Part shown: positions 1 to 32,000 of the stretch, one piece after another
How the letters are laid out: every line of letters starts with the position of its first letter
Numbering within the stretch: position 1 is the stretch's first letter
DNA from: Candidatus Iainarchaeum sp.
GTDB lineage: Archaea; Iainarchaeota; Iainarchaeia; Iainarchaeales; CSSED10-239
DNA: 32,000 nucleotides
Reading direction: 5' to 3'
NCBI GenBank assembly: GCA_028700115.1
Contig: JAQVTI010000010.1
Location: forward strand, 1 to 32,000
Position numbers and translations under genes: made by a program
Notes under the pieces: generated by a model
Database searches by the model: none
What the model was told of the DNA's origin: nothing
What the model saw: only the letters and a program-made list of their open reading frames with translations

Positions 1-406
1 TGCCTTCTGACACCCTTATTCCACTAAATAAGAAAAGAAGATATAATGGCTTTAAATCTTCTCTTAGCTTAGATAAAGTAACTTTTATTTCTTGATCTGT
101 TGGAACATAAGTGTCATTTGAAAAATTAATATCCTTTTTTAATAGTTTTTTACAAGAATCTATGTTTTCTTGAGAGAATCCTTCATCTTTAAGATAATTT
201 AAAAACTTTGACACAATTTTTCTACTACTTTGAGTATTATTAACCAAATCTATGTTTTTTTTATAATCTTCAAGCAGTTCTTGATGGTTTTTATATATAT
301 TTTTACTAAAGATGCTGTTTAATTTAGCAAGAGATTTATAGTATCCTTTAGAGTGATTTTCTTCTAAAACCTTTATTTTAAAGGCATCAAGAGAAATAGT
401 TTGACA
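1..406 (-). CDS. tyrosine recombinase/integrase fragment (no start codon; C-terminal part runs off the window edge)
   Basis: The minus-strand frame is open from 457 to 1. It is absent from the ORF track because it has no Met. Translation: ...SRKIVSKFLNYLKDEGFSQENID...VPTDQEIKVTLSKLREDLKPLYLLFLFSGIRVSEG. This is an N-terminal core-binding-like region followed by the box-I arginine motif (SG-I/L-R-x-SE) of tyrosine recombinases. It directly abuts the 3' end of tRNA-Thr. Confidence 0.6.
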
Positions 407-478
407 AGCTTCTGGCGGGAGTCGAACCCGCGACCTCAACCTTACCAAGGTTGCGCTCTACCACTGAGCCACAGAAGC
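407..478 (-). tRNA. tRNA-Thr (anticodon GGU), no encoded CCA
   Basis: Manual cloverleaf on the minus strand: GCTTCTG TG GCTC AGTGGTA GAGC G CAACC TTGGTAA GGTTG AGGTC GCGGG TTCGACT CCCGC CAGAAGC T. All four stems are Watson-Crick. The anticodon loop is TT-GGT-AA. Confidence 0.9.
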
Positions 479-485
479 AAAATAA

Positions 486-1509
486 TTATTTTATGGAATG
501 TTTCTTAATAAATTTTTCTTTTAATTTTAAAAAAGAATTAACTTTATTTAAATTTAAACCATATTTTTGAATATATTCATTATATAATAAAAAACCAATA
601 TAATATTGATTTTTCTCGAAATTGTTAGAAAACTTACGTTTATATTCTTGATTAAAATATTTTTTATTAAATAAATTTGATAAAAACTCTACAACAACTT
701 CATTTCTACCAAACTTATGATTTTCTTTTTTTAAATAAGAATAGATAATTTCATGAATTACAATATGATTTGAACTTTCATGAAAAGTATTAATTGATAT
801 TACATTATTTGCTTTTTTATTTTTAACTATAACCTCTCTTGAAAGACCTTTTACTAAATCATTTAATGATTTACTTCTTTTACCTTCTTTTAAAGAAAAA
901 TAAACATCAAAAATTTTTTTGAAATAACTTTACAGGATTATTGTCTAAATATCCCAAATCAGAAATACCTTCAATTGAATTAATTTCACTAAACCTTATA
1001 TTTATTTTAGAAATATCCTTTATTAAACCTAAACTAAATAAATCTTTTACTAATTTATCTTCAATTTCATTTATTTCCTTTATTTTTTTTTCAGATAATA
1101 ATGATTGGTTTTTAATTACTTTTTTAGAAACTTCTTTTTTAATAATCGAAGTTATATTTTTAAATAACATATATTTAAAAGGATTCAAATAATTATTTAA
1201 ATATTTATCAGTTATCCCACTTTTTTTTAAATATAAAGTATATTCTTTAATTATTTTAATATATTCTTTAGATGCAGTCTTAGGATCATTACTAAATATT
1301 GCTTTTGCAATTGGAATTGATTTACTTTGGGCATCATTTACAAAGTTTTTATAGAAAGAAGAATTCTTTTGTTCTTCTTTTGATTTTAATTGTTTATATT
1401 TTTTAAAATTTAAAATATTTCTTTTTAATTTTAATTCTTCAGATACTGATGATTTTTTTGAAATTAAATTAGAATTCTTTTTTTTAAATCTGGAAAATAA
1501 TGTTTTCAT
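486..1509 (-). pseudogene. hypothetical Lys-rich protein, reading frame broken by a 1-nt shift in a poly(A) run
   Basis: ORF 907-1509 ends ...PVKLFQKNF*. A second Met-less frame continues from about 929 down to a TAA at 486-488 (SYFKKIFDVYFSLKEGKRSKSLNDLVKGLSREV...HESSNHIVIHEIIYSYL...KKHSIK*). Removing one A from the A7 run (T-run 914-920 on the + strand) joins the two frames. No family was recognised. Confidence 0.5.
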
Positions 1510-1547
1510 ATATAAAATCTCTAAATATTATTTTATAAGAAAAGAAA

Positions 1548-2148
1548 TTACTTAAGTAATTTCTTCTTTAATTCTTCATATTTAAAATCCTCTTTTAAAA
1601 GACCCATAGAAAACATATCTTGATGCTTTCCTTTATAAAAATAATCTTTTCTTAAATAACCTTCTTGAATAAAACCTAATTTTTCTAAATGCTTTTTACT
1701 TCTTGGATTATATGAAAAAACAAGAGAATAAATTTTAACTAAATTTAAATATTTAAAAGCAAATTTATATAACTCTAATTTTGCTTCAAAAATATACCCT
1801 GTGCCCCAATTTTTTAGTTATACAAGAACCACTTTCACATTTTTTACTTTTAAAATCAATATGATTTAAAGAAACCCCACCTATAACCCTATTTTCTTTT
1901 TTTAAAAAAACAGCAAAATCAATTCCTGCATCTTTCTTTTTTTTATAACAAAATCTTTTCTTTTTAAAAAAAGTATCTGCATCTTTTAAAGTATAAGGAT
2001 ATGGAAAGTTAGGAATGTTTTTAGAATATACTTTTGAATCATTATAATTTTTAACTAAATCATTTCTATCCTCTTTTCTAAAAGGCCTTAATATTAAATT
2101 TTCTGTTTCAAGATATAAATCTTTTTTATATATTTTATTTGAGTCCAT
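1548..2148 (-). pseudogene. GNAT N-acetyltransferase (RimJ/RimL-like), frameshifted in a poly(A) run
   Basis: The N-terminal part (ATG at 2148) reads MDSNKIYKKDLYLETENLILRPFRKEDRNDL...VIGGVSL. After the A6 run (T-run 1810-1815 on +) the family-typical sequence continues in another frame: KNWGTGYIFEAKLELYKFAFKYLNLVKIYSLVFSYNPRSKKHLEKLGFIQEGYLRKDYFYKGKHQDMFSMGLLKEDF, ending at TAA 1548-1550. Deleting one A restores a single ORF. Confidence 0.65.
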
Positions 2149-2207
2149 AAATAGATTATAGATTAAAAACAATTATAAATATTAAATAAAATAAGAAAAA
2201 GAAAAAT

Positions 2208-3194
2208 TTACTTAAATCTTCTTTTATTTAGTCTAGATCTTGTAAATTTATCACTAAGCTTAGAAAAAACATTTTTCTTTGCATGTCTTTTTGCAATAGT
2301 TTCTCTAACACCTTTTGGATATTTTTCTTTTAGTTTTTCTATAAAAACATATGGATTTGCTTCTCTTCCTGAGTTATTAACCCATTTAATTACAGCTTCT
2401 GCAGTCTCTTTTCTAATATCTCCAATTGTTGCTTTTGTTTTTCCTTCCATATGTTTAGCAATTATATTTGCTTGTATATTTTCTATTATCTCTCTATTAT
2501 TTCTTAAAGAATCAATTATAGCAATCTTCTTACTAGAACCCATTCCTGAAAATCTATAATATTTCCAACTAAATTCTTTTATTTCATTCTCATATAAAGA
2601 AAATAATTTACCTAATCTTTTATTAACTTTTAAAGATTCTGTATGATTAATAGACAAAAATCTTGGGACATTTAAAACTCTTTCAATTGCTTGTTTTCTA
2701 GAAACCCCATATAATAATTCTATATTTTTTAATCTTTTTTCATGATCGAATGAAATAAATTGAGGAAAATTTTTTATAAGATTTTTTGTAATTTCTTTAG
2801 AAACACCATAAGTTTTAGAAATATTATTGAATTTTACTTCAAAATTAGTATATATTGAAGGAAATGCTAAAAACAATTCTTTTGTTTTATTAATAGGCAA
2901 ATCTAAAAAATTAGAAAGACTTGTAAGATTTATTTTATGATTATAATTTAAAACATTTGGAGTATATCTAATTAATTTTAAAGTTTTTGAAACAGTTATA
3001 TTATAAATAGTCATAATTTCAGAAATTTTTGAAGAAATAAACTCTCTACTTGGATAAGAATTCTTCCTTGCAAAAACATCTCTTAAAGATCTTAAAAATT
3101 TAATATCTTCTTTTTTATTTAAATCTAAAGATAAAGCTTCAACAATAAATCTTTTTCTTTTTCTATTTTCTTCTAAACTAATTTTATTAACCAT
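2208..3194 (-). CDS. helical-repeat protein, mTERF-like repeat pattern (tentative)
   Basis: The 328-aa ORF has about five tandem ~32-aa units of the form G-V-S-x3-I/L-x3-L/I-x3-P-x-F/I-L/I-S-x5-L. Examples: IRYTPNVLNYNHKINLTSLSNFL, LFLAFPSIYTNFEVKFNNISKTY, GVSKEITKNLIKNFPQFISFDHEKRLKNIELLY, GVSRKQAIERVLNVPRFLSINHTESLKVNKRL. The call rests on pattern recognition only. Confidence 0.4.
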   Translation of the reverse strand: MVNKISLEENRKRKRFIVEALSLDLNKKEDIKFLRSLRDVFARKNSYPSREFISSKISEIMTIYNITVSKTLKLIRYTPNVLNYNHKINLTSLSNFLDLPINKTKELFLAFPSIYTNFEVKFNNISKTYGVSKEITKNLIKNFPQFISFDHEKRLKNIELLYGVSRKQAIERVLNVPRFLSINHTESLKVNKRLGKLFSLYENEIKEFSWKYYRFSGMGSSKKIAIIDSLRNNREIIENIQANIIAKHMEGKTKATIGDIRKETAEAVIKWVNNSGREANPYVFIEKLKEKYPKGVRETIAKRHAKKNVFSKLSDKFTRSRLNKRRFK

Positions 3195-3246
3195 ATATAA
3201 TTAAAAGAATTAAAAGTATATAAATTTATTTATTTTAAAAAAAGAG

Positions 3247-3329
3247 CGCAGAGGACGAGACTCGAACTCGCGTAGTCCAAAGACTCCAGCTCTCTAGGCT
3301 GGTGCGTTTGACCACTCCGCCACCTCTGC
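3247..3329 (-). tRNA. class II (long variable arm) tRNA, canonical fold gives anticodon AGA (Ser), discriminator G73
   Basis: Minus strand: GCAGAGG TG GCG GAGTGGTCAAA CGC A CCAGC CTAGAGA GCTGG AGTCTTTGGACTAC GCGAG TTCGAGT CTCGT CCTCTGC G. The 14-nt variable arm forms the stem AGTC/GACT. The 5-bp anticodon stem leaves the loop C-T-AGA-G-A. Confidence 0.8.
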
Positions 3330-3363
3330 ATATTTAATTAATATATAAAAGAGTTTAAAAAGA

Positions 3364-3699
3364 CTAATGAATATTTGACCCATTTTCAATTTTCTCAGAA
3401 GGAAAAAGTAATGCTTCAACTTCATTTTCACCAATTGCAAGAATCATTCCTTGACTTTCAAGACCCATTAATTTTCTTGGTTCTAAGTTTACAATTACAG
3501 GAAGTTGTTTATTTAATAAATCTTCAGGATTATATTTAGTTCCTATTCCTGCAAGGATTTGTCTTTTAAAATTACCAAAATCAAAAACTAATCTTAAAAG
3601 CTTATTACTTTTTTCAACTCTTTCTGCTTCAATAATTTCTCCTAATCTTATATCTAATTTCATAAAAGTTAAAAAATCTATATTTTCTTTAATATTCAT
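3364..3699 (-). CDS. tRNA-binding domain protein (Trbp111/CsaA/MetRS C-terminal-like OB fold)
   Basis: MNIKENIDFLTFMKLDIRLGEIIEAERVEKSNKLLRLVFDFGNFKRQILAGIGTKYNPEDLLNKQLPVIVNLEPRKLMGLESQGMILAIG is the classic signature of the EMAPII/Trbp111-type tRNA-binding domain. The start was moved to ATG 3699 because the track's upstream extension overlaps tRNA-His. Confidence 0.8.
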   Translation of the reverse strand: MNIKENIDFLTFMKLDIRLGEIIEAERVEKSNKLLRLVFDFGNFKRQILAGIGTKYNPEDLLNKQLPVIVNLEPRKLMGLESQGMILAIGENEVEALLFPSEKIENGSNIH

Positions 3700-3726
3700 A
3701 AACAAACACATATAAAATTTCAAAAG

Positions 3727-3799
3727 GGTCCAAGCCGGGATTTGAACCCGAGCCAGGGGATCCACAGTCCCCTATGCTAACCACTACACTACATGGACC
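3727..3799 (-). tRNA. tRNA-His (anticodon GUG) with genomically encoded G-1
   Basis: Minus strand: G(-1) GTCCATG TA GTGT AGTGGTTA GCAT A GGGGA CTGTGGA TCCCC TGGC TCGGG TTCAAAT CCCGG CTTGGAC C. G-1 lies opposite C73, the His identity feature. There is one U-U mismatch in the acceptor stem. Confidence 0.88.
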
Positions 3800-3915
3800 A
3801 TTATAAACATTATTTTTATTAAATTAAAAATAATTTTAATAAAAAAACATCTAATTAGTAATATATATAAGATTAAATATATTTTTAAAGATTTCATAAA
3901 ACAATAATTAGATAT

Positions 3916-5361
3916 ATGAACATAAAAAATAAAAAAGGACAATCAGAAGTTATAAGTTATGTTATTATAATATTTATTGTAGCTATAATTGTATCAATAA
4001 TAATTACACAAATAAATCCAGTTATTTCAAAATCTAAATCAAAACAAAACTTTCAAACTTCAAAAACACAAATTGAACTAATTGAAAAAACAATAAAAGA
4101 AGTTATGCTAGAACCAACTAGTTCTTCTAAAAGCATAAGATTAGATTTAGAAAATTTATTTTTAAATGTAGACTCAGATTTAAACAAAATAGAAATATTT
4201 CATATAATGAGTGGAGACTACTATGAAAATGAAATAAAAATAAAAGAAGGAAATAAATTCACATATAGAGAAAATCAAAAACTTTTTTCAGGATTAGAAT
4301 TTGAAGACATAAATATAGTAAATAAACTTTTTATACAAAATAAAACCTTAGACTTATACTTTACAAAAACTTCAAGAAATACTTTAGAAATAACAACAGA
4401 TGTTATTGAAGATAGTAAATGGTATGATGAAGAATATAGTTATAGAACTAAACTATTAATAGATGCTAATAAAGTATATGGAGATTTAGAAAACTTTCCT
4501 GTTTTAATTAAAATAAATGATAGTGATATTTTAGAGAAAATAAAAGAAGATGGTTCAGATTTAGTTTTTACTCTTCCTGATGGAGAAACTAAACTTTATA
4601 GAGAAATTGAATATATTGATACAAGTGATGAGATTTTAGTTTGGGTAAATATACCTTATATAGATGATGAATTTGGAACTTTAATTTACATGTATTTTGG
4701 AAACTCTTTAGGTGATGAAGAAAACACAACAAAGACATGGAACAAAGATTATGTTTTAGTTCAACATCTAAATGAAACAAGTGGAACAATTTATGATTCT
4801 ACAAAATATGATAATGATGCAACTAATTATAGTGCAACTAGTGGAGCAACTGGACAAATTGGAAAAGCTTATTTTTTTAATGGAAGTTTATCATATTTAA
4901 CAATACCATCAACTACAATAGAAGAAAATGGAACTGTTTCTTTATGGATGGATATTAGTAATGCTACTAGTACACAATACTTTCTAGGAGGACCAGGCCA
5001 AGGGATAAGATATAATGGAACTTCTTTTTTGGTATTTAATGGTGGAAGTGAATGGGTTGCTTTAAATTGGAACAAAACAGGATATACTTGGATTAATTTA
5101 TATATTAAAAGAATAAATGCAAATGATTACAAAATTTATGTGAATGGAACAGAGATTGGAAACTCAATTGCAGGAAACACAGGAACAGATATAAGTTTAA
5201 ACTTAATTGGAAAAAGATCAGATGGTTATTATTTTAATGGAAGTTTAGATGAAATAAAAATTTCAAATAAATCAAAAAGTGAAGAATGGATAAAAACAGA
5301 ATATATAAATCAAAATAATCCTTTAGAGTTTTATGGAGTTGGTGAAATTGAAACTAACTAA
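3916..5361 (+). CDS. type IV pilin-like protein (class III signal peptide) with DUF2341-like and LamG/concanavalin-A-like lectin domains
   Basis: The N-terminus MNIKNKKGQ|SEVISYVIIIFIVAIIVSIII has a short basic leader, K-G-Q and a ~20-aa hydrophobic helix. From about 4420: WYDEEYSYRTKLLIDANKVYGDLENFPVLIKIN...DGSDLVFT...LVWVNIPYI...IYMYFGN (DUF2341-like). From about 4750: LNETSGTIYDSTKYDNDAT...GKAYFFNGSLSYLTIP...LDEIKISNKSKSEEWIKTEY (Laminin_G_3-like). Confidence 0.75.
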   Translation: MNIKNKKGQSEVISYVIIIFIVAIIVSIIITQINPVISKSKSKQNFQTSKTQIELIEKTIKEVMLEPTSSSKSIRLDLENLFLNVDSDLNKIEIFHIMSGDYYENEIKIKEGNKFTYRENQKLFSGLEFEDINIVNKLFIQNKTLDLYFTKTSRNTLEITTDVIEDSKWYDEEYSYRTKLLIDANKVYGDLENFPVLIKINDSDILEKIKEDGSDLVFTLPDGETKLYREIEYIDTSDEILVWVNIPYIDDEFGTLIYMYFGNSLGDEENTTKTWNKDYVLVQHLNETSGTIYDSTKYDNDATNYSATSGATGQIGKAYFFNGSLSYLTIPSTTIEENGTVSLWMDISNATSTQYFLGGPGQGIRYNGTSFLVFNGGSEWVALNWNKTGYTWINLYIKRINANDYKIYVNGTEIGNSIAGNTGTDISLNLIGKRSDGYYFNGSLDEIKISNKSKSEEWIKTEYINQNNPLEFYGVGEIETN

Positions 5362-5362
5362 A

Positions 5363-5872
5363 ATGTATAAAAATCAAAAAGGACTATCAAGTATATTTTC
5401 ATATATTTTTTATATTTTAATAGGGCTTTCTATTTTATCTATAGTTTTAATGCAAGGAAATCAAATTATTAAAAAAAATGAAGAAAGATATGCATATGAA
5501 AAAACTATAGAAAATGTAAATAAAATTTATGAAACAATAAATAATACATCAACAAATAAAGGAAATAATATTACACAACAGATATATATCCCTTTTGAAA
5601 TTGAAATAGATTGTTCTAATAATAAAATATTTGGAAAAGTAGAATATTCTTCTAACTTTAAAGACGGAAATATAGAAATACAAGGAATTAATATTTATAG
5701 AAAATATAACCAAATATATTTTGAAAAAAATATAAACTTACCAATAAATTTAGATTGTAATACATTAATTTTAAATAAAGGAAATAAAAATTTAGAATTT
5801 ATTTATAAAAATTATGATATATCTACAGAACAAATAAATATAGATATAAAATATATTGACTTTACAAAATAA
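5363..5872 (+). CDS. small type IV pilin-like protein (class III signal peptide), candidate structural pilin
   Basis: Starts at ATG 5363, 1 nt after the upstream stop. MYKNQKG|LSSIFSYIFYILIGLSILSIVL is followed by about 135 aa with no extra domain. The track's upstream extension (5333) overlaps the previous gene and was rejected. Confidence 0.65.
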   Translation: MYKNQKGLSSIFSYIFYILIGLSILSIVLMQGNQIIKKNEERYAYEKTIENVNKIYETINNTSTNKGNNITQQIYIPFEIEIDCSNNKIFGKVEYSSNFKDGNIEIQGINIYRKYNQIYFEKNINLPINLDCNTLILNKGNKNLEFIYKNYDISTEQINIDIKYIDFTK

Positions 5873-5881
5873 AGATAAACT

Positions 5882-8803
5882 ATGAATTTAAAAAATAAAG
5901 CTGGAATAATTCCTTTAGTAACAGGAGTAATAATTACTTTAATATCTATAATTATAGCAGGGATTATAATTTCATTTGCATCAGATTATTTTGGAAGTTT
6001 AGAAGACATACAAAATTATAATAATAACAAGAATAATTTAGAATATATTAATAATGTATTAAATGATTTATCAAGTAAAGGAGAAGGAAGTTATAAACTA
6101 ATAGATTTAGACCCTACAAATATTATAACATTTAATCAAACAGAAAATAACATTACAATTACACAAATTGTAAAAAATAATAATTTTTATAAAAAACAAG
6201 ATGAAAATAAACAAATTGGAAATTTAAATATTTCTAAAGAAAATATGAAATTAATTTTTACTTTAGACTTAAACAATATAGTTGATTTAAATAACTCAAT
6301 AGATATTACAAGTACAAGACAAAAAGTTAAATTTGAAGTAGCTGATGATTCTTCTAGTTCTTTTAAAATTGCAGTTAATAGAGAAGATGCAGTAGTTTCT
6401 GAAGAAATACAAATTATTTTAGAAGATGCAAGTCCTGCTCTTTCAAATGTTTCTTCAGGGACCTATTATTCCGAACAAACAATTACTTTAACCTCTTTAA
6501 CTGAAAGTTCTACAATTTATTATACTTTAGATGGATCAACACCTACTGATTCTTCAACAGAATATACAACTTCATTTTCTTTAACAGAAACAACTACTCT
6601 AAAAACAATAACTTATAAAGAAAATTATAATCCTTCAGAAATTACAACTTATACTTACACAATAGATATACCAACTGAACCTACTGTTTATAACCAACTA
6701 TTATTTTCAAGTGAAGGCAATGATACAACTGATGAAAACTTAGAAATAAGTTTTAGTTCAATTTCTCCAGGAGGGGTAGACACATATATAATTACAGATT
6801 GGAGAAAAGACAATAGTTCAATGTGGCTTATAAACACACCTTTTGATAAACAAGTATCAGGATATACCTCTGGAAATATTAAAAGTTATACAAGTTATGG
6901 AACAACATATAATGGAACTTTAGGTGCAGGATATTCTACAAGAACACCTACATGGACAACTACAAATTGTCCTTTAGGGGGTTGCTATAATTTTGATGGA
7001 AGTGATGATTACATATCATTTGGAAATGGAAGTTTATATAATAATAAATATTTTACAACATGTGTATATATTAGACCAGACACAGTAAATAAACAACAAG
7101 GACTATTTGGACAATATGATAATCACGGAGTATATAGATATAGAGTCTATTTAAATTCAAATAATAAAATATATTTTGAAGTAGGATGTGATTATTCAAG
7201 TCCAGAATGTAGTTCTGGATGGAAAACTACAATATATTCAAATAAAACAATAAGCGCAGGAGAAACAGCATATGTTTGTGTTACATATGATGAACAATAT
7301 GCCAAAATATATATTAATGGAGACTTAGATAAATCACAAGCAGAAACTAGGCATATAGGGGCAGGATATCTTAATTATTTAGGCACAAATACATATACTC
7401 CTTCAGTTATAAAATATTCTGTATCATATACATTTGATGGAATCTTAGATGAATTTCTTGTAAAAGATACTGCCTATTCTGCAGAACAAATTAAACAAAT
7501 GTATACAGATTTAGAATCTGGAAAACATATAAACTCAATTGCTTCTCAAGAAACAGGAAGTGATGAACAATGGAGTGTTTATTTAACACCAACTGATCTT
7601 ACAGATGAAGGAACTACAAAAGTTACAAATAATTTATATGTAGATGAAATACTAACTCCTCCTTTATCTAATTATCCTTCAGCTACATATTTTGATTCTT
7701 CAATTGATGTAAATTTATTTACTCTAAGAACAGGAAACACAATTTATTATACAACAGATGGATCAACTCCAACAGACTCATCAACTGAGTTTACAGATTT
7801 AATAAATATTTCAGAAGACATTACTCTAAAAGCAATTAACTATAAAGGAAGTCTGACACCTTCAAGTGTTTCTACATTTAATTATTCTTTTGCAACTTTA
7901 GATTTATCAAATATTTTATTATCTTCAAGTTCTGATACAAACACATCTAGTGAAGATTTAAATATAACATATACAATAAACAACCCTAATAGCTATACAG
8001 ATGTAACAGTTATTACAGATTGGAAAAAGAATGGAAACTCAATTGCTGTTTTAAATATGCCTTTTGATGTAAATATATCTAATTCAAATTATAAAAATGT
8101 AAAAGATTATTCAGATAATTTAAATCATGCAACTCTTGGAGATGGAGATAGTAATAACTCACCTACTTGGACAAACTCATCTAGTTGTAAGGTTGGAGGA
8201 TGTTATGATTTTGATGGGGTAAATGATACAATAAATATAGAAAATGAAAGTGATTTTGATTTTACAAATGCATTTACATTATCTGCATGGATATATCCTA
8301 GAGACTTAACTGCTTCAAAAGCAATATTTAGAAAAGACTCTGCATATATATTATATTTATCTACAGGTTTAGATTTATATAACTGGGCAGATTCAACAAG
8401 ACTTATTTGTGATATATCAAATATAACTGTAAATACATGGCAATTAGTTACTGCTACTTGGGATGGAACTACTAAGAAAATATATGTAGATGGAACTTTG
8501 TGTAATTCTCTTACAGATTCAACAAATTTTAATACAACTGATAATGATATAAGAATAGGATCTTCTTCAACAGTAGGTATGAATTTTGATGGGTTAATTG
8601 ATGAAGCTTTAGTTTTAGATTTTGCACTTACACAAGATCAAATTACTGCTCTTTATAATGCAGGTGTTGCAGGAAAACATTTAGAAACAATTGATTCAAG
8701 TGAAACAACTTCTGGAGAAGAATGGAGTGCAAATTTATTTGTTACAACTAATCAGTCTTCAAAAAGTGCAGACGAATCAAATAGCATAACTATCTTACCT
8801 TAG
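5882..8803 (+). CDS. large type IV pilin-like adhesin: class III signal peptide plus two tandem (CHB_HEX_C-like + LamG) modules
   Basis: N-terminus: MNLKNKAG|IIPLVTGVIITLISIIIAGIIISF. Two paralogous modules follow. Each has a motif GTYYSEQTITL...IYYTLDGSTPTDSSTEY / ATYFDSSIDVNL...IYYTTDGSTPTDSSTEF (chitobiase/hexosaminidase C-terminal-like). Next comes ITDWRKDNSSMWLINTPFD / ITDWKKNGNSIAVLNMPFD. Then a LamG-like GGCYNFDGSDDYISF...ILDEFLV / GGCYDFDGVNDTINI...LIDEALV, and finally EQWSVYLTPTD / EEWSANLFVTT. Confidence 0.75.
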   Translation: MNLKNKAGIIPLVTGVIITLISIIIAGIIISFASDYFGSLEDIQNYNNNKNNLEYINNVLNDLSSKGEGSYKLIDLDPTNIITFNQTENNITITQIVKNNNFYKKQDENKQIGNLNISKENMKLIFTLDLNNIVDLNNSIDITSTRQKVKFEVADDSSSSFKIAVNREDAVVSEEIQIILEDASPALSNVSSGTYYSEQTITLTSLTESSTIYYTLDGSTPTDSSTEYTTSFSLTETTTLKTITYKENYNPSEITTYTYTIDIPTEPTVYNQLLFSSEGNDTTDENLEISFSSISPGGVDTYIITDWRKDNSSMWLINTPFDKQVSGYTSGNIKSYTSYGTTYNGTLGAGYSTRTPTWTTTNCPLGGCYNFDGSDDYISFGNGSLYNNKYFTTCVYIRPDTVNKQQGLFGQYDNHGVYRYRVYLNSNNKIYFEVGCDYSSPECSSGWKTTIYSNKTISAGETAYVCVTYDEQYAKIYINGDLDKSQAETRHIGAGYLNYLGTNTYTPSVIKYSVSYTFDGILDEFLVKDTAYSAEQIKQMYTDLESGKHINSIASQETGSDEQWSVYLTPTDLTDEGTTKVTNNLYVDEILTPPLSNYPSATYFDSSIDVNLFTLRTGNTIYYTTDGSTPTDSSTEFTDLINISEDITLKAINYKGSLTPSSVSTFNYSFATLDLSNILLSSSSDTNTSSEDLNITYTINNPNSYTDVTVITDWKKNGNSIAVLNMPFDVNISNSNYKNVKDYSDNLNHATLGDGDSNNSPTWTNSSSCKVGGCYDFDGVNDTINIENESDFDFTNAFTLSAWIYPRDLTASKAIFRKDSAYILYLSTGLDLYNWADSTRLICDISNITVNTWQLVTATWDGTTKKIYVDGTLCNSLTDSTNFNTTDNDIRIGSSSTVGMNFDGLIDEALVLDFALTQDQITALYNAGVAGKHLETIDSSETTSGEEWSANLFVTTNQSSKSADESNSITILP

Positions 8804-8861
8804 AATAATAACACATAATAATTTAAATTAAAATTTATAAAAAAACAAAATGTGAACAAAA

Positions 8862-9428
8862 ATGATACCTACAGAAAAACAAGCAATTGAAATTCTTAAA
8901 AAATATATTAAAGGAAAAGCTAATTTAGAACATAATTTAATTGTTGGATATGGAATGAAAGGAATTTCTAAATTTCTTGGAAAAAAAGAAGATGAACAAA
9001 ATAGATTTTTTGTAATTGGTACTCTTCATGATATTGATTTAGAAAAATACAATGGAAATATAAAAAATCATTGTGTAGTTGGAGAAGAAATCTTAAATAA
9101 AGAAAATATAGATAAAGAAATCATTAGAACAATTAAAACACATAATGAAATTTTAGGAATAAAAAAAGAAAAAGAAGAAGACCATTTACTTTTCTCAATA
9201 GATGGGCTTTCTGGAATTATTAGAGCATATGTTTTAATGAGACCAGATAGAGATATTACACAAGCTAAACTTAAATCTATTAAAAAAAAACTAAAAGACA
9301 AAGGATTTGCTGCAAATGTTTCTAGAGAAGAAATATATTATGCTCCTGATCTTTTAAAAATTGAAAGAGACAAATTTATTGAAGCTGTTTTAGAAGAAGT
9401 TAAAAACAATATGGACTTTAGAGAATGA
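8862..9428 (+). CDS. HD-superfamily metal-dependent phosphohydrolase
   Basis: LEHNLIVGYGMKGISKFLG...IGTLHDIDLEKY...HCVVGEEIL...IKTHN shows the H...HD...H...H spacing typical of small stand-alone HD hydrolases. Confidence 0.6.
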   Translation: MIPTEKQAIEILKKYIKGKANLEHNLIVGYGMKGISKFLGKKEDEQNRFFVIGTLHDIDLEKYNGNIKNHCVVGEEILNKENIDKEIIRTIKTHNEILGIKKEKEEDHLLFSIDGLSGIIRAYVLMRPDRDITQAKLKSIKKKLKDKGFAANVSREEIYYAPDLLKIERDKFIEAVLEEVKNNMDFRE

Positions 9429-9434
9429 TTAAAA

Positions 9435-9707
9435 ATGGCAAAACCAATTAATATTAATTGTAGAAAACAAATACCTACTCTAAAAATTAAAGAACTTAAA
9501 AAAGTTTATAATAAATTAGGATTTGTAGAAGACGAACAAAGACATAGACATATTATTTTTAAAGATAAAAATGGAAAACAACTTATCTTAATGAAAGGAC
9601 AAAAAGACATACCTTCAGGTACATTAATGCAAATAATTACAGAAATGGCAAAAGAAACAGGAAAAACTAAAAAAGAAATAATTGAGTTTATTATGAAACA
9701 TAAATAA
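9435..9707 (+). CDS. HicA-like (YcfA family) putative mRNA interferase
   Basis: LKIKELKKVYNKLGFVEDEQRHRHIIFKDKNGKQLILMKGQKDIPSGTLMQIITEMA matches the HicA layout: K-x-K-E-L-x-K-x-L-x-x-x-G-F, a His-containing strand, then ...IP-x-G-T-L-x-x-I. It starts 6 nt after the HD gene. No HicB-like partner was seen. Confidence 0.5.
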   Translation: MAKPININCRKQIPTLKIKELKKVYNKLGFVEDEQRHRHIIFKDKNGKQLILMKGQKDIPSGTLMQIITEMAKETGKTKKEIIEFIMKHK

Positions 9708-9731
9708 ACTCTTTTTAACAAATTTTACAAA

Positions 9732-11132
9732 CTATTTAGAAGAAAGTGCAATATGCACATCATCTAATTGTTTTTCGAATACCTCATTTGGAGCATTTTC
9801 CATTAAAGAAACACCTGACTTTGTTTTTGGAAAGGCTATGAAGTCTTTTATTGAGTCTTTTCCTTTAAGTAGCATCAAAAGTCTATCAATACCTATTGCA
9901 AAACCACCATGTGGAGGAGCTCCAAAAGTAAAGGCATCTAATAAGAAACCAAACTTGTTTCTTGCTTCTTTATCTGAAAGACCTAATATATTAAATATAT
10001 TTTTTTGTTTTAAAGGATCATGTATTCTGATCCCCCCAGAACCAAGCTCAACACCATTTAAAACAAGATCAAAACTTTCTGAGTCTAGTTTTAGATAATC
10101 TTCTTTAGTTTTACAAGAATCTAATTTTTCCCATGAATCCTCAGTTGCTTGAGTAAATGGATGATGAGCAGAAACTACTCTATTTTCAGTTTCATTCATT
10201 TCAAATAATGGGAAGTTATCAACCCATACAAATGCAAACTCTTTAGGATCATTTGTATCTTTTCTTGTATCTGGTTTATCACATTTATATTTTTCCATAG
10301 ACTCTTTATATGAGATATGTGGAAAAGGAGTTTTTAGATCAACATCTAAAACCTCTTTAAACATTACTTTTAGCATATCTTCAAAAAGCTCTTGAATATC
10401 TTCCTTTGTAATAAATGACATCTCTAAATCTAATTGAGTAAACTCAGGTTGCCTGTCTCCTCTTAAATCTTCATCTCTTAGACATTTTGCTAATTGGTAA
10501 TATCTATCAAAACCAGCAACCATTAAACTTTGTTTGTAAACTTGAGGAGATTGCGGAAGAGAATAAAACATATGTTTATGAATTCTACTTGGAACTATAA
10601 AATCTCTTGCTCCTTCAGGAGTACTTCTACAAAGCATAGGTGTATCTACATCTAAAAACTTTTTAGAATCTAAATATTTTCTAATTGAAGAAATTACTTT
10701 TTGTTTAAAAATAAAAGTATCTGTCATTTCTTTTCTTCTTAGATCTAAATATCTGTATTTTAATCTAGTTTCTTCATTTGCTTTTAATTCTCCAGAAACT
10801 TCAACAGGTAAATCTTTACATTTATTTAAAACTTCTATTTCTTTTGTTAAAACTTCAATTTCACCAGTCTCAAGATTAGGATTTATTTTTGGTTTTACTT
10901 GAACATCTCCTTTTATCTTAATTACATATTCACTTTTTAGATCTGCTAAAAAATCTAGCTTTTCAATTAAGTCTTTTAAAATTATAACTTGAGTAATTCC
11001 ATATCTATCTCTTAGATCAATAAACATTATGTTTTTTCCTGCTTTTCTTACAGAATTTATCCAACCACATAAAATTACTTCTTTATTTTCATCATCTTTT
11101 CTAAGTTCACCACATGTATGTGTTCTAAGCAT
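9732..11132 (-). CDS. aspS: aspartyl-tRNA synthetase, bacterial-type sequence without the GAD insertion domain
   Basis: MLRTHTCGELR...IMFIDLRDRYGITQVI; FLDVDTPMLCRSTPEGARDFIVPSR; FYSLPQSPQVYKQSLMVAGFDRYYQLAKCLRDEDLRGDRQPEFTQLDLEMSF; HHPFT; GSGGIRIH; FGAPPHGGFAIGIDRLLMLL...FIAFPKT. These are the class IIb motifs 1-3. Confidence 0.92.
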   Translation of the reverse strand: MLRTHTCGELRKDDENKEVILCGWINSVRKAGKNIMFIDLRDRYGITQVIILKDLIEKLDFLADLKSEYVIKIKGDVQVKPKINPNLETGEIEVLTKEIEVLNKCKDLPVEVSGELKANEETRLKYRYLDLRRKEMTDTFIFKQKVISSIRKYLDSKKFLDVDTPMLCRSTPEGARDFIVPSRIHKHMFYSLPQSPQVYKQSLMVAGFDRYYQLAKCLRDEDLRGDRQPEFTQLDLEMSFITKEDIQELFEDMLKVMFKEVLDVDLKTPFPHISYKESMEKYKCDKPDTRKDTNDPKEFAFVWVDNFPLFEMNETENRVVSAHHPFTQATEDSWEKLDSCKTKEDYLKLDSESFDLVLNGVELGSGGIRIHDPLKQKNIFNILGLSDKEARNKFGFLLDAFTFGAPPHGGFAIGIDRLLMLLKGKDSIKDFIAFPKTKSGVSLMENAPNEVFEKQLDDVHIALSSK

Positions 11133-11281
11133 TTAAAATCACCTTAAATATAATATATATTATATAGAAAAGTGTTTATAAAAATACTTGTTTTTAATAG
11201 AAAATAGATATAATCTTTTAATAAAAAAGAATAATTTATATATAGTCTATTAGTAAAAGACAATATCCATATTAAAAAAAA

Positions 11282-12379
11282 CTAAAATAAAGAGAAAAAG
11301 AAATTTTTTAAAATATCAAAAATATAAACTTCAGTAAAAACTCCAACAAATAAGAAACCAATTGCAAAAGCTAATAAAATAAAACAATATTTTATAATAT
11401 TAATAAATCTATCAGACTCAATTTTTTCCTTAGAAATTCCAACTGAAAGCAAATTACCACTCATTGCTCCTAAAAAATAAGATATTATTTCTAAAATCAT
11501 ATGTGGCAAAACACTTAAAAGTAAAGGAATTAGGAATGCAAAAAATCCAGTTTGATAAAACAAAGCATAAGTTAAAGAATATTGAGTAAAAACAACACCC
11601 CAGTAAACTGCATTCCAAACAATTATTAAAATTGCCCCTAATGGAAACACTAAGGCAATTATTAAAGCAACAAGCATTACTGAGAAATTATTTACAAAAA
11701 TATCTAAAAATACAGATTGTTTTGATTGGTTTGAAAAACCTATATCTTTTGATGGAAGTAAAGAATCATTCCAACCATTTGAAGAAAATAAAGATGAAGA
11801 ATATTCTTGAGGAATAAAAGCTACTAAAGAAATTACAACTAGAAATATTCCTAAAAAAAAATTTAAATAAACAGAAAGAATTTCTTTATTTTCATAATAT
11901 AATTGTTTAAAAGAAAGATCAATTTTATTTGAAAAACTAGGTTTAAATTTAAATAAAGTTATACCTTTACTTTCTACTCTCTCTGTTCTTCCAACTAAAA
12001 GTTCATTATATCTTATTTGCTTTTGTATAAATGGAGCTAGAAACAAAGTTGTTAAAAAAACAGCAAAAACACCTGGGTTGTTTGGAAAAAGTAAAATTGC
12101 AAAACAAAAACCTACCATTGTTCCTAAAATTGCAAAATAAAGAGACTTTAAATTTCTAGGCAAATCATCTGCTAATCTTTCAGGTATACTTTTTATATAA
12201 TCTAAAATCTCTAAAAATTTGTTTTTTACAATATGCTTTTTTGGTCTAAAAGCTTTACTATAATCATGATTATTCTTTTTTTTCTTTTTTGGTTTTTCTG
12301 AAAAACCATCTAAACCTTCTGAGAAACTTATATTTGTATTTAACTCTTTTAAAGACATTTTAGATTTTTTTAAAGCCAT
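11282..12379 (-). CDS. polytopic membrane protein, SpoIIM/DUF95-like
   Basis: Several TM helices. FLDIFVNNFSVMLVALIIALVFPLGAILIIVWNAVYWGVV and LPHMILEIISYFLGAMSGNLL resemble the SpoIIM family signatures (N-N-x-x-V... N-G-x-x-x-G; P-H-G-I-x-E-I/L-x-A). There is a long basic N-terminal extension. Confidence 0.5.
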   Translation of the reverse strand: MALKKSKMSLKELNTNISFSEGLDGFSEKPKKKKKNNHDYSKAFRPKKHIVKNKFLEILDYIKSIPERLADDLPRNLKSLYFAILGTMVGFCFAILLFPNNPGVFAVFLTTLFLAPFIQKQIRYNELLVGRTERVESKGITLFKFKPSFSNKIDLSFKQLYYENKEILSVYLNFFLGIFLVVISLVAFIPQEYSSSLFSSNGWNDSLLPSKDIGFSNQSKQSVFLDIFVNNFSVMLVALIIALVFPLGAILIIVWNAVYWGVVFTQYSLTYALFYQTGFFAFLIPLLLSVLPHMILEIISYFLGAMSGNLLSVGISKEKIESDRFINIIKYCFILLAFAIGFLFVGVFTEVYIFDILKNFFFSLF

Positions 12380-12429
12380 AATAATTTATGAACACAGAAA
12401 CTTATAAAAAGAGAACTTTTTATTTAAAA

Positions 12430-13650
12430 TTATTTTTTATTTAAGTACAACCGATGTATTTTTTCTCGTGTTATATATTCTTTTATTTTATCTTCAAAAT
12501 CTTTTGAGAAAAAATTAGATTTAAATAAATCTGAAAATTTATATATAGAAATATCTGAAACTAAATCTAAAAAATTATTATCTTTTAAAAAAGTTTCAAG
12601 ATCTTTTCTTTTGTCTGTATTTTTTAAAGGAAGCTTAATTGAATCATATTCTTTAACTAACATATTTTTATTAGTTCCAAATAATTTTTCTAAATTATTT
12701 TCCTTTGAATAATTAATAATTGCTTCTTTTAATAAAGCAAGCTCTTTATCTATATCTTTTGTAATCTCTAACTTTTTTTCAGAAAGCTCTTGATATTTAT
12801 CAACTAAAGTAACACCTTTTTCTTTTAAATATTTATTTTCTAAAACAGGTTCTTGTTTGTCCAAAAAATCATGTTTTTTTAAAGGACAAATAGTTCTAAA
12901 TGAACACCAGTCACATAAAGCAGATGGCTTTGCAGGAAAATAATCTTTTTCCTTTGCATCCTCTATATCTCTTATATTTTCAATTACTTCTTTTTCTAAA
13001 AGACTTAATTGTTCATCTGTTCTATAAGAAGTTTGTTTGATTCCAGCAGATAAAAAATACCAAGAAAGAGATATTTCTTTAACAAAAGGATATAATTTCT
13101 TAATTGCAATCATATATATTGCAAGTTGTCTATCTTTGTCAACTTCTTCTTGAGTTTTTGCTTGTGCATTTGTTTTATAATCTCCAATTTCTATGTGGTC
13201 TTTTGAAATTAATGCAAGCTTATCAATATACCCTACAAGATTATATGTTTTGTCTTTAACAGAATCATAAAAAGAAATTGTAATTTCTTGTTCTAAACCT
13301 AATGTCTTTGCTTGGTCAAAAGGCTTATATTGATTATAATAATTTATTAAATATTTTTCACCAGTCTCTCTGTAATTTTCAATTACAAAACCATCTCTTA
13401 TGATTTCAACTTTTTCTTCAGAATAACTTTCTTTAAAAAGAGAATTATAATATTCTAAAACTTCTTCAATTGTGTTTAATTTATTATATTTTAGATCCTT
13501 ATATAATTTTTCTAAAGTATCATGAACCATTGAACCCATAAATGCTTCTGCATTTTGTTTCTTTTTAATATCTGGTTTTTCTATATAGTTATATTTAAAC
13601 TGCAGAGGGCATGTTTTAAAAGTTTCAATTGAAGAATGTGAATATCTCAT
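12430..13650 (-). CDS. PD-(D/E)XK nuclease, Cas4/RecB/AddB-nuclease-like, with a Cys cluster
   Basis: N-terminal YSHSSIETFKTCPLQFKYNYI; GYIDKL...IGDYKT (D...D/E-x-K core); QLAIYMIA; C-terminal cluster CDWCSFRTICP. One N-terminal Cys plus CxxCxxxxxC is the Cas4-type 4Fe-4S pattern. About 130 extra C-terminal residues have unknown function. Confidence 0.7.
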   Translation of the reverse strand: MRYSHSSIETFKTCPLQFKYNYIEKPDIKKKQNAEAFMGSMVHDTLEKLYKDLKYNKLNTIEEVLEYYNSLFKESYSEEKVEIIRDGFVIENYRETGEKYLINYYNQYKPFDQAKTLGLEQEITISFYDSVKDKTYNLVGYIDKLALISKDHIEIGDYKTNAQAKTQEEVDKDRQLAIYMIAIKKLYPFVKEISLSWYFLSAGIKQTSYRTDEQLSLLEKEVIENIRDIEDAKEKDYFPAKPSALCDWCSFRTICPLKKHDFLDKQEPVLENKYLKEKGVTLVDKYQELSEKKLEITKDIDKELALLKEAIINYSKENNLEKLFGTNKNMLVKEYDSIKLPLKNTDKRKDLETFLKDNNFLDLVSDISIYKFSDLFKSNFFSKDFEDKIKEYITREKIHRLYLNKK

Positions 13651-13738
13651 AATTTATCATATTTTTAAATATCTAAATAAATTATAGTAAAAAGAGTTTA
13701 TATTGTTTTTGTAGGAGTTAATGACCGTAAAAAAAAGT

Positions 13739-13798
13739 TTTCTCGACCAGACGCCCTGCTTGAAAATAGATATATTCTTCCTTGACTATAAATATATA
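13739..13798 (+). repeat. copy A of a 60-nt imperfect direct repeat (GC-rich core plus TATA-like end)
   Basis: tttctcgaccagacgccctgcttgaaaatagatatattcttccttgactataaatatata aligns at a constant offset of 735 nt with 14474-14533. I count 6 mismatches in 60. Confidence 0.85.
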
Positions 13799-13841
13799 AG
13801 GATTCTAAATGAAAGAAGCAATTATAAACACAAAGAAAAGC

Positions 13842-13863
13842 TTATATATCAATTGATATATAA
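13842..13863. promoter_or_regulatory. perfect 22-nt palindrome, candidate operator/TATA region of the wHTH-toxin operon
   Basis: ttatatatcaattgatatataa is its own reverse complement. It ends 7 nt before the ATG at 13871. Confidence 0.4.
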
Positions 13864-13870
13864 AATATAT

Positions 13871-14143
13871 ATGGTGAAAAATAAAAAAACTAAAATAAGA
13901 TCACCTACATTAGATACAGTATTTATGATTGAAAAAAATATAGAAAAATACAGTGGTACTTATAACAAAACAAAATTATGGAAAATACTACCAAAAAAAG
14001 TAATGTGGCAAACATACACACTAATTTTAGATTATTTAAAAAATATTAATAAAATTGCTTATGATAAAGAAAATAAAATAGCCTATATATGGAATCCAAA
14101 ACTTGCAAAAAAGCTTAATTCTAGAAAGGAAATTAAAATATGA
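13871..14143 (+). CDS. small putative DNA-binding protein (winged-helix-like), antitoxin candidate
   Basis: 90 aa from ATG 13871 (MVKNKKTKIRSPTLDTVFMIEKNIEKYSGTYNKTKLWKILPKKVMWQTYTLILDYLKNINKIAYDKENKIAYIWNP...). Its stop overlaps the next gene's start (ATGA at 14140-14143). The fold assignment is tentative. Confidence 0.45.
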   Translation: MVKNKKTKIRSPTLDTVFMIEKNIEKYSGTYNKTKLWKILPKKVMWQTYTLILDYLKNINKIAYDKENKIAYIWNPKLAKKLNSRKEIKI

Positions 14144-14466
14144 TTAAAAAATCAAAAGTAGTTTTTATTGATAATAAAATTGAAAAAATATTTTATAAAT
14201 TAGACGATAATGATCCTATTAAAAAATCAATTATCAAAGCAATAAAAGAACTTAAACAAAATGCTTTTTCAGGAATACAGATACCTAAAAAGTTAATTCC
14301 TAAAGAATATATTAAAAAATATAAAATAAATAATTTATGGAAATAGAATTTATCTAAAGGTTAGAGATTATTGTACACTGTAGTTTCTAAAGATGAGATA
14401 GAAATAATAACTGCAATTTTAGAATGGTTTAATCATAAAAAATACGAACATAAAATGAAATATTAA
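14140..14466 (+). pseudogene. RelE/ParE-superfamily toxin homologue interrupted by two in-frame TAG codons
   Basis: A single frame reads ...IQIPKKLIPKEYIKKYKINNLWK*NLSKG*RLLYTVVSKDEIEIITAILEWFNHKKYEHKMKY*. The stops are at 14344-14346 and 14362-14364. They fall where relatives usually have aromatic residues (LWK-Y-x-L...G-W/Y-R-L-L-Y). There is no frameshift. Confidence 0.6.
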
Positions 14467-14473
14467 TTTACTC

Positions 14474-14533
14474 TTTCTCGGCCAGATGCCCTGCTTGAAA
14501 ATAGATATATTCTTCCTTAACCTTAAATATATA
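14474..14533 (+). repeat. copy B of the 60-nt imperfect direct repeat
   Basis: tttctcggccagatgccctgcttgaaaatagatatattcttccttaaccttaaatatata. See copy A. Confidence 0.85.
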
Positions 14534-14554
14534 CAACCATTTTTTAAAATCTCA

Positions 14555-14578
14555 AAAGACCTTTTATAGAAGGTCTTT
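14555..14578 (+). other. 9-bp stem / 6-nt loop hairpin between repeat B and radC
   Basis: aaagacctt-ttatag-aaggtcttt has perfectly complementary arms. It lies 17 nt upstream of the radC ATG and could be a 5'-UTR structure or a terminator of the upstream cassette. Confidence 0.35.
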
Positions 14579-14594
14579 CTCCCTTCCCCTTAAC

Positions 14595-15263
14595 ATGAGG
14601 TTAAAAGAGATCTCTCCAGAAAACAGACCGATTGAGAGAATGGAATATTTTGGAGAGGAAAGCTTATCAAATTCCGAACTGCTTGCAATCATTCTAAAGA
14701 CAGGAACTAGAAAAACTAATATCCTAGATTTATCAAACCATATTTTAAATAAATATACTCTTGAAAAACTTAGAAACTGCTCACAACAAGAACTCTGCAA
14801 GATACATGGTATAGGAAAAATTAAAGCTTGCCAGATAAAAGCAATCTTTGAGCTTCACAAAAGAATCTCAACTCCACAAACAAAAGAACTTACTAAAATA
14901 TATTCGCCTAAACAAATTGTAGATATTTTAAAACCTGACTTTGAAGGAAAAGAACAAGAGCATTTAATATGTATTTTTCTTAAATCAAATATAATTATTT
15001 CAAAAAAAATAATCACAATAGGCACAAACAATCAAACATTAATCTCAAATAAAGATATTCTAAAACATGCAATTAAACAAACAGCAGACAGCATAATTAT
15101 CTCACATAACCATCCACAAGGAGATCCAACTCCATCAAAAGATGATAGACTGGCTACCAAAAAACTTAAAGATGCATGTAACTCTATTGAGATAATTCTT
15201 CTAGATCATATTATAATAGGAGATAATAACTATTTTAGTTTTAAAGAAAACCAGATTATATAA
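14595..15263 (+). CDS. radC: RadC-like JAB/MPN domain protein
   Basis: MRLKEISPENRPIERMEYFGEESLSNSELLAIILKTGTRKTNILDLS...ELCKIHGIGKIKACQIKAIFEL (HhH region), then IIISHNHPQGDPTPSKDD (JAMM-type H-x-H-P-x-G...S-x-x-D). Confidence 0.88.
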   Translation: MRLKEISPENRPIERMEYFGEESLSNSELLAIILKTGTRKTNILDLSNHILNKYTLEKLRNCSQQELCKIHGIGKIKACQIKAIFELHKRISTPQTKELTKIYSPKQIVDILKPDFEGKEQEHLICIFLKSNIIISKKIITIGTNNQTLISNKDILKHAIKQTADSIIISHNHPQGDPTPSKDDRLATKKLKDACNSIEIILLDHIIIGDNNYFSFKENQII

Positions 15264-15319
15264 AGTATTAAAAAGACATACATATACTTATATTTTATAT
15301 AATTTAAAAGTGAGGACTT

Positions 15320-15796
15320 ATGAAATTTAAATTTTTAGGAATACTTTGTATACTTTCTTTAGTTTTACTTACAAGCACAGTTTCTGCTGAAATTGATTTA
15401 GAAAATATAGATTTTGGATATTATTTTAACAATTTAGAAGAAGCAGGACAAGAACTTCAAGAAAATGTATATCAACTTCCAAATTTTATTAAAAAACAAT
15501 TAGATAAAGAAATAATATATCTTGAACTTGAAGATATTAACACAACTTACAAAGTTAAGATTGAAAAGATTGAAGAAAAATATACAATCACAAAAGAAAA
15601 CCTTGAAAACTACACAATTGAAATTAAAACTACAGTTGCAAAACTTCAAGAACTTCTAAACTCAGAAGACAAGATGGATGATTTTAATAAAGCTTTAAAA
15701 AACGGATATATCACAATAAAAGGGAAAGGATTTTTTAATAGCTTACAAACTGGACTTGCTAAATTTTTCTTAAAAGTAGGAAGTTTATTTTCTTAA
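15320..15796 (+). CDS. secreted hypothetical protein
   Basis: Sec-type signal MKFKFLGILCILSLVLLTSTVSA|EIDL. The rest is acidic and coiled with no recognised family. Its stop shares the tetranucleotide TTAA (15793-15796) with the convergent tgt stop. Confidence 0.5.
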   Translation: MKFKFLGILCILSLVLLTSTVSAEIDLENIDFGYYFNNLEEAGQELQENVYQLPNFIKKQLDKEIIYLELEDINTTYKVKIEKIEEKYTITKENLENYTIEIKTTVAKLQELLNSEDKMDDFNKALKNGYITIKGKGFFNSLQTGLAKFFLKVGSLFS

Positions 15797-16896
15797 ATTT
15801 TATAATTTTTTAAAAAATCTATCTGGAAACTTTCAAAGTTTCCTTCTTTTATTTTTTTTCTTGCTTCTTCTATTAATCTATGAATAAATCTTATATTATG
15901 CATAGACATTAAAATTTTAACACCAGGTTCATTTAATCTATATAGATGATATAAATAAGCTAAAGTATGTTTTTTACAACAAGGACAATCACAATCTTTT
16001 TCTACTTTTTCAAAGTTTTCTTTATAGATTGCTTTTTTTATATTAATAGGTCCTTTTCTTGTAAATAAAATTCCATGTCTTGCCATCTTTGTAGGATAAA
16101 TAGAATCAAAACAATCCACCCCTTTTCCAATAGCTTGAATAATATCTTCAGGAGACCCAACACCCATTAAATATTTTATTTTACCTCTATCTATATGCTC
16201 TAGAGAATAATCAATTGCCTTGTGCATGTTTTCTTTTGACTCACCTAAAGCAAGACCACCAATTGCAATTCCATCAAATGGTAGAGAATTAATTTCTTTT
16301 GCACATTTTTCTCTTAAATCTTTATATATCCCACCCTGAACTATTCCAAAAAGTAATTGATCTTTATTTTTATGTACTTTTATAGCTCTTTTTGCCCAAT
16401 CAATAGTTCTATTTACTGCAATTTCATAGTCTTTTTTAGTTTTATGTGCATCTTGCATATCATCTAAAATCATAGCAACATCAGAAGATATATTATTTTG
16501 AAGTTTGATTACTCTTTCAGGAGACATAAAATGTTTATCTCCATTAAAAGGTGATCTAAACCAAACTCCTTTATTATTTATCTTAATCATAAATTCTGGA
16601 TTTTTTAATTGAAAACCTCCAGAATCTGTAAAAATTCCACCTTTCCAATTTATAAAATTATGATAATCTTTTGTTTTTTTTAAAAGATCTTCTCCTGGTT
16701 TTAGATAAAGTAAATATGAATTTGAAATAAAACATTTTGTATTCAATTTTTCTAATTGATCTAAAGTTAAATACTTAGCAATACCTTTTGTTACTACAGG
16801 CATAAAAAAAGGAGTTTTAATTTCTGCATGCTTAGTTTTTAAAACACCTGTTCTTGCAAGTGTATTTTTATCTTTTTTAGAAATTGTAAAACACAT
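15793..16896 (-). CDS. tgt: tRNA-guanine transglycosylase family protein, catalytic core only
   Basis: TPFFMPVVTKG; IFTDSGGFQL (catalytic Asp); LFGIVQGG; GIAIGGLALGE; YLMGVGSPEDI; DCFDSIYPTKMARHG; Zn site CDCPCCKKHTLAYLYHL. At 367 aa it has no C-terminal PUA-containing extension. Confidence 0.88.
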   Translation of the reverse strand: MCFTISKKDKNTLARTGVLKTKHAEIKTPFFMPVVTKGIAKYLTLDQLEKLNTKCFISNSYLLYLKPGEDLLKKTKDYHNFINWKGGIFTDSGGFQLKNPEFMIKINNKGVWFRSPFNGDKHFMSPERVIKLQNNISSDVAMILDDMQDAHKTKKDYEIAVNRTIDWAKRAIKVHKNKDQLLFGIVQGGIYKDLREKCAKEINSLPFDGIAIGGLALGESKENMHKAIDYSLEHIDRGKIKYLMGVGSPEDIIQAIGKGVDCFDSIYPTKMARHGILFTRKGPINIKKAIYKENFEKVEKDCDCPCCKKHTLAYLYHLYRLNEPGVKILMSMHNIRFIHRLIEEARKKIKEGNFESFQIDFLKNYKI

Positions 16897-16919
16897 ATAT
16901 AATCAACAACTTTATTTTT

Positions 16920-17783
16920 TTAAAATATAAGAAATAAATATTTAGAAACTAATAAAAAAACAATAAGTCCTAAAAAAATAAAAGGACCAAACTTAGGAAG
17001 ATTATAATAAATTGGAAGTTTTTTTATTTTTTTAGATTTTTTAAATCTTAAGATATCTTTTTCTTCAATAACTGTTCTGTTTTTTAATTTTAAATCTTCT
17101 AAAGATAAATCTTTTAGATACTCAACAGCTAAAACATCTCCATCTTCTAGATCATTTACTAACTTATATTCTAAATAAATATATTCTTTAACTTCTTTTT
17201 CAAAAATCACAATAAAAAGCCCAAATAAAATAGGAATTAATATTAAAAAATATAAATAATTAAAATACAAAGTAGAAAAAGAATATATAAGCATAAATAA
17301 AAATATTAAAAAGAAAAATACAGATTTAATTATATAATTTATTTTAGATTTTAATAAATCTAAAAATTTAATTTTTTTAATTCTAAAAACTTTAATAAGT
17401 TTAAATGAATAGACTATAGAAATTATAAAAACAGATAATAATGAAGAAAATAAAATTACCCAAAGAATAGTTAGTTGATTATTTAGATAAGGCAAAACTA
17501 AATGAAGACCAATAAATAATTTAATATCCCCTCCTCCAAGTTTCCCAAAATAATACAACAAATATCCAATAAGATAAATTAAAACTCCTATTCCAATTAC
17601 TTTTAAAAAATAAATATAACCTAATAAATTAATTATAAAACAATCTAAAACTAAAAAGATTAATCCTAAACAAATTAATGGAAAGCTAAGCCAATTATAA
17701 ATATATCCTTTTTTAAAATCTGTATAGCTTGCAATAAAGCAAGCAATTACTATAACTATAATTTTTAAAATTAACAAATCCAT
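16920..17783 (-). CDS. A24-family prepilin/preflagellin peptidase (PibD/FlaK-like)
   Basis: Polytopic membrane protein with the two aspartate motifs: ASYTDFKKGYIYNW near the N-terminus and GKLGGGDIKLFIGL. Confidence 0.75.
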   Translation of the reverse strand: MDLLILKIIVIVIACFIASYTDFKKGYIYNWLSFPLICLGLIFLVLDCFIINLLGYIYFLKVIGIGVLIYLIGYLLYYFGKLGGGDIKLFIGLHLVLPYLNNQLTILWVILFSSLLSVFIISIVYSFKLIKVFRIKKIKFLDLLKSKINYIIKSVFFFLIFLFMLIYSFSTLYFNYLYFLILIPILFGLFIVIFEKEVKEYIYLEYKLVNDLEDGDVLAVEYLKDLSLEDLKLKNRTVIEEKDILRFKKSKKIKKLPIYYNLPKFGPFIFLGLIVFLLVSKYLFLIF

Positions 17784-17795
17784 ATTTTTTCAAAA

Positions 17796-19193
17796 TTATT
17801 TAAATTTAAAATTTTTTGCCATTTGTTCCATTTGTTTAGGGTCCATTCCTTCCATTTTAGATAAATCTGGTATTTTACCACCCATTTTTCTCATCATAGA
17901 ATTTATATTCCCACCACGTGCACCAAATTGTTTAAACATCTTCCTCATCTTTTTTACATGAGAAATCATTTCTCTAACTTCTTCAAATTTAGTTCCTGAA
18001 CCTTTAGAAATTCTTTCAATTCTACTTCTAGTAATATCTTGGGGAATTGAATTTAATTCATTTTTTGTAAAAGAATCAAGTATAAAACCATATTTTTTTA
18101 TTTTCTCTTGACCCATATTAAGTTGATCTTTAGGAATCTTACCACCTATTCCAAGCATATTTATAACTTTTGAAAAAGGACCTAATCTTTTTGTAGCTTT
18201 TAATTGCTTTTTAAAAAGATTAAAAGTAAAGTCTCCTTTCATAAGCTCTTGAGCCATTTTTTCATCAATATCTTCTTCAGTTCCAAGTTCTTTAATTTTT
18301 TCTAAAAGACCTTCTAAATCCCCAAAACCTAAAATTCTAGAAAGATATCTATTTGCATCAAATATTTCTATATCTTCTAACTTTTCACCAGTTCCTATAA
18401 AATAAATAGGGGATTTTGTAATATAACATGCAGTTAATGCTCCACCACCTTTAGCAGAACCATCAAGCTTAGAAATTATAACCCCATTAATACCAATTGC
18501 TTGGTTAAACTTTTCTGCTTGTTCTTTTGCAGCTTGACCAATATCAGCTGAAAGAACTAAAAATGAATATTTTGGTAAAAAAACAGAATTAATATCTTTA
18601 ATTTCTAGAGTTAATTGATCATCTAAAGCACTTCTTCCAGCAGTATCTACAATTATTAAATTAACTTTGTCTTTTAATTCTTCTAAACCTTTTTTAACAA
18701 TCTCACTTGCAATTTTTATAGATTTATCTCCATAAAAAAAACACCCCACCTTATCACATAACTGTTTTAATTGTTCATAAGCTGCAGGTCTAAAAACATC
18801 TGCACAAATTACACCTACTCTTTTTCCTCTTTTTCTATAAAAATTAGCAAGCTTTCCAGCACTAGTTGTTTTTCCAGAACCAAAAAGTCCACATAAAAGT
18901 ATTTTTTCTGGGTTTTCTTCTAATTTTTTTTCTTGGTCCCCACCTATGTTTTTTAAAATAATATCATAACAAATTTTTACAATATGTTCTTTTCTAGTTA
19001 ATTCTTCTGGGATTTTTTCAAAAGCTTTTTCTTCTATCTCTTTTGAAATTTTTAAAACTAATTGAATATTTACATCTGAAGAAATTAAAGCTCTTTGGAT
19101 ATCTTTAATTACTTCTTTTATTAGATCTTTATCAACATGAATAGAATATTTAACTTTATCAATTGCACTTTTTAACTTATCCCCAAAACCCAT
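17796..19193 (-). CDS. srp54: signal recognition particle protein SRP54
   Basis: GLFGSGKTTSAGKLA; DTAGR; SKLDGSAKGGGAL; Met-rich M domain (...MRKMFKQFGARGGNINSMMRKMGG...MEGMDPKQMEQM). The track start is a TTG; the ATG at 19193 (MGFGDKL) is preferred. Confidence 0.93.
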   Translation of the reverse strand: MGFGDKLKSAIDKVKYSIHVDKDLIKEVIKDIQRALISSDVNIQLVLKISKEIEEKAFEKIPEELTRKEHIVKICYDIILKNIGGDQEKKLEENPEKILLCGLFGSGKTTSAGKLANFYRKRGKRVGVICADVFRPAAYEQLKQLCDKVGCFFYGDKSIKIASEIVKKGLEELKDKVNLIIVDTAGRSALDDQLTLEIKDINSVFLPKYSFLVLSADIGQAAKEQAEKFNQAIGINGVIISKLDGSAKGGGALTACYITKSPIYFIGTGEKLEDIEIFDANRYLSRILGFGDLEGLLEKIKELGTEEDIDEKMAQELMKGDFTFNLFKKQLKATKRLGPFSKVINMLGIGGKIPKDQLNMGQEKIKKYGFILDSFTKNELNSIPQDITRSRIERISKGSGTKFEEVREMISHVKKMRKMFKQFGARGGNINSMMRKMGGKIPDLSKMEGMDPKQMEQMAKNFKFK

Positions 19194-19321
19194 ATATAAC
19201 AACTCTTTTATTATAAAAATACAACAAATACTAAAATATATTTATATATATTTAGTAAAGAAAGAAATATAAAGGGTTTATCTTATATAAAATAATAACT
19301 AAAGAAAAAAAGGTGAAACAA

Positions 19322-19456
19322 ATGCCAATTAAAAAAATATTCAAAAAAAAACAAAATAAAAAAATAATCCAAGAAAAAAGAAAAGGATTAACAGAAAAAG
19401 AAGCAATTGAAGAATTTAAAAAACATATTAGAGAACATACTAGAAAAACTAAATAA
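19322..19456 (+). CDS. small basic protein (44 aa), hypothetical
   Basis: MPIKKIFKKKQNKKIIQEKRKGLTEKEAIEEFKKHIREHTRKTK*. It is preceded by GGTGA (19312-19316) with a 5-nt spacer to the ATG. Its 3' end overlaps the convergent ftsY stop by 8 nt. It falls below the ORF-track length cutoff. Confidence 0.4.
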   Translation: MPIKKIFKKKQNKKIIQEKRKGLTEKEAIEEFKKHIREHTRKTK

Positions 19457-20936
19457 TCCTATTAACTATATAACTTGCAGAAAAATCTTCTAAATCATTA
19501 TAATTTTGACCTGTTCCTATAAAAAAAATTGGCTTTTTAAGCTCATTTAAAATAGAAATTGCAACACCACCTTTAGGGTCAGTATCTATTTTTGTTAAAA
19601 TAATTCCATCAAGACCAATCTCTGAATCAAATTTTGAAATTTGATCAACAATTGATTGCCCAGTTTGAGATTCTCCAATATATATTGTTATATGTGGTTT
19701 TATTACTCTTTTAATTTTTTCAAGTTCTCTTAATAAATTAGAATTTGTATCTTGTCTTCCAGCAGTATCTATTAAAACAATATCATAATTATTAGCTTTT
19801 GCAGAAGTAACAGTATCAAAAGCAACAGCAGCTGGATCAGAACCATAATTTTGTTTAATTATTTTAACTCCAATTCTATTTGCATGTTCTTGTAATTGAT
19901 CAATACTTCCTGCTCTAAAAGTATCTGAAGAAGATAAAATTATTTTTTTACCATTATCTTTAAATTTTTTTGCAAACTTTGCAATTGTAGTAGTTTTCCC
20001 AGCACCATTTGGACCAACAAATAAAATAATTAAAGGTTCTTGTAAATTTTTTGGAATAAATTTATTAAAATCACAATCAATATCAAGCTCTAAAAGTAAA
20101 CTTTCTTTAATCACATTTTTAATATCTTCCATTAAATTTTTTTTAGAAAAAGAAGCAGACTTTAACTGTTCTTTCAAACTATTTACAATTGCTTGAGAAG
20201 CATTTATTGAAACATCAGCTTCAAGTAAAGATAACTCAAAATCTTCTAAAAAAAAAGAAATATCACTTTCAGAGAGTTTAATTTTTGAAGAAAATAAAGA
20301 CTTTAACGAACTAGAAATACCTGTTTTTATAGAATCTTGCTTTTTAAAACTTAAATCTTGATATTCCTTTGAAGAAAAATCAATTTCTCTTTTAAAACCA
20401 GAAGCAAGCTCTTGTTTTGTAAAAGAATGACCACTTGGGGGGATATCTTGTTCTTTTTTAATTTTTATTTTTTGTTTTTCTATATATTCTTCTGATTTTA
20501 AAAAATTATTTGAATCTCGAGATAAATTTTGATTTTGTATAAGATCTTCTTCAACATCAGATTTTATTTTTTCTTCTTCAACATCAGATTTTATTTTTTC
20601 TTCTTCAGAAATGTTTTTAATTGAAATAGATTTATTTGACTTAACATTATTATTTATTATATTAATATTATTATTTTGACTGTCATTAGCTTCATGTCCA
20701 AGAAATAATGGTTTTTCCTTATTTAAAATATTTTCATCAGATTTTTCTAAAATATTTTTATTTTGAATAGTTTCAATATTTGATTTATTTTGTAAATCTT
20801 TAACTAAATTTTCAGATTTAAAATTATTATCTAAAATCTCTTTTGAATCTTTTAAAGAGTCTTTAACTTTTTCTTCTGATTTCCCAAAAACTTTTTCTGC
20901 AAACCCTTTAAATTTTTTTTTAAGCATCCCAAACAT
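19449..20936 (-). CDS. ftsY: SRP receptor FtsY with a long low-complexity N-terminal region
   Basis: NG domain: FVGPNGAGKTTTIAKFA; DTAGRQ; TKIDTDPKGGVAISI. The track start is a GTG; the ATG at 20936 (MFGMLKKKF) is preferred. Confidence 0.92.
   Translation of the reverse strand: MFGMLKKKFKGFAEKVFGKSEEKVKDSLKDSKEILDNNFKSENLVKDLQNKSNIETIQNKNILEKSDENILNKEKPLFLGHEANDSQNNNINIINNNVKSNKSISIKNISEEEKIKSDVEEEKIKSDVEEDLIQNQNLSRDSNNFLKSEEYIEKQKIKIKKEQDIPPSGHSFTKQELASGFKREIDFSSKEYQDLSFKKQDSIKTGISSSLKSLFSSKIKLSESDISFFLEDFELSLLEADVSINASQAIVNSLKEQLKSASFSKKNLMEDIKNVIKESLLLELDIDCDFNKFIPKNLQEPLIILFVGPNGAGKTTTIAKFAKKFKDNGKKIILSSSDTFRAGSIDQLQEHANRIGVKIIKQNYGSDPAAVAFDTVTSAKANNYDIVLIDTAGRQDTNSNLLRELEKIKRVIKPHITIYIGESQTGQSIVDQISKFDSEIGLDGIILTKIDTDPKGGVAISILNELKKPIFFIGTGQNYNDLEDFSASYIVNRII
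20546..20607. repeat. 27-nt in-frame tandem repeat (about 2.3 copies) inside ftsY
   Basis: cttcttcaacatcagattttatttttt is repeated at offset 27. It encodes EEEKIKSDV-EEEKIKSDV. Confidence 0.85.
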
Positions 20937-21048
20937 AAAAATCACTAATAATTATAAAATATATAAAATATTAAAGGTAAAAAGATTTAAATAATAAACT
21001 AGAATAAGATAAATTAAATAAAAATAAAAAAAAGATAAATTATAAAAA

Positions 21049-21504
21049 TTAGTTTACAACTTGTTTATCTTGTTTTTTATTTTCAGATATTTGCATTTGA
21101 TTTAATGCTTTTGAAATTTGTTGTAATAACCCTACATTCTTTCTATAACTTTCTGTAAATTTTTTTCTAAGATCTAAAAGTTCTTCTTTTCTTTTCTTTA
21201 AATCTTCTAAAATTACAGATAACTCTTTATCAATCATTATATTCCCTGGAAGAGTAACTTTTGCTTCTTTTTTATTAACAACTTCACATTCTACTAATAT
21301 CCCAGCACCAACATTAACCATTATTTGTTCTTTATCTTTTGACTTTGAAACTTCTTTTAATGTTTGCTCTGCTTTATTTACTTCTAATAATAAATTCTCA
21401 ATTTCTTTTAATCTAGATGTAATTCCAGATAATTCTTGTTCTTTTTGTTTATATAATGAAATTGTCTGATTTTTATTTAATGTAATTTTTTTATTTTCAA
21501 CCAT
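21049..21504 (-). CDS. pfdA: prefoldin alpha subunit
   Basis: Coiled coil, then beta-hairpin region (IMVNVGAGILVECEVVNKKEAKVTLPGNIMIDKE), then coiled coil. At 151 aa it sits in the conserved position next to ftsY. Confidence 0.75.
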   Translation of the reverse strand: MVENKKITLNKNQTISLYKQKEQELSGITSRLKEIENLLLEVNKAEQTLKEVSKSKDKEQIMVNVGAGILVECEVVNKKEAKVTLPGNIMIDKELSVILEDLKKRKEELLDLRKKFTESYRKNVGLLQQISKALNQMQISENKKQDKQVVN

Positions 21505-21564
21505 ATTTTCACCTTTTAAATATTTTCTATAAATATTTTATTTTAAAAACATTTTTTAAATAAA

Positions 21565-22236
21565 TTATTTAATATCTACAATTAAATCATCTATTCTTAA
21601 TAATTCAGCATTACTAGTTTTATTCCCAATAAATAAAACTTCTCTATTTCCAATAGCATCATTTCCAACAAATGACCCACCATAATTTAATGTAATAGGT
21701 ATGCCTTTTACTTTTAATTTTTTTGAAATATATTTATAATCTATTTCTGATATATTTGGATTTACTAAAAATAAATGATCATTAACATATAATGAAGATC
21801 CAATTAAATCTATTCCAGCAATATTTTTTTTTTCAATATCAACTTTTAAAAAAGAAGATATTTCTTTAATTGTTTGATCTTTTAAAAAATCTGCTGCAAA
21901 ACCATAATTTGAATTTAAACAAATTAAATTTCCTAATGCATTATAATCATTTATAACTTTTACTTTAATTTTTTCTTTTTCTAAAATATCAATTTCTTTT
22001 AAAATTGAATCATCTGTTCCAACAACAATTTTATCTTTAAGTCCAATTGAAAAAACCCCTAATAATGGAGATTGATTTATAGATGTTTTTATAATTTTTG
22101 TTTCTTTAAAATATTCTTTTAATACTTTTTCTTCTTTTTTTAGAATATTACTAGGAACTAAACAAAATTCTTCAGTTACAAAAGAATTTACCCCTAAATA
22201 AGGATTATTATTTATTGTAGTTTTTTTTAATTTCAT
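21565..22236 (-). CDS. eif6: translation initiation factor 6 (aIF6)
   Basis: 223 aa with the five-fold pseudo-repeat of the IF6 fold (NPYLGVNSFVTEEFCLVP...SPLLGVFSIGLKDKIVVG...ALGNLICLNSNYGFAA...GIDLIGSSLYVNDHLFLVNP...SFVGNDAIGNREVLFIG). It sits in the conserved position next to rpl31e. Confidence 0.82.
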   Translation of the reverse strand: MKLKKTTINNNPYLGVNSFVTEEFCLVPSNILKKEEKVLKEYFKETKIIKTSINQSPLLGVFSIGLKDKIVVGTDDSILKEIDILEKEKIKVKVINDYNALGNLICLNSNYGFAADFLKDQTIKEISSFLKVDIEKKNIAGIDLIGSSLYVNDHLFLVNPNISEIDYKYISKKLKVKGIPITLNYGGSFVGNDAIGNREVLFIGNKTSNAELLRIDDLIVDIK

Positions 22237-22378
22237 TTAAAATTACCTATTTAAAATTAATTATAAAATAAAAAAATAAAAGAAAAAAATTTCTTTTATT
22301 AATTGTTTTAGTTTATTTTTTCTTTAAAGAATAAAATAATTAAAAAAATCAAAAATAATTTATTTTTAGATCTATTAA

Positions 22379-22945
22379 TTATTTAGAAGATTCTATTTCA
22401 TTTAAAGAATTTTTAGAAGATTTATCTAAATTTTGTTCTAAAACTTCTGTTTGATCTATTTCATCTTTTAAATCTTTATTAACATCAACTTTTTTTTCTA
22501 TTTTATTTTCTTTTTTATTTTGTATTTTATTTTCTTTTTTATTTTCAACTTTTGATGTTTCTTTAGATTTATTTTTAGATGATTTAGATTCCACCATAGA
22601 ATCTCTTACTTCTTCAAGTTTGTCTTTAACAGATTGCTTCTTTTTTACTTCTTTTGCTTTATTTAAATCATAATTTTTAAAAGCATCTGAATCTTTTAAG
22701 AAAACATATATATTTTCTTTATCATTTTTTAAAGAAACTTCAATTTTCCTTGGAGGATATCTAATACTATTTTTCCAAAGAAATTCATTTACTTCTTTTG
22801 AAAGAAAAACATTTTCTTTTTCTTTTCTTGTATGTTTTCTTAAGAAATCATAAACTAACCCAACAGCTACATTTGCTCTTTTAGTTCTAGGCTTATCATA
22901 AGCCTTTCTTAATGGTATTATATAACTTTCTGCAGGCATAGACAT
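22379..22945 (-). CDS. rpl31e: ribosomal protein L31e with a Lys/Glu/Asn-rich C-terminal extension
   Basis: ESYIIPLRKAYDKPRTKRANVAVGLVYDFLRKHTRKEKENVFLSKEVNEFLWKNSIRYPPRKIEVSL. The ATG at 22945 overlaps the rpl39e stop (TGATG). About 100 residues of tail include the ENKKENKI repeat. Confidence 0.85.
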   Translation of the reverse strand: MSMPAESYIIPLRKAYDKPRTKRANVAVGLVYDFLRKHTRKEKENVFLSKEVNEFLWKNSIRYPPRKIEVSLKNDKENIYVFLKDSDAFKNYDLNKAKEVKKKQSVKDKLEEVRDSMVESKSSKNKSKETSKVENKKENKIQNKKENKIEKKVDVNKDLKDEIDQTEVLEQNLDKSSKNSLNEIESSK

Positions 22946-23277
22946 CACTTCTTTCTCTTACTTTTTTTAATACTTTTATTTGTAATAGCAGTAGTATTTC
23001 TAGTTCTTACTTTTTTATTAAATCCAAATTTAACTTTTTTAGTTCTTTTTCCACTTTTTATAGGACTACTATTTTTTTCTTTTAATTTATCTAAGACTAA
23101 AGATCTATATTGAGAACCAAATTCTGTTTCTCTCCAATTTCTTTTTTGTCTTCTATTCCAAATTCTCTTTCCAGCCTTTTGAATAATCCAAACAGGAATA
23201 TTCATATATCCAAAACCTACTTTTTTTCTTTGAGCAATCAGGAATTCTTTAAATTCTCTATCTTTATTTCTTGCCAT
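22945..23277 (-). CDS. rpl39e: ribosomal protein L39e with a C-terminal extension
   Basis: MARNKDREFKEFLIAQRKKVGFGYMNIPVWIIQKAGKRIWNRRQKRNWRETEFG covers the L39e core. The AGGAG motif lies 8 nt upstream of ATG 23277. The track start is a GTG inside that RBS. Confidence 0.8.
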   Translation of the reverse strand: MARNKDREFKEFLIAQRKKVGFGYMNIPVWIIQKAGKRIWNRRQKRNWRETEFGSQYRSLVLDKLKEKNSSPIKSGKRTKKVKFGFNKKVRTRNTTAITNKSIKKSKRKK

Positions 23278-23296
23278 AAAAATCACTCCTTAAGTC

Positions 23297-23863
23297 CTAG
23301 TTTTCAGGCTCCTTTATTTGTTCAGAATCATTTTTATCTAAAAGATCTATTTTTTCTTTAATTACTTCTTTTTTATCAACTTTAGGTTTTTTAGTTACCA
23401 CCTTTGGTTTTTCTTCTTTTTCTTCTTTTTTTATATTAGTTAATACTTTAGAAGCAATAGAATCAAGATATTTTTGACCTTTAGAAGTTAAAATTCTTCC
23501 TTTTTTATCATCAGAAATTTTTACAAAACCTAACTTTTCTAAATCTTGTAAACAAACTCTAATTATTTTTCCACCAGATTTTCTAAAAACAGCTGGTCTA
23601 ACACCTCTTCTTTTTTTACCACCATAATATGATCTTAAAGAAGAAACAGTTACATTTCCAGAGATATACACTTTTCTTAAAATAGATGCCATTCTGATAA
23701 ACCACCAATCTGGATCTGTTGGTGCTTTTTCTCTATGAGAGCCGGTTTTTACAAATACAGCAAACTCTGGCATCAAAACACCCTTATTTTCTTTTAAGTC
23801 TTTTGCAACTTCTAAGATTAAAGGATGAGCCATTACATCTTTAACACTAGTCAAAGTTCTCAC
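23297..23863 (-). CDS. rps19e: ribosomal protein S19e with a Lys-rich C-terminal tail
   Basis: VKDV...ILEVAKDLKENKGVLMPEFAVFVKTGSHREKAPTDPDWWFIRMASILRKVYISGNVTVSSLRSYYGGKKRRGVRPAVFRKSGGKIIRVCLQDLEKLGFV. The start is uncertain. GTG 23863 lies inside a GAGGTGA motif, and TTG 23854 has better spacing from it. Confidence 0.88.
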   Translation of the reverse strand: MRTLTSVKDVMAHPLILEVAKDLKENKGVLMPEFAVFVKTGSHREKAPTDPDWWFIRMASILRKVYISGNVTVSSLRSYYGGKKRRGVRPAVFRKSGGKIIRVCLQDLEKLGFVKISDDKKGRILTSKGQKYLDSIASKVLTNIKKEEKEEKPKVVTKKPKVDKKEVIKEKIDLLDKNDSEQIKEPEN

Positions 23864-24035
23864 CTCATAGTAAATTAATACTATATATTTTTATCCTTTT
23901 TTAATAAATTTTTTTAAAAAAAGAATTATTTTTAAAAAATCTTTTTTAGAAATTAGATTTTTTAATAAACAATATATATTATAGAAAGAATCTATTTAAA
24001 TAGCTTTTCTTTATAATAATTTTCTTTAAAAAAAA

Positions 24036-25385
24036 CTAAATTTTTTGTTCTTTATATAATAAATGTTTTTTCATATAAAAATATGAATAAAAAGCAAAAA
24101 ACCAAGAAATTATAAAATTTACCCAAAAAATACTATAAATTCCAAAATCTAAAATAAAAACTACAAAAAAACAACCAATTATTAAAAATATAATTTTTTT
24201 AAAAAAAGAACCCCATAATAAAAATCCTGGTTTTTTAAAAGCTTGAAGTGTATATGCACTAATCATAAAAATAATTTCAGAAAAAACAGATAATATCGTA
24301 ATTCTTATTATTTTTACACCAATAGTTATTACAGAAAGATCTTTTGAAAAAATTATAATTGCATATTTTGAAAAAATAAATAAAATTACTGAAAATAATC
24401 CTATAATTAAAAAACTATATTTAAAAGATTTGTTAATAGTTTCTTTTATTCTTATAATATTTTTGGCTCCATTATTTTGTGAAACAATTGCAATTAAAGC
24501 CATGACTAAACCAATTAATGGAGTTATAATAATTTGTTCAATTCTAGAAGAAACACCTACTGCTGCAATAACTTCATTTCCAAAAAAAGATAAAAAATAA
24601 ATTAAAATTATTGAAGATAATGATAAAATAATATTACTAAAACTTGCAGGTAATGAATATTTTAAAATAATCATATAATTTTTTATTTTAGGAATAAAAT
24701 ATTTTAATTTAATTTGTCTAAAAAATGGATCTTTTAAAATAATCAATAATAAAATTAAAAATTTAATAAAATTAATTAAAATAGTAGCAAAAGCAATACC
24801 TTTAAGACCCATTGATGGAATAATCCAAAATCCATTCATAAATAGAGGATCTAAAATAATATTTGTAATTACTCCTATTACAACTAAATTTCTAAAAGTT
24901 TTTGAATCCCCTCTAGATATTAATATTGAATTTAATAAGTTTATAAAAAGAATAAATGGAATCCCAATATACAAAATATAAACATAATCTAAAGTTAATC
25001 TAAAAACCTCTAAATTCAAATGTAATAAATCTAAAATAGGTTTTGTAAAAAAAATTCCTATTAAAACTAAAAATATAGATAAAAATAAAACTAAAATAAT
25101 TCCTTGAGCTATTTGTTTTTGAGCATCTATTTTTTTATTTTCTCCTAATAAATTACCTACAAGAGTATTCATTCCAATACCAATTCCAGACCCTAAACTA
25201 ATTATTATAAAAAAAATAGGCATAGAAACAGTCATTGCAGAAAGGGCATCTACTGATATTTTTCCTGCATAAAATGTATCTATTAAATTATAAAATGTTT
25301 GAAAAATAAAACCTATTGCTGCTGGAACAGCTATATTTTTAATATGCTTTGAAATACTTCCTTTTGTAAGATCTTCTTTATTCAT
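24036..25385 (-). CDS. MATE-family efflux transporter
   Basis: About 12 TM helices. The N-terminus LTKGSISKHIKNIAVPAAIGFIFQTFYNLIDTFYAGKIS is typical of MATE/NorM. ATG 25385 is preferred over the track's TTG. Confidence 0.78.
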   Translation of the reverse strand: MNKEDLTKGSISKHIKNIAVPAAIGFIFQTFYNLIDTFYAGKISVDALSAMTVSMPIFFIIISLGSGIGIGMNTLVGNLLGENKKIDAQKQIAQGIILVLFLSIFLVLIGIFFTKPILDLLHLNLEVFRLTLDYVYILYIGIPFILFINLLNSILISRGDSKTFRNLVVIGVITNIILDPLFMNGFWIIPSMGLKGIAFATILINFIKFLILLLIILKDPFFRQIKLKYFIPKIKNYMIILKYSLPASFSNIILSLSSIILIYFLSFFGNEVIAAVGVSSRIEQIIITPLIGLVMALIAIVSQNNGAKNIIRIKETINKSFKYSFLIIGLFSVILFIFSKYAIIIFSKDLSVITIGVKIIRITILSVFSEIIFMISAYTLQAFKKPGFLLWGSFFKKIIFLIIGCFFVVFILDFGIYSIFWVNFIISWFFAFYSYFYMKKHLLYKEQKI

Positions 25386-25470
25386 ATTTACCAAATAAAA
25401 ATATATTATTTTTTAATTTTTAAAGAAAATTGATTTTTAATTTTTAAAAATAATGCTTATTAAAAAAAAA

Positions 25471-25794
25471 TTATTTTTTACAAAGATTAATTTTTTTAAT
25501 ATACCCACAAACAAGACAATTATAAATTTTATATTTATAAATTTTATTATTTTTTTTAAGATTTTTAAATCTAATTAAAGTATTTTCTGAATTTCTAATT
25601 GTCAAACAATTTTTACAAATTTTTGAATGAAATTCCTTAGATAAAGGTTTATTAATTTTTTTAGATAATTCAATTATTAAAGAAATATAATCATAAATAT
25701 ATGGATTTTTTAAATTAATATTTTTATTTTCTACTATTGCAAAATTAATTAAAAATTGTATATATTCATTAATTTTTAATTTATTATTACTCAT
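25471..25794 (-). CDS. RNase P protein subunit Rpp21/Rpr2-like (zinc ribbon)
   Basis: A helical N-terminal half is followed by ICKNCLTIRNSENTLIRFKNLKKNNKIYKYKIYNCLVCGYIKKI. The spacing CxxC...about 28 aa...CxxC and the size (107 aa) match archaeal Rpp21. Confidence 0.55.
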   Translation of the reverse strand: MSNNKLKINEYIQFLINFAIVENKNINLKNPYIYDYISLIIELSKKINKPLSKEFHSKICKNCLTIRNSENTLIRFKNLKKNNKIYKYKIYNCLVCGYIKKINLCKK

Positions 25795-25809
25795 ACTTAA
25801 ACCTTAGTA

Positions 25810-25881
25810 TGCACTCGCCGGGATTCGAACCCGAGCCGAAAGCTTGGCAAGCTTCCATACTAACCACTATACTACGAGTGC
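25810..25881 (-). tRNA. tRNA-Gly (anticodon GCC), no encoded CCA
   Basis: Minus strand: GCACTCG TA GTAT AGTGGTTA GTAT G GAAGC TTGCCAA GCTTT CGGC TCGGG TTCGAAT CCCGG CGAGTGC A. Confidence 0.88.
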
Positions 25882-25947
25882 TATATTTTAATATGTATTA
25901 TATAATAAAATCTTTTTAAATTAAACCTTTTTATTATTTTAATATAA

Positions 25948-27723
25948 TTAAGAATTATTTTTATAACTTGTAATAAATAAAATTAATAAACAAATAAAAA
26001 TTAAACTTAAAACATACATAAAAATTTTAAAATAAGAAACATCTTTACTATAATCTTTTACAACTTCTTGCCAAATATCAACATATTCCTCTTCTGTATC
26101 AATTATATTGTTTAAAGAATTATTTACATCTATATTTAATTTATTGTCTAAAATAATTTCATTTTTAAAAATTTTAATTGTATTTAAATAATCATAATCT
26201 CTTGTAATTTCTAAAAATAAACTATTTATATCTTCTGATATAGTTTTTATAATTTTTTTAGATTCACCAGAATAAATGGTAATATTTTCAATATTTTCTT
26301 TATTATTATAAAAAAAATTAATATCTATATTTTTATTTACATCAGTATAATTAAATGTATCAATATCTATTTGTAAAAAACCATCTTTAAAATGAAATAA
26401 AGGATCATATACAAAAAATGCTTCTCTAAAAATTCCTTTGTCTTTATATATTTCTACAAATGAATTTTCATCTTTTAATTGAGTAGAAACTATAAAATTA
26501 TAATACATTGGAAAAGAAACTTCTGGAAGTATATAAAAAAAAGATAATTCTTTTTCTTCAAATGGATCTAAATATATAATAAGATTATTTTCTTTAGGAT
26601 ATATTAATTGAAATTGATTATGTGTATTTATTTGTATTAAAGTAATTAAAGGATTAATAGATGTATTTTTAATGAATGCCTTTATTTCAAAAGCACTTTT
26701 TTCTTTCATTGTTTTTTCAGAAATAATATCTAAATCTAAAACATTTGAAAATCCTAAATCTTGAAAATTATTTTGAGAATTTATCTTAAAATCAAAAATT
26801 CTTTCATGAAAATTTACAGATACGTTATTTGCAGTTGTAACTTTATCTTTAATATCTAAAGAATCTTTAGATACATTTAAAAGAATATGAGAGGCATCTA
26901 CTAATCCTACTTCTCCATAAGTTGGGTCAACTGGAATCCAACCTTGATTTGGGATATATACTTCAAGCCATGCATGTGCTTGCCATTCATAAGTACTATT
27001 AGAATAACCACTAACATATCTTACAGGAAAACCTCTTGCTCTAAGTAAAGATGCTGCTAAAACTGAAAATTCATCACAAACACCTTCCATTTCTTCTAAT
27101 ACTTTTATAGATTCATAGGTTTTTTCTGAATATTTTATATTATAAGTAATATTTTGATGAACCCAATTTGTATATTCTACAAGTTCTTTAAAAGCATTAT
27201 TTGATTTAGAAATTTGTTTAGATAAACTTATTATTTCTCCTCTATCTGATTGTATATTTAAAGAAGGTTCTTTATATTCAATAAATTCATTAATATCATT
27301 TTCTAAAGAATAAATATTATTTGTAAGAAGAAATTTATTTTCTGAAATTATATTTGCAAAAATTATAAATTCATAATAATTTTTATCAATAGAAGAAATC
27401 TCAAAAACAGCAATTAAATTACCAAATTCATCTTTTTCAATTTCTGCAAAATGTTTTTCTCCTTTTGAATCAAAATAATAATATTCTGATGAAACTATTT
27501 TTTGAAAAGAAGTATCATAAAAAACAGGAGTTTTAAAAATAAAATTATTATTAGAATTATAATTTTCAAAAGATACTGGAATTACAATATTTAAATCTAA
27601 ATCAATTTTTTTAGCTTTAATAACATCAAAGTTTAATTCTTCTAAATTTGCTTCAGCAATAATATTTATACTATTTAATAATAAAAAAATAATTAAAAAA
27701 ATTATAACAATATATTTTTTCAT
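25948..27723 (-). CDS. transglutaminase-like (Cys-His-Asp core) surface protein with an N-terminal signal and a C-terminal TM anchor
   Basis: MKKYIVIIFLIIFLLLNSINIIA; core EGVCDEFSVLAASLLRARGFPVRYVSGY...QAHAWLEVYIPNQGWIPVDPT; C-terminal FKIFMYVLSLIFICLLILFITSY. Confidence 0.75.
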   Translation of the reverse strand: MKKYIVIIFLIIFLLLNSINIIAEANLEELNFDVIKAKKIDLDLNIVIPVSFENYNSNNNFIFKTPVFYDTSFQKIVSSEYYYFDSKGEKHFAEIEKDEFGNLIAVFEISSIDKNYYEFIIFANIISENKFLLTNNIYSLENDINEFIEYKEPSLNIQSDRGEIISLSKQISKSNNAFKELVEYTNWVHQNITYNIKYSEKTYESIKVLEEMEGVCDEFSVLAASLLRARGFPVRYVSGYSNSTYEWQAHAWLEVYIPNQGWIPVDPTYGEVGLVDASHILLNVSKDSLDIKDKVTTANNVSVNFHERIFDFKINSQNNFQDLGFSNVLDLDIISEKTMKEKSAFEIKAFIKNTSINPLITLIQINTHNQFQLIYPKENNLIIYLDPFEEKELSFFYILPEVSFPMYYNFIVSTQLKDENSFVEIYKDKGIFREAFFVYDPLFHFKDGFLQIDIDTFNYTDVNKNIDINFFYNNKENIENITIYSGESKKIIKTISEDINSLFLEITRDYDYLNTIKIFKNEIILDNKLNIDVNNSLNNIIDTEEEYVDIWQEVVKDYSKDVSYFKIFMYVLSLIFICLLILFITSYKNNS

Positions 27724-27844
27724 AAAAACACCTATAAAATAAGATTCTTTAAAGATAATAAGGTTTATAAAATATATTATAAATTTAAAATATAATTAAA
27801 TTTAAAAATATAAAAATAACTAAATTAAAAAAAGTAGGAAAAAA

Positions 27845-27917
27845 TGATCCTAGGCAGAGTCGAACTGCCGATCTTCGCCTTGTAAGGGCGACATCATAAC
27901 CACTAGACCATAGGATC
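27845..27917 (-). tRNA. tRNA-Val (anticodon UAC), no encoded CCA
   Basis: Minus strand: GATCCTA TG GTCT AGTGGTTA TGAT G TCGCC CTTACAA GGCGA AGATC GGCAG TTCGACT CTGCC TAGGATC A. Confidence 0.88.
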
Positions 27918-28161
27918 TTTTTAGAAATTAAGTTTTTAAAAATAGAATAACTACATTTCTATTTATATTTAAGAACAATAAAATATTTAAAGCTATTTAT
28001 ATTATGTAGTTTAAAAAAAATCAAAAAAATGTTTTAATTTAAATACATAAAATTAATTTTAAAATCTAAAATTAATAAAAAAATAAATTAAAAAAATAAA
28101 AAGATTTAAATACTCTATATCTAATAAATATTATATATTTTATATTTAAAGGTGATATTAA

Positions 28162-28620
28162 ATGACAAGTAGACTTTATATGACAAAACTAATTGGAGGT
28201 TTCCTTTTTATTTTTGGAATATTTTTTTTAATTCTTTCTATAACTAATTTATTTAATGATGTTGATTTTATAGAAGAATATAAAACATGTATAACAATTT
28301 CGGATTATAACCCAGAAATATTAGATTCATGTAAATATAATGCTTCAAATGGTCTAAAAATTGTAATTAGAGATAATCAAGTAGAATTAACACAGAGTCA
28401 ATATATTAAAATTTATGTAAGGGAAACAATAGCAGTTTTATTTTCCATACTTTTAATAATTATTGGTGATTTTGTTTATATTGGAACTAAAAAAAGAATA
28501 AATTATCATGAAGAATTAATAAGCAAAATTGAAGAAAAACCATTAATTAAACCATTAATTAAAAAAAAGAATAAAACCAAAAAAATTACAACTAAAAAAA
28601 ATATAAAAAAGAAGAAATAA
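28162..28620 (+). CDS. small membrane protein, hypothetical
   Basis: Two predicted TM helices (LIGGFLFIFGIFFLILSI; IAVLFSILLIIIGDFVYIG) and a basic tail with a KPLIKPLIK repeat. GGTGA (28151-28155) lies 6 nt before the ATG. Confidence 0.5.
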   Translation: MTSRLYMTKLIGGFLFIFGIFFLILSITNLFNDVDFIEEYKTCITISDYNPEILDSCKYNASNGLKIVIRDNQVELTQSQYIKIYVRETIAVLFSILLIIIGDFVYIGTKKRINYHEELISKIEEKPLIKPLIKKKNKTKKITTKKNIKKKK

Positions 28621-28650
28621 TCTTCTTTTATTTTTTATTTTTAAAGAAAC

Positions 28651-30489
28651 TTATTTTTTAAGCTCATTATATGTAATTATTCCAATTTCTTTATGATCTT
28701 TTAATTTAGATTTTGGAGCAACTATAAAATAAACTTTATTATTAATTGCAGTTTTTAAAAGTTCTTCAGAAATATCTTGACCTGTAACTATTGCAAATAT
28801 TTTACTTTTAAAAGAATTAATTTTATTTATAATATCTTTATTTTTAGAATTACCAATTCTTCTAAGCTTTTCATTTAAAATTCTTGATTCTTCTTTTCCA
28901 TCAACATCTTCTAAAATTTTTAAAAAATTTTTTCTCATTTTATCAGTAATTTTTGGAATAATTATTTTTTCTTCTTTTATAGGTTCTTTAATTTCTTCTT
29001 TCTTAATAAATTCTTTTTTTTCAAATATATTTTTTGTCATAATATTCCCAGATTTATTAATATTTTTTAAAGAATTAATATTACTTGAAGAAACAGGTGG
29101 TTTTAAATTAGATTTTAAAAAAGATTGTTCTTTAGAAAAATTTGAAGAAATTTGATTTTCTAAAGATATTTTTTTAGGAAATTCAGATTTATTAGAAAGA
29201 TCTTTAAATTCTTTCACTGCATTTTCAACTTTATCTTTTAAAGTAAGTGGTTTTTTTGAAAATACATTTAAATTATTATTAATAATTTTATTATTTTCAA
29301 TAGGAGATTGTTTTAAATTATTATTAATAATTTTATTATTTTCAATAGGAGATTGTTTTAAATTATTATTAATAAATACAGAATCTGATTTTATATTTTC
29401 TGATCTATTAGTTAAAAAGTTTGGTTTATTATTAAATGTATTTCGTTTATTATTCATATTATTAAAAGAAGAATGTGAAAAATTATTTTTTGAAACATCA
29501 ATTCTTTCAACATTAGGAATATTTGAAAGCATATTTTCAAAATCATCTCCTGTTTTTATAGGTTCTTTAAATTTATTATATACTTTTTCATTTTGCTTAA
29601 CCTTATGTTCATGAGTAATTGAAAATTTAGTTTGTTTTACAAGACCTGGTTGTCTAGGAGTTATAGATGATTCTATTAAATTTGATTTAATTTTTCTTCT
29701 TAATGCTTGATTAATTTCTTTTTGTGTAAGTTCTTCAACTTCTTTTCCATCTGGAGCTCTAGCTATATAATCAACTCTAATTGCTTTTAAAAGTTGAGAT
29801 TGCTGTATTTCCCCCCCATGATCCCCATCTAAAAATAAAGTAACTTCTTTATTTTTACAAATATCTGATAAAGATTTTGGAATTCTAGCACCATTTGTTG
29901 AAATAACATTTGTAAATCCATATTTTAACATATTTATTACATCTGCTCTTCCTTCAACAACAATTAATTCTTTAGAAGCATCTATTGTTGGACCTGCTGG
30001 AAGTCTATCAGGACCATAATTCACAATTTCTCTTGTTTTAAATGTATCTGAAATTTCATCCATTAATTCTCTAGTATCTGGAATTTGATCTTGCATAAGT
30101 TTTCCAAGAAGAGAAATTGCTCTTTCTTTAATTTGTTTTCTTTTAAGTCCTCTAGTATCTTCAATTTGTTTAATAATAAAAGAAGTATCACAAGGACCAA
30201 CTTTATCAATAGATTCAATAGATGCACCAATTATTGCAGTTTCTACCATTGACAAACTACATGGAAGTTTTAAATTTCCTGAAGTTTTATTTCCTTGATG
30301 AGATAAAGTTATTTCAATTCTTCCAATTTTACCATTTTGTTGTAATTCTTTAATATCTAATTGAGAGCCTAAAAGTCCTTCAGATTGACCAAAAATAGCA
30401 CCAATTACATCTGGTCTTTCAACAAGACCATTTACTTCAAAATCTGCAACTATCATATATTTAATAGTTTCTAAATAAGTTTTACCCAT
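28651..30489 (-). CDS. dnaG: archaeal DnaG-type primase/exosome-associated TOPRIM protein with a long low-complexity insert
   Basis: The N-terminus MGKTYLETIKYMIVADFEVNGLVERPDVIGAIFGQSEGLLG is typical of archaeal DnaG. TOPRIM: LIVVEGRADVINMLKYG...LFLDGDHGGE. The conserved C-terminal segment is IFAIVTGQDISEELLKTAINNKVYFIV. Confidence 0.88.
   Translation of the reverse strand: MGKTYLETIKYMIVADFEVNGLVERPDVIGAIFGQSEGLLGSQLDIKELQQNGKIGRIEITLSHQGNKTSGNLKLPCSLSMVETAIIGASIESIDKVGPCDTSFIIKQIEDTRGLKRKQIKERAISLLGKLMQDQIPDTRELMDEISDTFKTREIVNYGPDRLPAGPTIDASKELIVVEGRADVINMLKYGFTNVISTNGARIPKSLSDICKNKEVTLFLDGDHGGEIQQSQLLKAIRVDYIARAPDGKEVEELTQKEINQALRRKIKSNLIESSITPRQPGLVKQTKFSITHEHKVKQNEKVYNKFKEPIKTGDDFENMLSNIPNVERIDVSKNNFSHSSFNNMNNKRNTFNNKPNFLTNRSENIKSDSVFINNNLKQSPIENNKIINNNLKQSPIENNKIINNNLNVFSKKPLTLKDKVENAVKEFKDLSNKSEFPKKISLENQISSNFSKEQSFLKSNLKPPVSSSNINSLKNINKSGNIMTKNIFEKKEFIKKEEIKEPIKEEKIIIPKITDKMRKNFLKILEDVDGKEESRILNEKLRRIGNSKNKDIINKINSFKSKIFAIVTGQDISEELLKTAINNKVYFIVAPKSKLKDHKEIGIITYNELKK
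29267..29375. repeat. 45-nt in-frame tandem repeat (2 full copies plus 19 nt) inside dnaG
   Basis: The unit tttaaattattattaataattttattattttcaataggagattgt recurs at offset 45. It encodes NNNLKQSPIENNKII twice. Confidence 0.85.
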
Positions 30490-30624
30490 AGATTATCACC
30501 AATAATTTATATTTGATAATCTCTAAAATCATTAATTAAAAAAGAAAAATAGATTTTTAAAAAGAATTTATATAAGTCATTTTAATTTTACTTATATATA
30601 ATATCTAAAAATAATTTAAATTAA

Positions 30625-30867
30625 CTAAATAATATCTATAACTCTAACTATCTTTGAATGTGATTTTTCTCCCTTAACTAATTCTATTTTATAGCCAAGG
30701 TCTTTAAAAAAACTAATTATTTCCTTGTTTGCCTTTCCTTTTAAAGGCTGTGAATGTATTTTAACTTTATATGTATCTTTTTCTAAAAAATCTATATCTT
30801 GTTTTTTAGAATTACATATTATTAAAAGATTTAATATCTGATCTTTTTTTAGTTTTTTTAAATTCAT
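30625..30867 (-). CDS. DUF167/YggU-family protein
   Basis: KVKIHSQPLKGKANKEIISFFKDLGYKIELVKGEKSHSKIVRV matches the YggU signature (A-x-P-x-x-G-K-A-N...G-x-x-S-x-x-K). Confidence 0.6.
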   Translation of the reverse strand: MNLKKLKKDQILNLLIICNSKKQDIDFLEKDTYKVKIHSQPLKGKANKEIISFFKDLGYKIELVKGEKSHSKIVRVIDII

Positions 30868-31097
30868 ATTTATAATCTTAAAGTAATAAAATTCAAATTA
30901 TTTTTAAAAGTAAATCTTTGTTTGAAAAAATAATAAATTCTCTTTAAATCTCTAAAAATCTTTTTTTCATCTAGAGATGATTTTTAGTTTTTGTAAAAGG
31001 TTTAAAAATTAAAACCTTCTATATTTTATAATTTATATAATTACTATAAATATTATAGAACAAAACATTTAAAAAACAAGATTTATATATTATATTT

Positions 31098-31373
31098 ATG
31101 AGTCCTAAATTTTATGCAACAAAATTTACAAAAAAAATAATGAAAGATACTCTAAAAGATCTAAAAAAAGAAGTTACTAATTTTAGAATACATATAAAAA
31201 ATCCTTCTAAAAAAGAAATTTTAGAACAAAATTTATTAATAAAAATTAAAAATATACTAACTTTATATGAAGAAATGAAAAAAACAGGCACACAATTAAA
31301 TGATGCGGATAAAAAAGCAATAGAAGGTTATAAAAAAATATATACAATATACAAAGAAATATTAAATAAATAG
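31098..31373 (+). CDS. hypothetical helical protein
   Basis: A 91-aa Lys-rich ORF immediately upstream of hjc (8-nt gap). No family was recognised. Confidence 0.4.
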   Translation: MSPKFYATKFTKKIMKDTLKDLKKEVTNFRIHIKNPSKKEILEQNLLIKIKNILTLYEEMKKTGTQLNDADKKAIEGYKKIYTIYKEILNK

Positions 31374-31381
31374 GGTAAGTT

Positions 31382-31774
31382 ATGAAAAATAAAACAAAAG
31401 GTTCTAATGCAGAAAGAGAACTTTTATTAAAACTTTATAAAAACGGTTTTGCTGTTTCTAGAGTTGCAGGTTCAGGTTCATCTACACTTCCTACCCCAGA
31501 TATAATTGCTGTTAAAAATAAAAAGGGCTTTGCAATTGAATGTAAAACTAAATCTGGAGAATATTTAAATATAAAAGAAACACAGATAAAAGAACTTGAA
31601 ATTTGGGAAAATTTATCTGGTTTTAAATCATATATTGCTTGGAGACTTGGAAAAGAAAATTGGTATTTTTTATATTATAAAAAAATGAACAAAACAAAAA
31701 TAGCATATTCTATAAAAAAATCAGAAATTATAGAAAAAGGAATAAATTTTTCTAATTTTATAAAATCTTTATAA
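31382..31774 (+). CDS. hjc: Holliday junction resolvase Hjc
   Basis: KGSNAERELLLKLYKNGFAVSRVAGSGSS...PDIIAVKNKKGFAIECKT carries the archaeal Hjc nuclease motifs (E...D...E-x-K). Confidence 0.85.
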   Translation: MKNKTKGSNAERELLLKLYKNGFAVSRVAGSGSSTLPTPDIIAVKNKKGFAIECKTKSGEYLNIKETQIKELEIWENLSGFKSYIAWRLGKENWYFLYYKKMNKTKIAYSIKKSEIIEKGINFSNFIKSL

Positions 31775-31856
31775 TTTAATTTTGTATTATAAAAATCTAT
31801 TTATAAACATATTTATGCATAAATATAATATAGATAAAAGGAAATAAAAGATTAAT

Positions 31857-31988
31857 ATGTATATGGAACTAGAAGAAATAATAAATGCTCTAAAAAGACA
31901 TGCTGATAAAGAAAAAGGGTTAAAAAATAGAATTCTTTATGAACAAGCTTTAAAATCATTAACTGAATTAAAAAATAGAAAAGAATAA
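31857..31988 (+). CDS. small hypothetical ORF (43 aa)
   Basis: MYMELEEIINALKRHADKEKGLKNRILYEQALKSLTELKNRKE*. There is no strong RBS, and it lies at the window edge. Confidence 0.2.
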   Translation: MYMELEEIINALKRHADKEKGLKNRILYEQALKSLTELKNRKE

Positions 31989-32000
31989 TTTATATCTAAT

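What the first reader, a model, noticed from the sequence alone, without database searches (positions are those of the whole stretch)
1..478. Start-less integrase ORF reading out of the 3' half of tRNA-Thr: signature of an SSV-type partitioned integrase
The minus-strand frame encoding the recombinase is open from position 457, inside tRNA-Thr (407-478), through to the window edge. Across about 150 codons it contains no ATG. It reaches the box-I arginine motif (LFLFSGIRVSEG) at the edge. The tRNA and the ORF run in the same direction, with the ORF immediately downstream of the tRNA 3' end.

This geometry is known from fusellovirus-type integrases, whose attP lies inside the int gene. Integration into a tRNA splits int into int(N) and int(C), and int(C) is left fused to the tRNA-derived att sequence. 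If that holds, an integrated virus or plasmid extends leftwards out of this window.
Basis: partly seen in the sequence, partly recalled or inferred. Interest (0 to 1): 0.6.

Follow-up and report, generated by a model that had tools for sequence, protein, structure and literature searches.

The report
Split SSV-type integrase at tRNA-Thr
The start-less gene at the window edge is the back half of an integrase that cut its own gene in two when a small mobile element inserted into the tRNA-Thr gene of a tiny DPANN (Iainarchaeota) archaeon; the mechanism is well known from hot-spring archaeal viruses and plasmids, and I found no report of it in this group.

Summary

The minus-strand frame is open from 457, inside tRNA-Thr(GGU) at 407-478, to the window edge. 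That edge is a contig end. The frame has no ATG, and its first plausible start outside the tRNA is codon 71.

The predicted partner exists. A perfect 48-bp copy of window 406-453 lies on contig C23 (511-558). A 77-codon ATG ORF (C23:327-560) reads into it in the same frame. Joining the two gives a stop-free 212-codon N-terminus. In a 98%-identical strain (L068) the same join gives a 340-aa integrase with the SSV1-type R...KxxR...Y signature.

The family is Pfam PF16795, and its nearest solved structures are those of the SSV1 integrase. Unsplit homologues exist (P0075, P0092). The same split architecture recurs at tRNA-Ser in this genome and at tRNA-Met in a relative.

The locus is a composite, partly decayed island with one int(C), two int(N) copies and further att remnants. 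The catalytic end of int(C) is not assembled here.

The scan had already reported the tRNA-Ser element of this genome. This is a new member of a known kind.

The parts
407..478 (-). Intact tRNA-Thr(GGU) gene. Its 5' 25 nt (478-454) are host-derived; its 3' part lies inside the att repeat.
   Evidence: ARAGORN. An identical 72-nt tRNA occurs in same-genus genomes G027, which has no integrase, and G030.
406..453 (.). attL: a 48-bp direct repeat running from the anticodon stem to one base past the 3' end of the tRNA. Its perfect partner (outer attR) is C23:511-558 on another contig.
   Evidence: BLAST and k-mer search of the whole genome give a 48/48 match and no other long copy. Flanks differ on both sides. 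In strain L068 both copies carry the same two-base tRNA variant and are again 48/48 identical.
2..405 (-). int(C): the element-encoded part of the split SSV-type integrase (linker, core-binding region and box I Arg in GIRVSEG). It is truncated by the contig end, so the KxxR and catalytic Tyr are not assembled here.
   Evidence: Open frame. PF16795 start match. P0002 and P0062 are 96-100% identical over the shared part and score over the PF16795 cut-off (92.8 bits for P0002; precomputed PF16795 for P0062). The region is collinear with the Ser and Met paralogues and with unsplit P0075.
406..457 (-). The part of the same reading frame that runs through the tRNA (peptide SATLVRLRSRVRLPPEA). This is the att-encoded linker of the integrase, not a translation start region.
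   Evidence: Translation. The same peptide ends int(N) on C23. In other lineages this peptide changes with the tRNA variant while its flanks stay conserved (P0066, P0070, P0080, P0084).
1..1 (.). End of contig C24. It lies within 2 nt of the point where related strains diverge: L068 and L006 continue with int(C), while L007 has an in-frame deletion. This is probably an assembly break caused by allelic or paralogous variation.
   Evidence: One search places the window at C24:1. Searches give the alignments of L006, L007 and L068 to C24:1-486. No contig-end overlap was found.

Best explanation
Window 2-457 (minus strand) is int(C), the C-terminal fragment of an SSV-type ('type I', 'suicidal') tyrosine integrase. 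It belongs to a small plasmid-like element integrated into the tRNA-Thr(GGU) gene of an Iainarchaeota (DPANN) archaeon.

Proposed mechanism. In the circular element the integrase gene is intact. It encodes a roughly 60-residue, possibly ribbon-helix-helix-like N-terminal domain, then 16 codons that are a copy of the 3' 48 nt of tRNA-Thr (attP), then a core-binding region and a PF16795 catalytic domain.

Recombination between attP and the identical tRNA segment (attB) inserts the element and regenerates an intact tRNA. It leaves int(C), without a start codon, fused to the tRNA at one end. It leaves int(N), with its ATG and upstream AT-rich region, reading into the second att copy at the other end.

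Here the other end is on contig C23. The locus has since become a composite island: one int(C), a proximal int(N) at the end of contig C10, a distal int(N) with the full att on C23, and older att remnants beyond.

What is shown: the sequence architecture, frame continuity, family membership, recurrence at other tRNAs, and the existence of unsplit homologues.

What is inferred: the recombination event itself, the order of the insertions, and the dependence of excision on an intact integrase supplied in trans (known from SSV2 and pTN3 according to PMC8371274).
For: 1. A perfect 48-bp att duplicate on C23, flanked by unrelated sequence.
2. An ATG ORF, C23:327-560, reads into att in the same frame as the window ORF and stops right after it. 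The joined ORF is 212 codons without a stop.
3. Strain L068 (NCBI GCA_028708135.1) has both att copies on one 116-kb contig. It is 98% identical to C24:1-481 and 96% identical to C23:1-558. Joining int(N) to int(C) there gives a 340-aa protein with GIRVSE...KYCR...NHY.
4. Family: PF16795 at 92.8 bits for P0002. Paralogue C7 matches the SSV1 integrase structures 3VCF, 4DKS and 3UXU at E about 6e-9. The model of homologue P0075 is closest to the same structures, with TM 0.79 on the target.
5. Unsplit homologues have the same N-terminal domain. P0075 (343 aa) lies on a 4.7-kb contig with a D5_N/DUF5906 primase-helicase and has a tRNA T-arm-like sequence inside the gene. P0092 is 330 aa.
6. The same split recurs at tRNA-Ser in this genome (C1/C44/C18; reconstituted 362 aa) and at tRNA-Met on a single contig of G044 (349 aa).
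7. Same-genus genome G027 has the identical tRNA-Thr with no integrase after it.
8. No start codon lies between 406 and 248, although that stretch is conserved in homologues.
Against: - The window's int(C) stops at box I, so KxxR and the catalytic Tyr are unseen in this genome.
- C24 and C23 are not physically joined in this assembly. The link rests on att identity, frame, and synteny in L068 and L007.
- The island holds two int(N) copies (C10 end and C23). In L068, L007 and G028 the proximal one keeps only 12-13 nt of att. The perfect att partner may therefore belong to an older element than the window's int(C).
- Close relatives carry damaged int(C): L007 has an in-frame deletion and L006 has lost the Tyr region. 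The copy here may be a fossil.
- No unsplit Thr-type gene or attP junction was found.
Confidence: 0.9

Rival explanations
1. The gene is an intact pNOB8-type (type II) integrase next to its tRNA target. It starts at a non-ATG codon just downstream of the tRNA, and att lies outside the gene.
For: Gene callers in public data start homologues at internal TTG or at TTG/GTG inside the tRNA (P0001, P0002, P0062, P0017). Integrases abutting tRNAs are common.
Against: There is no ATG/GTG/TTG between 406 and 248. Residues encoded by 405-248 align with conserved residues of paralogues and of unsplit P0075. int(N) reads into the second att copy in frame. Relatives carry KxxR (KYCR), not the YxxR of the pNOB8 type (signature from PMC8371274).
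Confidence: 0.02
2. The short C23 ORF is an independent RHH/CopG-like regulator gene. Its frame continuity with the window ORF across the repeat is coincidental.
For: It has its own ATG and an AT-rich upstream region. It gives weak CcdA/ParG-like hits (E 0.08-0.13). It is kept intact in two copies, with dN/dS about 0.1 between the two types.
Against: The same domain is the N-terminus of the unsplit integrases P0075 and P0092. In three independent tRNA targets (Thr, Ser, Met) int(N) and int(C) share the frame through att. Most of the 36 clusters found with the int(N) profile are 67-109 aa; all six short ones I read end in tRNA-derived peptide or read into tRNA-like sequence.
Confidence: 0.03
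3. The architecture is as described, but the element is a dead relic. The int(C) of this genome carries a deletion or truncation like L007 or L006, and the island can no longer move even with help.
For: Two of three close strains have damaged int(C). The proximal att is reduced to 12-13 nt in relatives. The contig ends exactly at the L007 deletion breakpoint. No free form was found.
Against: L068 has an intact int(C) and perfect 48-bp outer repeats, as does this genome. This refines the best explanation and does not replace it.
Confidence: 0.45

Closest known systems
SSV1/SSV2 fusellovirus integrase (type I, SSV-type; PDB 3VCF, 3UXU, 4DKS)
   Same: PF16795 catalytic domain. R...KxxR...Y signature in near-identical relatives. 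attP lies inside the int ORF. The target is the 3' part of a tRNA gene. Integration yields int(N) with a start codon at one end and a start-less int(C) fused to the tRNA at the other, and the tRNA is regenerated.
   Different: Sequence identity to the SSV1 catalytic domain is only about 20-23%. The host is a 22% G+C DPANN archaeon, not a Sulfolobales hyperthermophile. No virion genes were seen. The element looks like a small plasmid: a weak prim-pol-like gene plus an M78/DUF4411 pair in L068. The N-terminal domain may be RHH-like; that call is weak.
Suicidal integrases of Thermococcales/Archaeoglobales plasmids pTN3 and pT26-2 (PMC7253208, PMC8371274)
   Same: Plasmid-borne SSV-family integrases that split on integration into tRNA genes. 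Several related copies occur per genome. Tandem integrations occur and int(N)/int(C) moieties are shuffled. A few mesophilic Methanosarcinales members are known.
   Different: Different host phylum and a different sequence cluster. No biochemical data exist here. No sign of the extra pTN3 subdomains was looked for.
The ~15-kb tRNA-Ser element of this same genome (earlier scan finding e1-2517486)
   Same: Same integrase family (33% identity over the reconstituted part), same int(N) domain, and same in-frame split across the tRNA 3' part.
   Different: It has a different tRNA target and integrase lineage. The Ser element is fully traceable through contig overlaps. The Thr island is broken over at least three contigs and is composite.
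pNOB8-type (type II) archaeal integrases and the lambda paradigm
   Same: Tyrosine recombinase integrating at a tRNA gene with direct att repeats.
   Different: In those systems att lies outside the gene, which stays intact. Here the gene is partitioned, and the box II motif in relatives is KxxR, not YxxR.

Membership tests
SSV-type (type I, 'suicidal') archaeal integrases | Catalytic domain of Pfam PF16795 (Phage_integr_3) | tested here: met
   The window fragment matches only profile positions 1-39 (17-19 bits, below the cut-off) because the contig end truncates it. P0002, 99-100% identical over the shared 82 residues, scores 92.8 bits. Paralogues score 97-101 bits. PDB and Foldseek best hits are the SSV1 integrase.
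SSV-type (type I, 'suicidal') archaeal integrases | Active-site signature R...KxxR...Y (signature as stated in PMC8371274) | tested here: inconclusive
   Only the first Arg (GIRVSEG) lies in the window. KYCR and NHY are present in the 98%-identical L068 copy and invariant in the family alignment. They are unassembled in this genome and lost in strains L006 and L007.
SSV-type (type I, 'suicidal') archaeal integrases | attP lies inside the integrase ORF, so integration leaves int(N) and int(C) at opposite ends, each joined to an att copy in one common frame | tested here: met
   int(C) is window 457->2. int(N) is C23:327-560. They share a 48-bp att in the same frame, and the joined ORF has no stop. 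The same holds on the single contig L068. Caveat: the island is composite, with a second int(N) on C10.
SSV-type (type I, 'suicidal') archaeal integrases | An uninterrupted int gene exists in the free (episomal or viral) form | tested here: inconclusive
   Unsplit homologues were found: P0075 on a 4.7-kb primase-helicase contig, and P0092. They are only about 32% identical to the Thr-type protein. No unsplit Thr-type gene or attP junction was found.
SSV-type (type I, 'suicidal') archaeal integrases | Site-specific integration and excision activity at the att site | not testable with these tools
Indirect evidence: integrase-free same-genus genome G027 has the same tRNA with no insert.
pNOB8-type (type II) archaeal integrases | An intact integrase gene with its own start codon after integration, and att outside the ORF | tested here: not met
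   No start codon lies between the tRNA end and codon 71. The frame runs through att.
pNOB8-type (type II) archaeal integrases | Box II motif YxxR | tested here: not met
   Relatives and the L068 copy have KYCR, which is KxxR. This is not visible in the window itself.

The most novel reading that the evidence does not exclude
After integration, Int(N) may not be a dead pseudogene product. It may be a free-standing, possibly ribbon-helix-helix-like DNA-binding protein expressed from its own promoter, acting as a repressor, immunity factor or directionality factor for the island and for incoming related elements.

This would explain three observations: islands keep two intact int(N) copies while int(C) decays; int(N) types differ mostly by synonymous changes (dN/dS about 0.1); and the split form dominates metagenomic data.

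Together with the host range, this would make self-splitting integrases a general archaeal strategy, found in DPANN, Methanosarcinales and Nanoarchaeota as well as in hyperthermophiles.
Probability: 0.15. Interest if true: 0.6.

Novelty: new member of a known kind. Interest (0 to 1): 0.4.

Why it matters
Self-splitting ('suicidal') integrases are described as an archaea-only peculiarity, mainly of hyperthermophiles: Sulfolobales, Thermococcales and Archaeoglobales, with a few Methanosarcinales members (PMC8371274, PMC7253208).

This locus and its paralogues show the same system operating in Iainarchaeota, which are small-genome, very AT-rich DPANN archaea. At least three tRNA targets are used, insertions are stacked, and some paralogous elements carry defence genes (Shedu, type III R-M).

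The finding gives a handle on the poorly known mobile elements of DPANN archaea. It explains why these MAGs break at tRNA and integrase loci, and it warns annotators that start-less 'integrase' ORFs and small RHH-like ORFs next to tRNA halves are two halves of one gene.

The mechanism itself is not new.

Tried and rejected
- Contig-end overlaps: none for the C24 or C23 starts. The interior of the island could not be stitched.
- PF00589 search of the genome found only a Xer-like gene on C40. It is not the missing half.
- C20's integrase C-terminus was considered as the continuation of the window ORF. I rejected it: it is 90% identical to the C7 type and only about 81% identical in DNA to the L006 Thr type.
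- IMG/VR scans with the int(N) profile, with the C7 int(C), and with an exact attP-junction pattern all found nothing.
- The metagenome scan with int(N) found only strain variants of the same locus.
- G030 (same genus) has the same tRNA-Thr plus an int(C), but no second att copy in the 20 kb fetched on the element side of the tRNA or anywhere in its genome. It was not usable as a model.
- Pfam on int(N) gave only sub-threshold CcdA/ParG/DUF7063 hits. AlphaFold on P0075 left residues 1-32 and 45-69 at low confidence. The RHH fold is therefore a suggestion, not a result.
- The sigma-70 promoter scan is not informative for an archaeon.
- Wu et al. 2024 (Nat Microbiol, DPANN viruses and MGEs) is not held in the library. 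It may already mention such integrases.

Full report
**1. What is in the window**

ARAGORN places an intact tRNA-Thr (anticodon GGT) at 407-478 on the minus strand. Translating the minus strand from 478 gives one stop at codon 7. After that the frame is open from 457 to position 2: 152 codons ending in LFLFSGIRVSEG.

The frame holds no ATG. The only canonical alternative starts before codon 71 are two TTG codons at 448 and 439, both inside the tRNA. The next candidates are TTG at 247 and GTG at 214.

With this base composition (about 22% G+C), a 152-codon stop-free run has a chance probability of about 2.6e-7. Absence of ATG alone is not unusual: 43 of 732 long frames in the genome also lack one.

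The end of the ORF matches the first 39 positions of Pfam PF16795, 'Archaeal phage integrase', below the cut-off. Window position 1 is the first base of contig C24 of a 965-kb, 47-contig MAG. The gene is therefore cut by a contig end.

**2. The predicted partner exists**

A whole-genome search finds exactly one other long copy of the tRNA 3' part. Window 406-453 equals C23:511-558, 48/48 bp, with C23 plus strand corresponding to the tRNA-sense strand. Sequences on both sides of the repeat are unrelated.

On C23 a 77-codon ORF starting with ATG (327-560) reads into the repeat and stops with a TAA that overlaps the last repeat base. Its sequence is MARPKKLEKNKK...NLSTLVRLRSRVRLPPEA. The frame through the repeat is the same as in the window, which reads SATLVRLRSRVRLPPEACQTISL....

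An A/T-rich TTTTTAAA box lies 23-30 nt upstream of the ATG. I read this from the sequence; as a TATA box for a leaderless mRNA it is only an inference.

Joining C23:327-558 to the reverse complement of window 1-405 gives 212 codons without a stop.

**3. Physical linkage and the full-length protein come from close strains**

Three public contigs carry the same locus at 98-99.6% identity to C24:1-486: L006, L007 and L068.

L068 (NCBI GCA_028708135.1, a 116.6-kb contig) reads in this order:
- tRNA-Thr;
- an intact int(C) (P0062, ending ...KYCRKWFYTKCIELGIPESIADFYQGRVSSSVGANHYLSRQ...);
- a 429-aa protein with weak prim-pol similarity (Pfam E 0.016; PHROG 2478 E 3.7e-4);
- an M78 peptidase and a DUF4411 protein;
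- int(N) copy 1, followed by only 12-13 nt of att;
- about 4.3 kb of methyltransferase, SpoU and flavoprotein genes;
- a segment 96% identical to C23:1-558, which is int(N) copy 2 plus a full att.

In L068 the two 48-bp copies are again identical to each other. Both carry the same two-base variant of the T-stem relative to this genome. Joining int(N) copy 2, att and int(C) of L068 gives a 340-aa protein.

This genome also has both int(N) types. Contig C10 (3.3 kb) ends inside a copy-1-type int(N), and its first 238 nt match the end of the 429-aa gene of L068. The likely layout here is:

C24 (tRNA-att-int(C)...) - about 1.6 kb missing - C10 - int(N)1 - unassembled cargo - C23 (int(N)2-att).

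The missing pieces would be shorter than the smallest contig in the bin (2.5 kb).

C24 ends within 2 nt of the breakpoint of an in-frame deletion carried by strain L007, where RVSEG is joined directly to (T)NHYLSRQ. That fits an assembly bubble between alleles. This is an inference.

**4. Family membership**

- P0002, 99-100% identical to the window protein over the shared part, scores 92.8 bits on PF16795.
- The paralogue on C7 hits the SSV1 integrase catalytic-domain structures 3VCF, 4DKS and 3UXU at E about 6e-9.
- An AlphaFold model of homologue P0075 (mean pLDDT 73.5, high in the catalytic half) is closest to 3UXU and 3VCF, with target TM-score 0.79.
- The family alignments keep R (SG.R..E), K-Y-C-R and H-Y invariant. 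That is the SSV1-type R...KxxR...Y signature, distinct from the pNOB8-type YxxR (PMC8371274).

**5. The split is a property of the family**

tRNA-Ser in this genome. An int(C) reads out of tRNA-Ser(GCU) at the end of C1 and continues into C44. C44 overlaps C18 by 127 nt. On C18 an 80-codon int(N) reads in the same frame into a 54-nt copy of the tRNA-Ser 3' part (94% identity). The reconstituted protein is 362 aa. An earlier agent of this scan already reported this element (e1-2517486). I re-derived it independently.

tRNA-Met in a relative. In same-family genome G044 both halves lie 8.9 kb apart on one contig at a tRNA-Met. The reconstituted protein is 349 aa.

Homology among copies. The int(N) domains of the Thr, Ser and Met types are homologous (37% identity; tblastn E 2e-4 within the genome).

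Unsplit forms. P0075 (343 aa) sits on a 4.7-kb contig seen in 12 samples, next to a D5_N/DUF5906 primase-helicase. It has the same N-terminal domain followed by a tRNA T-arm/acceptor-like DNA segment inside the gene, then PF16795 at 96.9 bits. A profile of int(N) searched against 1.84 billion representatives finds 36 clusters. Most are 67-109 aa; I read six of the short ones. Four end in peptide translated from tRNA-Thr-like sequence, and the other two appear to read into tRNA-like sequence. One further hit, P0092, is an unsplit 330-aa integrase.

The tRNA dictates the linker. In Thr-type int(C) proteins from other metagenomes, the att-encoded peptide changes with the local tRNA-Thr variant (VRLRSRVRLPPEA versus VRTRSRVQISSGA). 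The flanking CQ.ISLDAFKIKVLEE stays conserved.

**6. Empty site and layering**

G027 is a single-contig genome of the same genus with no PF16795 or int(N) hit. It has the identical tRNA-Thr followed by about 290 nt and an AAA_14-type ATPase gene.

In this genome the homologous ATPase is at C23:1732-3042. It is preceded by a decayed copy of the tRNA 3' end (about 1690-1706) whose flank, GTGCACAAAA, resembles the G027 flank. A Fic gene (656-1597) lies between that remnant and the full att. A third remnant lies at 3789-3811. The window supplies both.

The simplest history is repeated integration into the regenerated tRNA, followed by deletions that removed older int(C) copies. This is an inference.

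**7. Host and distribution**

G030, assigned to the same genus as the window genome, is titled 'Candidatus Iainarchaeum archaeon'. The host is therefore an Iainarchaeota (DPANN) archaeon.

PF16795 is found in 8 of 215 genomes of the phylum, 6 of them (this genome included) in the window's family. Related integrases also occur in records labelled Nanoarchaeota and Methanosarcinales.

The 2021 review of archaeal tyrosine recombinases lists suicidal integrases for Sulfolobales, Thermococcales, Archaeoglobales and Methanosarcinales, and does not mention DPANN. Full-text searches found no paper combining these integrases with DPANN names. One possibly relevant paper, Wu et al. 2024, could not be read.

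**8. Verdict**

The mechanism is the known SSV-type partition. What is new is the host group and the composite state of the island.

Open points are whether the int(C) of this genome is intact, how the contigs join, and whether the island can still move. Close strains show both an intact copy (L068) and damaged copies (L006, L007).

Noticed in passing
Own genome contigs C7:40-928 (L011) and C4:3520-3593 (L012): A second tRNA-Thr(GGU) variant occurs in two different contexts. On C7 a complete int(C) (292-codon open frame, PF16795 101 bits) reads out of it in a different frame from the window's. A NucS/HSDR_N-like nuclease ORF follows. C4 has the same tRNA with an unrelated downstream flank. This may reflect a second strain or organism in the bin.
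   Followed up: partly
Own genome contig C20:2801-10183 (L015): The C-terminal end of yet another SSV-type integrase sits at a contig end. It is followed by a Shedu SduA_C protein and a type III restriction-modification pair (N6_N4 methylase, ResIII plus endonuclease). These elements appear to carry defence cargo.
   Followed up: partly
Own genome contig C23:559-3811 (L009): Downstream of the full att lie a Fic/DOC gene, a decayed tRNA-Thr 3' remnant (about 1690-1706), an AAA_14/DUF4143 ATPase, a broken methyltransferase and a third remnant (3789-3811). The tRNA-Thr locus is a layered integration hot spot.
   Followed up: partly
L048 (Logan SRR25528464 contig, 4745 bp): A small plasmid-like contig (36.6% G+C) seen in 12 samples. 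It encodes a D5_N/DUF5906 primase-helicase and an unsplit 343-aa SSV-type integrase with a tRNA T-arm-like attP inside the gene. No terminal repeat was found, so circularity is unproven.
   Followed up: partly
L028 (G044:C7), both ends of the tRNA-Met element: The direct repeat is about 90 nt. It runs past the tRNA 3' end into integrase coding sequence (SGQQFAVSGFK). It is longer than the tRNA-derived att seen at the Thr and Ser sites.
   Followed up: no
Window about 1541-4281 versus C23:10713-15708: In relatives (L006, L007, G027) the RuBisCO large-subunit gene, and in L006 also a SLAC1 gene, lie a few kb upstream of tRNA-Thr. In this genome their homologues are on C23, on the other side of the island, with RuBisCO inverted. 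This is a rearrangement next to the integration hot spot.
   Followed up: no
P0063 (NCBI record labelled Elusimicrobia bacterium GWA2_38_7): A PF16795 integrase of this family is attributed to a bacterial MAG. Its N-terminal residues look like a translated reverse-complement tRNA T-arm. The contig may be mis-binned, or the ORF may run antisense to its tRNA target.
   Followed up: no
Own genome: C23:1660-1690, C1 after tRNA-Ser, C4 after tRNA-Thr: A GCGCAATGGTT-like motif recurs just inside att boundaries of different elements. These are possible integrase arm or accessory binding sites.
   Followed up: no

Follow-up and report, generated by a model that had tools for sequence, protein, structure and literature searches.

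The window, as the whole 32,000-nucleotide stretch of DNA analyzed here is termed, is archaeal in its gene content (L31e, L39e, S19e, eIF-6, prefoldin, Hjc, and Rpr2) and has a GC content of 23%; it comes from a DPANN archaeon of the Iainarchaeum type, whose genome is tiny. It contains three adjacent plus-strand genes, P1, P2, and P3 (Table 1), which are separated by 1 nt and then by 9 nt, exactly as an initial annotation of this DNA had placed them, and no terminator-like site was found. No promoter could be assigned in the 23% GC DNA upstream of P1 (3799..3915), a sigma-70 scan being not applicable to archaea. Two alternative in-frame start codons precede that chosen for P2, at 5348 (174 aa) and 5333 (179 aa), and gene callers use the one at 5348. 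Proteins identical to P3 are encoded by MAGs of 'Candidatus ainarchaeum sp.'.

Table 1. Features of the three-gene locus, its upstream region, and the prepilin peptidase gene of the window.
Feature	Position	Strand	Remarks
tRNA-His	3726-3798	-	Upstream neighbor of the trio
AT-rich intergenic region, presumed promoter	3799..3915	+	Between tRNA-His and the P1 start codon
P1, A-type modular pilin-like protein, 481 aa	3916..5361	+	Leader MNIKNKKG, then QSEVISYVIIIF
A-type carrier module of P1, residues 1-170	3916..4425	+	Basic leader, hydrophobic helix, beta module
P1 DUF2341 + Laminin_G_3 cassette, residues ~176-475	4441..5340	+	Pfam, AlphaFold, Foldseek
P2, bare B-type carrier module, 169 aa	5363..5872	+	Leader MYKNQKG, then LSSIFSYIFYIL
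P3, C-type modular pilin-like protein, 973 aa	5882..8803	+	Leader MNLKNKAG, then IIPLVTG
C-type carrier module of P3, residues 1-175	5882..6406	+	Paralogue comparison
P3 first CHB_HEX_C-LamG cassette, residues ~181-571	6422..7594	+	Pfam
P3 second CHB_HEX_C-LamG cassette, residues ~589-955	7646..8746	+	Pfam; 35% identical to first
A24-family (FlaK/PibD-type) prepilin peptidase, 287 aa, polytopic	16920..17783	-	Pfam E 1.1e-12, above cutoff

The three proteins share a common build, in which a basic leader ending in K-[G/A/S] is followed by a helix of ~60 residues that starts hydrophobic and by a beta domain of ~100 residues. In P1 this carrier module (~1-170) precedes a single cassette made up of DUF2341 (~176-300) and a LamG jelly roll (~300-475), P2 is the bare module, and in P3 the module (~1-175) is followed by two cassettes, each consisting of CHB_HEX_C/Fn3_assoc, a linker, and LamG.

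N-terminal signals

Each N-terminus opens with a short, basic leader whose last residues are K-[G/A], and ~22 hydrophobic residues follow. When all ORFs of at least 50 aa were scanned from every start codon, the trio proved to be the only genes of the window that start with [KR][GA] and a 20-residue hydrophobic stretch, the remaining matches falling at internal starts within a MatE gene or at a transmembrane helix further along the A24 peptidase. Under a stricter rule, applied to the window and non-redundant related loci, 21 of 462 ORFs matched and 17 of these 21 belonged to the trio family. Because of these two results, three neighboring matches cannot be put down to chance arising from a K/N/I-rich composition. 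The K-[G/A/S] boundary holds across the relatives (about 30 of 30): at -1, the ~30 family members have G, A, or S, and at -2 they have K, with the sole exception of P3 of the window, for which the family alignment shows A at this position and K at -3. The +1 position spans about ten residue types, and E at +3 is invariant throughout the A family. A very variable +1 beside a kept boundary fits selection on a peptidase site, and by this pattern each of the three resembles a class III signal-peptide protein, as initially proposed, rather than an ordinary signal anchor lacking such a site.

That the trio are instead uncleaved signal-anchor (type II membrane) surface proteins is quite unlikely. In this reading the N-terminal helix would simply anchor the protein and serve as its stalk, and each protein would sit singly in the envelope, as an adhesin or in association with the S-layer, with no part for type IV machinery. 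Such anchors would account for the lysines, which the positive-inside rule by itself places before a transmembrane helix, and for the outcome of searching the trio N-termini with the pilin models of Pfam and NCBIfam, none of which, Pilin_N, Class_IIIsignal, and N_methyl included, gave a match; among bacterial homologues, too, surface proteins that are large, contain LamG, and bear ordinary Sec signals are common. However, an anchor needs no G/A/S straight after the boundary K, a feature that is invariant in ~30 divergent relatives in which +1 is free.

Carrier modules and their cassettes

The first ~165 residues of P1, P2, and P3 are distant mutual paralogues (hhalign probability 96-97%, E 1e-9 to 1e-11). 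The AlphaFold model of P2 (pLDDT 90.6) contains a helix at residues 5-64 followed by ten strands, and two cysteines (C84 and C132 in P2) are invariant in the B family. The P1 model contains a helix at residues 7-64, a beta module, and two confident beta-sandwich domains, with a pLDDT of about 85-93 in the cassette and of 50-80, moderate confidence only, in the N-module. These predicted N-terminal helices of 58-60 residues, each leading into a beta domain, have the general pilin shape that the initial annotation had suggested looking for. Structural comparison with solved pilins gave no match, which favors the signal-anchor alternative; against it stand the predicted continuity of the ~60-residue helix into the globular domain, the fixed order of three paralogous modules, and the existence of bare ~170-aa versions, which would be functionless as lone anchors.

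Bare ~170-aa forms of all three proteins are found at locus L034, from which it follows that the large domains have been added to pilin-sized proteins that can stand alone. P2 relatives elsewhere bear DUF2341-LamG, in proteins reaching at least 1154 aa; P2 is one of three paralogous carrier modules, and not the normal pilin between odd neighbors for which it had been taken. As the comparison with relatives revealed, the A-B-C order recurs on at least seven unrelated metagenome contigs and is kept in the window and at L002, L010, L007, L008, L004, L001, L035, L017, L034, and L037, and cassette content varies by locus, from three bare proteins at L034 to three DUF2341-LamG proteins at L007. This variation identifies the trio as the conserved core, on which lectin-type cassettes are grafted and swapped.

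Pfam bore out the domain architecture originally read from the sequence, with DUF2341 at residues 212-298 of P1 (25.0 bits, cutoff 23.4), Laminin_G_3 at 323-459 (E 1.2e-10), and two CHB_HEX_C_1/Fn3_assoc and two Laminin_G_3 stretches in P3 (E 4.5e-42), whose two halves are tandem duplicates with 35% identity over 398 aa; a Pfam search with P2 returned no family. The carbohydrate-binding sense attached to CHB_HEX_C has to be given up: this is an Ig/Fn3-like, spacer-type domain, whose presence is no evidence of sugar binding. The LamG part of the P1 model matches ConA-like carbohydrate-binding/lectin-like jelly rolls, Foldseek relating it to AbnA domain 4 (5hon, TM 0.72), a trans-sialidase lectin domain, and clostridial neurotoxin Hc-N. 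Protein-binding or structural roles also occur among LamG domains. The trio has a composition usual for extracellular proteins, with little K and much S+T, and its N-glycosylation sequons number 18-27 per 1000 aa against a median of ~9. P3 diverges faster than neighboring genes, its first LamG domain especially; in comparison with a 79%-identical relative, the LamG of the first cassette is the most divergent segment (67% identity).

An unlikely alternative is that the trio forms a bindosome-like structure, short, cell-bound, and assembled by type IV machinery, which would not serve as a cell-cell adhesin but would feed the cell on polysaccharides taken from its surroundings by the LamG and CHB_HEX_C domains. 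Domain 4 of the arabinanase AbnA, which binds carbohydrate, is among the best structural matches to LamG and would suit this role, as would the fermentative, possibly free-living life suggested for Iainarchaeota. Nutrient capture has been proposed for class III sugar-binding proteins of Sulfolobus, and archaeal class III signals on non-pilin binding proteins are established and reported to be widespread (10.64898/2026.04.22.720090). What argues against it is that the substrate-binding-protein fold is absent, that no ABC transporter or glycoside hydrolase adjoins the trio in any locus, and that the repeats forming the cassettes are like those of adhesins and unlike solute-binding domains.

Assembly machinery and a putative adhesive tip

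The peptidase gene, correctly recognized from the start, encodes both catalytic Asp residues (D22 and GGGD86), and its product is a candidate enzyme for removal of the trio leaders. The gene order SRP54-A24-TGT is conserved in relatives, and a syntenic relative encodes a further CHB_HEX_C protein of class III at one gene's distance from the A24 peptidase. The window itself has no assembly ATPase or platform gene, as had been noted, neither a T2SSE nor a T2SSF domain being found in it. A GspE/CpaF/FlaI-type ATPase, P0163, is encoded on contig JAQUYT010000014.1 of assembly GCA_028691725.1, which carries a copy of the trio on another contig, JAQUYT010000027.1. The closest solved relatives of its orthologue in L024 (82% identical) are A. 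fulgidus GspE, CpaF, and FlaI, and 8 kb separate P0163 from a partial Pilin_N-like gene. No FlaJ/TadC platform gene was found anywhere, and beside the ATPase in six Iainarchaeia loci it is likewise missing; no major pilin was identified. The supposed link to pilus loci is partly contradicted: none of the triad loci, of which there are at least seven, has an ATPase or a platform gene less than 10 kb away, and the same holds for every locus examined. The absence of nearby machinery from all trio loci again suits uncleaved signal anchors, against which count the conservation of the A24 peptidase nearby and the ATPase in the same MAG.

No separate major pilin was seen near the trio, and the minimal L034 trio consists of three pilin-sized proteins only, both of which would be expected if the three were the repeating (major) subunits of a heteropolymeric filament with a shaft LamG-decorated along its length. 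Such an arrangement is highly improbable: the cassettes of relatives, of 300 to more than 1000 residues and present on all three subunits, would be hard to fit at each filament position, the same MAG has a separate Pilin_N-type gene, and bulky bacterial modular pilins have been modeled to fit at the tip only (PMC9934059).

We consider it probable that the trio are paralogous archaeal type IV pilin-like carrier proteins (modular pilins), with helices that form a tip cap or short stalk and with jelly rolls that face outward. The likeliest role of the trio is that of an adhesive pilus tip, which would be the archaeal counterpart of the modular pilins of bacteria. From the sequence features described we infer every step of its mechanism. 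The proteins would insert into the membrane, the A24 peptidase would remove their leaders, and a GspE/CpaF/FlaI-type ATPase encoded elsewhere in the genome would drive their extraction and assembly. The three carrier helices would then pack into a small heteromeric complex, capping a type IV filament or forming a short surface stalk, and the outward-facing ConA-like jelly rolls may bind to glycans or to glycoproteins, whether of other cells or of surfaces. A role in host attachment is purely conjectural, and a host of the trio-bearing archaeon is not assured, since Iainarchaeota may be free-living fermenters.

Comparison with known systems

The initial claim that no characterized archaeal pilus was known to have such an architecture was too strong, in view of several precedents (PMC8179133, PMC9934059, PMC4858521, PMC5498576). 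The concept is not new, having been anticipated by the modular pilins of bacteria, by adhesins with DUF2341 from archaeal pilus loci, and by LamG proteins encoded close to pilus loci in DPANN. LamG-like jelly-roll proteins are expanded in DPANN genomes, and some, as in Mia14, lie beside type IV pilus loci (Golyshina et al. 2017, PMC5498576). Like the trio, they come from DPANN archaea and have LamG jelly rolls; they have been proposed to act in host-cell interaction and have been associated with type IV pili, but neither pilin fusions nor a conserved carrier trio is described for them (PMC5498576). Large DUF2341 proteins of archaeal clade-1 (Methanococcus/Epd-type) type IV pilus loci have been proposed to be PilY1-like tip adhesins (Makarova, Koonin and Albers 2016, PMC4858521) and are, like the trio, archaeal, DUF2341-containing predicted type IV pilus adhesins. 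Those proteins are defined by their place in ATPase/TadC loci, whereas no such gene lies less than 10 kb from the trio, and the A/B/C carrier family is not described in that study.

Sulfolobus bindosome proteins and a wider set in the same preprint likewise fuse a class III signal and helix to an extracellular binding domain, and their genes lie apart from the assembly machinery (10.64898/2026.04.22.720090). They carry solute-binding domains and are encoded beside ABC transporters, whereas the trio carries LamG, DUF2341, and CHB_HEX_C, has no adjacent transporter, and adds a pilin-sized beta domain between helix and cassette. TafC of the Haloarcula hispanica Tat-fimbriae, modeled at the filament end as adhesin and assembly initiator, also joins an archaeal filament-subunit-like module to a C-terminal laminin-G-like domain (PMC11821415; NCBIfam NF052521); the NF052521 match found here is confined to the LamG region and, at 77 bits, falls short of the cutoff of 410. 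TafC is secreted by the Tat pathway (twin arginine), and its assembly is by donor-strand exchange and not by the type IV route proposed for the trio.

A close functional parallel, by analogy, is offered by PilA/PilB/PilC of Streptococcus sanguinis, for which the published model is a tip-located complex presenting adhesive modules (PMC9934059). There, too, three pilin-like subunits occur, one small and two with bulky grafted modules (PMC8179133, PMC9934059), the PilC module is a ConA-like lectin, and PF13385 (Laminin_G_3) is among the commonest modules grafted onto bacterial modular pilins (PMC8179133). The S. sanguinis proteins are bacterial and have the IPR012902 N-methylation motif with Glu5, whereas the trio has an archaeal-type K-[G/A/S] signal and no N_methyl match and lies outside any pilus locus. 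The carrier modules of the two systems have no sequence or detectable fold relationship, and those of the trio, in contrast to S. sanguinis, are mutually paralogous, and any one of them may be bare or loaded according to lineage.

Trio genes and their N-terminal signal

The window has a GC content of ~23% and carries archaeal markers (ribosomal proteins L31e, L39e, and S19e, eIF-6, prefoldin, the RNase P subunit Rpr2, and Hjc). The three pilin-like genes of the trio, encoding P1, P2, and P3, lie exactly where the initial annotation had placed them, with 1 and 9 nt between them and without a terminator-like site in either spacer; a sigma-70 promoter scan was uninformative, the host being an archaeon and its DNA 23% GC. 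P3 is 100% identical to MDD3178354.1 and MDD3976147.1 from 'Candidatus ainarchaeum sp.' MAGs, which belong to the Iainarchaeia (Diapherotrites), a DPANN lineage. The domains originally assigned were upheld by Pfam: P1 contains DUF2341 (residues 212-298; 25.0 bits, cutoff 23.4, with relatives scoring higher) and Laminin_G_3, and P3 contains two CHB_HEX_C/Fn3_assoc and two Laminin_G_3 stretches, arranged as an internal tandem duplication whose halves share 35% identity across 398 aa. P2 has no known Pfam domain. The composition of all three proteins is of the extracellular type, low in K and high in S/T, and their sequons number 18-27 per 1000 aa, vs. a window median of ~9.

Coordinates of features in the window and in related metagenome loci (L numbers)
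Feature	Locus	Coordinates	Strand	Size
P1 gene (A family)	window	3916-5361	+	481 aa
N-terminal region of A-type carrier	window	3916-3960	+
P2 gene (B family)	window	5363-5872	+	169 aa
P3 gene (C family)	window	5882-8803	+	973 aa
A24 peptidase gene	window	16920-17783	-
FtsY - SRP54 - A24 - TGT order	window	17796-20945
FtsY - SRP54 - A24 - TGT order	L013	7935-14780
Gap at FtsY-SRP54 site	window	19203-19448		246 bp
AAA_14 + DUF4143 gene, inside or just after trio	L001	9463-10752
AAA_14 + DUF4143 gene, inside or just after trio	L004	4949-6244
AAA_14 + DUF4143 gene, inside or just after trio	L007	13190-14473
AAA_14 + DUF4143 gene, inside or just after trio	L035	4153-5442
AAA_14 + DUF4143 gene, further copy	L015	1611-4637
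AAA_14 + DUF4143 gene, further copy	L022	12959-13978
AAA_14 + DUF4143 gene, further copy	L024	8438-9784
AAA_14 + DUF4143 gene, further copy	L031	12038-13381
mTERF gene	window	2208-3194	-	328 aa
ORF with GTG start	window	3364-3765	-	133 aa
tRNA-His	window	3726-3798
HD-domain gene	window	8862-9428
HicA toxin gene	window	9435-9707
Bacterial-looking genes	window	15793-16896 (-); 14595-15263; 11282-12379
Transglutaminase-core gene	window	25948-27723	-	591 aa
Small Cys-rich protein gene	L031	6747-7088

The class III-type leader claimed for all three proteins was recovered: each leader ends in a small residue, preceded by K/R at -2 in P1 (...KKG/Q, the slash marking the predicted cleavage site) and P2 (...QKG/L). 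P3, aligned to its family, reads NKAG/IIPL with K at -3, an alternative reading being KA/G. Across ~30 members of the A, B, and C families, to which P1, P2, and P3 respectively belong, the leader is 5-17 residues long, has a positive net charge in all members but one (which is neutral), and terminates in K followed mostly by G, else by A or S. This boundary of K and then a small residue is retained in ~30/30 relatives, while the residue after it is drawn from ~ten types. In every member the predicted cleavage site leads into 20 or more uncharged hydrophobic residues, with a Kyte-Doolittle mean of 2.0-3.3 at positions +4 to +23. Judged from sequence, the N-terminal pattern is of the archaeal class III (FlaK/PibD-substrate) type.

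Among the rival readings, the main one to be excluded is that this N-terminus is an uncleaved signal anchor. Pilin_N (PF07790), Class_IIIsignal, N_methyl, and the NCBIfam pilin models found no match in P1-P3 up to E = 1, and no Pfam pilin model matched 19 B-family members up to E = 10. Only sub-threshold similarity was seen, to GspG (TIGR01710, E 0.054) over the helix of P1 (residues 17-66) and to DUF7289 (E 0.065) in 2 of the 19 B-family members. When all ORFs of the window and all their alternative starts were scanned for K or R followed by G or A and then 20 hydrophobic residues, the three adjacent trio genes were the sole genes to match at their true start. A stricter class III rule applied to 462 ORFs from the window and the non-redundant related loci matched 21, 17 of which are trio members, so that lysine-rich, AT-driven composition does not account for the pattern. 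The class III-type matches outside the trio were the L013 protein P0052 and, in L031, a partial gene; two further matches in L029 are apparently due to chance, one being an ordinary Sec-type signal.

The window also encodes a secreted transglutaminase-core protein, conserved in L013, whose signal is of the ordinary Sec type and which has a transmembrane anchor at its C-terminus, from which it follows that ordinary signal peptides here lack the K-G boundary; this protein is a further surface-protein candidate. Within the trio, a glutamate at +3 is invariant in the A-type carrier only (K-G/Q-S-E-V-I-S in the window), and B and C have no invariant acidic position close to the start of the predicted mature protein. 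In bacteria, whether or not a subunit has Glu5 sets the tip-most subunits apart, and by analogy the A-only glutamate may hint at assembly order.

Carrier modules and their cassettes

The first ~165-175 residues of each trio protein, comprising the basic leader, hydrophobic helix, and beta domain, form a carrier module. An exhaustive HMMER search of 1.84 billion representatives found relatives of P2 in only 20 clusters at 50% identity, which are either stand-alone proteins of 164-180 aa or proteins of 491-1118 aa in which this same module of ~165 residues precedes DUF2341-LamG. The N-terminal module of P1 is present in its full-length relatives P0002, P0003, and P0004, and a third module is common to the relatives of P3 (P0017, P0005, and the third gene in each of L004 and L007). 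Pairwise BLASTP among the three N-termini aligned the leader alone and left the modules unlinked. Profile-profile comparison linked A with B (probability 96.2%, E 2e-9), C with B (97.4%, E 1e-11), and A with C (96.3%, E 2e-9). The hydrophobic helix supplies part of each of these scores; the alignments still reach the end of the beta domain, near full length, and therefore identify the operon as three paralogous carrier modules.

AlphaFold modeling, proposed earlier as a check, returned a long N-terminal helix followed by a beta domain, a pilin-type topology, for both P1 and P2. The P2 model, based on a 19-sequence alignment (pLDDT 90.6), has a helix at residues 5-64 and then ten strands; the B module also contains two invariant cysteines. 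In the P1 model (pLDDT 78), a helix at 7-64 leads into a less confident beta module (71-164) and then into confident beta-sandwich domains corresponding to DUF2341 (~176-300) and LamG (~300-475). By Foldseek, the LamG part of P1 groups with ConA-like jelly rolls, matching carbohydrate-binding domain 4 of the arabinanase AbnA (5hon, TM 0.72, rmsd 3.1), a trans-sialidase lectin-like domain, and the clostridial neurotoxin Hc-N domain. The carrier module had no significant match among PDB structures, nor did the B-module profile match any PDB sequence; thus, the term 'pilin-like' is based on topology and signal rather than on a fold match.

The A-B-C gene order is repeated in unrelated assemblies with differing C-terminal domains, or cassettes, attached to the carriers, and the neighborhood in L007 and L008 is that of the window (HD, AspRS, SpoIIM, and PDDEXK genes).

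Cassettes carried by the A, B, and C carriers at trio loci
Loci	A	B	C	Remark
Window, L002, L010	DUF2341-LamG	bare	two CHB_HEX_C-LamG cassettes
L007, L008	506 aa	509 aa	495 aa	DUF2341-LamG on all three
L004	806 aa	819 aa	at least 369 aa	CHB_HEX_C on C
L001, L035	517 aa	at least 1154 aa	not seen
L017	bare	bare	different extension
L037	303 aa	at least 479 aa	not seen
L034	168 aa	177 aa	170 aa	all bare

The all-bare trio of L034 indicates that the carriers are autonomous pilin-sized proteins and that the large domains are grafts. Domains grafted onto pilin-sized carriers fit the definition of modular pilins (sensu Raynaud et al. 2021), and P1 and P3 each consist of a carrier and extra domains that are not pilus-specific. 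Between the window and L002, its 79-90%-identical relative, P3 is the fastest-evolving gene and its first LamG the fastest segment, at 67% identity vs. 87-90% in neighboring genes; such divergence, in this one comparison, is expected of a ligand-facing surface.

A gene encoding an AAA_14 + DUF4143 ATPase accompanies the trio in four loci, sitting between A and B in three loci, and is absent from the window trio. A copy adjoins the T4P-type ATPase in several Iainarchaeia genomes, and this gene could represent a multi-copy or mobile family or a true functional link. In the window, as in L002 and L010, the trio is immediately followed by an HD-HicA pair, in which the upstream partner of the HicA toxin is an HD-domain protein and not a HicB antitoxin. 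Upstream, an ORF with a GTG start overlaps tRNA-His; most likely, the real tRNA_bind-domain gene starts at Met 3699 and encodes 111 aa, as do its homologues in L002 and L011. The product of a nearby gene clears the gathering cutoff of the Pfam mTERF model (E 6e-6, 25.7 vs. 23.1 bits), a family known from eukaryotic organelles and unexpected in an archaeon. Three bacterial-looking genes, all syntenic in relatives, encode a 367-aa queuine-type TGT of bacterial length without a PUA extension, a RadC-like JAB protein, and a SpoIIM-family membrane protein.

Processing and assembly machinery

The A24 peptidase of the initial annotation, a FlaK/PibD-type prepilin peptidase, stood up to examination: it exceeds the Pfam cutoff (PF01478, 48.7 bits, cutoff 26.5) and contains both catalytic-type aspartates (D22 and GGGD86) as well as at least six hydrophobic segments. 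It has no sequence-level relative in the PDB. The order SRP54 - A24 - TGT is kept in L013 and L037, and with FtsY at its head the order is conserved between the window and L013. In L013, the gene for the class III protein P0052 (800 aa, four CHB_HEX_C domains and GLUG motifs) separates FtsY from SRP54 and is one gene away from that for the peptidase; the same site in the window is only a gap.

The window contains neither an assembly ATPase nor a platform gene, as was originally noted, and no T2SSF domain; none of the trio loci has an ATPase or platform gene within 10 kb. A search seeded with a T2SSE gene of L015, which lies close to the gene for a related class III protein, yielded full-length orthologues, 71-87% identical, in Iainarchaeum, 'ainarchaeum', Diapherotrites, and Forterrea genomes. 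The closest solved relatives of the L024 orthologue are A. fulgidus GspE (1e-30), the Tad ATPase CpaF (1e-24), and FlaI (5e-24), and it is 82% identical to P0163, a 769-aa T2SSE-domain protein (MDD3178221.1, MDD3975703.1) whose accessions belong to the same two series as those of the window's proteins. P0163 is encoded on JAQUYT010000014.1 of GCA_028691725.1, and JAQUYT010000027.1 of the same assembly carries a 100%-identical copy of the trio. According to the initial annotation, a genome without a type IV assembly ATPase or platform would refute a pilus; with P0163 in a trio-bearing assembly, that objection fails for the ATPase. Diapherotrites reference genomes are stated to have type IV pili (PMC8561730).

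No FlaJ/TadC platform gene (T2SSF) lies beside the ATPase in six loci (L015, L021, L022, L024, L029, and L031). In these loci the Iainarchaeia ATPase, a GspE/FlaI-type protein of ~770 aa with a Cys-rich N-terminal extension of ~300 residues, is always a lone gene, adjoining RPA and near an S_layer_C protein. An apparent paralogue in L029 (a 1300-aa ORF) is most likely the same ATPase with an intein, by comparison with the protein P0275; of the two, intein and LAGLIDADG domains were identified in P0275 only. In L031, a partial gene at the contig end (1-318), 8 kb from P0163, begins MFGNDFYKKA/ISPLIATVLIVLVSVV and matches Pilin_N weakly (E 0.0033, below cutoff); in its full-length form it is a candidate for the shaft subunit. 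A small Cys-rich protein encoded beside the ATPase in this locus was rejected as a major pilin, having no small residue at the boundary.

Proposed role and comparison with known systems

In the mechanism that seems most probable, the A24 enzyme would remove the leader and an ATPase-driven machinery would extract the proteins from the membrane, whereupon the three alpha-1 helices could pack into a heteromeric complex serving as a filament cap or a short stalk, displaying LamG domains outward to bind glycans or glycoproteins. The three-subunit reading draws by analogy on GspI-J-K and, most closely, on PilA-PilB-PilC of S. sanguinis. A rival reading takes the trio proteins to be LamG-decorated major subunits; in relatives, all three subunits bear cassettes of 300 to >1000 residues, which speaks against such a shaft role. 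A bolder version of the tip or stalk proposal is possible but doubtful: that the trio is an undescribed, lineage-specific pilin scaffold confined to Iainarchaeum-type DPANN, whose carriers make up an obligate heterotrimer, either a tip or a stalk standing alone, whose 'plug-and-play' positions receive adhesin cassettes (DUF2341-LamG, CHB_HEX_C-LamG, and others) exchanged between lineages, whose assembly depends on an orphan GspE/FlaI-type ATPase without an adjacent platform gene (unusual for archaea), and which serves as the main contact organ of the cell.

DPANN archaea are thought to depend on contact with cells or surfaces, and few contact molecules are known; for the Iainarchaeota, a weaker dependence on hosts than in other DPANN lineages has been suggested. 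Host attachment is a reasonable candidate role for the trio, and the locus offers a concrete contact candidate, with three small carriers bearing a predicted peptidase site and defined LamG domains. Its new features are the carrier family itself, very narrowly distributed and unrecognized by current models, so that archaeal pilin censuses probably overlook it; the fixed trio organization of paralogous carriers; the combinatorial loading of cassettes; and the position of the trio, away from any machinery locus. It carries the 'modular pilin' idea over from bacteria to archaea, and domain shuffling on a fixed three-carrier scaffold provides a natural experiment in how pili gain binding specificities.

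Archaeal class III binding proteins have been reported in the thousands (2026 preprint 10.64898/2026.04.22.720090), and a bindosome-like structure for nutrient capture is a further rival. However, bindosome-type proteins combine a solute-binding domain with an adjacent ABC transporter, whereas the trio proteins lack an SBP domain and, in the window as in relatives, the genes on either side of the trio include none for an ABC transporter. LamG jelly-roll expansions occur in DPANN, some beside pilus loci (Golyshina et al., PMC5498576). An experimental case of an archaeal filament with a LamG tip subunit is TafC, which follows a Tat and donor-strand route (PMC11821415). Membership of the TafC family (NF052521) was rejected for the trio: the match reached 77 bits vs. 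a cutoff of 410, with the LamG region alone aligning (profile positions 156-366), and the matching protein has no twin-arginine (RR) motif at its N-terminus. The DUF2341 proteins of Methanococcus-type pilus loci have been proposed as PilY1-like tip adhesins (Makarova et al., PMC4858521). P1 shares the DUF2341 domain with these adhesins of archaeal clade-1 T4P loci (arCOG03508), which are encoded inside an ATPase/TadC pilus locus, in contrast to the trio, where no such genes occur within 10 kb in any locus.

The bacterial modular pilins are reported to comprise >1,200 proteins in 264 architectures, with PF13385 among the top modules and many members in CPR bacteria; the survey was keyed to the bacterial motif and does not mention archaea (PMC8179133). 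They are defined by the IPR012902/N_methyl motif, whereas P1-P3 have no N_methyl match and an archaeal-type signal. The closest parallel, PilA-PilB-PilC of S. sanguinis, consists of one small and two modular minor pilins, bearing a vWA module and a ConA-like lectin module, and has been modeled as a complex that fits at the pilus tip only (PMC9934059).
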